Source: Convolutriloba macropyga (lineage: Eukaryota). Taken from it: a stretch of DNA of 64,000 nucleotides. The position numbers were made by a program, and so were the translations under genes. The notes under the pieces were generated by a model. The model had not been told where the DNA came from, made no database searches, and saw nothing but the letters and a program-made list of their open reading frames with translations. Location of the stretch: assembly GCF_964194025.1 (NCBI RefSeq), contig NC_134481.1:32364001-32428000 (forward strand). Direction: 5' to 3'. This document shows positions 1 to 64,000 of the stretch, one piece after another. Numbering within the stretch: the first letter of the stretch is position 1; every line of letters starts with the position of its first letter.

Positions 1-60
1 GTGGTCTCAGACAATTGTAAATACATATTTATTTTTACCTTTTAACAATTTGTGAAACAG

Positions 61-106
61 TTTAAGCCTGATGATGAACGTAAAGTTCTAAAACGTTTGT
101 TTTAAA
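61..106 (+). ncRNA. Degenerate minimal hammerhead-ribozyme motif of the kind found in Penelope-like element ends
   Basis: CTGATGA(68-74)-tGAAC gtaaa GTTC-taaaACGTT; GAAA core appears as TAAAA; imperfect stem I tttaagc/gttttaaa. Confidence 0.45.
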
Positions 107-928
107 TATCGGAAGTAATTTTAATTTGACAAATCGGTTTCTTTTACACAATTCCGAGTTAAATGAGAGAGGATTCTATACTCACTTTCCTTGGAGACGT
201 TGGTAGTAAGAAGAAGAATGGATCTTGACCTGGAAAAATGTTCCAAGCTATTGTTTAGAGGAAAAGGAAGTTATCGAAACCAATGGGAAATAATTTATAA
301 TGTCTAAAAGAAATGTTAAGAAAGAAATTTTAAGAAAGTTATTTATATTCCCTTGTTTTTTACTGAGTAACTTATCAGGAAAACATCAGTTATTTTGAAC
401 TTGATTATTGTACTACTTCAGTTGTTAAGTTTGTGGGGCCGTGAATAACTGGTTTGCGTAGAGTTGTTGTGTCGAGACAAAAAGAAGCAATTGAAAATAC
501 TCTTAAATTATATGTACAGGACAACTCATCTAGCCCTCCTGACCCTACCCCATCGGTTGCGGACTGCGACAATAAAATAATTTCAAGAGGGCGGGTTTAA
601 TAAACGATTTTCCGTGGAAGTAGTTTGTTCGTAAAGATCTCGGAATTTATGTATCGGATGACCTGACGTGGAAGATTTGGAGCGTTACAAATTCAGGAGC
701 GTTTGAAAGGAGCCAATAAGGTTCTTTGCCTTCTGAAGCGACATGTCTCACAAAGTGAAGTTCTTCGTCTAGAAGAACGCCAGATTTTGTGGGATCAATA
801 ATTGGATAAAGGTTCAGCACTTAATCTCACACGCTCAAAGAATTGTGTTCTCTTTCAGGTGTCTGAGTTTTAGTTTTTCTCTTTCAGGTGTTTGGGTCAT
901 GTAAAGCTTAATTGGGTCTTAGTACAGG

Positions 929-1727
929 ATGCTGATAGTTTTCTACTTTTCACTCAATTTTGGATTAATAATCTCGGAGTACGTTGGTTATAGTCCGCCT
1001 GATCCCAAAGCTGCAGCAGAGAGCTATAAATCGCTCTATGATGATCTTGGAGGGCAATTTGGTCAATTGGGAGAGCCGACAGATGAATATCTTGATAAAA
1101 TTTTTGTTCCCAACTTAAAGTTTAATGAAAATGCAGCATCAATTTGTGTAGTCGAGAGCTTCTTGAGTATCCGCGATGTTGAGAACATTGTAAAAATTCA
1201 ACCAATTGTTAATGAAAATAATCGAGTTATCAGAATGATGTTGATTGGATGCTCTAAGCCGTATCAAAAATCTGGCTATTGGGATTGCCTGAAAGCCGAA
1301 ACATTATGCCAAGATGATCCGCAAATCGTCTACAGCTGGGGACCTAATGCTCCTGATGTTCCAGTTCCCCCTGGCGTTGGGTTTGAAATTGGCTCTAAGT
1401 CGTTGCTGAAATACCTTGTTCTGGAAGTTGATTATGAGAGTGTTGAAAGTTCCCGCGATGGGGGATATCGACCCTCGACGTTTACCGATCAATCTGGCTT
1501 TGCATTAACCATATCCCGGAAACCAATGCATTTCAAGGCGGGCTCTTATGTGTTTATCGGAACTGGTGTATCAACTAACCAAATTGACGTTGCGTGCACT
1601 TTCTCACATGAAAATGCAATATTTCCATTTGGATTTGCAATGATTGGAGATGATTCGATTGAAACAATATCAGCATTCAGAGTTAGAAATGAGAAAGGTG
1701 TTTTGGATTGGGATCCCATTGCACGAG
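929..1727 (+). CDS. PAM: PAM-like exon 1: signal peptide and most of the PHM (copper type II monooxygenase) domain
   Basis: Hydrophobic N-terminus MLIVFYFSLNFGLII; MMLIGC..YWDC..IVYSWGPNAP..PGVGFEIG..KYLVLEVDY; donor G|GTAAAA at 1728. Confidence 0.9.
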
Positions 1728-4700
1728 GTAAAATTTTCCAGTTGCCATTATAAAATTATACCTGATGGATTAATTTGGTAAAACAATGTTTGTTAACATT
1801 TGTTATCTTGAGAGTAGAAAGAAACCAAACGACTCGATAATATTTGTTCTCATATATTGTTCCCACACCTCTCATCAACCACTAACTTTTGAAACCAAAA
1901 ATGTTTTTCCAACTTTTTTTTAAAACTGAAGATTGATAGACTTTTTAAACAAAACAAATTCGCACTGCACTCTACTACAGTTTCAAGATTTGTTGAAACA
2001 AAAGTTTACAGGGAAATAACGATTTTGCTTGATCGGAAAATTTAAAAACCGAGAATTTGTGCTATCATTCTGCTGGTAAGTTGAAGCCGAAATGATCCCC
2101 ATTTTAGTGTCATTAGAATTTGTCAACCATTTAATTTCTGGGCTGTGCTTTTAACAAAATGGGTGGAAATGGTACATTTGATTCAAGTTTGCGTGAAAAA
2201 GTTTATGAAAAGTAGCCAAAATTTTTTAGAAGTCGGCGCAAGCGGAAAAGCTACTTTTAAATTGATCTCAAACGAAGGCAGTGTTTAATTTGGTCCTGTG
2301 TTCTTTTTTATGCGATTTTTCGCTTGATTGATTTTTTGTCTGACCCATTTGACTTTTCGTCCTGGAAAAACAGGATAAACAGCTAGAGCTTGGAGGGCAT
2401 TAAGTTCTCTTAGAGCTCTATGGCTTACTATACTCTAAGAACCCGATTCACCAAATCTGTTTTGAGGAGAGAATTTCATGGCGTGAAGGGCGGTTCTTAA
2501 TTTTAAAAGTTTGACACACCCGCCATCAATGACCCCCTCAACCCTTTCTCCTTTGCAACCATATCCCCCAACGCTTGCCCCCCCCCCATTGCTAGCATCC
2601 CTAATCCCTAGCAAGCTACTACTGAAGCCAACTGCTCGCTAGTCGTTTAAGAGAAATTCGCCCGACGCTAGTCGATTACGTTTATCATCATAGAAAGTGA
2701 AACGAATAACATTACATCTGTTGGCTTTTAACGAATAACATAACATCTGTTGGCGAAACGAATAACATTACATCTGTTGGCTTTTAAGTTTTGATGAAGT
2801 TTAAGTTTCCAGATCTCGGAAACTAGTTTTTTAGCACTTATTTTTTTTAGCAAATTGGAAAATTTGAGCATAATTTCTGAATTAGTGAAAGAAAGAACGT
2901 CAATGAAACCTAAACTGCACCATAATTTGCCGCACAATAACTCGGTCCATCACAAAAACGTTAGATTCATAGCAATTTTCAATTAAAATTTCTAACAATT
3001 ACGGACAATCAAAATCAAGTCTTTTTTATTACCGGTTTGTAACTTATGAGTCAAGATGCGATGATCCGAGAATCCACAAGCCAAATGGGAGCCAAAAACT
3101 TTTGGTTTTCAATCGTGTAATATTTTTTGAAGTACTAAAGCTGGACACCGAAATTACAGAAACCAGCAACTAGGGCCATTGACACAGATAACAAGTAAAG
3201 CAATGCGGATTTAGATATGGTATACAATAAGCTCGAACCCAGTTGAATATTTCGTCACATCTGTTGGTATTTAAGTTTTGTTGAAAGGCTCATGTGGTTT
3301 TTTAAGTTTCCAGATCTCGGCAGTGCCCGAATCTAGAATGCCTGTTTTCCTATATGTCCAATGCTAGAATTTTAAAACTTGTAAAATGCGTGTTCCAAGT
3401 AGGGGTAGCTGGTTCTGCTAACGTCACTTTGAAATTCTAGCTCAGATCGGTTAATGCCAGATTTTCTTTGTGTAATCACAGTCACGTCAGTTTTGCTTGA
3501 AATCGTTCATTTTTTGCTATATGGGAAGTGGAGTCAGTAAATGTTTTGCTACAATTCCGTTGATCAAACCCATCCCTCTCAGATAGTGCCCAAGTTAATT
3601 CATTGCAGATTGGTTTTGGAATTAGATTTTTTTGAAAATTATATTTCTGTTATGTTTTAGATGTCGATATCAAATCCCCTTATTGTTCAAAAAATGTGAA
3701 CTGTTTTATTGCTCTCAAACGAAGTTTCTAGCATATATTAGTCCTGCGTTCATTTTTCTCCTGACCCTTTGTCATCAAAAATGGGAGAACTGGTAAAACC
3801 TGGAGGGCATTAAGTGGCTGAGCAGCTCTGTTAGAGGAGACGTAAATTAGTTATGTGAAGTATGACGCCTCTCAGTAACCACCCTCCACTCCCACTCACC
3901 ATCCCTTGTCCACCCTGCTCCACCTGGCGATACCCCCATCGCTGACACCGCCACTTGAGACCACCACTGCGCTCCCCAAGACTAATGCTAGCATCCTTAA
4001 GCCCCAACTGGCTACTCTCGGAGTCAACAGCTCGTCGATCTTTTGAGAGCAATTCAACAATTTATCTTTTGTTGGTAATGTTTAAAATTTATAAAATGAA
4101 GTTGAATTGGGTTATCAATTTACTTGAGCCACCAAGCAACTAAAAATCTCTTATAAAGACATTTTTTCAAAAACTGCTTGACTCTAAGTACAATTTTAAT
4201 CAACCTTGCACTTGGTCAGTAAAATGACACTGTTCTATTTGCAGATCTTAGCTCACTATTTGTTTTAATTAATGTTTTTTTAAGTTATTAGTTACCTTCT
4301 GTACAGGCCTCTTCTTTGTACTGTTGAAATTCCATAATTCGTAAGTCTTTTTTACTATCCAAATGAAATATATGATTAGAGCAGCTGAAATCTTGATGCT
4401 GTAAAGCTGTTGAATGCTTCATTTTTTGGTCTTGTGGGTCAACCTCCAGAAAAAGCAGCCTCCAAACTAATGTTCAAAGCGTGCTCAGGAAGCAATATCT
4501 GTTACAATGCAATATCGATACAATGCAAGAAAAATGTCAACCTCTTGTAAGCATTTAGTCAAACAATATTGTTAATTCTTCATTTTTATCAGCTGGGAAA
4601 TTGAATTTTGATAAGCTTAAGAATATATCAAGAATATATTAAGAATATATCAAGAATATTTTTTGATAGGATTTTTTTTCTAAATGGTTTTTCCAATCAT

Positions 4701-7700
4701 GCCAAAGTCTATCCCATGTCTAGTTTTCTTTTTAGTTAATGAAAATTCTTTGAATTGTAGGTCTGGACTTCTGCTCTGTTTTTTTTAGTTCGCTTTACTT
4801 TTTGATCACGTTGTTCGTTTTACATAAGTAACGAGTTTCACGTTTGACTTCTCACTTACCTCACTCACTGTTTCAACTGAATGGGTTTTAATTTCCTTCT
4901 TTTTTGAATTACGTAATGTAGAGAATACGATCAAAGTCAAAAGAAAAATCAAGAGAAACAGCATAAACATTTAAAGCCCAGTCATTAAGTCATAGTGCGT
5001 TAGGCTATCAATATTCATTAAAGCGATTGAACTATTATGCTTAAAAGCGTTCAGTTTAGAAGCTGAATTAAGGGTACTTTTTGAATCTAACCAAATATGA
5101 ACATTGTGACAATTAGAATAACTCGGTCAGTTTCTGTCTCTTAATTTTTCTGTTTCACTTCCAATGTGCGTCAAACGGGTCATTGGCGGCTGTTTTTCGG
5201 CTGTTTGAGGGCTATGTTTAACTTTCTGAACTTTTACTTCACAATAATAAATTTTTGTGTTTGTCTGCTTCTAAAACTTACTGACTGTATCCTGGTGACG
5301 TCAACGTTATGTTTCCATAGTTTATAAGTATTTTTATTTTCTGTCGTAGACTAAAGCACAAAAATAATTTTTGCTGTGGCTAAAATGTTATTCGGGGAAT
5401 TGAAGTCCTATTGGTTTTAATTAATCTAGTTGCTAACCTGGTTTTCAAGTATGCGGAATTAATTGGAAGTAAATATTTAGGGAACCCTGGCTGGCCGCAG
5501 GTTTTCTACCCAATGGAGCACGTGTTTAAAATTAGCAATGGAGACATGCTTGCTATCAGATGTTCCAGAAACAACTATTACAGACAAGGCAGTGGCGAAG
5601 ACGACTCGTAAGTCTTGTTTTGCGTGAATTATTGTCTTGGAACCATTTTTCTCGTCTTTGTAGGTTAGATTAATAATATTTCAATGTCAAGTCGCCTTAT
5701 TATTTGCTTTTCACGAGAGAAAATCTTAAGCTAATGCGAGGACAGATTTTTTGTTTGCCCATGCAATTAAAATTGTTCAATTTACACACCAAATATGAAC
5801 TCCAATAATTCAGTGTTACACAGCAGAAACGAGCTTTTCAATTTGTGACAGAACTCTCATCTTATTTGAGAAATGAGGAAATTAATTATTGATATCTTGC
5901 AATGTTGACCGATCACAGCGTCAGAATTTACAGCATCCATTATAGATATTCTTTCCCAACATAAGAATTCTGCAATTGAAATGATCACCAGCAATTATAG
6001 ATGTTAGCTGAGCTGGCTCAAATGAAGATTGTCAGTTTGGCGGTAGCAAGTATAGGTTTTTTCAGGGGAGGAAGCCAATCTAGCCGAATGGGCGTCTAGA
6101 AAAAGTGAGAAATTAAACCGAATATTGGTCATCTTTAAATGCACTGTTTTATACAATGTTACCTCGAAACCTGGTCGAAACGTGGTCGAAACCTCCTCGC
6201 CGACGGGTGGGGGGGGGGGGGGGGGGGTTGGCTGCGCCACGTAGAAATTGAGTGGACGACGACTGATTTAATTCGCTATTTCCTACCTTTTCTTTACTTA
6301 AAAGTTAACTAATCAGATTGTTTGGCCAATGAAATTCAAGCATTTGCTGCGAAAACTCCTATTTTCTCAATCTGCTAAAGGCCACCTTGCCCGAGTTGGT
6401 TACAATTCTAGCTGTTTTTTTAGTTAATAGGTATATTGTTAAGTGTTAAGGTTGTTTAGGGAAGAAAGTCAGTGCTCTTTGACGTTCTTGTTTTTCACAC
6501 TGGTTGAAAACAAAAACACATTCCTCCTGTGCACCCAACCAGGACACCCAAGTCTCTTTTCGTCCATCCCTTGGGACTTCAATGAGCTGGTGGCTGAGAA
6601 GACAAACATTTTGGTGGAAAACTCCTACTCGAAGGACGTCCTGAGATTTGAGAAGCTAATTCAGAGCCAGAAGGAGGAACTGCAGGGTGTCGGGCATTTG
6701 GACGAGGATGCGGGTTAGTTGTAAAATCAACTATGATAATGTTGCCGAGCTATTGAGCTTCAGGCTATCCAAAACTTTGAACTTCCACAGGAAATAACAT
6801 TAAGGCGCAAATCGTACACTTTTGTCGACTAAATTTAATGAAAAATGTCTGTGTTTTTCACTACATAGGTTTTATAGTTATAAGCGTGCGTAGAAAATAG
6901 TGATGGCAAACAAAACTAGTTCTAATTTATTTTGAAACTGGAAACATCTGTCACTATTTTCCACAATTCTGGTTTCTGAGGAAACGTAAACAATAGTAAC
7001 AAGAATTTGCTACTTTTCGACGCTCAACATCACAGTTGTCCATAGGAATATTATTCTAATTTCACGATAGTTAACAACGTTTAAGCTAGACCAACATGAA
7101 AGAAAATATAATTAATGATTTATAACAGAAAACTATCTGGAGATTAGCAGTTTTGCTAGGTTTCATATCACAGCGCATATGAACAATCAAATTCAAAATC
7201 AAGTGTCGGGCTAAGTAAAGAGTTAGCGAATTGAATGCTGAAAATTGTGGACTATGGTTACGTTTATCCGTGAATACGAATTGAATTTTTTTTTTGCATT
7301 TGTCGGGCAATAATTTTGTCAGACATTAGTTGGTTTATGTTTAGTATCAATTAAACACAGCGATTGAGAATCATACATCAGAATTCTTTTTAATAGCCGC
7401 ACAGCGATAGCTGGGGCTATTATTGGCCTTCTCTTGGTTTTTTTACGACTCGAAGAGGAGTATTGGTTTTCTCTCGGTTTTTTTTTTACAGGAAGTATAT
7501 TTGTTCACGCGGCATTTTGACCTAAAAGCGAAAGTGAGAAAATGTCTTGGTGAACAGATTTTCGCTAAGCAAGAGAAGTTTTTTGATCATGCGCTACGTT
7601 TAGTGAATGACTTTTCGACTTTGAAAAGTAGTTTTTGACTGAATTGCACATATAGATAACCGTTTTTAGCCGTTTTTTCGTCTAAGTGGCCCAATTTTTT

Positions 7701-10700
7701 TGCTTTTAATTTAGTGTCTTGTAGAAATAAATTTTTTTCGATGCTATATTGAAATGTCAACCTCGGAAATTGATGCCACAGTGTTTTGCAGAGCCGGAAA
7801 CTGCGTTTCAAATTGAAAATTGGCACTTATTTCGTGATTTTTTAGTTAAATTTTGTCTTTTTTTCTATTAATTTCTTTAGTTTTGGATCTTTTAACCGTC
7901 TTGTGGTCAAAAATCAGTTAATATGGCTGCTTCTTTTTATTAATTTATATACTTAACGCCTCTTTCTATCTCGATGTTTTTTTGCTCTATAAAATTGTAC
8001 ATATGCTAATTCGATTTTGGTAGTTTTTTTTCGATGTTTGTCAGTTTTTTGTTTGTATTTTGGTTTAAATTACTAGAAATAGTCTTTTTGTGCAACAGAA
8101 GGGACTTTAATTTTGTTTCAATAAAACTTCAGTCATTTTTTGGCGTTAAGTTTTTGAAAAACACTTCAAACTTCTTCGTAAATGCAGGCTTAAAAGTTTT
8201 TTAACCTTTTTTTTTCTGCAAAATGGTTTCTTCTTTCATATATTTAAATTCTGCTTTTTCATAATTTTTGTTCTCTTTTCTTGAGGATAGATCTTTATAT
8301 CGGATGACCCTTTATCTGTTCAACGTCTCGAATGCTGAACAATGAAATGTATTCGTTTTTCTTGATTTTTTAAATTTGATTTTTTTAACTTCAAGACTAA
8401 AATCAAGAATGTCTTTGTTTCGGTCTTACTTGCATTGCGTCATTTTTTACATTCTAGTTAGTATCATTCTAGCTTTGTCCTGGCACCTACATTCATTTTT
8501 GTTATAAAGACTTTTTTTGGTTGTTAAAAATTGAATGATTTCAGATTTTTCTTAGATTTTCGTCATTTCTTTGGTTTGCAATTGATTTCATTCAACACAA
8601 AGTAGTACTGAGAGTTTGCTAGCATGTTTTTTTCCAAAATTTCTATTTCTTACTATTTACTGCAACTTTCTTGCGGTCTTGGTAATAATTTAAACGATTT
8701 TTTGCCTTTGAATATTTTTCTGCTGGTTATGTCTTTTCTATGGTTCATTTAATTTTTTGATTTAGTATGAAATCATGTTGTCTAGCATATGTACAACAAG
8801 GAACAGGTCTGTGTTGTTTTTTCTCTTAATCGCAGTTTAGAAGTGTAATTATAGGTGTTTTCTGATTCTTAATTTGAGCTTTCTTTTTTGAAAAGATTTA
8901 ACTTTGTTACTAAGATTATCTGCCGTTTGCTTTCGCGATGTTTTTCAGATTAGAATCATATTTTATTTGAGGTCTTTTGATAACCTTGTCAGTTTTTCAG
9001 ACTATTAGGTTTTTGGCCACCCTAATTATTTTGATTTTTTATTGTTACCAAACGTTTTCAATAGTATAAAATTTTAGAGCAGACCTGGAGAGGTAGTGAG
9101 TTAATGGTTTAATACCAAAGGTAGCGGCTTCGGCTTCATTTACGGTTTTGTAAGTGAAGTTTTGACGCTTCGAGTCGCTTCCGGAATTCCTCCGGCTATG
9201 TTTTTTATTTCGTCGTCATGATTTTTGTTACGACCATATGACGTCACAGCCACTTTTGTTCATTCGTTCATGCAATTTCAACTGAATTGCATGTGTGACG
9301 TCATTTTTCGCTCCTAGTGGAGCGAGTTTCTTTGTTCATGCGCGTGATTGAATTTTTTGTCACACTTGACTTACCTCACTCTCAAAAATGACTTCCTCAA
9401 TTTGAAATTGACTCTTATTTACTTTAATTCAAAGAGATAAGGTCAAATGGGTGTGTGTCACTCTAAATGAAGGTTATTTGAGATCAGCTAATAGAGGCGG
9501 TAAAAACTTATACAGATTTTTAATCAAAATAGAACATATCAACCTTCTATGAAAAGACGATTTTTTTGGTCTGTCTTTTTTACTGTTTTTTTTTTGAGAC
9601 TGCAGATCTACGAAGCTATTGAGGCTATCTTCTGGCAATCTGCCAGCTATGTTTATTGTTGTTCAGTTTTAATGTTTCATGGCGTAATTTTTTTCTCGAT
9701 AACAGTACGGATAATCGATGCTATTTGTTGGAAATCAACGCTATCACTGCGATATTATGTTGAGCGCTTGCAGGTGTTTCATGTTTAAACATTAAAAAGG
9801 TGCAAAAAGTTTGTTTTTGTAACGGCTTTTTTGTTTGCTAATTAATGTTGCTGAAATTATTTTTCATGGTCCGCTCAAAATGTCTTCTTGATTTTTGTCC
9901 ATTCTTAGCAATATTTGAAAGGTACGGCTATATAAATCAGTATCGGTAGCTAAAAAACGTGTTTTTTTTAATTAAAAGGTATAATTAGAAGCACGTGTTG
10001 TTTACTTTTTAGGATTGCAGCTGGAAAGTAGTGACTCGTCCAAAAGTGATAACAAAATAATTTCAAATATCGAAACACCTGATGCGGATGTTGCCAAAGA
10101 CATTAAGAAGGTCATTTTCGACAATCACTGGCCTGCCAACATAGACGGCGCTTTCAACCCAGACGATTATGGAGAAATCACTGGCATTGCAACATTGAGA
10201 AATGGATCCGTGCTTTTTGTTCATCGCTCGGACAGAACGCATACTCACGAATCATTTGACGATTATAACTTCTATGTGGGTAAAAAGCGAAGTACAATCA
10301 ACGAAGACATTATTGTGATGCTCGACTCTTCAAGTGGAAAAGTGTTGAACAAATTTGGGAAAGGGCTTTTGGTTTTGCCTCATGGATTGTACGTTGACCA
10401 CGAGGATTACGTGTATGTGACAGATATCGCAAAGCATCAAGTTATTAAAGTAAGCAAGATTATCTTCTAAATTTTAACCTTATGAAAATCGTCCATGTTC
10501 AAGTTTCTAATGATTTGTTTTTGTGTTCTCTTACTTTAAAACTTTTTGCGCAACTTTTCGTTTTGTAATTCTAAAGAATCTTGTCGTTCGGGACAGTTAT
10601 CAGATGTTCAGTTTATACGTCACACGTCTAAAAGTGTCTTTGTGCATTATCTGAACCTACGTTGTGTTCACAGTTCTCATTGATAAACGTGCGACAACCG

Positions 10701-13700
10701 ATGTTGTACCTGGGAACCTCAAGGGAGCCCGGATCCGACAGTTCTCACTTCTGCCAACCTACAGATGTGGCTGTTTCTACCAAAAAAGGATACATATTTG
10801 TCGCTGATGGTTACTGCAACTCCCGAATTGTCAAGTTTGACAGAAATGGGAAGTACAAAGAAGAGTTCAAGCTCAATGACGAAGAACATACAGGCATTAA
10901 CGACAATGTGGAGGCAAGTAGTGTGACAGTTGCCGATTCTCTCTCGCTGGTCTGTGTTGCTAGTTACACACACGGGTTGGTTCACTGTTTCAATATTGAC
11001 TCTGGCGAAAGCTCTCGGGTGATTCATTCGCCAGCTGTGTTTGGAAGCCACCTGACTGCTGTTACCTATAGTGAGGCTGGAAGTTTGTTCTACGTTTTGG
11101 CTGCGCCTTCATCAGTTAATATCAAGGTCAGGGACTCATTTCAAATAATGCATGAAATTATTAGCTACTGCAGAGATATAGCGTTTATTATTGACACACG
11201 TTGACTTAAGTGACTTTTTCGCACTTCTCTTTAAGTGATCCCAGTTTTTATGCAGGTGTGAGATTAAATATCCTAACCGGCGGGAGGCGAATTGCCATCG
11301 ATTGTCTACACAAATGTTTGAAAAATTGCCCCCGGATTGGCAGATTTACATAAATTTGTTGCATTGCTTCATGATGCTGCAATTTTTCAATAAGAGCTGG
11401 ATCAATTTTAAAACCGAAATTTTGAGTTTTATGAAGATCTCGCTTTTTCAAACGTCTGGAGATTAGAATTCAGTCTTCACCCTATGATCATTCATTTAGG
11501 TAGGCAGTTCATCATGATATCTAATCCAACTACAACCACTCAAAATAGGATCATTTTCAATTGCTCTCCCATCGTGTGTTTTTTTAGAGCAAATCGTCCG
11601 ACTTTCAATCCCAATCTATTGCCGCTGTTTGAATACGCAGCCCAGTCAAAAGTTACCTAATCAATGAAGGCTTTTTGTTTTTATAGCTGTAAGCTGAGCG
11701 GAGCTATATTGCGGTGTCCTTCGTTTTTTACGACTCGAAGAGGATTATTGGTTTTTACGACTCGAAGAGGAGTATTGGTTTTCTCTCGGTCTTTTTACAA
11801 CTCGAAGAGGAGTATTGGTTTTCTCTCGGTTTTTTTTACAGGAAGTAGATTTGTTCACCCGGCATTTTGACCTAAAAGCGAAAGTGAGAAAAGCTGTCTT
11901 GGTGAACAGATTTTCGCTAAGCAAGAGAAGTTTTTTGATCATGCGCTACGTTTAGTGAATGACTTTTCGACTTTGAAAAGTAGTTTTTGACTGAATTGCA
12001 CATATAGATAACCGTTTTTAGCGTTATTTTTTTAATCTAAGTGGCCCAATTTTTTTGCTTTTAATTTGGTTTCTTGTAGAAATATTTTTTAGTTGATACT
12101 ATATTGAAATGTCAACCTCGCAAATTGATGCCACAGTGTTTTGCAGTGCCTGAAAATGCGTTTCAATTTGAAATTTGGCACATATTTCTTGATTTTAGTT
12201 TATTTTTGACTTTTTTCTTAATATCTGCATTTTTGGTGCTTTTAACCATCTTTTTTGTCAAAAATCAGTTAATGTGGCAACTTCTCGTTGATAATTCATA
12301 TACTCAAGGCCTCTTTCTGCCTCGATTTAATTCTGTTTTTGAAAATTGTACATATGCTGATCAGATTTTGGTAGTTTTTTCCGATTTTCGTCAGTTTTTT
12401 GTTTGTATTTTGGTTGTAATTGCTAGAAATAGTCTTTTTGTGCAACATGAGGGACTTTAATTTGGTTTCAATAAAAATTGAATCATTTTTTGGCGTTAAA
12501 GTTTGAAAAAACAGTTAAAACTTTTTCATAAATGCAGTCTTAACCTAAAAGTTCTTTGTCCATTTTTTGCAAAATGTTTCAATGTTTCGTATTTATGAAT
12601 TCTGCCTTTTCCCATTTTTTGTACTCTTCAGGAGGATAGATCTTTGTATCGGATGACTAGTTTTTTTTTCTATGTCTTGAATGCTGAACAATGAAATGTT
12701 TTCGTTTTTCTTGAATTTTTAAAATTGATTTTCAACGTTCAAAAATCAAGAATTTCTTTTTGTTACGGTGTTCCTTGCATTGAGCCCATATTTACATTCT
12801 AGTAAGTATCATTCTAGTTTTGTCCTGGCACCTACATTTATTTTCGGTATATTGATTTTTTTAGTTTAAAAAATGAATGATTTCAGCTTTTTCTTAGATT
12901 TTCGACATTTCTTTGGTTTGCAATTGATTTCTTTCAACATAAGGCAGTACTGAGAGTTTGATAGCAAAATTTCCACTTATGACTAATTACTACAGCTTTC
13001 TTCCGGCCTTGGTATTAATTAAAACGATTTTTTGCCTTTGAATATTCTGCTGCTTATGTCTTTTCTATGATCAATTTTATTTTTGATTTAGTATGAAATC
13101 ACGTTGTCTAGCTTATGTACAAGAAGGAACAGGTGTTGGCTGTTTTTTGTCTTAATCGCAGTGACTAAAAGTGTAATTGTAGGTGTTTTCTGATTCTTAA
13201 ATTTGAGCTTTCTTTTTTGAAAAGATTTAACTTAATTTCTAAGATTATCATCTGCCGTTTGCTTTCGCGATCCTTTTACAGATTAGAATCATGAGTTATT
13301 TGAGGGCTATTGATAACCTTGTCAGCTTTTTCAGACTATCAGGTTTTTGGCCACCTTAATTATTTTGGATTTTATAACGTTACCAAAGGTTTTCAATAAT
13401 ATAAAATTTTGCTGCATTTTATTTCTCTTGTTGACAGTGGTTTAAGTTTCACCAATTTTTAGAGCAGAGCTGGGGAGGTAGTGAGTTAATGGTTTAATAA
13501 AAAAGGTATGGGCTTCTTTTGCAATTACGGTTTTGTTATTTAAGTTCTGACGCTTCGAGTTGCTTCCGGAATTCTTCCGGCTATGTTTTTTTTTCAGGAA
13601 GTACTATTTGTTCAGGCGGCGTTTTGACCTAATAGTGAAAGCGAGTAAAATTGCCGTGTGAACTAATTTTTTCTGAGCGAGAGAAGTTTTTTGTTCATGC

Positions 13701-16700
13701 GCTGCGATCGGTGAATGACTTTTTGACTTTGAAAAGAGTTTTAAAGAGATTGGCGCATATAGATGACAGTTGTTAGCCGTTTTTTTCGTTCATTTGGCCC
13801 AATTTTTTTTGTAATTTGGTTTTTTATTGAAGCAAATTTTGATCGATACCGCATAAAAATGCAGCCATCTGAAATCGATGCCACAATATTTTTGAGAGCT
13901 TGATAACGCGTTTCAAATGCAAAATTGGTCCATTTTTCCGATTTTGTTTGTCAATTTTTGTTTTTTTTTCCATTAATTGCTTCATTTTTGGCTTTTTGAG
14001 CGGACTTTAGTTTATCAAATTAGTACATATGTCAATGTCGTTTTGATAATTCCTGAATTGGATGCCTCTTTCGGACGTGAGGTGTCTTTGTTTTTATAAA
14101 ACTGTACACATACTAACCCAATTTTGGCGGTTTTTGCCAAAGTTCTCATTTTTTTGTGTGTTTTGAGTTTATTTACCATTAAAAGATTTTTGGTTCACCA
14201 TCGTTGCTTTTGGTTTCGTTTTGTTGCCACAACTTTAAAATACAGTGAAAATTTTTACCATATTTTTAACAATTTTTTTTTGCAAATTGTTCTACTGTTT
14301 CGCAATTGCGCTCTTTTCACTTCTTACTGAGACAGGAGGATAGCTATGTAACGTTCATAAGCCTGGATTGCTTATTAACAAACAAAAGCATGTTTGCAAT
14401 TTTTTCATTTTGAGTTTTAATTAGCTTTTCCGATTTAGTTTTGATTTTTCAGAAATTGTCAATTTTTTTTCAATAGTTATCACAATGTATGTTTTCTCCC
14501 TATTCTAGCATGCTCCTTTCTACCATTCTCCTATGAATTATAATTTTATTCGTCCTGCCTGCTTTTTGTAAATTGAAAATAATTGTTTTGAACTAATAGT
14601 GTTTTAAAGTTTTTTTTTGCAATTGATTTTATTCAACATAATATGGTACTGAGGTTTTGCTACCTTTGCTTTTACAAATTTTGAACAGCTCTTTTTTGCG
14701 AATATTCTTATGGCTTGGTTTTGGTAAAATACGAATTTTTGGGTCTGAATATTGTTTTGTCTCTTTAGTCTTTTTCATGATTAATTTCGATTTGATTAAT
14801 TTTTTTGGTCATTGTTTAGTTTTATCGCGTTCATTGTGATTTAAGGCGACAAATATTGTTTACAGTTAAAGCGACAAAGTTTATTTAGTTACCAATTGAT
14901 TTCTGTTTTTTTATTATAAAATAGTGTTTCGATTGAGAGTTTACGGAAGTTGTTAAATTTTGTAACGAATTTCGGCCATTTCTTGCAGTATTCAACGTTT
15001 TCTTTTAAATTGAAATTTTGGGAGCCTAACATGGCTTGATTTCTGCTGCTCGCGTGCTTTGTTGTTTTCAATTGCTTCAAAAGAATTGGATTGTTTCATA
15101 TGCAGGAGGAATGTAATTTTTAGTTTAGTTGGTTTTATGGGCTATCTTCATTTTTGACGGATTTTTGTTGTTGTTAGTAGTCACTTTATTAGAAAACAGT
15201 TGATTTCAAAGGGAAATCTTTCATGAAGACGACTCTTCGAGTTGTTTCCGGATTTCTTCTGGCTATGTTCTTGATTTTTTTTTACCGGAAGTGCTATTTG
15301 TTCCGGCGGCGTTTTGATGTAATATTGAATGTGATTAATACTGCCATGTGAGCTAACTTTTTCTGAGCGAGAATGTTTTTTTGTTCAAGCATTGCGGTCA
15401 GTGAGAGACTTTTTGACTTCGAAAAGTTTCTGAGAGATAGGCCCACATAGATGACAGTTTTTCGCTGTGTTTTCGTCCATTTGGCCCCTTTTTTGTTTTA
15501 TTGTAACTTGGTTTTTCTGTAGAAGTAAAATTTCTCATGAATATGCAGACACCTTAAATTGTTACCACAATGTTTCGAAGAGCTTAATAATGCGTTTCAA
15601 GCGCAAAATTGGCCCATATTTCTACAATTTAATTGTCAATTTTTTGCTTTCATCGATTTCTTCATTTTTGGCTCTTTGAGCAGACTTTCTTTAACCAAAT
15701 TTCTAAATATGTGAACGTCTTTTTGATAACTCCTGAATTGGATTCTTCTTTTTGATGTGAGGTGTTTTGTTTTTATAAAACTGCACACTTACTAATCCGA
15801 TTTTGGCGGTTTTTGTCAAAGTTTTCTAAGTTTTTTGTTTGTACTTTGAGTTTATTTGCCATATAAAGTCTCTTGGTCACCATCGGTGTCTTTGTTTTCA
15901 TTTTGTTGCTAATATAATTGTTTTTGCCGATAAATGTCTAAATTCTTTGAATATTTTTAACGTATTTTGAAGATTTTTTCAATTCTTACTAAGACAGGAA
16001 GATGCCTATGCAATTTTCGTAGACCGTGATTGCTTAACAACAAAAAATCCATGTTTTTTGCACTAATTTTTTTTAGTTTGATTTTTTATTAGAGCGTCGA
16101 ATTTAGCTTTTTTGGTTTTTCAGAAATTGCGAAATACTTTTTTATTCTTTTTCACAATATACGTATTTTCCATGTTCTATTATGTTTCTTTCTGACATCA
16201 TAAGATCTATTGTTTTTATGCGCCCTGCCTTTGAAAATTGAAAATCATCGATTTCAACTAATGATAAATTGTTTTTTTTTTTGTTTTTTTTTTTAAAGTT
16301 TTTTTGTTTGCAATTGATTTTCTTTTACATACTATAGCAGTGAGGTTTTGCTAGCTTCACTTTTACAAATTTTTAAGAATACTCTTTTGCTGCAAATATT
16401 CTTAGGGCTTGGTTTTCGTAGCATACCAATTTTTTGCGTTTGATTATAGCTCAGTCTCTTTGCCTTTTTCATGATTAATTTTGATTAATTTTTTGGTCAT
16501 TGTTTAGTTTTATTGCGTCCATTGTGACTTAAAGCGACAACTAATGTTTATATTTAAAGCGACAAAGTTTGTTTAGTTATCAATTGATTACTGTTCTTAT
16601 TTTGTAAAATAGGGTTTCGGTTGAGAAAACTACCGGAAATTGATCAATTTTGTAACAATTTTAGGCCATTTCTTGCAGTATTCAAATGTTTCTTCCAAAG

Positions 16701-18409
16701 TAAAGCTTTGGGAGCCTGACAAGTTTTGCTTTTTGCCGCCCGCGTGCTTTGGTTTGAGTTGTCCACAAAACACAAAAATTTGGCTTATAGTACATAGGAG
16801 TAATGTAATTTTTTTAGTTCAGCTGGTTTTATTGGCTATCTTCAGTTTTTGACTGAATTTTTTGTTTTTAGTAGTTGTTTTAGTAGGAACCAATTGATTT
16901 AAAAGTAATTCTTTCCCGAAGACGACTCTTCGAGTTGTTTCCGGAATGCTTCGGGCTATGTTTTTTTGTTTCGTCGTCTGACGCTCTTTTTCGTTTTACA
17001 TTTGTTCACACGGCAAAGCTGAAAATGTCAAATTTTCTGATTGGCTTCTTCCTCTCACTGACGGCTTTTGCGCGTAACTTCATTTCGCACTCTCTCTCTC
17101 TATCACAAGTTTTTGCGTGATTGGATTTTGATCATACGTGACTTACCTCAATCAATTAAATGACTTTTACACTTTAAAACTTAAGTTTAATTTGAATTAA
17201 ATTAGGGTCAAAGGAACTCATCTGTGTAATAAAGGTTCCTAATGAAAGGACTTCTGCACAATGAGTTTTAACAAGCTTTATTAATTTATAGCTGATGTTT
17301 TACTTTTCGATACATTTTTCAACTTAGTTTGTGATATGAATTTAGTGGCAACCATATTGGTCGTGCTGGTCTTTTTATGTGCAATTTTTCCTGCTACCAA
17401 TTTTTGTCTGACAGATTTTTGTTGACTTTTGGGCTTGAGAAGTGGGATAAACTGGTAAATCTCGGGGTATTAAGTTTCTGTGCAGTTCTCTAAAAATGAA
17501 TTACACTAAATATGGGGTACACCGGAACTGCAGAGGAGAAAAATTGTATATTTAGTCCTCAACACCCCCCCCCCGCCTCGCCAACCCTACACCAATACCT
17601 GGATATCATCATAAGAAAGTGAAACTAACTCTGACGAAGAAAAGTTGGGGAGACCGTTTTTTAGCTGGAACATTTTTTTCTGGAAAATTCAAGAATAAGG
17701 AAAGTATTGAGCTGTGTGAGTGTGGTGAAAAAGTTGCTCTCCGATTTACTTTGCTCTCTGGTCGTTTTAGACGCAGGCATTCTCAGTGGACATCAATTCG
17801 GAACAGGCAATGCAAGCTTTCTCACCTGGGAAGGAAACAGGATTTATGTCAGTGACGTACGATATCGTTGCGTCACCAGAGAACCAATATATCTACGTTT
17901 GCGATCAAAGCCAAAACAAAATTTACAAATTCATCCAAATGGAAAAGAGTTTCCTCGCCCGTGGAGTGTCGCAAGGAACTTCTTCGAAATTAGTGGGCGA
18001 AGGCAAGGAAAGCTCATGGAAAAGTGGGGGAAAGTTTGACGAAAGTTTCTATTCCTCGCTGGCGATTTTGTTACTAATTGCTATTCCTTTGACTATTGTA
18101 GTTACAGCCACTATTGTATCAAGATCACGAGCTAAAAGTCATCCCATGGCTGATCACCGTAAGTTCGTGTCCTGGTCATCAAAGAAAGGATACGACAAGG
18201 CATCGATCCACGAGAAACGAAAGTCGAAGCAATCGGGAAGCGGTGGAGGAAGCGGAAGCAGTAACGGATTGGTCAACGGTGTTACAGGGATGTTGGGTGG
18301 AGGTGGAAAGCGAGGGTTCCACCGATTGCCAAGTGTGGACTCGGATCGTGAGGCCGATCGGCTAACGGACTCAGAGGCGGAGGAGTTTACGAGTCAGCAA
18401 GTTATGTAA
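929..18409 (+). CDS. PAM: PAM-like protein (PHM + PAL + TM + cytosolic tail), 6 coding exons: join(929..1727,5481..5607,6460..6713,10013..10449,10674..11126,17771..18409), 902 aa; predicted catalytically dead
   Basis: Exon lengths 799+127+254+437+453+639 = 2709 nt = 903 codons including TAA. All five introns are GT..AG with matching phases (1,2,1,0,0). Motifs GVGFEIG, PQVFYP, GDMLAIRC, LPHGL, HFCQPTDVAV, DGYCNSRIVKF and DIVAS are collinear with vertebrate PAM. Confidence 0.92.
2260..2677 (+). mobile_element. DINE-1/Helentron-like non-autonomous element, family A
   Basis: 5' aattgatctcaaacgaag, core ctgacccatttgacttttcgtcc..gggcattaagt, C-rich centre, 3' inverted gtttaagagaaatt then stem-loop CGACgctaGTCG. 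Confidence 0.6.
2701..2785. repeat. Tandem repeat, three copies of 27-29 bp (aacgaataacattacatctgttggc)
   Basis: Directly visible. Confidence 0.9.
3708..4054 (+). mobile_element. Family A element copy
   Basis: attgctctcaaac ... tttgagagcaatt inverted ends, same core and C-rich centre. Confidence 0.6.
4617..4660. repeat. Tandem repeat, about four copies of 11 bp (t(t/c)aagaatata)
   Basis: Directly visible. Confidence 0.85.
5481..5607 (+). CDS. PAM: PAM-like exon 2 (PHM C-terminal subdomain)
   Basis: Acceptor tttag at 5476-5480; GNPGWPQVFYPMEHVFKISNGDMLAIRC resembles rat NPQLPQAFYPVEHPVDVTFGDILAARC; donor GTAAGT at 5608. Confidence 0.9.
6460..6713 (+). CDS. PAM: PAM-like exon 3 (end of PHM and linker)
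   Basis: Acceptor tttag ending 6459; ESQCSLTFLFF..FLLCT..SLFSSIP resembles DEMCNLYIMYY..FMTCT..DMFRTIP; donor GTTAGT at 6714. Confidence 0.87.
7392..9652 (+). mobile_element. Composite Helentron-like element in PAM intron 3: host (family B) carrying a 1.76-kb family C element at 7444-9203
   Basis: 5' hairpin aatagccgcacagcgatagctggggctatt; 3' ggctatcttCTGGCAatcTGCCAGctatgtt; insert bounded by acgactcgaagag and cttcgagtcg plus CCGGAattccTCCGG. Confidence 0.62.
10013..10449 (+). CDS. PAM: PAM-like exon 4 (start of PAL NHL-repeat propeller)
   Basis: Acceptor tttttag ending 10012; LFVHRSDR, KFGKGLLVLPHGLYVD..YVTDIAKHQVIK; donor GTAAGC at 10450. Confidence 0.92.
10674..11126 (+). CDS. PAM: PAM-like exon 5 (PAL core)
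   Basis: Acceptor cacag ending 10673; EPGSDSSHFCQPTDVAV..IFVADGYCNSRIVKFDRNGKY; donor GTCAGG at 11127. Confidence 0.9.
11682..17290 (+). mobile_element. Composite Helentron-like element in PAM intron 5 containing three head-to-tail units of about 1.7 kb (about 11839-13590, 13595-15270, 15285-16965)
   Basis: Each unit starts ggaagt..tttgttc..cggc(a/g)ttttga and ends cttcgagttg.ttccgg..ggctatgtt; the first unit closely matches 7490-9203. Confidence 0.7.
11725..11830 (+). repeat. Triplicated family C 5' end (ttttac(g/a)actcgaagagga(g/t)tattggtttt)
   Basis: Three copies at about 11726, 11753 and 11793. Confidence 0.85.
17771..18409 (+). CDS. PAM: PAM-like exon 6 (last PAL blade, transmembrane helix, cytosolic tail)
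   Basis: Acceptor ttttag ending 17770; TYDIVASPENQYIYVCD..IYKF; TM SLAILLLIAIPLTIVVTATIV; tail KRGFHRLPSVDSD..SEAEEF; stop TAA 18407-18409. Confidence 0.9.
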   Translation, partial: TQAFSVDINSEQAMQAFSPGKETGFMSVTYDIVASPENQYIYVCDQSQNKIYKFIQMEKSFLARGVSQGTSSKLVGEGKESSWKSGGKFDESFYSSLAILLLIAIPLTIVVTATIVSRSRAKSHPMADHRKFVSWSSKKGYDKASIHEKRKSKQSGSGGGSGSSNGLVNGVTGMLGGGGKRGFHRLPSVDSDREADRLTDSEAEEFTSQQVM

Positions 18410-19847
18410 TCATCTATCACTGAAATTCATAACTATGTATGAGTCCGTTATATCGTCGCATTTTTTAAATATAACAAACACTCATTTTGGGAGCTGCTTT
18501 ATATCCGAGGGTACAATGAAATCTGCTGCTCTCATTGTATTTTGCAGATTTGCAATTGCTAATTTATCGCTTATAGGCAATGTAAAATTTGAGAAACACC
18601 GAGCATTTGTTTATCCGACATTTGATTGGCTTCCTCCGGAGGAACGAAGACAGATCCCGTTTCTGTTTTTTCCCTATTGTAGACCCGCTAGCTTATTGTT
18701 GCCTCTGCTGTTTAAATTTTAGAACATTGTATGACAAGATATTTAAATTTACCGGAAGATGTTTGGTGCTTGTTTTATTGGATGTTCGAAATGCAACTGC
18801 GTTTTCTAGATTTCACGGGCTCATAAATGCGAGCCAATTGACCTCAATGGAGGAACAAAAAAATTAAAAAATGTGAACCTAGAAGACCTTAAAAATGATT
18901 CGCGTTTTGAAATTCGTGGATTCAAGCTGTGCGATAATAATAACGGCAAATAATAACCTTTCCATTTGTTTTAGTTCAAACAGTTAAGAGTTGATTTGCT
19001 CGCATGGCCTCTATGTTTTGGTTCTATGTTTACGTTGGAACAAAGCTTCGTTTGTTTGCGGACTTTCACGACTTTTTGTTTTGTTACCCGGAGTTCTTCT
19101 GTAACGGCTGCTCTCCCACTTATGTCACAGAAAGCGTTACGCCGTCACTTCGTTTCAGAGATGTCGGGATTTTGTCTTAGCAGTAAGTTTTTGAACTGCA
19201 TGTCCGCTAGATCGTAGATTACCGATACTTGGTAGTCAATAGTAGATAACCGGTACTGGATACTAGATTACTCGCTACTCAATTACTCCCAATAACTAGA
19301 CGTTGATCGTTGATTATCAAAAAATAGCCTCGCTCGAAATGTCAATTAATTCCGAGTAACTCAATTCCAATTAATTTGCTGGACTTTTCGGTAAGTGGTT
19401 CAAATTAGAAAATTAGTTCCTGTCAAATTTTGAAAATGCCTTTCACTCACTGTCAGCCAAATGATATAGCAAACCTCTATAAAGCCCTCTTTAAAGTACT
19501 CAAATTCGAATAATCTGTTTTAACTGTTTTTTCTCATTACTTTTACTAACAACAATATCGAGACTAATTAGGCTTTAACACCCGTAGGGAAAACCTTGTA
19601 GTCTTTTGTGCTCCGCGCAGAGTCTCTCTGACCAAGAAACTGTTACTCGGAAATTTCTTTTCGAAAAGTCAGTAATGTTAAAGCTGTAATTAATCATTTG
19701 AATAGCAAAAGCAAAAAACAGTGACAAGTCACTTATCGCTCATGAAATGCGTTTCAGTGCGTACTGTATGTCAGGTTAATCGACCAAATAGCTGAGTCTT
19801 CAAGTGATTTTGGTACTTCTGAACCTCAATTTATACGGTCAGTTATT

Positions 19848-20280
19848 AATTGCTCTCAAACGAAGTTGTAGCGATTATATTAGTCCCGTCGGTCTATTTT
19901 ATGCGATTTTTCGCTTAGTCGGTTTTTGGTCTGACCCATTTGACTTTGTCCTCAAAAACGGGATGAACAGGTAGTGTCCAGTGGGCATTAAGTGCTCTTA
20001 GAGCCTTTCAAATCACTAGTCTCCAATTTTGCGATTCGCAGAAACTGTTTTGGAGACTTATACATATGGTGTAAAGGGCGGTTCTCAGAAGTTGTACCCC
20101 ACCCCGCATTAGCCTCCCTCTCACTTCACCCCTCCCTCAATCCCCACCCCTGCACATTGTTCAGGCCGTAAGGGGACCGTGCAGCCAAAACCCCCTCCCA
20201 CCGTTGCCCCCCTCCCACCCCACTTGCCTCCCTTCAGCCCCCACCCCCCACTTGCCCCCCTCAGCCCCCCTCAGTGAGAG
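19848..20280 (+). mobile_element. Family A element copy
   Basis: aattgctctcaaacgaagt start, core, long C-rich tract 20095-20275. Confidence 0.6.
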
Positions 20281-20439
20281 ACAGGAGTACGTTCAATTAC
20301 GAAATGACATCAAAATAAAATGCACTTAAAAATGTTTATACAAAAATTTTGTTGATATTTTTTTTCTTTCAATCCCAATAGAGTTATGTGAATCAACGGT
20401 GGCTATTTTCCGGCAATCTGCCGGGTATGTTTGTTTTTG

Positions 20440-23400
20440 TTTAATTGGTCATCAAGAACTTGATGGAAAAACTTGAGCAATTATATACCATTATATCTCA
20501 GTTGTGCTCAGGGGTTATTAAGTCTCATTGAAGTTTCAATTTTGTTCTCAAAGATAGTATACCATTCTCGCTTTGAGAGTCTTTGAGTTTTAAGATTTTA
20601 ACAAGATTTTTGAAAAGGTGTTTTTGTTCTCGTCTGATGAGTTAATTTCGTCTACGAGTTTTGCTGATATACTTTTTGAGGTGATGAGTGGACGAGAGAT
20701 TCCGCTCATAGCAACCGATTGATAAAGAACTTCACTTCTCATTTCTGTTTTTTCACCAGTTTTGAGTAGATTGTTGATGAGTCTTTGAACATTCGTCAAG
20801 GTATTGAATGTGCCTGTGTGTCTTGAGTTATACAGGAACTTTGGGAGATTAAAAGTTTCATTGGTTTCTTGCTTGGCTTTCAAAGTTTTTGGTCGAGAAA
20901 TGCAACGTGTATATATGGCTATTTGTGTTTGGATGAGATGAAGTTTTATAGAAAGTTATCTCTTGTTGACAGGATTTCACTGTTTGACTTTCATTTCCAG
21001 TTGAGTGCGTTCGCAAAACTGTTTCACTGTATCAAATAGTACATCAATTGATGATTTACAGATTGAACAAGTAATATCATCTGTATAAGCTACTGTTTTT
21101 GAGCCGCTGATTCCTTTATTATGTGGGAAAATATGTGTGCAGCAGAGTAAGGGTTCAACAACGAGTATGAAAATGAAGCTGAATGGGGACAATTTTGCCT
21201 AATTGCACGTTGTAGTACAATTGTTTTGGAAAGGTAGCCATTGATCTCAATAATTGCTTTCGTTTCTTTATAAACTGTACTTATTGCAGATTTTGTGTAC
21301 TTGTCAGCACCAATTTTGTCGAGAAGAGCTAAGATTTAATCTCTACTTTGTCGACTGCTTTTGAAAAACCGAGTTTCACAAAGCATTTGCTGTTATTGGG
21401 TTGCTTATGGAGTTTTCGCTATTTTTGAATTCTATATGGATTTGTCTTTGCTCAATAAAGCATGCTGATGTTGACCGACTATGTCTTCGAGAGCTCTTAT
21501 GATTCTGGCAGATAGAATGTGTGAGATGGAATTTTTAGATCATTGTTGAGCAAGCTTACAGGTCTGTATTCATCAACAGTACTTGGATGATCAGTTTCAG
21601 ATAGAAAAACTTCTTGTCAATTTTCAAGAAAAAACTTCTTGTCAAGATTGCAATTTGTCAGCTTCCGGGAACTTTTCCATTCGAACAACATTATTGAGAT
21701 TCTTTTACAGCAAAGTTTGAGGTTATTCCATCTGATCCCGGTGAGCTTTGCATTCAGATTGTTAATTGCTTTCAATACTTCATTTGTAGTGTTTTCATTT
21801 TCACATGTTGCTTCTGTTAAGCGTTCATTCAATTGACCAAGAAATATCTCAAAGGAAGCTTTCTTTCTTGCTTTATAGAGCTGGATAACATTGTTTTCAA
21901 ACTTCGATGAATTCATCCTGATTTAATGTTAAACTTGCACCACGCTTCAGCGAAGTAATATTGTTCGTGTTTTTTTTGCTTTTCCCAGGTTTTGAGACCT
22001 TTCGCATTTCCAAGTTTGCATTATTGAGTCAGTTTCTTGAAGTGGTTGAATATAACTTTTTCTTGTTTTCATACTAATTTAATTTGGAGATTGTTTCCTT
22101 GTATCGCTTTAAATTTATTTCATCGGAATAATGTTTTTGAATTTGTTCTCTAAGTCTTTTCTCCGGCCAAGGTGGTTTTAATTTGCCAGCTTAAGATTTT
22201 CGATTATTAATAGCTAGGGCCTAGCAGACATCACGTATGTGACACTTTAATTCTGCATTTCTTTCATGTATCAAACAATTATTTCGAAGTGTTTCTCTTT
22301 TTTGATTTACTCTTTGCTCTGCAATAAAATAGTATCATTCATTTTCCAAAAGCTTTGCCCGCGTTATTTTTCTTTGCGGTCATTACTTAGCTCTAACAAC
22401 ATGTGAGCTGAGAAATTACGTCGATTTACTTTATTTCGGTGCAATGCGTTTGGTTTGTAAAAAAATAGTCAATTCGTGAAAAAGACGATGTTCTCTTGTA
22501 GTGCGCGAAATCAAGTACGTCTAGTTTTATGCCTGTATCAAAGGAGTGCTTTCTGTGGATCAGTTTGGAGCTTTAAAAATCGTTTTACTCTATGGTCTTT
22601 GCTTCTGTGAGTAGTTGCTGTGTTTCTCGGATCATGACTGAAAGCATTATAATCCCCTTTTAAGAAATTAAATCTGTAAATGCCGAGTTTCGAGAGACTT
22701 AAGCTCAAATGTTTTATTTTTTTCAGTGTAGTCGCTTGTTTTCAGATATACATTGAATACCGTTATATTGAGTTGCGTAAAAGTAACTCCACTGTGATCT
22801 CGTGATTGCATTATTTGATCTTCAGTTTTTAGTTTTCACTCCAAACTGTAATCAAACGTCCGCTGCAATTTATTGCAGGCACTAGATTATAGCGTAATTT
22901 TTACTGCTCAAGAACTTTCGCGTGAGCGAGATAGGACTAGAATTTTGGAATCTCGATAACAAAATGATGAAATTTCCCCTGTTACATTTGTAGCATTTTT
23001 CAATTATTGAGAAATTTTTTTTCGGGCTCTTAGGGCCACATGAGTGTAAACAGAAGATTTTGCGCTCGATCATTTTTGTTTTTCTCGGTCTGATTTTTCT
23101 TTTTCATCCACTGATTGTTTATGAATTGTTTTGCTATTTGCGCGTTTTGTTGTTTTTGGGTTTTACTTAGTGGCCGATTGGCGCCTGCCTGATCTGTATT
23201 GTTTGGGAACAGCACTATTATGAAGCTCTACTGGTTGAAGCTTCTCGGTATTGAGATAGGTGTTTTCATTATTTTCAGCGTTTTGTATGGTGGTCGAGGT
23301 TTTGTTAACTTTTTTTTCTTCAAACTTTTTCTGTAAGAGCTTTCTCCACTTCCTCTACATCTATGGTCAAGTTGCGGAAGGAAGTGTCACTGATTATGGA

Positions 23401-24370
23401 ATTTGATCTCTGAGCTATTCCATTCTTTGAATTCTGTCATCCGATTTTCATATGACAATGTTTTTAGTCTTTCCTCTTCAGTTGCGTTCTTCAACGTCAC
23501 ACTGTGTTAGCTGGCCATTAAGAATAAGATAGCATCCTATGTTTTTCATCCAGTAAATCGTTGGGCTGTGTTTTCTTCCCTCTGGAAGTTCTATTAATTT
23601 CAGGGCTTCAGTGTTTGGCTTCAGTGTCAGTGGTTTCTTTCCGTGTTAAAGAAATGTTTGCCCGTAAGGAAAACGGTTCTGCCTAGTAATTTTATGCCTC
23701 TGGATCTAAATAAGTGGTATTCAGTTTTGACTATTTGTAAGGAGACAACAGTCAGCGACAGAAGTCTTGTCTCTTATGTGTGCAAAGGTTTTGCCTATTG
23801 CTATTTGATTTCGTCCTTCTTGCGGAAGTTCGTTCAGAATAGATTTTGCACACTGAAAATAGACGTTGTTCAAGATTCGTCATTCGAAATATTTGAGTTC
23901 GTGAATGGAGGGATAACTTGCATTATTTGGAAGTCGTTTGAGGTCTTTTCTTTCGCTCAGCCTTTTTGAATGATTGAAGAATACGTATTTTGGTTTTCGC
24001 TGGGAGTAGGCGTCATTGATGAAGGGAAAGTGTTCTCCCTCATAGGAGAAAACAGCTTGTTATACCAGGAAGACGTATGAAGAGTAGATTTTAAAAGAAA
24101 TGTTTAATAAAAACTTAAATTCATAATCTCAGAAGTTAATTTTGTTAAGAATTCTAAGGGCCCTACAGTAATGGAGAGATTAACTTGAAAAAGCAACTTA
24201 AAAAGCTAAAGCTAAGGAAAATGTGGAGTTGTAGTTTTTCAAGGAATAAAAATATGAGGGAAAGGTAATTGAAAATTCAGGATTTTAAATTCAATCTTAA
24301 GGAACGTTTAAAGAAAAATCTCTTTTAAAAAAGTCTATTTCCCAAAGGACGTTCCTACACAAAGACACAA
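20440..24370 (-). mobile_element. Decayed L1/Tx1-type non-LTR retrotransposon (ORF1-like region about 24016-23100; APE endonuclease and RT about 23090-20440); ends approximate
   Basis: Minus-strand remnants FNVY, KGDYNA, SRIDYF, GPSY (endonuclease) and LSPFSFIFILVVEPLL..AYTDDITC (RT); many stops. Confidence 0.8.
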
Positions 24371-25367
24371 AATGGAGTACTTGCTTGTGGCTTTCCTATC
24401 AACACTTTGAGGTACTGATCCGAAAGTGACAATAATAGCATTTTAAGCATCATGGATAACAATTGGGCTACAAAATAATTGCTTAGTGAGCTGAACGCCA
24501 GCATTTTTTTTATTTGTTTTAATTTTTTAAAAATTTTTAATGACTCAATAATGGGTTTTTTTGGTCTGACCCGTTTCTCTTAACAAGCGTTAGCAGGTCT
24601 GTTGCTTGATTAGATTTTGGTTGATCGTGATTTTTACGCTAAGTTTCTGTTCTGTTAATGTTCAAGCTCAAAGAGGCTCATTTGTACGACTGAGGTCCCG
24701 AATAAAGAGGTTTCTGTGGAATAAAGTTTAATAAAGATCAGTTTTTCTCAAATATTTTTAGTTTTAAAAGTGGCATCAAAAATTTGGAACACTTGGTATC
24801 TGATCTGTTTCTATCGCTCTAAGGCATGCTAATGCATTTCCCAGTTATATTTGACATAGCCAGCATTTCGATGGATATGTTCAATTGTCAACCGGATATC
24901 AGCTCCGATTTTCAATATTACATTTTTTGTAATCAGTTTTTCAAAGTCAGAGTTGCTATTGAGTTGCAGAGATTCGGGGGACTAGATTTTTGGTGCCTTT
25001 CAGTCTTCTGATAACTCTCCTCTTTTGGTATCAGTTCTGTCTTTAATAAGATGCAATGCAGGTGGCTTTGCTAAGTACTAAGCTATCAGAAGACTTAGTT
25101 ATCGGTTCATTTACCTTTCTAATAAAGGTTTTTGAATGCGATATTTTCGAAGTGCTATTCTGAGCGCAATTTGGTAAAAATGCTCTGTTTCCTACATAAA
25201 TTTTTTAAAAAGTTTATTGAAGCAATTGAACGGCACCAGGCAGTGATGAAAAGTGAATAGTTTATATTAGGGAAATGCTATAAATATTTTACGCAATAGT
25301 TTTCATCCAATCAAATTTTAGAATATATTGCCTTAACTCAGGTTTCAGCGGAGAAACTTGCGACAGC

Positions 25368-25405
25368 TAAGCTGACAGGTCTAAATAGGACGAAATGACG
25401 TCCTT
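25368..25405 (+). ncRNA. Degenerate type I hammerhead-ribozyme-like motif
   Basis: aag-CTGACAG-GTCTaaatAGGAC-GAAA-tgac-GTC-ctt: stem II, GAAA, GUC triplet and 3-bp stem I present; CUGANGA core reads CUGACAG. Confidence 0.45.
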
Positions 25406-27509
25406 TCGGAGGCCGACTTCAGCATGTTCTCAAATTAGTTTATCAGCGAACAGCCCTGAAGCAGTTCTCAAAATATTTCATTTTAAATGAAAAGTAATTT
25501 ACTGTTTTGACTCGTTAGTTTATTGAATTTTCTTCAAAAAAGACTCTTAAAGAGTTCATTTTGATCCGCGGAAGTTATTTATCCTCATTATTAAGAGACT
25601 AATTTAGTTTTAGTTAATTGCTTAATTTATGAATTAATTTATCCAAATAGTAACAATTACTTGTTCTTTTCGTGATGTGGTTATTTGTGCATTTTGGTGT
25701 TTCAATGTGCTTTTAAAATTTTGTAGTTAATCCAAAATTTTTTGTGCAGATTGTGTACCTTTATTATCTCGTGCTTTTACAGGTTAAATGAACTGGTTGA
25801 TCACAAACAAATTGGCGAGCGATTGTGGTTATAAAAACTATGAACCTTATCATAATACTAGAAATTATATCTGCTATTTGTTCTGTGCTCGATTCTTGGT
25901 CCACCCAAGCTTTGTGGTCATGAACCATAATAAAAAACCATAATAGGGGACTATAATTTTCTGTATGAGGTGGGGGCTACTATGAGGAAGGTCTTTCTTT
26001 AAAGAAAAAAAGCACGAGAACGATTTGAATTAATTTGGCCATGAAAGTGATGGCTTTACATTATGGCTTTCAAATGAACTGAAATAGTTCAAGCACCAGT
26101 AGCTTGTCAAATAATCAATTAATGTTTAAAAGCGCTGATTTTTAAGCTCTAAATTGTACATAATTTGTTTCCTCTGTATAAAATGTTGCTTTCTTCAATA
26201 TAGCTGTGCAATACCTTTCCTTTCTCTCTTTTCCTTTCGTATTTTCAAATGAATCGAAGCAGTTTTCATCCATTTTTCAGTTTTCATGTAGGGCAGTAAT
26301 TACGCATGTTCTTGTATTATATATAGCATACAATCTTCAAAGTGTATCAATAATGTTGTGATGGATTGTTAAGACTATCAATTAGTTAATTTTGGGGTAC
26401 TGTGTAATAATCATCACCCCCCACACACCACCACCCCCACACCACCTGAAACAATTCAAATATAGGCTTGACGATTTCTGGTAGATAGCTATGCTTTTTC
26501 GTGAATTGTTTAATAGCTACTTCCAGTAATTTTATATATCATACTCGTTGGAAAAATGTGTATTCTCCTAATTGCTGATTTAATTAGGCTAATAAATGTT
26601 GGTTCTTGGGGGAGTCTTTACAAGGGAGTTGGGGGAGGGGGTTAATTTTGGAGTATCAACATTTTGTTATTATTCCTCGTTTTTAGGTGCTCATTAATAC
26701 CAACAAATCCATTCCCTCAATCGATCTATCTTTCTTTTTCCACTCTCTTCTTCTTATTATCTATCTATCTATCTCTTAATTCCTGTTAACCTGTGCTCCG
26801 AGCAACTCAAGTGTCGCGTATCGATATAAATTAGTCTGCTTTGTCTTAAGTTGTGGAGAACTTTCCTCATATTTTACATTAGCATGTTCCCCCTTCCCTT
26901 ATAGTACCAAAATCAATACTACGACGCTAGCCTATCTCTCTGCGTGCCAAATTGTTCTAAAATAAAAACTACTTCTACTAAAAGCTAAATATAAGTTCCT
27001 GCTTAAAGTTATTAAATGTAAATTGGTCACATGTGTTGAGTGGAACCTCATTTCAATTCAGTTCCTCCCTCCTATATTCATGGTGGATGGCCTATGTGAG
27101 ATGTTGTGGATATTCTTTGTTAGACGGGTGCTCAAGTGCTAATATTTTACTATCAACTAATGAAATCTCTATGAAGTGTATATGTTCATTAAATGTGAAC
27201 TCTATCAATGTTTTTATAGAATTGACATCTATGAAGTTTGACTTGGAACTCGAATTTGCCAATCAGCTTGTTTTCAAAATCTTTAGTTGGCTGCTACTCA
27301 TTGATGTGGCAATGAGCATGATTGAAATGATGCCGAAATCGAATCGTATTCTTGATTCTGTTCCAACCCTCCATGTTATTGGAGTCTTAGAAAGTTCATT
27401 CCTTACAATTTTTTTTTTCAATCGATATTTTTTGAGGTTAGCAACTTTTTCAGCCCCGCAAATTTTGGACATATATATCCTGAAAATCAATCTCCTGAAA
27501 ATTTTAACA

Positions 27510-27571
27510 GTTTCCCTCAAATTGTTAAGTTTCCCTCAAATTGTTAAGTTCTCCTCAAATTGTTAAGTTTC
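27510..27571. repeat. Tandem repeat, three copies of 19 bp (gtttccctcaaattgttaa); related copies at 29258-29300
   Basis: Directly visible. Confidence 0.85.
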
Positions 27572-27599
27572 TTTTGAATCTCAAACATGTAAATTCGAA

Positions 27600-29100
27600 T
27601 AATCTCAAGTTACATGTTGTAATATAAATCAAACATACTACATCTTTCCCTTGAATAACTAAATATAATAAAAAAACTAAGGTTCAGTTTCTAGTTTTCG
27701 TGATTTATTTTATAAAAATAAACTTTTAAAGCCGTCATTTTTTTTGTCCATTGGAACTCGTTCGTGTCTTTTTTGCATCTTTCTTTAATTCTTTTTTAAA
27801 TTTTTTCTTTGATTTTTCCTTTCTGGAAGTTCATGGAAGTTTATTCCATTTCCGAACGAAGTTTCTTATAATTGAATTTTGACTCAATTTTGATTTACAT
27901 TTAGTTGTGAGAGAAAAATCATATGTACGATTGTTTTACTTTAATTTCAACGTCTCCGATTACTCTGAATTTCTTTTGGTCTTGTTTTTGTTGGACAATA
28001 TCGAAAAGTCTATTTAATGAAGTTTTAGCTATTTGAAGTTCTGCGGAAGTATTTTGTTTTCAAGAAGTAGTTTATGAGCACTGTCATATTTTGTTTGTAA
28101 ATAGCAAACTTTTATGCCCCATCTAATTTGTTTGTTTATTCTGTCAATTGAGTAGGATGGCAAACTTTGAAAAAAATATTGCACTAAAGTCTAAATGCGA
28201 TAACACAAGTGAGCTAAAGAGGTTTATTCGAGCCTTTAAAGTTATTCGATTGCGTACCAAATAAATTGATCTGATAGCTAAAGCCGTTTTGCTGATCACA
28301 TTAGTAAGTTGTTTTTGGTATGTCAGCTCTTTGTCAAGAATAACACCTAAGTATCTGCTTTCATCTGTTGGTTCCAATGAATGACTTTTAACTTCAACGC
28401 AATAGACAGTTGGTAATTTTTCATTTTTGAAATTAATTATTTCGTTTCCCTTCATTAAGAGTTAATTTGTTTTGTTTCATATATTGTTCAGTTTCCATCA
28501 ATATTTTTTGGCCTTTGCTTCTGAACACTGTTCATTTCTGATGTCATTTAATCAAGGAAGAATTCTGAAAGGTTTACATTTGAACAATACGCCACATTTA
28601 TGAGCACTTTTTCTTTCAGAGGCTCAGTTACTTCTATCCATAATGATTAAAAAAACTCCGGTTAATGGTGTTCAAGTCATTTATTTTGGTTGAAATCTGC
28701 TTCGGTATCCATATGCCTACACCTCCCCCTCTTTCCAATTCAGTTTATGATGATCTCGGCGGTTGAATAAATTGATGGCTACTGCATAGGAAAGAATCTG
28801 GAATAGTATTGTTCCCTTTTATCCATGTTTCGGTAACAGCTAGGAAAGACAACTGGTCGAGATTTGTCAAAAAATTTGATAACTTTTCGTATTTATTATT
28901 TAGGCTTCTACAATTCATGTATCAGAACTGAGATTATCGTCTCTTCTGTTCTTTGCTTTATAGTGCTGGTCTATTGTTTTCAATTTTTCTATTTGAGCTG
29001 GGCCAGGGTTTGTTTCAATATCTCAACTTTTTTTGCAGAATAATTGATATGACGGATAATAAATACGTTAGATTGATGAAACCCGACCCTAGTGAAAACA
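27600..29100 (-). mobile_element. Internally deleted, decayed CR1/L2-type non-LTR retrotransposon
   Basis: Minus strand DIETNPGP (29022-28999), MNCRSLNNK..LAVTETW and GGVGIWI (APE N-terminus, 28918-28700), then directly RT C-terminus RYLGVILDKELTYQKQL..LFSSLVLSHLDF (28455-28144). Confidence 0.8.
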
Positions 29101-30156
29101 AATTATTAAAATAAATATGACACAAATTAATTTTTGGTTTTTAATATGATTTGAGTGACCTTTGAAAAAGGCAACCTTCCCCCCTTTACAAACAAAACCT
29201 ATTATTAAAATCACAAACAAAACTTATGTTTTCTTCAAAAGAAACCTTTGTTTCCGTCAAATTGTTTACAGTTTCCCTCAAATTGTTAACAGTTTACTTC
29301 AGGTGATCGTCATTGGCAGGCTAAAATAACCAAATGTGTAAATTAAACAAGAAAGTAAGTTTTTTCATTTATTCCGATTATAAAACTAAGGACAGATTTA
29401 GTTACCCTTGAAAAATTTGAAGATTACATTAACTAATTTATTTAACATCGAGCCTGTCATTTCAAACGAATTTGTATGGAATGTTTATTTGAATGTGAAA
29501 TTTGAAAGAATCCGCCACTTTTAAAAAGAATAAAAAGTTAGTCTATCCCTATTTGCCTGAAACAGTGGAGGAAAAATTGTGCTCTGTGAGAATGGACAAA
29601 GTTTTTTTTTTGAAAAATTCAGTGTCCTCGTGTGTTAAAATCTTGACTAGTTCATTATCTGGTTGTTTCATTGTCCTTGATAGAATTCAAAGTTTCGAAG
29701 CAGTGCTTTTAATGGCTTTCATGGCTTAAGGTATATAAAAAGAAATTTTTCAGTGGTCGTTGCGGGCTAAGAGATGAGTTTCCTGCCCTGACTATGAAGT
29801 TTGTTAGCATTGCGATTCATATTTACTTGGGCAGCGTTAATTAGCAGTTGTTGATTAAAACTGATAGCTGGTCTTGAGAACTTGAAAACATAGTTTTTAA
29901 AAAAGATTCTTTGGTGTTAAAGAACATTTACATTCACTTATGACCTATTTTGAATTGCTCTTGAACAATGTTTGTAGCGTGCGTGTTTTTGTAAACGTGC
30001 TGGTTTTTTTAATGCAAATTTTTTGCCTGACTGTTTTTGCTCTTTTGTTATAGAACATTCTATGACTTCTTTAGTGATCTTTTTGGTTGATCTAAGTCAC
30101 TCTCGTTCTGACATCAATTTCGTTGGTAAAAGCGATTCTGAGCTGATGAAATCAAA

Positions 30157-30228
30157 GCCATTGTAGCTGAGTGATTAGGATGTCAGACTGCCAACCTGGA
30201 GGTCAGTAATTCGAACCCCCGTCGGATT
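30157..30228 (+). pseudogene. tRNA-derived sequence (SINE head or tRNA pseudogene) inside a repeat
   Basis: A-box TAGCTGAGTG, anticodon-arm-like CAGA-CTGCCAA-CCTG, B-box-like ATTCGAACCC; acceptor stem does not pair. Confidence 0.55.
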
Positions 30229-31674
30229 GTCTTTTGCGCACCGCAAAACTTCTCAGCTACGTGGCCTCTAAATTCAACTGCAACTGCCCCGACTTTTGTT
30301 CGAGAGCAATTAATCCGACGTTAGCTGATTTATATTGTTATTTGACGTTGTTTACTTAGATGCTGTTCTTTTTGTATCAAACTTTGCCATCAATTGATGA
30401 AGATAACTATCCAAAGCCGTTTAGTTAGCTTTGAGTTTCACGTTTTTGATTTTCAATTAATTACGCCAAGTTGTTTAAAGTATTCTTGACTAATGTTGTA
30501 CTACCAAAAGGGAAGAACAGATTTAGTTACTGTAGGAGACTTTTTTTCTTGGTGTGAAGAGTGGATCTTAGAGTTTGACCCCGACCCACGTGAAAGCTTC
30601 AGCACTTGCCCCTACCCCTCCCCCGCCACTGCGCACCCACCCGTCACTCCACCCCTCCACCTCATGCCATCCGTAATCCGGCACGCTCGCCTCCTCCCAA
30701 ATTGGTCACCCCACCGTATTAAGATAAAGCTAACTACCCAAAACCGGTTGGTCGGATATGTCGAATATTTCTACCAGCATGACACACTTTTTCCTCTAAA
30801 AATTGATTTTGAAGCAATTATCTTTGAAATAATGATAGCTGTTTCTCATCTCTTCATATCTCGGAAACTGATCACGGTGATCCTTTTAGCAGCAGTTAGA
30901 CCTATCAAGTGACATAATTTCACTGCTGTACGGGCACATAAATCAAGAGCAGGGTTGTTCAAATAAGTTATGGATCAAATGATGTAGATAATTTTTTTTA
31001 CTGATGAGCATGAGCAATGTTTGGTTGCTAGCTTTTTTTACCGTATTCAACGACAAGTTCTAACTGGATTAAAATTGAGCTGACTTCGCAAATTAATTAT
31101 CAAGTTTCTACGTTTTTGGTGGTGTTAAAAAGTTTTAGTGGCGATAAAGTCAAGCCGTCATTTGCAACAAAAATGTTCTCTTTCCGCCTTTTTAAATAGC
31201 GTTTAATATCAAAATAAGTAAGCTATTTAGCTTGAACACGTTGGATGATTGTTGTCCTAACCTCAATTTAATTAGGGGTTAGGCGCTTTTTGCGAGCCCC
31301 GCTTTGTTCAGTTCATTTAGGACGATCGATATCTTTGGCCGAGATAAGATAAACTGTTGTAAAATTAAATCCATCCCTGAAGACATTTTCTAAGTTATCG
31401 TTTCTCAAAAACGGTTCTTAATGTTTTGAAGAAATCTTTTTTCTTACCGTTTCAAGCTTCATGTTTTTTCATTGCTCTCGGGCCAATTATTGTAAACGTG
31501 TCTTTTATATGCAAAATTTTTTCTCTAATTTTTACTTTTTCGAGAACATTCTTTGACCTCTCTAGTGATTTCTTCACGCTTGAGTCCTTCAGTTTTGAGT
31601 GATCTAAGTTGCTGTCGTTTTGGTGTAAAGTATGTTGCTAATATAAAGGCGATTGTGAGCTTATAATGATCAAA

Positions 31675-31746
31675 GCCATTTTAGCTGAGTGATTGAAATG
31701 TTGGACTGACATTCTGGAAGTCAGGGGTTCGAATCGCTGTGGGGTC
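31675..31746 (+). pseudogene. Second copy of the tRNA-derived sequence
   Basis: GCCATTTTAGCTGAGTG..GGGGTTCGAATC; flanks 31490-31850 match 29985-30330. Confidence 0.55.
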
Positions 31747-34576
31747 TTTTTTTAGCACCCATAAAACATTCCTAAGCCACAACTCCTCTAGTTAAATTGC
31801 CACTGCTTGTCATTGGAGAGTAGTTCATCCGACGTTAGTCGGCTTATGTTTTTAGAGCATAAATACTTTTTTCAAACCAATCGTCTGATTTGTGTTCTTT
31901 ACCGAAAAACCATTATATTTGGTTGCATTTTTGAACGTTTGATTTGAGTCATCGGCATCTCCGTGTAAGCATGCAAGATTTTGACCAAATAATGCAAATA
32001 TCAGTTTTTTAAATTTCCGGAAATTTTATTTTCCAGCAAAAAGAACTTTTGATAGGACAATGTATCTCACTTTGCAAATGATTAAACGGTAGTTGAAGAG
32101 ATCAGTGCAACGTATACGGAAAGAGTTTGGGGACCTCCTCCACCTGACATGAACTTTTTCACAACTATGACAAATAATATTCTTTGTTTTCTCTTAAAAA
32201 AAGTTTGGTATAGACAGCTGCCAAAGTTACTAAAATTGCTAATTTTAAATGACTTGTTCAATTTCTAATAATTTCAGCTTGAATGCATGCAATGAGTGCA
32301 TAAACAACAATGGGGAAAGTCTTTTAATATGACAGAAAAAGTTAACAGGATTTCATTTGCAGGGTTTTTGTTTTAAAGGATTTTTTAAAGGATTAAGGTA
32401 AGACTTTCTGCAACCTTTTCTTTCAAATCGTTGGAATATAAGTCACTGCTCAAATTTGAAGGTCATAAATTCACGAAAGGGCAAAGATATTTGCAAAGAA
32501 CAATGAATCCAATGACAGATATCAGTATTCTGGGACCCTTTATTGTAATTTTGTCGTCAAGCACGAGCTTCTTTTTTTTCGATATAACTGAGGATACGCA
32601 TATGCAATAAATGAGTTGCACATTTTGAAATTTTGCTTGTTTGTAACGAGATGGCACAAATGTGCGACTGCGTAATACCGATACTCCTTATTGGGTTTTT
32701 AAAAATATCAATTTTTGCTTTGTTTGTTGGACGATAATTTCGTTTTCATGTAACACTCGTTACAATGGGCCAAAAGAATTATCAAAAGACGGGGTTGTTT
32801 GATAAACTAGATAAGTTTTGGTACAATTTGGACCAATTTACTGCTCATAATTGTAATCATAATGTTAACAGTCGAATAAGATGAAATAGAATAATTGTGT
32901 TTGATTTATAGAGAAGAAAGTTTCCTTAATTGAAGAATTATATTTTTCAAAAAGTATTTCTTTTTATCACTCTAATTATTTAGAACTTCCTCTGTGGTTG
33001 GGTACCTGAGATAAAGCGTTTCATTATATTTAAAACTTTTTTGAGCTTACTTTATTTGATTTCTGTCCTGTTTTCTGTAGTTTTTATGCGTTTTCGTGTT
33101 AGTTATTGGTCTGTTTTGTTGATTCTTTTAGGTTTGTCATTTTTTATTTTGAGATTTTAACCTTCTCGAGTTGTGATTGGTCCGAAATATTTTTTTGTTG
33201 GTTTTTTTGTGTTGCTTGCATGACCTTTTATTTTTAAATTTTTATACTAGTCAATTTTTAGTCTCATACTTACAATGTACAGAGTTTATATTCATCCCTT
33301 CAATGACCTACCCAACAAGCAGTAGAACGTTCAAGGAAAAATGAGTGGAGCTAAAAGAACTTAATAAATCGATGAGGCCTGGTCTTTAATTAAAAGTTTT
33401 TCAATCGGTAATAAAGCGCAGTTAACGTTTCATTTTAATGGCTAACGGTTTTTGGATACTACAAGACTTTTTTACGCTACAACGGCTGCTATTTTGAGCA
33501 GCACAACTCAATTCTGCGTTTTGTGTTGTTCCTTAACGTTTTTCAATTTTATTGAAACAATTTTAAAGAGTATCTTTTCAGTCAAATTTTGAATAAAGCA
33601 TAATGAAACTGGTTGTTTTGTAATATTTCGGTGTTTTTGCTGTTGAAGTTGACGTGAATTTTTGGCTTTTTTCTAAACGGATTATGATGAAATTTTGATA
33701 ATCCTAGAGCCCCTTATTTTCATTTTGCTTGTTTCTTCAAAGAGTAACTTTATGGGATGAACTATTTAATTTAAAAAATCACTGTTAATTAGCTCGTATT
33801 TGAACCTAAAATTTGATTTTCGCGACATCTTTTTCTGTATTGTTTTTACTTGTAGTGAGCATTTCGTCAATTCCAGTGGTTTCATGAAAATCAAAAATAG
33901 CTTCTAAAAAATATCAAGGAAATGGGAGAACACATTTCCGCGGCATCGTTTGAACTGACTTCACGCTTTTATATTTTTCCGGTAAATTAACCAGGCTATT
34001 GTACGTAATTATAATAGGAACTGTGACGTAACTATTCTTTTTCCGATTTGATTGTTTTGAAATTCGCTCCGCATTTTAAATAATTTTGTGTGTCCATTCA
34101 TTGAGAAGAAAACAGTCTGTTGATAAGTAATTTATGGCGGTAATAATTAGTGGTCTCTCCACATAATGTTTCTTTCTTCATCATGGTGAACATTGCAACT
34201 TTTCCTCGTTCATAATTTTTCTGCTGAAATGACAATAAACTGCTATTGAACATCTATTTAAAATTGAGTTTTGATGTCAGTCGCCTCACTTTTATAGGGC
34301 CCGAAAAAGAGATTTGCATTGGAACTTTTAACCATGCCGAGTGTATTTTGAGTTTTGAATCCTAATTTTAGTCCAAGACCAGATTCTGCAAAATTGAGTT
34401 ATGAGATTATGCACTTTTTCTTAAAATCTTTTCAAATGAAATCACAAATGACATCATCAGAAGTTTTGAAGGTCAGCTTACATTGGCAAAGACATGGCCA
34501 AGCTAATAAAGTGCCATATTCAGAGGTCTTCTCTGTACTTTCTAGGGGTGATTGATATTTTTCAGACTAGTTAGCC

Positions 34577-34728
34577 ATGCTGAGACAGATCATTAACAGG
34601 CCTGTGAGCTTGAGTGTGCTTGTTAGTAATAGCAGCTGCTGCAGTGTCAGTGTAAGTGGTACTGCTGTGAGACGACAGCCTTTTCACGTGTCATCAGTGA
34701 GCAGGGTGGATGACGCGGGTGCTATCAA
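34577..34728 (+). CDS. ATP5IF1: ATPase inhibitor IF1 coding exon 1 (mitochondrial presequence and start of inhibitory region)
   Basis: gccATG; MLRQIINRPVSLSVLVSNSSCCSVSVSGTAVRRQPFHVSSVSRVDDAGAI (R/S-rich, no acidic residue before DD); donor AA|GTTAGT phase 2 joins exon 2 to give AGAIKDAGGA; too short to appear in the ORF track. Confidence 0.85.
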
Positions 34729-36679
34729 GTTAGTATGTCATATTGCATAATGCTAGAGCTAGCATAGCTTTTGGTCATTTCCCACGATAGTCCACCTGCA
34801 TCAGCAGCATAAATGGTATAGAGTATATAGACCTGACTAGCCTGCAATCTGTCTGAAAATAAACTGTAGACCATTTTTGTGGGTGTCGGTTGAACATTTT
34901 TACTCCTACAAAATATGTTGGCGTCTGTTACGGCATGGGGCCGATTTTAATAAATAAAGTTGTAATCTATGATTTCAACGGTGTTAAATTGTTGACTTTC
35001 ACTGTCTGGCGTTTGTGCATAAATGCTAGCATCTGATATGAGTAAGGGCAAGATTGGTTCCATATCAAATAAATGGATTTATTGAAAAAGACTTGTGAAA
35101 TCTGATCGAAACGAAACAGAAAGAATCTCATTACAAACGTAGAACTATCGCTAATGCAGTAAAATGGTACTTAACAATACAGCAAAACGGTTTTTTTGCT
35201 ACTTAGCAGCTATCAAAAAAGACTAATAAGGCTGTATGAGTTGAAATTTTGAACTTAGATTTAATTTTTTTATTAACCTTGGTGTCGCCGTCTCCTAAAA
35301 GCAAAACTATACAACTTTCTTTTACTTAATCCCAGAGACAGAGCGAAAACAATCATTTCCAATTAATTTGAAAAGAGCCAAACTTAACTTAGCTTTACAT
35401 CTTCAATTTAAAATCTTGCGGAAAAACTGAGTTTTGCTAATATTTTTAAATGTTAATGTCCCCAAATCACAAAGTCATTAACTAAAAGCCATTAAGTAAC
35501 ACAACTCGACTCAATTGTGGAAGTCCCCTTTTTGAGGTGTTTTTCTATTGAGTGTCTTTAATTGAGTGTCATCTCTTGACTGGTCCATCTGTTATAAATG
35601 TGCCTATTTGCCATATCCTAATCTCTCAACGGGCAGCTAATGCTTTTTCATAACGTTGACACTGTTTTTTGTCATAAAATGTTTGACTTAAGAAAATAGT
35701 AGATTTTTGTCTTTAGCCCTATTTTTTATGTTTTGTTGGGTTATCATTTGTGATGGGTGTCATCGGGGTCTAATGAAGCATAAATAGCGCGAATTAATAG
35801 TTGCAATTCGTAGCTATTGCTTTCTGACTTAGCCGCTATTTTTTTTTAAAAAATATTGGTAGTTTTTAGTTTTGCCGCCTGTTTGTTCTTTTTTGTCCTA
35901 TCAATTTCTATTGATAGTTTTGATGGTTTATTATTGAAGCATAATTTAAACTAATTAATGGTTCATAATTCGTGGTTTTCATGACTTGGACAGTATTTGT
36001 TTTCTAAAATTCAGCGAATTTTGGAGTTTTTCCCCATTTTTATTTTTTTACTTTGTTTTATGGCCTAGTGTCATTAATGACAATTGTAGTCAGTTGCTAA
36101 GGAACCATAATTGAATCTAGTTTTTGACTTCAGCACATAGCAGAGGTTTTTATGATTTTTTTACTTATCAACTAACATTTTCTGAAAAGAAGTGAGTCTT
36201 GCCTCTTTTTCGCCTTTCTTGTGGTCTTTTTGCTTGGTTTGTTGCTAACAATATCACTTTCCTCATTGTACATGTAGTGCGGTGTGATTGTTGTCACTTT
36301 ATTGACTTAAGTTTTTAGGTGTTCTTTTCTTTAACTTAGATACCATTTGTTTTTGAAAACGTTTTTGAATCCTGCCTCTAATAACTTCATAAGTTGTATG
36401 TTATGCTATGATTAAGGGTTATGGCATTTAGCGTATTGTTTTTGATGACTCTTTCAAAAAGATTCTGATTTTGACCAGTTTTCTCGTTGCCTGCCATTAA
36501 CTTCTCTTGTGCTCCAATTTAAAAGTTCAATTCAGCATATCAAGTTAAATTAGAAAACTTTTGGACACTTAAAGAATATCAAGATTTCACCAATTTTTCT
36601 TCCTGGAGTGTTTCAATCCCATCGTCAATCAGTGGGGTCAACAGCCGCTTGTTTCGGGCGATCTGCCAGCTATGTGATT

Positions 36680-37012
36680 AATTTCTCTCAAAACAAAGTT
36701 TGGCAATTATATTAGTACTGTTGGTCTTTTTCTGCAATTTTTCCTAGTACTGACTTTTCGTTTCATGGTTAAGAGTTTGGATGGTTAAGAGTTTGACACC
36801 CACTCTACACCCATAAACGCAGCCTATCGCTTTCTCCCCCTCGTCCACTCATGCACCCCATTCTACACTAAACCTTGCACGCTCAAACCAGACGCCACAC
36901 TCCGCTGACCCCATGCTGCACCTCTCCCCTCAATTAAGGTTAAGTTAGCCTCTCTAAATTGCGGCTTGGTACTGGTGTAGTCAACCGCTCATCAGTCATT
37001 TGTAAGCAAATT
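36680..37012 (+). mobile_element. Family A element copy (degenerate) in the IF1 intron
   Basis: aatttctctcaaaacaaagtttggcaattatattag start; C-rich centre. Confidence 0.5.
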
Positions 37013-37320
37013 GCCTGTGATGTCGCCACTTATGTGTAGAAGTTGTATATGTGTAAAAGTAACCATTTATTCTCTTTACTATGTACTATGAACTCTTTAG
37101 ACTTGTCATTAATCACACTGTGGATTTTGCTGACTTCAGAAAAAATTTTCTTGGATAGTTAAATTTGTGGGGAAAAATACTAAGGAGAGTCTATGCATCC
37201 GAAATGTGGACTTAAATTACATTTTTCTGTTCGATACAATTCCACGCGTGAATTTAATTGGAATCCACGCTATATCAAATTTGACTCATTTTTGTGTTCA
37301 GCTAATCAGTTAAAAAAGAA

Positions 37321-37743
37321 TATAACCAACTAACATCAGAAAAATTGCTCTCAAACGACCGGCGAGAGGCTGGCTGGTTTAGGGAGGCTAGCTTAAGCTT
37401 AATTGAAGGGGCGGGGTTGGCGACGGGTTATGGGTGTGATGGGGGTGTGGTGGGGGCGTGAATTGGGGTTGTTGGGGGGGGGGGGGGGTGGTTTGAAAGA
37501 AAAATGTGCGAGGTGGTCAAACGCTAAGAACCGCTCTTCACACGAGTTTATGTCTCCAAAACAGTTCCCTGTAAATCCACTAGTAATCCGAAAGGCTCTA
37601 ACATTTAAATGCTCTCTTAGTTTTCCTGTTTATCTCGTTTTTGAGTACGAAAAGTTAAAAAGATCAGACAAAAAATCGGCCAAGCGGAAAATTGCATGAA
37701 AAAGACTGACGGACTAATATAATTGGTAAATTTGAGAGCAATT
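37321..37743 (-). mobile_element. Family A element copy, reverse orientation, in the IF1 intron
   Basis: aattgctctcaaac (37343) ... tttgagagcaatt (37743); G-rich centre. Confidence 0.62.
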
Positions 37744-38346
37744 GAAAATTACTGTAGAGCTGTAAACTTCTATCTGGTAAGATGGAAACCGATTAACCAA
37801 AAAATGGTTGGTCTTAATTGTTTCAAAAACTTAAGACGAACCCGGGATATTTGTGGGCATTTCAAGTTAATAAATTTTCTTCCACACTGTGGTGACCCTT
37901 TGATTCGTAGCACTTCGATAGTTTCAAGTCTTAATTCTTAGATTTGTTTTGGATTCTACGAGCGTGTGGACTTCACTTATGTGAATCGTGAACAGCTTTT
38001 AGGTAATTTTTCAAATAGAAATTCAAGTGGTCATTTTTTTCATTTGGGTGAGCTGTACCTAAAGTTTGCAAGTAAAGTTCACATTTTTGTAATTGAAATC
38101 ACACCATAAAGCTCAAAATTGCCGGTTATTTTAGAGTATATGCTACCTGGTAATGCTTCAAAGGAACATGAAATTCATGAGTAGTTTTTAATCAGTTTCT
38201 ATTTTCACTACGGTAGTATAATGTCTGCCTGCATCCGGAAATTTGGTAATGGTAATTTTGCCTAAGTTGCATTTGCTAAAAATAATACTTTTCGTTTCCC
38301 GTCGGTTTAAGATTGCCCGCTTAAATAATTAAAGACATCTTTGAAG

Positions 38347-38557
38347 GGACGCCGGAGGGGCGATGGCGAAAAAAGGACAGAGCCACGAGGATCAGTACTA
38401 CCGGAAGATTCAGGCTGAACAGCTGAAGAAACTGAAGAGCCAACACAAGGACCACATCCAGAATGCCCAGCAGGAGATCAAACGACTCCAATCTATCATC
38501 GACAGACACAAGGAAGACATCGAGGAACTAGAAACGGAGGAGAATGACCTCAAGTAA
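38347..38557 (+). CDS. ATP5IF1: ATPase inhibitor IF1 coding exon 2 (inhibitory helix and coiled coil); spliced protein 120 aa
   Basis: DAGGAMAKKGQSHEDQYYRKIQAEQLKKLKSQHKDHIQNAQQEIKRLQSIIDRHK resembles EAGGAFGKREQAEEERYFR..EQLAALKKHH..EIERLQKEIERHK; acceptor aag ending 38346; stop at 38555-38557. Confidence 0.9.
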
Positions 38558-38762
38558 ACAACAGAAGTAAACAAACACCTAAACGTCACCCACTTGTTTA
38601 ATCTAACTAACAGAGATTCGATATTGTATTGGTGATGCCACGTAAGATGATACTTGATAACGTTGCTGTGTTGCATATACGTTGATAGGAATTCATTAAT
38701 GACTTTAAACACTAACTTTCAGTTATATCATTAAGGTAACTTGTCTATTTTATTACTGGAGA

Positions 38763-38768
38763 AATAAA
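38763..38768 (+). promoter_or_regulatory. Probable polyadenylation signal of IF1
   Basis: AATAAA about 205 nt after the stop codon, followed by T-rich sequence. Confidence 0.55.
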
Positions 38769-41153
38769 AATTAAGCGCCAGATTTTTGAAATTGACTGCT
38801 TTTAAGTTTTAAAAGAATGATCGTTTTTTTTTTCTGATTGTGGGAAAGTTTGTTTCTGAAAATAATAAGGTTACTGATTTGACTAAAATTAATGGGCGCC
38901 TTGAGGATTATTTGGAAAAGTTATAATATAGTGAAATCGTATTGTGAGGATTGTATTGAAGTTTTTACCCAACTGACCAATAGTTACTGATTTTTACTAA
39001 AAATGAGAAATTCATTAATGCCTTCTGAGACCATTAGTCGTGCGTTCATTGGCATCCGATGGAAAAGTCATCACGTTTTAAAGATGTGTAATATCTGTAG
39101 GTTTCCTTTTCTAACAATGATTTCATTTTCATCTAAGCATATAATTTTTTCACTCCTTAATTTCACGAATCTTTTCTTGTATTCTGATCATCTAAGTCTG
39201 ATCATGGTCTTGTGAAGTAATTTCAATTGTTCATGTGTTTGCTATGAACAAAGGGAAATTTCATTATTTCACTGTTTTGTAATCTCGAATGTGTACCTGA
39301 AAAATTGATGATTCGTTAAATTAGAAATGAAAACAGATAATAAATGATTGGAAAAGAAAAGAGGGAGTAATTGTGTTTTTTCCTCTCTGTTTCCACCTCT
39401 ATTCAGCACCAGCTCGTTAGTTGCTTTTGTCTCTGATTTCTTTCCTTAAATCAAAAGAGAGGCCTTACTAAATAAGGAAGCTGACTTTTGTGTCCAATAT
39501 CCGTGCCTCCTCTCCTTCTGTTTTTCCTCTTTTTACCTCAATTGCTTCGCCTCTCTATTCCATCCAAAGCGAGGGAATAAACACAAATTGTAAACTCAAT
39601 CTCACTTCAATCCAGTGAAAGCTTTGCTCTGTTCATTCCCCCCAAAAAATTATCCCAAATTTTCCTGTTCCCTATCATAAGGTATATACGCCCCTATGGA
39701 ACAGACAAACATGTATTACCCCAGTGTACTTACTTCAAGGAGGAAAACGTACAGACCATATCTATATGATAGCTTTCTGTGTAAATTCACCGCTTACTGA
39801 CTTAGTTGCTTTTCCTTTCATGTGAAGGGTTACGGGGCTCTTGACGTCATTAGGTAATTGAGGCTAAATGTTATGACTAGCGTGTTAACATATATAATAA
39901 ATGAAAGGAACATACGTGTACTCTAACTAGCTCTAATTAGATCCCCGATTAGAGGAAATGCATATTGAAGGTTCCTTGCTCGAAGGTTCAACAGTAGAAT
40001 TCTACTCTGCTGAAGGGGAATGCTTCAATTCAGCTCCGTATCCTTTTTCCATGTTTTTTGAGCCACTAGTAAAAATTGTGTGTGCCATCTTTTCTGAAAT
40101 CTGCTTAGAGGATTAGAGAAAATTAAGGAGCTCTGAGGAGAAAGCTATTCTTTAAGAATGGATCATATTACAGCTTTTTGCCTGGTACGTATAAGGTTAG
40201 TGTCCGCTTGTCTCCGCAAAAGAAGCGGCAACAGTAATGAACAAACCTGAGCATTATAAATGAGAAAGAATGCTATTAGCGAGAGAAAAATCTTGAGGAT
40301 TTGGCAAATTTCAAACAATGCGCAAAACAGGATCCGAAAGTTTTGTTCTACAAAAGCGACCAACTCTACGACTGCAATGTGCGTGAAACTTATTTGGAAC
40401 GGTTCCAAAACAACTTTCAAAGCTAACTAAGCAACGAAGTTCATTTCAATTGTAAAACACGGCTAGATTTAGATCCTCTTTATCACGTAGCGCATAAATC
40501 TCTCTGCCGTGGGGGACATAGAACTAGCACGGAGGCGCCTCATTTCAGGTCACAAAGTCCCTGGGGCCACACCGTAAGATTTATGTTGCCGTACGATTCA
40601 TATAAGATCAATATGGAACACGCTGTCAAATTGGATGAACGTAGCTTTCAGTAGATAATGGCTTTTTTCGGACGCAATATTACCTCGTACTTCTAAAAAA
40701 CCATGTCCAGTTAGAAAAAAAGCCATGAGAACTGCACAGATACATTCCCATATATGGATGAAAGAGGGTGAGACTTGTATCGGTTGTTACACTTTAAAAC
40801 GAAATTGAAAAAAAAAAATCAGATTTATTCCTTTGTACGCAATAAAGCATCTTGTAGCTTTATTTAAAAAAGCGTGCAACTTTAATAGGAACTTTCTCAT
40901 TGGAACTACAGTAAAACAAAATGATTTGATATTCCTTCTTATAATTGAAGATCAGTGTTTCTCCACAAAATGTTGGAATAGACACAAAATGGCCAGTCAA
41001 AACGGAAGCTGTCTCAAGTGTTTGCTCCATTTTTGCCAAGCTACTATGTTACGAACAACCATTGAGTTAGTAATGTCAAGTAAGAATTTTGACAGATAAC
41101 AAGATTGCTTCCCCGAGATACGAGAACATCTGTACAAGAGGTCGTTTCAATTT

Positions 41154-41442
41154 AATTATTCTCGAACGAATCTTGTACTAAATATATTAGGCCTGTGATC
41201 TTCTTTAATGCGATGTTTTGCTGGGCCGAATTTTTTCTGACCCTTTTAAACTTTCGTCCTCAAAAACGGGATAAAAGTTAAAACCTGGACATTAAATGGC
41301 CGAGCTGCTCTTTTATGTTTTAACTAGACTAAAAGTAAGAGATTCACCGCAATCGTTGAAGACAATTTCTTGCAATGAATGGTAGCTCTTAATCCTAAAA
41401 TGTTGACCCCCTCAGACAGTCAACCTCAATCGAGCTTGAGAA
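41154..41442 (+). mobile_element. Family A element copy (shortened)
   Basis: aattattctcgaacgaa start; cgtcctcaaaaacgggataaa core. Confidence 0.5.
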
Positions 41443-44400
41443 CTTTTTTGTTGTCACACAATTAAAACTTTTAAAAACTAGTAGACGTAAATTTGTGAAT
41501 GAAACTTTTCAAATTTGCAATTACAGGCGTTGCACAGCTTGAATTTTTGTCAATAGCATAATTACTCCTATCAAAATTAAGGGAAAATGTTTCAATTTTT
41601 AAAAAAAATACCTACAAATCAGTTCAACAATAAACTAATTGAAACGTTGAACTGAACAAGAGACCTACCAGCAAGCAAATAAATTGCTAAAATTTAATTT
41701 TTCTGAAGCACATCTCAAATCGCTAAATGTACCAGACAAACACACCGAAAGTCCAAAGCTACGGGTTTGGTCTATTATTAAAAAGCCAATTGTGAAACGA
41801 ATAATTTAGATGTTTTGGATGAAAACATTTATTCAATTGTCGTGACTGAGAGGTATTAGTAAGTGAAAATCGGTCGATACTGCCCTCTGTTTTTTGAAAA
41901 TTTTGGATACATTAATTTGGTAATGTTTACCGACTAAAGTCGCAAGAACTGTTCATGAGTCTTGTGATTGCTCGAAACTATTGAAGCCTGAATTAGGGGG
42001 CCAAAAAAATTGTTGCAAAAGAGACAAAGACTTTTACAAATGCTGCTCCAAACTTCGTTCAAGGGCAATTAAAAGTTAGAGTAGAACATATTAACTGATT
42101 GCAATTTTATTCGAGTTGATGCAAATTTTAGGTAAATGTGTGAAACTAATTCCAAGCACTATCTAATCAAAATCTACATATGTTGCAATCATCCAAAAAT
42201 GATTTTAATGGCAAAAAAAAGTAGATCGCTAGAAATGAAGAGCTCGGACAACTTAAGCCAAGTCATTTTTAATTAACGTATTGTGCTTAACCAATTTTAA
42301 ATTAGTTTCTCTGAAAGATTCTCAGGATTGGTTTTGTTCAATTTTGTTTGCATGGAAAAAGTTTTGCTTGCCTCTTTTAATAGAGAAACAGAATGTTATA
42401 ACATCGTGAATTGTTTTTGAGCTTCCAGCTTAAATTGAAAACAGAATTATAAGGTAAAAAAACTAATTGGACTATAGATTTTCCTTCGAATGAAAACTTT
42501 TTGCACCCATTCTGTATCAAAGGACAATTCCTGAAAAACAAATCCAAAGGACATGTCATGAAAAACAATCCAACAAATTGAAAGAAAAACCTAAAACTAC
42601 TGTACCTGATCAGCTGACCAATTGAAAAACGCCAATCAAACAGATAAACGTGGTTTCAAAAACTTTTTAAGTTCAGACTATTGAATGACACGAGAATCGT
42701 TAGAATATGTAGAAAAGAGAAAAAATTTGGCAAATGCAAGAACCTGTTTTTTAATATCAGATGCAATCAGACAGGTACAACAACCAATAGAATATAAAAT
42801 AAAAGTAGAAAAAGAAAATTTCGCCGTAGCTCTCTGCTGTTAGGATCTCCGCAACAAGATTTGCAGTGTTTAATGTTACTCATAAATGCAGAACAGAGCT
42901 CATTTTTTTGCTGACTTGATTCCAGAAAAATTAAATTTTGCTGAATCAAATTTTGACGCAATTCAAATTGGAATCGACGTAAATTTTTTTATTTCTTCAA
43001 ACTTAGGGCTTCAAAACTTTTTTCTGGCTGAAATCTGCAGAACAAATAACTTGCAATCTAACAAAATCAAGTTGCACTTATAAGCGACACACAGAAGCAA
43101 AGATTTGAATTAACATTTGAACATGTTGAAAATTTTAAATTTTCAAAAATGTATAAAAATCAAAGAAAAGATGCAACAAGGAAAACTTTTTGACGTTATT
43201 GTTCAAAATTCCAAGTTTATACCACTGAAATCTAGGCATTGATCCATGAATAAGATTTGAAAGAGCATCGTCAGCCTCCAGAGATTGAAATTTTCTAAAA
43301 AAATGACAAACATTAAAAAAAAAATCAAAACTTGCAAACTTGAGTAAAAATGTTGCCAAAGATCTATCTTGATATCATTGTTTTAAAAACCATTTCAAAA
43401 ACATCAAAACTAAGCAGTAACATGTCATCTAGCATTTAACCGCTTAACTAGCCCTTAAATATTAAAAAAAGAGAAACGATAAGAATGCAAGTTTTTTTTA
43501 TCTCTCCAAAACACATTCAAACGCTCATCTTTAAGTTCAGACAAAGTTTTGTTTCCCCGAAAGAAAGATCGATCAATGAAATTAGACAAATTTTGCATAC
43601 TTAAGTTTAAATATTTTGCATTACTAGGACATTTTTTGTTTAAATTTGGCAAAAAAACATTACATCTTGCAAAAGACCTTTATCAACGTGGGCAAATATG
43701 ATTTTGAGACTGAAAAATTGAGAAAAATAACAAAGAATGCAATAAAAAATTCCACCAATTTGAGCTCAAAAACTCCTATAAATATACTTGTCACCTTGAA
43801 TTTGGGTCTTCTCAGCAGTTTTAATAGCAGAACAATAGGCATCTAAAAAACTACGAGGACAAGCTAAGGGCCTCAAATGAAGACTGAGAGACAAAGTCAA
43901 AAGACAGGAAACAAATTTGACAAAACTTGCATTTAGGATGTCATTAAGAAAAAATAGGATCATTGTCAATGACACACTTTAATTCTTCAACACCTATCGA
44001 ACTATCGGTAGTTAGAAAACATAAATCAATTAAAATGAAACTGATGTGGGCACCACGCAACAAAAGGAGCAACAACTCTAGGTAGCAATAAGAAGTTCAA
44101 AATTTTTGAAAACATGGTGTCTAAGTCAATAAAAAGTTAGCGAAAAATCGAACGTTTAAGTGGTTCAATTATGCTTAGGTAGAAAGCAAACGAGACAGAG
44201 TTATACAGAAAGTGAAGAGGAAACAGCGAGAACAGAAGACAAATAACCACAAATAGAAGACAAGCAGCCGAAAGTTGTAAAAATGTCAGATCAGCAATGC
44301 AATCCAATTATTACATTGAAAAAAGTGGAAGGTGCTTAATTAAATGATCAATAGCACAACCGGACAAAATCTTTTTTTGGAAGTTTTTAATTGAATTAAT

Positions 44401-46462
44401 TATTTAACATAAAATAGCTTGAGCTTGTAAATAAACCAGAGCTGGTAAATAGCCGTCGTTGATCCGTATGATGCACATCGGGATTGATACAAAAAAGGGG
44501 AAAATGAAGGTATAGAAGTATCAAAAGGCTATTAAAGTTCATACTAATGTCCTTCATACTAGCAATCATTCTAATGAATTTAATAACCTAATGCACAAGG
44601 ATTTAGTTAGCGGGCTGTATTGGTTTGTCCAGTTTCTTCTGATTTTGCTCTTTTAACCTTGACCGCATTCACTAAATTGTAAAATTCAATGAGTCAAAAA
44701 TTTAAATCCATTCAGTTGAAACGGTGAGTGAAGTGAGTCAGGAAACATAACCGGAAAATAGCTAGAAAATAGCCGCTGTCGACCCAATTGACGCACACTA
44801 GGTTTGAAAAAGAAAACGAAAAAAACAGATAGATTACACTTTATTCAGCTTTTAAACTTAACGCTGTTAAGCATAATACTAATGCCAGCTAGCAATCGCT
44901 CGAATGAATTTTGATAATCTAATGCACTACATGACTTAATGACCGAGATTTATATGTTTAACCCCCTTATTTGATTTTGCTCTTTTGATGTTGACTGTAT
45001 CCACTACAGTGTGCAATTGAATGCGTGAAAGAATTTAAAATCCATTCAGTTCAAATATTGAGTGAAGTATGTCAGAAGTCAGGCGTGAAAAACGAAAAAT
45101 GTGATCAAAAGGTAAAGCAAATTTAAAAGCATAGCAGGACAAGGTAGTCCAAAGAATTGAATGAAAAACTGAAAAGCGAAGCACCTGAACAGCAGATAAA
45201 TGGAACAATCCCAGTCAAGAAGACAAAATCTCAAAATTTATGAAATAAAAATTCAAATAATCTAAACAAATATATAATTATTCCTAAAATTCCTGAAGCT
45301 TCTAAGCTTCTACCCTGAATGCCAAATATGATACAATTCAGTATACTAATTAACTCACGCACCAGCCTTGAAGGAGATTTATTTGCGACTAAAGGTAGAT
45401 AAATTCGAGAAATATGACAAATGCTTCAATGAAACCAAACTGAGTTCCGTTAACTGCAAGATCTAAAAAGTTTTTGGCGAGAAAGATTGTTAAAATCAAA
45501 AAAATGACAAAAAATTTTCAAAACCATTTATATATATCCGGAGAATAACCAGTTTCTTTTTTCAGGCTTTAAATAGTTTCACAAGCGACAAAGATCGGTG
45601 AACTTGGAACAAGATAACATTTTTCAGAAAAATTTTAAAAAAATTTCAAGTTTTTTTTTTACAGAAATGAAAGGAATTCGTGATTTTAAAATCTTGAGAA
45701 CATTTCGTCACCACTAGAAATTATGCAATAGACTATTATCAAGCCCGCGAGGAGGTTCCTTGGCTCTTGATGACGGGAAACGTAAAAAAAAATGACAAAA
45801 AATTTTTTCAGGAAACTTGGGGAAAATTTGACGAATTGCTAAAATTTGTAATGTTAAAAAGTTGAAAACTACTCCATGGCCCATAAAAGCTCTTCAGTAA
45901 CTCATTGTCAAACACTAAATAGGTTTGCTGGACACTGGAGCTGGAAAAATTTAAACCCTGACAATAAATGTCAAAAATTTTGAAAAATTTGCGAGTTTTA
46001 TAAAAAAAAAACTGAAATTTGTGATAATTAAATGTTGAAAACCATTTCATGGCCAATAAAAAATTTGCAGTGAGCTATTATCAATTCCTAGAGGAGGTTT
46101 TTCGTCACGTGGTGCTAGAAAAACTTGAAAAATGCCAACAAATCTCGAGAAATTTGAAAATATTGCAAGTAATTTTAAAAAAAAATGCTAAAATTTCTGT
46201 CATTATAAAGTTGAAAGCCCGTTCGTTACCACTAGAAACTATGCAGTAACCAATTTTCAAGCCCTGGAGGAGGTTTTTCTGACAGTTTGGGTCAAAATCT
46301 CGAAAATGACAAAAACCTAAAAAAAAACGATAAAAATTCCAAAAAAATTACTATAAACGCAAAAAACGCAAAAATTGCAATTTTTTTGGCTCAAACCTCC
46401 CAAAATTATCGTTTAAAATCAACCTGAGGTCTTCTCTGCAGCTTCAACACCCTATGCACTTG

Positions 46463-46540
46463 AAAGCTCATAGGGTCAAGGTTGAAACCTCATTAAAGCT
46501 CATAGGGTCATACTTGAAACCTCATTAAAGCTCAAGGTCA
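46463..46540. repeat. Tandem repeat, about 2.4 copies of 32 bp (aaagctcatagggtca..ttgaaacctcatt)
   Basis: Directly visible. Confidence 0.85.
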
Positions 46541-47882
46541 TGAAAAAAGGCGTAAAATCATCTTACAAAAAAGACAGAGCACCAATAAAATCCAATCCTG
46601 GATTTTAAAAAAAGTTTCTAATCAATAGCCACTGAGAGGTGGACGGTGGCTATTAATCAGATGTGAAAATCTAGACTTATGTAAAACGAATAACGTGATC
46701 AAAAAGTAAAAGGAAATAAAAAGCATAGGTCAAGTCCTGACCAAAAACTCAGAACTTTCCCTGACTAAACGAAATACTTGACTTGCAAGCCGGTAAATTG
46801 TCGAAAAATAGCCGCCATTGACGCGCTTGACACACATCCAGACTGAAACAAAAAAAAAGAAGAGATAGAGATTGCGAGAACTTTTTCCGATGTGTCAAAA
46901 AGTATTTGAATTTCGCGTGCAGTGTTTTCAGTCAGTTTTTAAATTTACCTAAGCATCAAAATTGAAGACTATGAAACTTCTAACTAATGTCAGCTGGAAA
47001 GCAGTCTAATGAAATGTGATGGCCTAATGCACTATGACTTGGTGACTGGACAATATCGGTTTACACCGTTTTTTTGCTTTTTTGACACTGACCTTGTTCA
47101 CTACAATTCTTTCAAATAACCCGGCCCATTTGAGAAATACCAAAAGAAATACAAACTTTGCAACAGTATATAGTTGAAAATAAAACAATTTCTGTGAGAC
47201 TTGTAGGCTGTTATGGGAACTTCTCAAAATGACCTGTCGACCTTGGACTTCACCAACAGCGCCTTAATACTAAGCATTGTTAAGTAATGTACTGTTAAAG
47301 TCCAATGTTCGCAAACAAAAGTCGTCGGTCTAAAGCAGAAGTCGAGGTTCGAAAACAAAAATCAAAGTTCAAGTAATGAATAAGTTTGCTCCAGCTCAAA
47401 AAACCTGTAGAATGTCAATGCTCAACTTCGAATCGTAAAAACGAGAGCACCTAATTAATACCCGATGGTGGGCTGAAGGCGGCTATTAATCATCAGAAAA
47501 GTACAAATTGACGTCAAATTGCCGGATGTGAACAAAAACCACAAGTGGGAATGCGAATTTTTGTTCAAACACCGTTTTGTCACTCTGCTTTAAAATTATA
47601 ATTTAAATAATGAATCAAAGTAAAAATTTAAAATTGTAATTGCAACCGGACTCATTATCTTTTGTCTGAAAACTAATCTTTGCCTCACAAGAGTCAATCA
47701 AAATGCTAAAACTCTAACCCCTGTCGTAAACACTAAAAACAACCTTAAACAGTCCATACATTCTTTTGTTGGTCAAAATCTCGCTTTGACATGATTGAGA
47801 AAACTCACCCAATCACGCCCGAAAATCATGCTCTAAGTCAATCAAATTAGTCTATAAAACTTCAAGCATCAAATTCTCCAAG

Positions 47883-47888
47883 TTTATT
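47883..47888 (-). promoter_or_regulatory. Possible polyadenylation signal of the Nav-like gene
   Basis: TTTATT on + (AATAAA on -) about 425 nt past the stop codon. Confidence 0.35.
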
Positions 47889-48312
47889 TGTTTCAATTAA
47901 ATTTGTTACTAAATTTGTTACTAGATGCATTGTGATTGTTTATAATTAAAAGAGAAATACGAAGAAAAATTACTTAAGTATAACACAAACATAACCGACA
48001 AAAGATACACAGATTACTCTCAAACGACGAACGATCTAGCATCAGCGGGCAATGATAAAAGTTTTGGGTAAAAATTGGGGATGGTGTGTCCAAAAGCTTC
48101 CTAAATTTCCTTCCATTAACTTCTACAGCGTCTCTTAAGAGCTTCGTTGAACCGTACTTTTAGAGCATCCTAAGATCAAAATAATAGCTTAAATTTTTAC
48201 ATGAGAGCAATTAGAAAGAGTTGTACACGCATGTAGGTTAAATACATTCATTGCGTTGCTGCTCAATCACATTTTTGTCAAAGTGTTCTCAAATTCTAAC
48301 TCTTTGTCACAT

Positions 48313-48540
48313 TTACAGTAACATGGCATTTTCGATTTCATTGCGGATCTTGGCGCTGTACTTTGCATTACTCATGCTTCTTAAGCAGCGCAAAAATTTG
48401 TTGTTAATATAGGCCCTTTGCAACACTGTGTAGGCCTGCCCAGCTTTGTCTCGTGTTTTTGTTGTGTAGTTGCACGGGAATGTTGGGTCGAAATTGGGAA
48501 AGATGCTTTTTAGTGATTCGTGTCTTTCTTGTAGAGCACT
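48313..48540 (-). CDS. Voltage-gated sodium channel-like alpha subunit, terminal exon with IQ-like motif
   Basis: Acceptor ctttcag (ctg at 48541-48543 on +), phase 0 matching the upstream exon; SALQERHESLKSIFPNF..TTKTRDKAGQAYTVLQRAY..; stop at 48315-48313. Confidence 0.75.
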   Translation of the reverse strand, partial: SALQERHESLKSIFPNFDPTFPCNYTTKTRDKAGQAYTVLQRAYINNKFLRCLRSMSNAKYSAKIRNEIENAMLL

Positions 48541-48553
48541 CTGAAAGACAATT

Positions 48554-49535
48554 AACATAGCTGGCAGAGTGCCAGAAAATAGCCGCAATAGCTTTGTAGA
48601 TCCGCAGTCTAAAAAATACAGTAGAAAAGACAGACCAAAAAAATTAGTCTTTTCATTGAAGGCTGAGATGTTAAATTTTGATTAAAAATCTGTATAAGTT
48701 ATTGCTGCCTCTATTAGCTGCTCTCAGACAACATTCACTTGTCCTTATCTCTTTGAAACAAAGTAAATAAAATTCAGGAGGTCATTTTTGAGAGTGAGGT
48801 AAGTCACATGTGACCAAAAATTTAATCACGCGATTGAACAAAAAACTCGCTCCACTAAGAGCAAAAAATGACGTCACGCACGCACTTCAGTTGAAATTAC
48901 ATCGCAAACAAACGAACAAAAAGCAGATTTGAAGTGGTTGTGACGTCTTATGGTCGTAACAAAAAACGCGAAATAAAGAACATAGCAGGACAAGTCCTGA
49001 CGTACAATTCAAAGAATTTTCATTGGCTAAACAAAAGACTAGACCTAGAACGGACTATGAGTGAATAGGGAAAAACATTTCCAAAAAAATCAAATAAAAA
49101 ACTAGAAAAAACAGAAAGTCAAAGTCAAAATGCCGCTTGTGAACACAAAACCACTGGCGAGAAAAAGAAAATTGGTTAAAATAAAAAAAAATCACTAGTT
49201 CTAGAATGAACTATGAATGGATTGGGAAAACCATTAAGAAAAAAATCCGACTAAAAAAATCGAAAAAACAGTAAAAGTCAGAGTGAACTTGCCGCATGTG
49301 AACAAAAAATCACTAGCGAGAAAGCAAAGTTTTGTTCAAACACCGTTTTGTCACTCTACTTTAAAATAAGATTGAAAAACTTTCACGCCATAAAACTACT
49401 CGCTTTTCTGCTCTACTTCCTGTTTCGGCGTGACCAAAATCACTACTCCAATTTGACTTTAAAAATCACGAAAAAGTGTGAACAGATCTTAAAAAAGGTC
49501 AATAATAGCCCCCGCTATCGCTGTGCGGATATTAA
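48554..49535 (-). mobile_element. Family B element, reverse orientation
   Basis: 48570-48985 is the reverse complement of about 9195-9650; hairpin 49504-49533 is the reverse complement of 7392-7422. Confidence 0.65.
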
Positions 49536-49907
49536 TAAATATTGCTATTGCTGTATGGATACAGAACGGATCACTTTAGAATTTATCTACAGAGTAATGT
49601 ATTAGATTTATAATAACTCCAGCCTCAAAATGCTGTACTTTTTATGAGAAAGAAAAGAAATTAACGTTTGAGAAAATAAAAAGAAAAAAGAGAATAAATT
49701 GACAAATTTTTGAAAAATGCTACTCCCTCAAACACTATGTCTCGTTTCCTGTCCACTTGTCCGTAAATCGACCGAAGACATTTAACCACCATCATTTAAA
49801 CAAGCTTTGTGATTGAAAATCTTGAAATTTTAACGTTTTTCTGAGAAATACGAGAAAATCCCAATTCGTAAGCGGGGCACCATATAAATTGACTTTTTTT
49901 GCTTTTG

Positions 49908-50446
49908 TAAACATACCCGGCAGATTGCCGGAAAATAGCCGCCGTTGATTCCAATAAGCATGACTGGGATTGAACGAATAGAATATATTGAAAAAAAAAG
50001 ATTTTTGTACAAAAATATTATTTAAGTCCGATTTATTTTGATGGCATTTCGTAGTTGAACATACTTCTGTTTCTTAGAGAGAGGCTACAGGGGCTACTAT
50101 CAATAACAATCAGCATTAGAGAGAGGTAACTAATACTTATAGGACCGACGTTCAAATAGCGGGCATCTAAAATTGGGCTTTATGGGTTTATCCCGTTTCT
50201 ATTTCTGACTTCAATTTTTTATACTGACTGTTCATTTTGAATTGCTTTGCAGAGCAACTGATGTTCAAAATCACTTTTAGCAGAATGAGAGAAGAGAGAA
50301 ACTAGCCTAGAGAAGTCAAAAAGATTTCACGCAAAATGTTGAAAAGGCGGCAAAATGAGGTAAAGCGAAACATTTTTTTATTCGACGAAGTAAAAAAAAA
50401 TAGGAGCGCTATAATAGCCGGCTGAGAAGATGAGGGCGGCTATTAA
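49908..50446 (-). mobile_element. Helentron-like element of about 540 bp, near-identical to 59088-59630
   Basis: aacataCCCGGCAgatTGCCGGaaaatagccgcc ... aatagccggctg..gggcggctatt; diverged relatives at 20280-20431 (reverse) and 60946-61380. Confidence 0.75.
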
Positions 50447-51029
50447 ACATAAACTTACTAAAGTAGGACAAATTGTTCTCGAACGACAATGAGTTGCTGA
50501 CTAGATAGTTTTTTGCTGGTGCAAAAAGGAATGCTGCGCAGCCGTCTTTTGTCTTCATAGACTGAATCATTAATCACTCGGCTACCAGTGCCTTGTAACA
50601 TGCTATTATACAATCGCTTTTGTTTTTAGCAACAGGCTGGATTTCTAAATGACAGCAGTTTAAGTCACGTGTAAATCAACATGTCAACCGCGAAGAAATG
50701 ACCAGCGAAGTTAAATCAAAATAATTTCCCAAAACAAGACGGTCAAGCAAACATTTGCGTAAGAGGACACCCGCCTTATCTCAATTGCTAACTTAATTCC
50801 AGAGCAATTAACAATCTGTAATAACCTTTTTGCTTCTGTAATTACCTCTCAAAAATTTGTATATTTTTCTGGACAATTACGTGACTCATCATGCTCCGAA
50901 CACTATGTATTCGAGTATCTTTCCCAGGCTATGATATAAACGCAGAAAAATTCAGTCATTTAGTTTTAAAAATAGGATAAACGGAACAAAACAAACAAAA
51001 TGACAGCCCCTCAGCGGCTTTATCGAAAA

Positions 51030-52012
51030 GGTTGAGCCACTTCAAACCAGTAACAAAAGCCATCAGAGAGCAAGAAATGACTTTTGAAACTGAAAAAACA
51101 TAAAATTTGTCAAAACTCAAAAATGGTCAAAACTGAAAAATTTTACAAGTTGGGACCGAAATTTTGTACAGCCCCGAATTTTGGAAGGGAAAACCTGAGC
51201 AACCCGAAGTTATGGCTCACGGTTAGGTTTACCTCTACGCTATTCATGGACCCAACGAACGTTATCGCATCAGATCCAACAGGGTGGCTATTAGCACTTA
51301 TATGGTGCAAAATTGGCATTTTTTGATATTTTGTTATTTATTCTTAAATTTTTGAAGTGGCATGTTTTATGATATTTTAGGTGATCATTAAAGATCAATT
51401 ACCGAACATTTGAGAAATTTAGCGCCACCTAATAACTATCCGTGCTTATGTAAAAAAAAATTGTGCAGTAATTTGACATTTACTATGTAAACAATGACCT
51501 AAATCACCTACTTGATTAACCAATCAGAAACAAGTAGCGATGATGTAATAAATGATAAGTATTTGATTTTTTGCTTTACCAGAATTGTTTGAACAGTGAA
51601 ACCGAATTCTACTTAGATCCACTAGAAGCTGTTATACAGAGCAGTTGGCTCTCAGATTAGACTAAAATTTGATTGTTCTGCAACTTTAGTTTTTTTTGCT
51701 AAGTTTTGCTAGATCTTAATAGTTTGCGAGTTTTAAGTTAGTTGAGCTTAGTTGATGAGAAGTTATCATCATTACTAACACTGGCTGAAGCTTTACGAAA
51801 TTCATCACGAGATTTAACATAGATTATCACTAAGGATTTTCTTAACTTCAATCAACAAAATTAAATTTATAGTCCTTTAATACGTCCGAGCGACTTATAG
51901 TTTCGAAGAGATTGTTAGTCAATCGAACCCTATGAAGAACCAGACCTGTGTAAAACTCGAGAACCAGGCTGTGATATATCGGTTCCGCTGAGATTCTTGA
52001 GCCGCCGCAACA
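51030..52012 (+). repeat. 5' LTR of the BEL/Pao element (about 0.98 kb)
   Basis: 51030-51545 matches 58039-58557 and about 51550-52012 matches about 59630-60096; ends CGCAACA; 5' TG end is degenerate. Confidence 0.82.
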
Positions 52013-52090
52013 TTGATCCGCCGACCCAGACAACAACACGAACAGCAACGAATCTTCGATTCAATCTGGTGGACCAGAACGAAATCCTCA

Positions 52091-55000
52091 CGATGTCTGG
52101 AAAGAGCCCTAATATACATTGGAAAACGACTGACTACAAGATGTCAGGCCAATTCAGTAAGCCCGAAAATGAGCAAGCTGAATTGCTCAAAACGTTTGAC
52201 GGACATCTAGCAGATGTGAAAAGTCATTTGGCTCAGAAGAAAACAGTGTCCGCAGAAAGAGCATATCAATGGTTCTTTGAGACTTACCATGTTTTGGAGA
52301 AAACCAAACAGCAACAGAGACAACTCCTGAAGCCAATGTACTTGGAAAATTTCGATGGCGACACCAAAAGAAATTTGAGCGGATAGAAGAAGACACAAAT
52401 GGTTGGTTGAACAAATACCAAAACTTAGAAAAAGTGAAGGATATTGCTACGGCGTTCTTAACCAACGGAAAGACACTTTGCGGCTCTACACAAGGTTGGA
52501 AAACATGCGATTCAATTTATAGAGAAGCAGAGAAATTGGAAGAGGAGTTGGGATCAGATTTTTTAGACAACTCCGCAGGCAAGCTTTCAGCTGTAAACTG
52601 GAACAGCTAGTAAAGAAACTAGATTCAGATCAAGCAGCACTCAAACTAATCGTGAGATCAGATATTGCTACGGATTGGTTGACGAATTTAAGTGAGAATA
52701 AAGATGACCATAAAGGCATGCTGAAACAGTACCAGCAAACCGCAGAGAGTGGAAATCAAACATCATTGGTGTCATCCACATCGGCTGTTGACAAAGAACC
52801 AAACGAAACTGTAAATGATACAGGAATAGGAGCAATAGCAAACGCTGAAGAGATTGTCGAGTTCTCGTCCAGGCATTCTGCAACACATGGAAGCCAAAAA
52901 GAACCCAGTATTGACAGCTCACGATCACCGAGAAGACGACAGATTGACGAAATGGAGGTTGAAATCCTAAGATCTAAGAAAGAAACAGAGCAACAACTAC
53001 GAAAGCGGCAGTTTGAGTTAGAGCAGGAGCGTGAGGAAGTGGGACTACGGCAACGAGAGGAACAACAAGAACAAGAATTACGTCTAAAGTTAAAACAACA
53101 AGAAGACGAGCTACATTTGCGTCAACATAAATGAGTGCTCGAAAACGGAAGAAAGAAATCTGAAGCCAACAAAGAGCAAAGAGGCATAGAAATTGAACTA
53201 AAAATACGGAGAGACATTGTCACGGGTAGACGACATAGAATGTGTTGGATCAAGACGTTATCTAGAAAGAACTGCAGGCTGGGCAAATTCAGTGGCCCAA
53301 CAGTCTGGCCCTAAACGACCGCTATCTCCTAATGTTATGATCAACCCTCCTAAGAATGTCACACAGTACAAAGATGACAAAGCGCCCACCCAAAAACTAC
53401 CCCGTTGTTCCAGCCGGGCTCGGAACTTTTCTCAACGCAACTACAAGATTCGAGTATTCTCAAGAAACCTGAAATCCCTAAATCAATTAGGGTGACAGAA
53501 CCACAGACGCTGTTGCCCAATACAACATTCCAGCAACAAGGACGTTCAGCTTTCCAATTATATTGATGCAACGCATCGATGGAAAGCCAAAACCAAACAA
53601 TAGTGAGCCAAGCTACCCCACAAGTAATTTACCAACCGAGTGGTGACCCAAGAAGATTATCAAAACTCAAGTTAACGGAAATCTCAGGAGAGCCGCTGCA
53701 GTGGCTCGAGTGTGCAGAACTTTTCGATGTGATTGTGCATCAAAAGCGGCTAAACGATACTGAGAAGTTGCAGTTTCTGAAGAGTATCGGAGGGAGTTCT
53801 GACTTCAGCAACCATAAAACTTTCCTTTCAGGTTAAAAAAAACAGTGGCTACGACACCTACAGGATCATCGACTACTAGCAGCTAACTTGATTGTTTTCA
53901 AAGACTGGTTAGAATCCACTGCTCTCATACATGAAGACTTGTTAGTCCACACAAACCCTAAGTTCCAAAACCGTGAGAAACCAAAAACAAGTACTTTCGA
54001 ATCCAACGATGATTCTACCAAAAAAAATTCAGAATGCCCATTCAAAGATGATCATCACGTCATTTGGGTTTGTGAGACATTCAAATCAATGAAGCTGAAC
54101 GAACGACGAGATCATGTTCAGATTTCCAGACTGTGTTTCAATTGCTTGAAACCTGGCCATCAGTTGAAGGATTGCAGAAGTAGAACCGAAGCGTGCCCAA
54201 TTGCGGACGACAACACTACAAGCTTTTGCACAGCAACTTCTCAAAGAAGAAGGCTAAAACAGGCGCCTCAGGTGCTACGAAAGCAATAGCAACAAACATC
54301 GCACAAGGAGGACTCCCTGTAGTGCAGTTTAAGCTAGTGAATGGGGATCTACGCCTGAGCCTGCTGTCAATGTGTGATACAGGATCCTCAATCTCATTCG
54401 TGGGCAAGTCAATTGTATCTGCAATGCACTTGCAAGGCCGAAAAGCGTCTCTGTCAGTAGCTGGCCTCCACGGATCACAAAATGTCAAGACTGAAAAAGT
54501 TCCGATAGCGGTTTCATAACATAAGAGGTCTCGACTATTGACAACAGTGCAATTCTATGTCATTGAAGAACTGAAATAGGGTGACCAGACTGTAGATCCG
54601 TAAGTGTTGAAAGATCGCTACCCACATCCAAAGAACTTGCCAAATCAGAGCTACAATCTAAGCGAAGTTCAATGAATTTTCGGAGAAAACTGCTGCGACA
54701 TCCATCACCCATTAGAATTCCAAAACTGCACCGTAGACGGTGAAAACAAAAATAGGCCGGGCCTTAAGTGGTCCCCTGCCAACCTCAGTATCAGAGGACA
54801 GGTCAGCAAGGCAGTTGTGTAAATGGTAGGACATCGAATGCTACTCCTCAAACTGTGAGGTCACCGGTCATTCGAAAAACGAACAGAGAGCAATCAAAAC
54901 ATAGGAGCAAACAACTCGATTCACCGGTGAAAGATACGAAGTTGGACTTCGATGGCGAGAAGAGGAAGTGAAGTTACCATGTAACTCCTACTCGGCTATG

Positions 55001-58000
55001 GGGCAAGTCAAGTCCTTAAAACGACGCCTACAGAAGAATATTACGTTACAAAAGCGTCATTAGGAGATCATTGACACTGACACCAAAGCCGGTTATGTCC
55101 GCAAAGTCCAACAGGTTCAGTTGAACGAAACCAGAGACAAGTTTCAATGGTACTTGTCACATCGTCCTGTCAAGAAAATGGTGCTACGCAACAGCAAAGT
55201 AGCAAAGTGGATTCCTGAACGAAAAACTTCTTTTTGAACCAGATTTGTTGCAGAGTCTGATCGGAATTGTTTTTTGCTTCAGAGAACACCAAAAAGAACT
55301 TCCAGCCGACATGGAAGCGATGCTGTCCCAAGTGATGACAACCGATGCTTACGATTTCTCTGGCGAGAAGATCCAGAGCATATAATAGAAGTCTACGAGT
55401 ATGCACGACACGTTTTTGGGGCTAAAAATTTGCCGACGTGTGCAAATTACGCTTTGCATGAAGTGGCGAAAGATAACGCGACAGGCGAAGAAAATCTTGT
55501 CAAAGCTGTCCAGCGAAACTTCTAGTTGGACGATTTCCTCAAGTCATTCAGAACACCCCCAAAGGCGATTGAAATCTACCAGGAAACCAGAGACATCCTT
55601 AGTAAAGGGGGATTCAATTTGACGAAATGAATAGCAAGTGACGAAGAAGTCAAGTCACAAATTCCAGAGGCAGACAGATCAACAAAAAATGTGAAAACTT
55701 TCGGGACCATGCTAAAACCGTCATCAATTCTTGGACCGAACTGGAATGTAGACACAAACAATCTTACAGTCTGTCGTGGAACTGAGCAAGACGTTCCAGC
55801 AAGAATAACTCAGAGAATTGTCCTACCCTTTGTCTCAGCAGGATTCGACCCACTTGGGATATGCTCACCCTTCACGATAAGAATGCGGTTTCTACTCAAA
55901 AGTATTTGAGCAGAAACGGGCCAAGCATGGGACAAAGAGTTGTCAGCAGAATACTCAAAACTATTCAGTGATTGGAGCTCTGAGTTGAAAGTTGATAGAA
56001 AAAAGACGATGTCAATAAATCGATTTTATTTTGAAAACGCATATACAAACTTGAGACTACACATTTTTAGAGACACGTTTGATGAAGTAATGTGCACCGT
56101 AGAATATCTGTTGAAACTCACCTATGTGACAGGAAAACGCCATGTAGCACCAATCCGACACACGACAATTCCGAAGTTAGAACTTCAAACCGCAGTATAC
56201 GGAGTTCGTCTAAGAAGGCAGATATTGCAAGAACATGATGTCAGAATTGACAAAGTTTATTATTCGACCAATTCATCAACAGTCTTACAGTGATTACAGT
56301 CAGCTAACAAGAAACGACAAGTGTTTGTTGCCAACAGGGCTGCAGAAACACTGAAAAACTGTTCCATGCTCAATGGAGTCATGTCGAAGGCATCAAAAGC
56401 CCAGCAGATTTTGGCACGAGAGGGATGTCCATCGAAGGCCTTAAGGTGTCCGGGTGGTTAAACAGGCCGGCATGGCTCCATTCAGATAAAGAAAAGTGGC
56501 CGAAGCCGTAGTGGCATGGGAAAGAAATTGAAACTGAGCAAGCTACCAGTACTGTAGCCACTGAAACTGAACTAGACCGACTAATCGATTGGAAACAATA
56601 CAGTAGCTTCAACCAAATTAGAAACCTCATTATCTACTGCATGAGGCTCACGACGAAGCAGAAGGCCCCTCAGAGCAGACACAATTCATCAAGCAGATTA
56701 AATACTGTTTAAATTGTTCAAAACGGAAGCATCCCGAATGTTTCAAAGTCGATGACAAATGGCAAAGAAATCTAAGAAACATTGAATATTGCCAAATTGT
56801 CACCCTTCATAGAAGATGACGGAACAATTTGAGTGAAAGGTCGACTGAAACATCTGCGACTCGATTTCAATGCAAAACAACCAATACTGTTGACAGCAAA
56901 ACATCGAGTCGTTCAACTTCTGTTAGAGAAAGCGCATCGAGACAACCTACATCAGGGCACAGAATATGAAACGAACATGCTTCAACAACAGTACTGGATC
57001 ATTGGACTGAGAAATGCATTAAGGAAAATTAAGTCCAGATGTAACAAATGCAGACACAGAAATGCCAACCCAATTCATCCACCGATGGCGGATCTACCCC
57101 GAGAACAACTTGATGTGTTCCCATTCACTCATACCGACGTCGGGTACTTCGGACACTTCGAAGTCAAGTTCCTACAACGTAACATGAAAAGTTGGTGCTG
57201 CCTCTTCATTTGCTTGACAACCAGAGCAGTAGACATCAAAGTTACGCAGTCATTGGACACCGAGTCATGTCTAGCTGCAGTGATAAGGTTCATTGCAAGA
57301 CGTGGCTATCCGATCACCACCATCAGTGACATTGGAACGAACTTCGTTGGAGCAGCCAATGAGCTGAAAGCTTTCTTGAACGAGTGGGACAAAGTTAAGA
57401 TAGAGAGTGACTTAGCACAGAAAAAAATTGTTTGGAAATTCAATCCACCCTGGAGCCACAAATTTTGGTGGAATCTAGGAAAGACTGGTCCAAAGTTGCA
57501 AGAAAGCCATGATTGAAATCTTGGACAACCGAAGCATAACCGACAACGTACTTAGCACAACAATGTGTCTTGTAGAGCAAACACTCAACGCAAGACCCCT
57601 GACAGCGGTAATTGATGACCCTGAAGACCTGACAGCACTTACAACAAATCTTTTCTTGCTAGGACAAGAGAACGCGACTGCACCATTCACGCCATCCAGT
57701 GAGCGCTAGCATAACTTGAGAAAATCATTCAAAACGGCTCATGCGTATGCCGACATGATCTGGAAACGATGGACTCGCGAATATCTTCCACAATAGAACC
57801 AAAGATCGAAGTGGTCAAAAGAACATGTGCAAAACCTGAAAGAAGGCGTACTTGTTTGGCTAGTAGATGACTCTCTGAAACGCTGTGAGTACCAACTGGG
57901 ACGAATCATTGAGATCTTTACTGGCAACAACGGTGTTGTGAGATCAGCTAGAGTCAAAATGGCACATGGAGAGCTAAACCGGCCAGTCGTGAAGTTGGCG

Positions 58001-58038
58001 CCATTATTCTATGTCGAGAACGAAAACAGGACCAGCGA
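52091..58038 (+). pseudogene. Disrupted gag-pol polyprotein of the BEL/Pao element
   Basis: Fragmented ORFs 53579-53836, 53888-54519, 55274-55525, 55691-56293, 56833-57709 and 57827-58060 carry consecutive Pao domains. Confidence 0.88.
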
Positions 58039-60096
58039 TGTTGGCGCCACTTCACATTAGGGCTGGCGCCACTTCGATTCAGCAACAAAAGCCATCACAC
58101 AGCACGAAATTACTTTTGAAACTGAAAAAAATTAGAATTTGTCAAAACTGAAAAATGGTCAGAACTGCTTTTACAAGTTGGGACCGAAATTTTGTACACC
58201 GCCCCGATTTTTGGAAGGGAAAACCTGAAAAACCCGAGGTTATGGCGCACGGTTAGGTTTACCTCTACGCTATTCATGGACCCAACGATCATTATGGCAT
58301 CAGATCCACCAGGGTGGCTATTGACACTTATATGGTGCAAAATTGGCATTTTTTGATATTTTGTTACTTATTCTTAAATTTTTGAAGTTGCATATTTTAT
58401 GATATTTTAGGTTACCATTAAAAGTCAAATACCGCACGTTCGAGGCATTTTGAGCCATCTAATAACCATCCGTGCTTATGTCAATAAAAATAAATTTTGC
58501 AGTAATTTGACATTTACTATGTAAACAATGACAATCAGAAACAAGTAGCAATGATGTTAACATAGCCGGCAGATTGCCGGAATAGCTGAGAAAGAATACA
58601 CCCGCGGGCCATATAATAGATATAGAAACAAATACAGATCTAAATTGAAAACAAAATCGACGCCGCTCAAAAAACTAGGCTAAAAAACATTCAGCGATAA
58701 ATAAATTGATAAAGCTTGTTAAAATTCATTCCACGGAAGCCTCTTATTAGGGATCTTTACTGCGCATATGAGTTGATTTGACCTTAAACAAATTCAAATT
58801 GAACTTAAGTTTTAAAGTGCAAAAGTCATTTTTTTGAGTGAGGTAAGTTACGTATGATCAAAATCTAATCACGCAAATAACCTAAAAACTTTCACTGAAG
58901 CGAGTGAGAAATGACGTCACGCGCGCAAATGCCGTTAGTGAGAGGAAGAAGTCATTCAAAAAATTTGACCTTTTCAGCTTTGCTGTTTGAACAAATGTAA
59001 AAAGAAAAAAGAGCGTCAGACGACGAAAGAAAGAAAAACCAAGAGCACCGCAATATAGCTACGCTCAGCTTACAGCTTCGCAACTATAAACATACCCGGC
59101 AGATTGCCGGAAAATAGCCGCCGTTGATTCCAATAAGCATGATTGGGATTGAAATAACAGAAGATATTGAAAAAGAAAGATTTTTGTACAAAAACATTTT
59201 TTTAAGTCCGATTTATTTTGAAGGCATTTCGTAGTTGAACATACTTCTGTTTCTTAGAGAGAGGCTACAGGGGCTCCTATCAATAACAATAAGCCTTAGA
59301 GATGGTAAATAAGACTTATAGGAACGACGTTCAATTAGCGGGCATCTAAAATTGGGCTTTATGGGTTTATCCCGTTTCTACTTCTGACTTCAATTTTTTA
59401 TACTGACCCTGTTCATTTTGAATTGCTTTGCTGCGCAACTGATGTTCAAAATCACTTTTAGCAGAATGAGAGAAGAGAGAAACTAGCCTAGAGAAGTCAA
59501 AAAGATTTCACGCAAAATGTTGAAAAGGCGGCAAAATGAGGTAAAGCGAAACATTTTTTTATTCGACGAAGTAAAAAAAAAAAAATAGGAGCGCTATAAT
59601 AGCCGGCTGAATAGATGAGGGCGGCTATTAATAAAAGATAACTATTTGGTTTTTTGTTTGAACAGAATTGTTTGAATAGTGGAACTGAATTGTACTGAGA
59701 ACCATTAGAACTTGTTATACAGAACAGTTGGCTCTCAGATTAGACTAAAATTTGAATCTTCTGCAACTTTAGTTTTTTTTTGCTGAGTTTTGCTATATCT
59801 TAAGAGCTTGCGAGTTTCAAGTTAGTTGAGCTTAGTTGACGAGAAGTTAGCATCTTTACTAACACTGGCTGAAGCCTTACAAACTTTAGCACGAGATTGA
59901 ACATAGATTATCACTAAAGATTTTCTTTACTTCAATGAACAAAATTAAAGTTATAGTCCTTTAATACGTCCGAGCGACTTATAGTTTCGAAGAGATTGTT
60001 AGTCAATCGAACCCTGTGTAGAACCAGGCCTGTGTAAAACTCGAGAACCAGGCTGTGATATATCGGTTCCAATGAGATTATTGAGCAGCCGCAACA
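58039..60096 (+). repeat. 3' LTR of the BEL/Pao element, split by an insertion of about 1.07 kb (58559-59630)
   Basis: Starts TGTTGG after purine-rich gaaaacaggaccagcga; ends CAACA (TGTTG..CAACA inverted termini). Confidence 0.85.
58559..59630 (-). mobile_element. Two adjacent Helentron-like elements (58559-59078 and 59088-59630) inserted in the 3' LTR
   Basis: Absent from the 5' LTR; both begin on + with aacata.ccggcagattgccgg and end in atagc..gct hairpins. Confidence 0.75.
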
Positions 60097-60759
60097 GAAG
60101 TGTTCAGTAATAGAATAGAAGAGCATTGCAAAATGGCTAAATGCTTTTGGGTCTTACCAATTTATTCCGATCTCGATAAGTCACAAAATCTGTGTCAGAC
60201 AAAAAATCCGTTCCACGAAGATTTGCATAAAAGATGACGAACTTGGCGAAAAAAATTATGTAAATTTTTTTGAGAGCAGTTAATCAAATCTTTGCAAGAT
60301 TCAGTGATGTAGACAACGAATCAAAAGAATAAGAATTAGCCTAAGTTCTGTCAAAGTTCCGAGGAATTAGATGAAAACCAAAAGTCACATTAGATCAAGC
60401 AAAAAATCAGCCGAGCACGAAATCGCATAAACAAGACCACGGGACCAATATAAATGCTACAAACTTTGTTTGAGGACAATTAAAAATTGCTAAAAAAAGA
60501 CCAGTGGGACCAATATGATTGTCAAACACAAACAGTTGAAGAAATTTGAAGAAAAAGGCCCACAAAACTCTGAGAATATTTTTAAAACTTTAACATACAC
60601 ATTGTAGTAGCCATTTTTGAAATTAATGGTGTTTGACAACAGACTACTGAACAGAGACAAAGTAGATTTTTGACACAGATTTCAAAAATAATCCTTTTCA
60701 AATCTCGATGCCCCGCAAAGAATTGTCATCTTATATTTCAATATTGTATATCCACTCAC

Positions 60760-60934
60760 TATAAATGCAGATGCCTCCTGATCTAGGGGTCGCAAGTAGT
60801 GAGCTAATAGTGCCTCGAACACGTGAACTACGTGCACTTTGTCCTGGAACGTCAGAGGGATGCTCAGGTTGATCAACTTCAGGGCGTTTGGGATGCGCAT
60901 TTGAAGGGGTCCCTTCACGTGGGCCACGAAGTTA
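60760..60934 (-). CDS. Voltage-gated sodium channel-like alpha subunit, penultimate exon (C-terminal EF-hand-like domain); upstream exons not found in the window
   Basis: Minus strand ttgcag|T-NFVAHVKGPLQMRIPNALKLINLSIPLTFQDKVHVVHVFEALLAHYL..SAFI|GTGAGT resembles the Nav consensus LSDF..L..PL.I.KPN...LI..DLP...GD(K/R)IHC.DIL.A. Confidence 0.8.
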
Positions 60935-62176
60935 CTGCAAACAGAAACATACCCGACTGATTACCAGATAACCCCAATTAGTATTGAAAAAAAAAGAAAC
61001 AGTAACGAAAATTGATTTTTGTACCAATTTTTTCTTCAAAAGTACGAACTCTTTTATTTCAATACATATTCTTGTTCCTTAAGGAGAGGATGCAGGTGTA
61101 GTATCAATACCAATGAGCATTACAGATGGTACCTAAGACTTCGCTTAAGCTTTACTAAGATTATAAGTAGCGAGCATCTAAAATTGGGCTTTATGGGTTT
61201 ATCCCGTTTCTATTTTCGATTTCGTTCATTTTGGACTCCTTTGACGAGCAACTGCTGTTTAAAGGCACCTTGAGTAGAATGAGCGAAAAAAACTAGCCAG
61301 GAGAAGTCAAAACGATTTCATGCAAAGTCAAAAGCGAAGAAATGAGGTAAAACGAAACAAATTTTTTATTCGAGTAAGTCAAAACCTTAGCAGGACAAGT
61401 TCTGAAGTACAGTCTAAAGAATTGAAAGAAAAACTTCAAACCACTTTAACCTCACCCAGCAGACAAATTGAGCAATGCCAGCCAAAGAGACATATTTAAT
61501 TCTTAATCGCATTATATTTTACAGCGTCAGTGTCAAAAATATCTTTATTAATCCGTTTACTTAACAATAAACAAGATAGAATAAATCTGATAAACCTTTT
61601 AAATACAAATGAAATGAGAACTGCTATCACTGAAACACCGTGACATGACTACAAGAAAAAACAACCAAAAACCTGCCAAACTAAAAAAATCGTTATTTTT
61701 TTGAAAACAAGTCAAAGACATAAAATTAACTGCGATGAGCTCCAGCCAACAATTGGACTAATTTTTTTCTGAGTAGCAATTGTTGAGACCTGAAATTAAT
61801 GGGACTATAAAGTAAGACAACAAAATAGACAAGAAATACAGAATGCAGGGAAAACTAAAAAATGTGGAATCTTTTTTGAGACAAATAGTGTCAAAGTTAT
61901 TTAAAATCACTAGCTAACAAATTGAAGACAAAGAGATAAATAACAGTTTCAAAAAACCTCAAGATGCGTTTCCTGATGTCCTACCTGGGAACCTATTTTT
62001 TGAATAGTTTTCAAGGTAATGGAAACCATTGGCATTGAACGGACCCGAATAATTTGATCTACTTATGCCTCAATAGTAACTAATGAGAGGAGCTGTCATT
62101 TAAGACATTATGTGGAAAAAAATACTGCTGGAAGAAGAACTACATTATTTATTTAGACTACAGTTTCAGTAAGAAA

Positions 62177-63360
62177 AACATAGCCGGCAGACTGCCGGAA
62201 AATAGCTGCGATAGAAGCTTGTGGTTTCCATTGGAATTGAAACAACTAAAGAAATAAAATAGACAGATCGACCAGCAGTCCTTTAATAGACCACTGGAAT
62301 TTTTGGGTTAGAATCGGACTGTCATTTTTTATGACACATACGGTCTATAAGGAAAAAACACTAACGGAGCTTTTTCAAAATTGATATTAAAAATCAAAAT
62401 TTCAACACTCAGGAGTTAGGGCATATACGTTTCGTACTACTTATATGCACATTATTGATCTTTAACTAGTAAAAATTCGTAAAATTTAAAGTTCCATAAG
62501 TGAGTTCTGAGGTCATTTTTTGAGTGAGGTAAGTCACACAATTGAACTAAAAGCAGAAATGACGTCATGCACACAAATTTTAACTGCAAAGCAGTAGAAG
62601 TCACTGAAGTATTTGAAAAAGACAATTCCAATAAGTCAGGTCGTAAGAATGATCGATGAAGACGACGAATTAAAAAACATAGCCGGTAGAATACCGGAAA
62701 CGATTCGAATCGTCGTGCAAAATAATCTCTGCCCTGACTTGGACAAAATCAGAATATCGAAAAAAAAACACTCTAGAAATAACCAAAAGAGTAGACCAAT
62801 ATTACAAAAAGCGTTAAAATTTTTTCAGTTCAGGGGTGTGGGAAGGTGCTGGTGGTGGTGGGAGGGGGGGCGGGGGTTGGTAGGTGGTGGTGGGGGGTGT
62901 AGGTAGGTGGGGTGGGGGTAGGTACGTTGCGGGGGTTGGGGTTAGGTAGGAACGTGTGGGGAGGGGGGGGGGGGGGGGTAGGTAGGTTGGGGGGGAGGGG
63001 TAGGTACATTGGGGGGGGGGGGGTTAGGTACGTGGGGAGTAGCATTAGTTTTTTGGGGGCGGGGTTGGTAGTTAAATGGGATCAAATTTTCTCAAATTGA
63101 CCTCTTCACATTGAATTACAAGCTATTACCACTTGCTATACATTACAAATTAAGCTATTGTTAAAGTCCAATGTTCGAAAACAGAAGTCAACAATCAAAA
63201 ACGGAGGTAAAAGCTCGAATAGAAATAAGTCAAAATTCAAGTCATGAACAAACTTGGTTTCTGCTAAAAACAAAAAACTTGTAGAATCTCAATACTCCTT
63301 TTCGAGTCGTAAAAACCACTATGCCCCAATAATAGTTGCTATCGCTTCGCCGCTATTAAT
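62177..63360 (-). mobile_element. Composite Helentron-like element (host 62177-63360 with family C-type insert 62676-63312) including G-rich tract 62834-63070
   Basis: Terminal stem-loops at 62177 and 62676; aatactccttttcgagtcgtaaaa at about 63292-63315; host hairpin 63331-63358. Confidence 0.55.
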
Positions 63361-63574
63361 AAAAAACTGTCCAAAAAAATGTGTCTTCTTTTTAATATTT
63401 AGTGAGTTTTTGTATTCTGATTACAAAATTGTATAACTTCTGACAGCTTCTATTAGGTGCTCTCAAATATTCGTCAGTTAGAGTCTCACCTTGTCTATTT
63501 AATGCAGCAGTACTTATCACGAGGAAGGGCATTTTTGAGAGTGAGATGAGTCATGTGTTACAAAACCTAAACAT

Positions 63575-63941
63575 AATCGACTAACGCCAAGCGAATTGCT
63601 CAAAAACAACTGGCGAGCTAGCTTGTTTAGGGGTGCAACAATATGCAAGTATGGGGATTGGGGGAAGGGTAGAATGGGGTGGCTGAAGGCGGAGGAGGTT
63701 CAAACACTAAGAACCACCCTTCGCCACAATGAATTTTTGTCTCCAAAAGAGTTTTAGTGAATCGCATACTTAGAGACTAGTCAACCGAAAGGCAGTAAGA
63801 GACCCTTCCGCGCGTTACCTGTTTATCCTATTTTTGAGGGGAAAAATGGAAGGGATCAGGCGGAGAGCCAGTGAAACGAAAAGTTGCATAAGAAGAAAAC
63901 AGGACTAATAAAATCAGCAGATATTTCGTGTGAGGGCTATT
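63575..63941 (-). mobile_element. Family A element copy, reverse orientation
   Basis: aattgctcaaaaac, G-rich centre, tttatcctatttttgagg core, ggactaata. Confidence 0.55.
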
Positions 63942-64000
63942 AATTACTCAAATGAGAAAAAAATTTGATCCATTTAGAGCGAAGAACAACCTCACGCGTG

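What the first reader, a model, noticed from the sequence alone, without database searches (positions are those of the whole stretch)
929..6560. PHM domain of the PAM-like gene has lost every copper ligand but keeps its disulfide scaffold
Seen in the sequence, aligned without gaps to rat PHM by eye: VHHMLLFGC->VIRMMLIGC (H107/H108->I/R, about 1226-1252); VLQVHY->VLEVDY (H172->D, about 1418-1435); FAYRVHTHHLG->FGFAMIGDDSI (R240->A, H242->I, H244->D, about 1628-1660); DEMCNLY->ESQCSLT (M314->Q, N316->S, Y318->T, about 6464-6484); DTYFC->AASIC (Y79 lost). Established: H107/H108/H172 bind CuH, H242/H244/M314 bind CuM, and R240/N316/Y318 bind the peptidyl-Gly substrate. Eight structural cysteines (equivalents of C81, C114, C126, C131, C227, C293, C315, C334) remain and there is no stop or frameshift. 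Inference: a folded, selected, non-catalytic PHM pseudoenzyme rather than a decaying pseudogene.
Basis: partly seen in the sequence, partly recalled or inferred. Interest (0 to 1): 0.88.

Follow-up and report, generated by a model that had tools for sequence, protein, structure and literature searches.

The report
Conserved copper-less PAM pseudoenzyme of acoels
This acoel-worm gene is a full-length copy of the peptide-amidating enzyme PAM that has lost all its copper-binding and substrate-binding residues yet is kept intact by strong selection in several species, so it most likely works as a non-catalytic membrane protein.

Summary
Exons 929-1727, 5481-5607 and 6460-6713 encode a true PHM homologue; exon 1 alone matches rat PHM at E 4e-18. 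In rat numbering it has H107I, H108R, H172D, H242I, H244D, M314Q, R240A, N316S, Y318T and Y79S. Eight cysteines (four disulfides) are kept; the C47-C186 pair is lost.

The whole gene has six GT-AG exons (929-18409) and encodes 902 aa: signal peptide, PHM, PAL, TM helix and a PAM-type tail. PAL is also disabled (H690S, R706Y, H786Y).

The same substitutions occur in orthologues from at least four other sources. One is Symsagittifera roscoffensis XP_063718805.1 ("PAM B-like"). Another is an intron-free 2821-nt transcript contig.

Selection is strong. For the PHM part, dN/dS is 0.034 in the one unsaturated pair. Between window and S. roscoffensis, dN is 0.09 with synonymous sites saturated.

A predicted structure of the orthologue's domain (pLDDT 87.6) matches rat PHM at TM 0.76-0.82. 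So this is a selected pseudoenzyme, not a decaying pseudogene.

Two things were not shown: expression in the window species, and an intact paralogue in the same genome.

I found no paper describing a dead PAM. Similar dead paralogues arose independently in a separate clade that includes a Hydra protein. The scan's own notes already flagged the PAL domain and the tail of this gene.

The parts
929..1727 (+). Exon 1. Signal peptide, pro-region, PHM N-domain and the first half of the PHM C-domain. Holds I101/R102 (H107/H108), D168 (H172), A237/I239/D241 (R240/H242/H244), S71 (Y79), and C73, C108, C120, C127, C223.
   Evidence: Pfam PF01082 E 4.5e-13. Rat PHM E 4e-18. Donor GT at 1728. 68-78% identical orthologous ORFs.
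5481..5607 (+). Exon 2. PHM C-domain strands (NPGWPQVFYPMEH...AIRC) with C294 (rat C293).
   Evidence: Weak PF03712 hit on the fragment: 19.1 bits, below the cutoff of 23. Colinear with P0156 residues 269-310. AG/GT junctions.
6460..6713 (+). Exon 3. End of the PHM core (ESQCSLT = Q313/C314/S315/T317 for M314/C315/N316/Y318; C333 = C334) and the start of the linker.
   Evidence: 88% identical to P0156 residues 315-400. Alignment to rat PAM. Coordinates.
10013..10449 (+). Exon 4. Linker and first PAL blades. R465 (R533) and H517 (H585) are retained.
10674..11126 (+). Exon 5. Middle PAL blades. Y586 (Y654) is kept; S621 (H690), S636 (D705) and Y637 (R706) are replaced.
17771..18409 (+). Exon 6. 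Last PAL blade (Y720 for H786, D721 kept), stalk, TM helix (aa 783-807), PAM-type cytosolic tail ending KRGFHRLPSVDSDREADRLTDSEAEEF..., and stop at 18407-18409.
   Evidence: The tail aligns colinearly with the TM plus tail of a reptile PAM (E 6e-06) and of Saccoglossus PAM (E 3e-05).

Best explanation
The window carries a complete six-exon gene for a type I membrane protein descended from bifunctional peptidylglycine alpha-amidating monooxygenase (PAM). Its PHM domain keeps the two-domain beta-sandwich fold and four of the five disulfides. It has no residue able to hold CuH or CuM, and none of the three residues that grip the peptidyl-Gly carboxylate. Its PAL domain has lost two of three zinc ligands and the catalytic Arg. 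It therefore cannot amidate peptides.

Shown: the protein has been held nearly unchanged by purifying selection across several acoel species since one burst of change on the stem branch, and a relative transcribes and splices it.

Inferred: it works as a non-catalytic PAM. The signal peptide, TM helix and conserved PAM-type acidic tail would route it through the secretory and endocytic (possibly ciliary) membrane system as for active PAM. The luminal dead domains would then act as binding or scaffold modules. Confidence is about 0.85 that it is a selected pseudoenzyme, and about 0.35 for the trafficking-scaffold mechanism specifically.

Speculation: the fixed replacements R102/D168 and D241/Q313 may fill the former copper sites with polar contacts.
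For: - Homology and ligand mapping.
- Full open 902-aa model with canonical splice sites, colinear with XP_063718805.1.
- Identical loss pattern in P0156, P0154, P0001 and P0170.
- Selection: L001 against L004, dN 0.025, dS 0.75, omega 0.034. Window against S. roscoffensis PHM core, dN 0.09 and pS 0.83. The PHM core is as constrained as PAL (dN 0.118) and nearly as constrained as the tail (0.067).
- Spliced transcript contig L004 (2706-nt uninterrupted ORF, while the over-90%-identical genomic locus L001 has an intron after exon 1).
- Fold: pLDDT 87.6, pTM 0.85, best PDB matches all rat PHM at TM 0.76-0.82.
- Tree: stem of 2.29 substitutions per site, crown branches of at most 0.23.
- PAL residues.
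- Tail homology.
Against: - No RNA run was listed for the window species, and the four runs found are genomic DNA with even depth over the introns.
- The structure was predicted for the orthologue, not the window protein, and from an alignment made mostly of active PHMs.
- The non-catalytic role is inferred only from architecture and conservation.
- The former active-site replacements are invariant at 8 of 10 positions, which is not clearly above the background of 61-69% invariant columns. This gives no specific evidence for a new site there.
- I could not search the genome for the active PHM and PAL that the model assumes exist.
Confidence: 0.82

Rival explanations
1. A decaying pseudogene. 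This would be a recently inactivated PAM copy whose open frame survives by chance.
For: All catalytic residues of both domains are gone. No RNA evidence exists in the window species.
Against: A 902-codon frame is open over six exons here. Full-length open frames also exist in S. roscoffensis and in a transcript contig, and the orthologous exon-1 frames are open at two further loci, all at saturated synonymous divergence. Omega is 0.034. A spliced transcript exists in a relative.
Confidence: 0.03
2. Still an oxidoreductase or metal enzyme with a rebuilt site. The new Asp, Gln and Arg residues would bind another metal or cofactor and catalyse a different reaction.
For: The replacement residues R102, D168, I239, D241 and Q313 are fixed in all orthologues. 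An unrelated dead clade (P0047) shows R, I and D at the same three positions.
Against: No His, Met or Cys is gained at either site. The substrate-binding R240, N316 and Y318 are lost too. Invariance there is not above background. PAL, the partner step, is also dead.
Confidence: 0.07
3. A luminal decoy or regulator of the active amidating enzymes. For example, it might pair with or sequester active PHM or PAL, or their peptide substrates, rather than act in trafficking.
For: The PHM core is as constrained as the tail, so the luminal part matters by itself. Unchecked scan notes report other PAM-like loci in this genome.
Against: The canonical peptide-carboxylate contacts are gone. No partner has been identified.
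Confidence: 0.2

Closest known systems
Rat and vertebrate bifunctional PAM (PHM catalytic core, e.g. PDB 1PHM/1OPM/5WM0; PAL, PDB 3FVZ)
   Same: Same domain order: signal, PHM, linker, PAL, TM, acidic cytosolic tail. The PHM fold is the same (TM 0.76-0.82 for the orthologue model). Four of five PHM disulfides are kept. The PAL six-blade NHL propeller matches at E 2.5e-48 for the orthologue. The GF-R-L...DSD...SE-EE tail motif is present.
   Different: All six copper ligands, the three substrate contacts and Y79 are replaced. The C47-C186 disulfide is lost. PAL has H690S, D705S, R706Y and H786Y.
Symsagittifera roscoffensis XP_063718805.1, 'peptidyl-glycine alpha-amidating monooxygenase B-like' (RefSeq automatic name)
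   Same: It is the orthologue: 82% identical overall and 86% in the PHM core, with the same substitutions and the same architecture.
   Different: Seven exons in 7.7 kb against six exons in 17.5 kb here. H786 is retained there and is Y here. The database name implies an active enzyme, which the residues do not support.
Hydra vulgaris PAM isoforms (XP_065672639.1) and unnamed relatives P0047 and P0038
   Same: They are PAM-architecture proteins of about 817-834 aa with copper ligands replaced (DHHYFV, ERLIDR, QRYEHI). The Hydra protein also lacks the PAL ligands.
   Different: They form a separate, well-supported clade (SH-aLRT 96) away from the acoel clade, so the loss is independent. Hydra keeps the CuH pair H108/H172. 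P0047 and P0038 keep the PAL zinc histidines.

Membership tests
Copper type II ascorbate-dependent monooxygenase fold family (PHM/DBH; Pfam PF01082 + PF03712) | Significant sequence similarity to the N- and C-terminal monooxygenase domains | tested here: met
   PF01082 scores 49.9 bits against a cutoff of 30. Rat PHM matches at E 4e-18, and at 5.6e-36 for the orthologue's whole PHM part. PF03712 is only weak on the fragments.
Copper type II ascorbate-dependent monooxygenase fold family (PHM/DBH; Pfam PF01082 + PF03712) | Two-domain beta-sandwich fold | tested here: met
   The AlphaFold2 model of the orthologue P0156:40-362 has pLDDT 87.6. Its top 29 PDB matches are rat PHM (TM 0.70-0.82), followed by human DBH. 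The window protein itself was not modelled.
Active PHM enzyme | CuH site: H107, H108, H172 | tested here: not met
   I101, R102 and D168.
Active PHM enzyme | CuM site: H242, H244, M314 | tested here: not met
   I239, D241 and Q313.
Active PHM enzyme | Peptidyl-Gly binding residues R240, N316, Y318 | tested here: not met
   A237, S315 and T317.
Active PHM enzyme | Hydroxylase activity and copper content | not testable with these tools
   Needs recombinant protein.
Bifunctional membrane PAM (architecture) | Signal peptide, PHM, PAL, TM helix and acidic cytosolic tail in one polypeptide | tested here: met
   902-aa model. PAL matches 3FVZ at E 2.5e-48 for the orthologue. TM helix at aa 783-807. 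The tail aligns to vertebrate and hemichordate PAM tails.
Active PAL enzyme | Zn ligands H585, H690, H786 and catalytic Y654, R706 | tested here: not met
   The window has H, S, Y and Y, Y at these positions. P0170 has Q, Q, Y and F, Y.
Pseudoenzyme (selected, catalytically dead homologue) | Purifying selection on the dead domain | tested here: met
   Omega 0.034 for L001 against L004. Window against S. roscoffensis gives dN 0.09 with saturated pS of 0.83.
Pseudoenzyme (selected, catalytically dead homologue) | Expressed as a correctly spliced mRNA | tested here: inconclusive
   Met in a relative: L004 is an intron-free 2821-nt contig from SRR19327882. No RNA run was listed for the window species.

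The most novel reading that the evidence does not exclude
Acoels keep the ancestral membrane PAM only for a catalysis-independent job, such as building cilia or secretory granules, or signalling through its tail. Amidation would then be done by other, separate PHM and PAL genes. That would make this gene a natural separation-of-function allele, showing that the PAM scaffold has an essential non-enzymatic role.
Probability: 0.3. Interest if true: 0.8.

Novelty: new variant of a known kind. Interest (0 to 1): 0.62.

Why it matters
PAM is regarded as the only enzyme that amidates peptides, and it is also needed for cilium and microvillus formation. Whether those cell-biological roles need catalysis is debated in the review PMC6529398.

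This protein has the full PAM architecture and a conserved trafficking tail. Both its active sites were erased and it was then held under strong selection. It is therefore a natural test case: knocking it down in an acoel would show what PAM protein does without its chemistry.

It also warns that database names such as "PAM B-like" should not be read as evidence of amidating capacity. Dead PAM paralogues have arisen more than once: in acoels and in a separate clade that includes a Hydra protein.

Tried and rejected
- RNA evidence in the window species.
- A whole-protein word-index search with P0156 returned nothing. The orthologues' clusters are represented by short exon ORFs outside the length filter.
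- The PAL-region search returned only vertebrate PAMs at 35-37% identity in its top 120. No acoel paralogue could be named.
- An intact PHM or PAL paralogue in this genome could not be looked for, because no tool searches this genome. Only unchecked scan notes mention other PAM-like loci.
- Exon 3 of the L001 relative was not found within the 10-kb flank.
- Library dN/dS routines failed on saturated pairs, so I wrote Nei-Gojobori counts.
- Six literature searches for a catalytically dead PAM or PHM found nothing relevant. Attenborough et al. 2012 is not held.
- I considered whether P0047 (ERLIDR pattern) is a distant orthologue. I rejected this because it groups with the clade containing the Hydra protein.
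- I did not model the window's own spliced protein, because it has no single reference.

Full report
**What is there.** The window is AT-rich eukaryotic DNA. On the + strand, exon 1 (929-1727) opens with ATG and a hydrophobic signal sequence and ends at a GT donor. Using the named orthologue as a guide, tblastn found six colinear blocks. I fixed the splice sites by eye on the sequence. The model is 929-1727, 5481-5607, 6460-6713, 10013-10449, 10674-11126 and 17771-18409. Every intron is GT-AG. The product is 902 aa with no stop or frameshift.

**Check of the observation.** Exon 1 hits Pfam Cu2_monooxygen at 49.9 bits against a cutoff of 30. It matches rat PHM structures at E 4e-18. The orthologue's PHM part aligns to rat PAM 5wm0_A at E 5.6e-36, and that chain's index equals rat PAM numbering. 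Read off those alignments, and off an hmmsearch alignment of 176 PHM domains, the window protein has:
- S71 for Y79, I101/R102 for H107/H108, D168 for H172
- A237 for R240, I239/D241 for H242/H244
- Q313 for M314, S315 for N316, T317 for Y318

The cysteines equivalent to C81, C114, C126, C131, C227, C293, C315 and C334 are all present. C186 is Gln, so the fifth rat disulfide is lost.

Of 47 columns at least 85% conserved in 89 other PHM domains (4 are domain-end artefacts), the acoel proteins keep 25. These are mainly Cys, Gly, Trp and Pro. Nearly all the changed ones belong to the ligand and substrate motifs.

**Relatives.** An exhaustive profile-free search found one close cluster, P0001 at 68% identity. 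The next hits drop to about 30% identity. The word-index search added P0153 (78%), P0154 (75%, from GCA_013332895.1) and the window's own ORFs. Cluster look-ups then showed two things:
- P0153 belongs with XP_063718805.1, "peptidyl-glycine alpha-amidating monooxygenase B-like" of the acoel Symsagittifera roscoffensis (904 aa).
- P0001 belongs with P0170, a 901-aa product of a 2821-nt Logan contig.

That contig, L004 from SRR19327882, carries an uninterrupted 2706-nt ORF. The over-90%-identical genomic locus L001 has an intron after exon 1. L004 is therefore a spliced transcript. All these proteins show I/M-R-D-I-D-Q at the six ligand positions. Another agent's note names the window genome as Convolutriloba macropyga. 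I confirmed only that the closest named relative is an acoel.

**Selection.** Nei-Gojobori counts on codon alignments give, for the PHM part:
- L001 against L004: dN 0.025, dS 0.75, omega 0.034.
- Window against S. roscoffensis, PHM core: dN 0.09 with pS 0.83 (saturated).
- All other pairs: pN/pS of 0.10-0.25 at saturation.

The PHM core (dN 0.09) is as constrained as PAL (0.118) and close to the TM plus tail (0.067). A maximum-likelihood tree of 96 PHM domains puts the acoel clade on a stem of 2.29 substitutions per site, with crown branches of 0.23 or less. This looks like one episode of remodelling followed by stasis. A decaying pseudogene is excluded.

**Fold.** AlphaFold2 on the orthologue's residues 40-362, with a 30-row alignment, gave pLDDT 87.6 and pTM 0.85. 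Foldseek against the PDB returned 29 rat PHM entries first (TM 0.70-0.82, E down to 1.7e-26), then human DBH. Two caveats apply. The model is of the orthologue, which is about 84-86% identical to the window's PHM core. The alignment also consists mostly of active PHMs.

**Rest of the gene.** The PAL part matches rat PAL 3FVZ at E 2.5e-48. In the window it has S for H690, S for D705, Y for R706 and Y for H786. It keeps R533, H585, Y654 and D787. The orthologue P0170 has further lost H585 and Y654. This agrees with the scan note s1-214622. The TM helix and tail align colinearly with reptile and Saccoglossus PAM tails, including the GF-R-L...DSD...SE-EE motif. This agrees with note s1-214717.

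**How it most likely works.** Shown: it is a homologue of PAM, it lacks every catalytic residue tested, it is under strong purifying selection, and it is transcribed and spliced in a relative. Inferred: it is a non-catalytic membrane protein that follows the PAM trafficking route through its conserved tail and uses its dead luminal domains as binding or scaffold modules. The canonical peptide contacts are gone, so a simple peptidyl-Gly receptor is unlikely. The fixed R102/D168 and D241/Q313 may replace the coppers structurally. However, their invariance (8 of 10 former active-site positions) is not above the background of 61-69%.

**Comparison and novelty.** Other PAM-architecture proteins have also lost ligands:
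- Hydra vulgaris XP_065672639.1: CuM ligands and PAL ligands lost.
- P0047 and P0038: PHM dead.
- P0061 and P0103: PAL dead.

The three PHM-dead ones form a separate, supported clade together with P0061, so dead PAM paralogues arose at least twice. Six literature searches found no description of a catalytically dead PAM. The 2019 review of PAM's ciliary and cytoskeletal roles contains neither "inactive" nor "non-catalytic" and its matched passages mention none. The gene is thus predicted in a sister species under a misleading enzyme name, and I found no published reading of it as a pseudoenzyme.

**Limits.**
- No RNA run was listed for the window species. The four runs found are genomic, with even depth across introns.
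- I could not search this genome for intact PHM or PAL. Two unchecked scan notes report other PAM-like loci.
- The PAL-region search listed only vertebrate PAMs among its top 120 hits.

Noticed in passing
window 2129-2528, 3529-3928, 4529-5128 (intron 1): Very high-copy repeats. Summed contig depth in the DNA runs rises from about 35 to between 3e4 and 1.8e5, with many repeat-type joints. This suggests thousands of copies of short interspersed elements in this genome.
   Followed up: no
window 6200-6232 (intron 2): A run of about 25 G. Contigs of all four DNA runs break or fray here, with loose ends at 6209-6228.
   Followed up: no
window 53888-54289 and 56833-57516: Short ORFs with a gag-type zinc knuckle and an integrase (H2C2 plus rve core) in the GC-richer stretch at 52-58 kb. 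These are pieces of a broken LTR retroelement.
   Followed up: partly
P0082 (Hydra vulgaris XP_065672639.1), P0047, P0038, P0061, P0103: PAM-architecture proteins outside the acoels also lack catalytic residues. Hydra has DHHYFV at the copper sites and no PAL ligands. P0047 (ERLIDR) shares R108, I242 and D244 with the acoel protein although it sits in a different clade. P0061 and P0103 have dead PAL only.
   Followed up: partly
L003:10001-17717 (S. roscoffensis orthologue): The orthologue has seven exons in 7.7 kb, with the window's exon 5 split by an extra intron. The window gene spreads six exons over 17.5 kb because its introns are repeat-filled.
   Followed up: partly
window 10381, 10812, 17858 and orthologues: The former PAL active site drifts between orthologues. 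H585 and Y654 are kept here but are Q and F in P0170. H786 is kept in S. roscoffensis but is Y here. The dead PHM site, by contrast, is fixed.
   Followed up: yes
window 5407-5465 and 6708-6790: Clusters of linked single-base differences appear in runs X1 and X2 at about one third of the depth and are absent from X3. This looks like a second haplotype in intronic DNA.
   Followed up: no

What the first reader, a model, noticed from the sequence alone, without database searches (positions are those of the whole stretch)
10013..17945. PAL lyase domain is also disabled: a doubly dead bifunctional amidating enzyme
Seen: H585 (LPHGL), Y654 (DGYCN), R533 (HRSD), D787 and both PAL disulfide pairs (HFC/GYC and VCV/HCF) are retained. 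However VPHSLAL->EASSVTV (H690 lost, about 10911-10931), CVADRENGR->CVASYTHGL (R706 lost, about 10953-10979) and MPHDIVAS->VTYDIVAS (H786->Y, about 17852-17875). Established: H585/H690/H786 hold the catalytic Zn and Y654/R706 form the catalytic pair. PAMs with one inactive domain are known, such as schistosome PAM with an inactive PAL; I do not know of a full-length membrane PAM lacking both activities. Inference: a PAM paralogue repurposed as a lumenal peptide or cargo receptor, granule scaffold, or regulator of active PAM.
Basis: partly seen in the sequence, partly recalled or inferred. Interest (0 to 1): 0.82.

Follow-up and report, generated by a model that had tools for sequence, protein, structure and literature searches.

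The report
Conserved catalytically dead PAM in acoels
The acoel worm Convolutriloba macropyga keeps an intact membrane protein built like the peptide-amidating enzyme PAM, with the catalytic residues of both enzyme domains gone. Related acoels conserve it more tightly than their working lyase, so it must do something other than catalysis.

Summary
The window holds an intact six-exon gene on the + strand (929-18409, 905 aa, all introns GT-AG). RefSeq annotates it as XP_075262205.1, "PAM-like", in Convolutriloba macropyga.

**Lyase (PAL) domain, exons 4-6.**
- It aligns to rat PAL and is modelled as the same six-bladed propeller (pLDDT 92.5; 3FVZ Z 43.1).
- Kept: R533, H585, Y654, D787 and both disulfides.
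- Lost: H690 to S, D705 to S, R706 to Y, H786 to Y.

**PHM domain.** All six copper ligands are also gone.

**No rescue.** No alternative PAM-like exon exists anywhere in the 64 kb.

**Orthologs.** Symsagittifera roscoffensis (XP_063718805.1) and a third acoel (an uninterrupted, apparently spliced transcript contig) share the H690, D705 and R706 losses. They vary at H585, Y654 and H786.

**Selection.** Synonymous sites are saturated, yet the dead PAL domain stays 71-82% identical. The intact stand-alone PAL of the same species pairs is only 54-61% identical.

**Rest of the genome.** It has separate intact PHM and PAL genes, and no other gene with a PAM-type membrane anchor and tail.

**Reading.** This is a selectively maintained pseudoenzyme. 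Most likely it is a non-catalytic trafficking or binding protein of the secretory pathway. That function is inferred, not shown. I found no paper describing it. The same scan also noted the dead PHM domain and the conserved tail on this window.

The parts
929..1727 (+). Exon 1: start codon, signal peptide and most of the PHM-like domain. H107 to I, H108 to R, H172 to D, H242 to I, H244 to D.
   Evidence: Gene model. Alignment to rat PHM chains and to PAMs. 79% identical to the S. roscoffensis exon.
5481..5607 (+). Exon 2: PHM-like domain, continued.
   Evidence: GT-AG borders, in frame. Conserved block in orthologous loci.
6451..6713 (+). Exon 3: end of the PHM-like domain (M314 to Q) and the linker. 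RefSeq uses the acceptor 9 nt downstream (6460).
10013..10449 (+). Exon 4: linker end and PAL blades 1-2. R533 kept (10225-10227), H585 kept (10381-10383).
   Evidence: alignment to 3FVZ/5WM0.
10674..11126 (+). Exon 5: PAL blades 3-5. Y654 kept (10812-10814). H690 to S (10917-10919), D705 to S, R706 to Y (10965-10967), N708 to H. Both disulfide pairs kept.
17771..18049 (+). Exon 6, first part: PAL blade 6 (H786 to Y at 17858-17860, D787 kept) and the stalk.
18050..18124 (+). Exon 6: transmembrane helix, 100% identical in the three acoel orthologs.
18125..18409 (+). Exon 6: cytosolic tail with the PAM-type GF-x-R...SD...DSE-x-EE(F/Y) motif, then the stop codon (18407-18409). It is the only such tail in the genome.
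   Evidence: (last 37 aa 97% identical).

Best explanation
**What it is.** This is the Convolutriloba macropyga copy of a PAM-architecture gene shared by at least three to five acoel lineages. The layout is signal peptide, PHM-like domain, linker, PAL-like six-bladed propeller, one transmembrane helix, and a PAM-type cytosolic tail.

**Shown:**
- The gene is intact.
- Its PAL domain keeps the fold, both disulfides and the Ca-site Asp, but lacks Zn ligands H690 and H786 and the substrate-binding R706.
- Its PHM domain lacks all copper ligands.
- The losses at H690, D705 and R706 are shared by all orthologs. H585, Y654 and H786 drift between species.
- The protein is under strong purifying selection and changes about three times more slowly than the intact stand-alone lyase of the same animals.
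- The genome carries separate, intact PHM and PAL genes.

**Inferred:**
- Amidation is done by those monofunctional enzymes.
- This protein has kept, or taken over, the non-catalytic work of PAM. Its lumenal domains would act as a binding or scaffolding module in the secretory or ciliary membrane system. The conserved helix and tail would route it and perhaps signal.
- The former active-site face is remodelled to a fixed S-Y-x-H-G-L motif. That suggests a conserved binding surface rather than decay.
For: - **Intact gene.** 905-aa ORF, five GT-AG introns. Identical to RefSeq XP_075262205.1 apart from a 9-nt acceptor choice.
- **Residue states.** Alignment to rat PAL/PAM chains and the table of catalytic positions.
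- **Fold.** AF2 model of the window's own PAL domain: pLDDT 92.5. Best match 3FVZ: Z 43.1, rmsd 2.2 over 308 residues. The ortholog model agrees.
- **PHM ligands lost.**
- **No alternative exon.** tblastn and a profile scan of all six frames of the window.
- **Orthologs.** S. roscoffensis XP_063718805.1, reproduced exactly from genomic exons. A 2821-nt contig with an uninterrupted 901-codon ORF from SRR19327882.
- **Selection.** pS 0.78-0.91 (saturated) against dN 0.10-0.25; TM helix 100% identical.
- **Slower than the enzyme, identity.** Dead PAL domain 82/71/70% identical, against intact PAL 61/54/46% for the same species pairs.
- **Slower than the enzyme, tree paths.** 0.20 against 0.71, and 0.39 against 1.23.
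- **Intact PHM and PAL elsewhere.**
- **Tail unique in the genome.**
- **Precedent.** PAM1/Met314Ile, which lacks monooxygenase activity but keeps PAL activity, restores proANP storage in mouse atrial myocytes (bioRxiv 10.1101/2020.03.08.982777).
- **Amidation in acoels.** Amidated peptides were detected by MS in at least one of three acoel species analysed, a set that includes C. macropyga (PMC6188537).
Against: - I found no RNA evidence for C. macropyga. The four runs that were laid are genomic DNA, and no listed holder is on record as RNA.
- That SRR19327882 is an RNA run is inferred from the intron-free contig, not from its record.
- The function itself is untested: no localisation, partner or phenotype is known.
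- Work on cilia favours a need for amidating activity rather than for the PAM protein (PMC6529398). A ciliary role for a dead PAM is therefore not implied.
- The tree does not resolve whether this gene is the direct descendant of ancestral PAM or a duplicate.
Confidence: 0.6

Rival explanations
1. The lumenal domains escort or anchor the soluble or separately encoded PHM and PAL enzymes. A pseudoenzyme would pair with its active relatives and bring them to granules or cilia through the PAM tail.
For: The only PAM-type TM/tail in the genome sits on the dead protein, while the active enzymes are separate genes. The dead domains are very conserved.
Against: There is no evidence of any interaction. 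At least one PHM paralogue has its own N-terminal hydrophobic anchor. I did not run a complex prediction, because neighbourhood or family membership alone is a weak reason.
Confidence: 0.15
2. The remodelled propeller face (S/Q690, S705, Y706, H708, L710, fixed in all orthologs) is a new ligand-binding site. The protein would be a receptor or sorting receptor for peptides or other lumenal cargo, not a general scaffold.
For: 13 of the 56 positions conserved in active PALs are changed in all three orthologs, mostly to the same residue. The segment holding the former H690 site is among the most conserved.
Against: Only three sequences were compared. The model's coordinates could not be inspected. 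The PHM substrate-binding residues R240, N316 and Y318 are also replaced (their roles are from my own knowledge), so canonical peptidyl-Gly binding is unlikely.
Confidence: 0.15
3. The PAL domain is still a lyase or another hydrolase, using a rebuilt metal site (for example H585 with Y786 and H708).
For: H585, Y654, R533 and D787 remain in the window's protein. H708 and Y706 are conserved in all three orthologs.
Against: The third ortholog has Q585, F654, Q690 and Y786, so none of the three Zn histidines and no catalytic Tyr. It is still conserved overall. H585, Y654, H690 and H786 are invariant in all 15 intact PAL domains compared.
Confidence: 0.06
4. It is a decaying relic (pseudogene) or an annotation or assembly artefact.
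For: No RNA run of this species was found.
Against: Full-length ORFs with conserved splice sites exist in three species and exon 1 in two further assemblies, while synonymous sites are saturated. A third species has an uninterrupted transcript-like contig. Four DNA runs agree with the assembly.
Confidence: 0.02

Closest known systems
Bifunctional membrane PAM (rat/human PAM-1; PHM EC 1.14.17.3 plus PAL EC 4.3.2.5)
   Same: Same order of signal peptide, PHM, linker, PAL, TM and tail. Pfam PF01082, PF03712 and PF01436 all hit (on the orthologs). The PAL fold matches 3FVZ at Z 43. The disulfides, D787 and the acidic tail motif are kept.
   Different: All six Cu ligands, two of three Zn ligands (all three in one ortholog) and R706 are replaced. 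No catalysis is expected.
Engineered inactive PAM (PAM1/Met314Ile) with a non-catalytic role in atrial granule formation in mouse
   Same: A membrane PAM that cannot hydroxylate still supports cargo storage and granule formation. This is the best functional precedent.
   Different: That protein is a laboratory point mutant that keeps PAL activity. The acoel protein is a natural one with both sites lost and fixed for a long time.
Split amidation systems (Drosophila PHM with PAL1/PAL2; C. elegans pghm-1 and pgal-1 beside pamn-1)
   Same: Acoels also have monofunctional, catalytically intact PHM and PAL genes.
   Different: According to the review read here, insects lack integral-membrane PAM. 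The nematode PAM is regarded as active (my own knowledge). Here the bifunctional gene is kept but is inactive.
NHL-repeat propellers that bind ligands without catalysis (TRIM71, Brat, Thin)
   Same: Same six-bladed fold class; these are the next-best structural matches at Z about 32. They show that such propellers serve as binding modules.
   Different: They are cytosolic RNA- or protein-binding domains, only 15-20% identical, and not lumenal.

Membership tests
PAM (bifunctional peptidylglycine alpha-amidating monooxygenase) | Domain order: signal peptide, PHM, linker, PAL, TM helix, cytosolic tail | tested here: met
   Gene model; full-length alignment; Pfam hits on the orthologs.
PAM (bifunctional peptidylglycine alpha-amidating monooxygenase) | PHM copper ligands H107, H108, H172 (CuH) and H242, H244, M314 (CuM) | tested here: not met
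   Replaced by I, R, D, I, D, Q, identically in the three orthologs.
PAM (bifunctional peptidylglycine alpha-amidating monooxygenase) | PAL zinc ligands H585, H690, H786 | tested here: not met
   The window has H, S, Y. S. roscoffensis has H, S, H. The third acoel has Q, Q, Y.
PAM (bifunctional peptidylglycine alpha-amidating monooxygenase) | PAL catalytic Tyr654 and substrate-binding Arg706 (plus Arg533) | tested here: not met
   Y654 and R533 are kept in the window. R706 is Tyr in all orthologs, and Y654 is Phe in the third acoel.
PAM (bifunctional peptidylglycine alpha-amidating monooxygenase) | PAL six-bladed beta-propeller with Cys634-655 and Cys702-713 and the Ca-site Asp787 | tested here: met
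   AF2 pLDDT 92.5; 3FVZ Z 43.1, rmsd 2.2; Cys and Asp columns.
PAM (bifunctional peptidylglycine alpha-amidating monooxygenase) | Hydroxylase and lyase activity on peptidyl-Gly and peptidyl-alpha-hydroxyglycine | not testable with these tools
   Needs enzyme assays and metal analysis.
Pseudoenzyme (inactive homologue kept by selection) | Catalytic residues lost while the sequence stays under purifying selection across species | tested here: met
   dN 0.10-0.25 with saturated synonymous sites. The PAL domain is 71-82% identical, against 54-61% for the intact PAL of the same species pairs. Tree path lengths agree.
Pseudoenzyme (inactive homologue kept by selection) | Expressed as mRNA or protein | tested here: inconclusive
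   An uninterrupted 2821-nt transcript-like contig exists in a related acoel, and RefSeq models exist in two species. No RNA run was found for this species.

The most novel reading that the evidence does not exclude
Acoels have split PAM's two jobs between genes. Monofunctional PHM and PAL do the chemistry. The ancestral membrane PAM survives as a pure non-catalytic organiser, whose remodelled and conserved former active-site face binds cargo or the active enzymes. It would then be a natural separation-of-function allele for the disputed non-catalytic roles of PAM in granule and cilium biology.
Probability: 0.25. Interest if true: 0.8.

Novelty: new variant of a known kind. Interest (0 to 1): 0.66.

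Why it matters
PAM is the only known enzyme that amidates peptides. It also has debated non-enzymatic roles in secretory-granule formation and ciliogenesis. [quoted passage not shown]

Acoels appear to carry such a protein naturally. Both active sites are gone, the anchor and tail are kept, and it is conserved more tightly than the working lyase. Knocking it down in an acoel would test the non-catalytic role directly.

It also shows that a 'PAM-like' database name does not imply amidating capacity. That matters when neuropeptide processing is inferred from genomes.

Tried and rejected
1. **Expression in this species.** The four runs that could be laid are genomic DNA: contigs cover the introns at even depth and show no splice joints. 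A second search again gave no run on record as RNA.
2. **dN/dS as a number.** Synonymous differences are saturated (pS above 0.75), so only dN and pS are reported.
3. **Origin of the gene.** Two maximum-likelihood trees of PAL domains leave the dead clade, the acoel PAL clade and the other animal PAM/PAL unresolved. Both acoel stems are long, at 1.8-2.6 changes per site. No donor or order of events is claimed.
4. **Wider orthologs.**
   - The exon-5 search of 1.84 billion representatives found only one close fragment.
   - The full-length search found only ordinary PAMs at 26-32% identity. The acoel orthologs are hidden under short cluster representatives.
   - Hofstenia, nemertodermatids and Xenoturbella could not be examined.
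tblastn found none within about 15 kb.
6. **A held paper stating the roles of H585, H690, H786, Y654 and R706.** None was found. Their roles rest on my knowledge of the rat PAL structure paper and on their invariance in 15 intact domains.
7. **Zn-site geometry.** This could not be inspected, because the structure tool returns no coordinates.
8. **Complex prediction.** None was run.

Full report
**Organism and locus.** The window is G000:C15:32364001-32428000 of a 1,175,981,408-base assembly. That length equals the 1,175.98 Mb reported for the chromosomal genome of the acoel Convolutriloba macropyga (PMC13650328). The protein database holds the gene as XP_075262205.1, 'peptidyl-glycine alpha-amidating monooxygenase-like [Convolutriloba macropyga]'.

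**The observation.** HMMER alignments of the three PAL exons to the rat chains 3FVZ and 5WM0 fix the rat numbering.
- Kept: R533, H585, Y654, D787, and the cysteine pairs 634/655 and 702/713.
- Changed: H690 is Ser, D705 Ser, R706 Tyr, N708 His, R710 Leu, and H786 Tyr.

In an alignment with 15 catalytically intact PAL domains (Trichoplax, Nematostella, arthropods, annelid, echinoderms, chordates and the acoel stand-alone PALs), H585, Y654, H690 and H786 are invariant and R706 is 93% conserved. The changes therefore hit the positions that define the enzyme. The roles of these residues (Zn ligands, catalytic Tyr, substrate Arg) come from my knowledge of the rat PAL structure work. I could not read that paper here.

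**Gene model.** The gene has six exons: 929-1727, 5481-5607, 6451-6713, 10013-10449, 10674-11126 and 17771-18409. They join in frame through five GT-AG introns into a 905-codon ORF without stops. The RefSeq protein is identical except that it uses an acceptor 9 nt further on in exon 3. The architecture is signal peptide, PHM-like domain, linker, PAL-like domain, stalk, one TM helix (18050-18124) and a cytosolic tail.

The PHM-like domain has lost all six copper ligands: H107I, H108R, H172D, H242I, H244D and M314Q. R240, N316 and Y318 are also replaced. 'Doubly dead' is correct.

**No rescue by other exons.** tblastn with three active PAMs and a profile HMM run with all filters off against every open stretch of all six frames of the 64 kb found only these six exons. 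The next-best hit has E above 2.

**Fold.** The window's own PAL domain (given as XP residues 430-749 with an 18-sequence alignment) is modelled with pLDDT 92.5 and pTM 0.92. It superposes on rat PAL 3FVZ with Z 43.1 and rmsd 2.2 Å over 308 of 320 residues. That is well above the NHL propellers of TRIM71, Thin and Brat at Z about 32. The S. roscoffensis ortholog gives the same result. The propeller is therefore intact and only its active site is altered. Coordinates are not returned, so the geometry of the former Zn site could not be inspected.

**Orthologs.** Exon-based searches found relatives only in acoel-type data.
- Symsagittifera roscoffensis XP_063718805.1 (904 aa). Its sequence is reproduced exactly by splicing seven genomic exons of locus L017.
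- A 901-aa protein on a 2821-nt contig from SRR19327882 with one uninterrupted ORF. The genomic copies all have introns, so this is most simply a spliced mRNA.
- Exon-1 copies in two more assemblies.

All three full-length proteins share the six PHM substitutions and S/Q690, S705, Y706, H708 and L710. The remaining catalytic positions drift. H585 reads H/H/Q, Y654 reads Y/Y/F and H786 reads Y/H/Y (order: C. macropyga, S. roscoffensis, third acoel). That is the pattern expected if catalysis was lost before these species split and those positions are now free.

**Selection.** Between the three coding sequences, synonymous sites are saturated (pS 0.78-0.91) while dN is 0.10-0.25. The PAL domain is 81% and 71% identical, the PHM domain 84% and 72%, the tail 88% and 74%, and the TM helix 100%.

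The intact stand-alone PAL of the same samples gives a comparison. It is P0209 from the S. roscoffensis sample and P0210 from SRR19327882, matched against the chromosome-3 PAL of C. macropyga.

| Species pair | Dead PAL domain, identity | Intact PAL, identity | Dead clade, tree path | Intact PAL, tree path |
|---|---|---|---|---|
| C. macropyga – S. roscoffensis | 82% | 61% | 0.20 | 0.71 |
| C. macropyga – third acoel | 71% | 54% | 0.39 | 1.23 |

Identities are and tree paths. The dead domain is thus more constrained than the enzyme. The stem of the dead clade is long (1.8-2.2 changes per site), which fits a burst of change followed by stasis. Of the 56 positions at least 85% conserved in intact PALs, 34 are kept in all three dead proteins and 13 are changed in all three, mostly to the same new residue.

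**The rest of the amidation machinery.** In the same genome PAL-like sequence occurs at only three loci. These are this gene, an intact single-exon-core PAL on chromosome 3 (RefSeq 'pgal-1' isoforms) and a second intact PAL on chromosome 16.

The acoel stand-alone PALs keep R533, H585, Y654, H690, R706, H786 and D787 in all six sequences examined. They have lost the Cys702-713 pair. The chromosome-16 copy, not among those six, reads Gly at D787. Several PHM genes keep HH, H, HxH and M (from the loci).

A search with the TM helix plus tail finds only this gene. So there is no active bifunctional PAM here.

Amidated peptides were confirmed by mass spectrometry in at least one of three acoel species, a set that includes C. 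macropyga (PMC6188537). This fits amidation by the separate enzymes.

**How it most likely works.** What is shown is an intact, conserved type I membrane protein with two inactivated enzyme folds and a PAM-type tail. [quoted passage not shown]

The precedent is experimental. PAM1/Met314Ile, which lacks monooxygenase activity, restores proANP storage in PAM-deficient mouse atrial myocytes, and the authors conclude that PAM has a non-catalytic role in early cargo trafficking (bioRxiv 10.1101/2020.03.08.982777).

The tail motif GF-x-R...SD...DSE-x-EE(F/Y) aligns with rat and amphioxus PAM, and in other systems the tail carries the routing signals (PMC6529398). For cilia the same review favours a need for amidating activity, so I do not claim a ciliary role. 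It also says that inactive mutants are needed to settle the question, and this gene supplies one naturally.

Narrower versions cannot be separated with the present data. They are an escort of the soluble enzymes and a new ligand site on the remodelled face.

**What is known and what is new.** The family, the fold and the idea of non-catalytic PAM functions are all known, and the gene itself is in RefSeq under a generic name. In the held literature I found no description of a natural membrane PAM with both sites lost, nor of the acoel arrangement. I class it as a new variant of a known kind.

**Limits.** There is no RNA evidence for this species. Only three full-length orthologs were compared. 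The origin is unresolved. The function is untested.

Noticed in passing
window 7340-9667 (intron 3); related pieces near 11690-11990, 13500-13770, 15200-15350 and 16900-17020: A very high-copy repeat. Contig word depth reaches 10^4 to 10^6, against about 30-60 for the flanking unique DNA, with many alternative joints at about 7440/9201. Open stretches at about 7400-7640 and 11690-11990 share the same peptide-like strings, so copies of one element fill the introns of this gene.
   Followed up: partly
window about 52000-57500, + strand: Open frames that look like gag zinc-knuckle, protease, reverse-transcriptase and integrase pieces, broken by stops and frame changes, in a GC-richer block (0.43-0.44). 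This is probably a decayed LTR retrotransposon.
   Followed up: no
window 6708-6790: A linked set of five heterozygous differences in three of the four DNA runs. 6708 A>G lies in exon 3 and would change Asp to Gly in the linker (HLDEDAG). The others are intronic.
   Followed up: partly
window about 10893/10894, compared with L016 9629/10122 and L017 9626/10122: The S. roscoffensis ortholog has an extra intron of about 490 nt splitting the exon that is continuous in C. macropyga (exon 5, between ...EEHTG and INDNVE...). The gene has seven exons there against six here.
   Followed up: partly
window 6451 versus 6460: Two in-frame AG acceptors lie 9 nt apart at the start of exon 3. RefSeq uses the downstream one, which removes Leu-Phe-Arg. 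Which one is used could not be tested without RNA.
   Followed up: partly
L002 (G000:C3:65.26 Mb), L003/L023 (C16:6.99-7.00 Mb), and P0208-P0212: The acoel monofunctional PALs compared (chromosome-3 copy and P0208-P0212) keep every catalytic residue. They have replaced both cysteines of the Cys702-713 disulfide (Phe and Ile/Val/Met). This is the reverse of the dead PAM, which keeps the disulfide and loses the catalytic residues.
   Followed up: partly
L008/L011 and L009/L014 (G000:C1:1.33 Mb and 4.89 Mb); L010/L012 (C2197 and C10): Near-identical duplicated PHM-like loci, some next to a proline-run repeat, show a recent expansion of PHM genes in this genome. Their integrity was not checked.
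   Followed up: no
run X6 (2016, same organism, multi-species study): It holds 78% of the exon-1 words although only 159 million letters of contigs are kept. Its type is not recorded. If it is a transcriptome, it would be expression evidence for this species.
   Followed up: no
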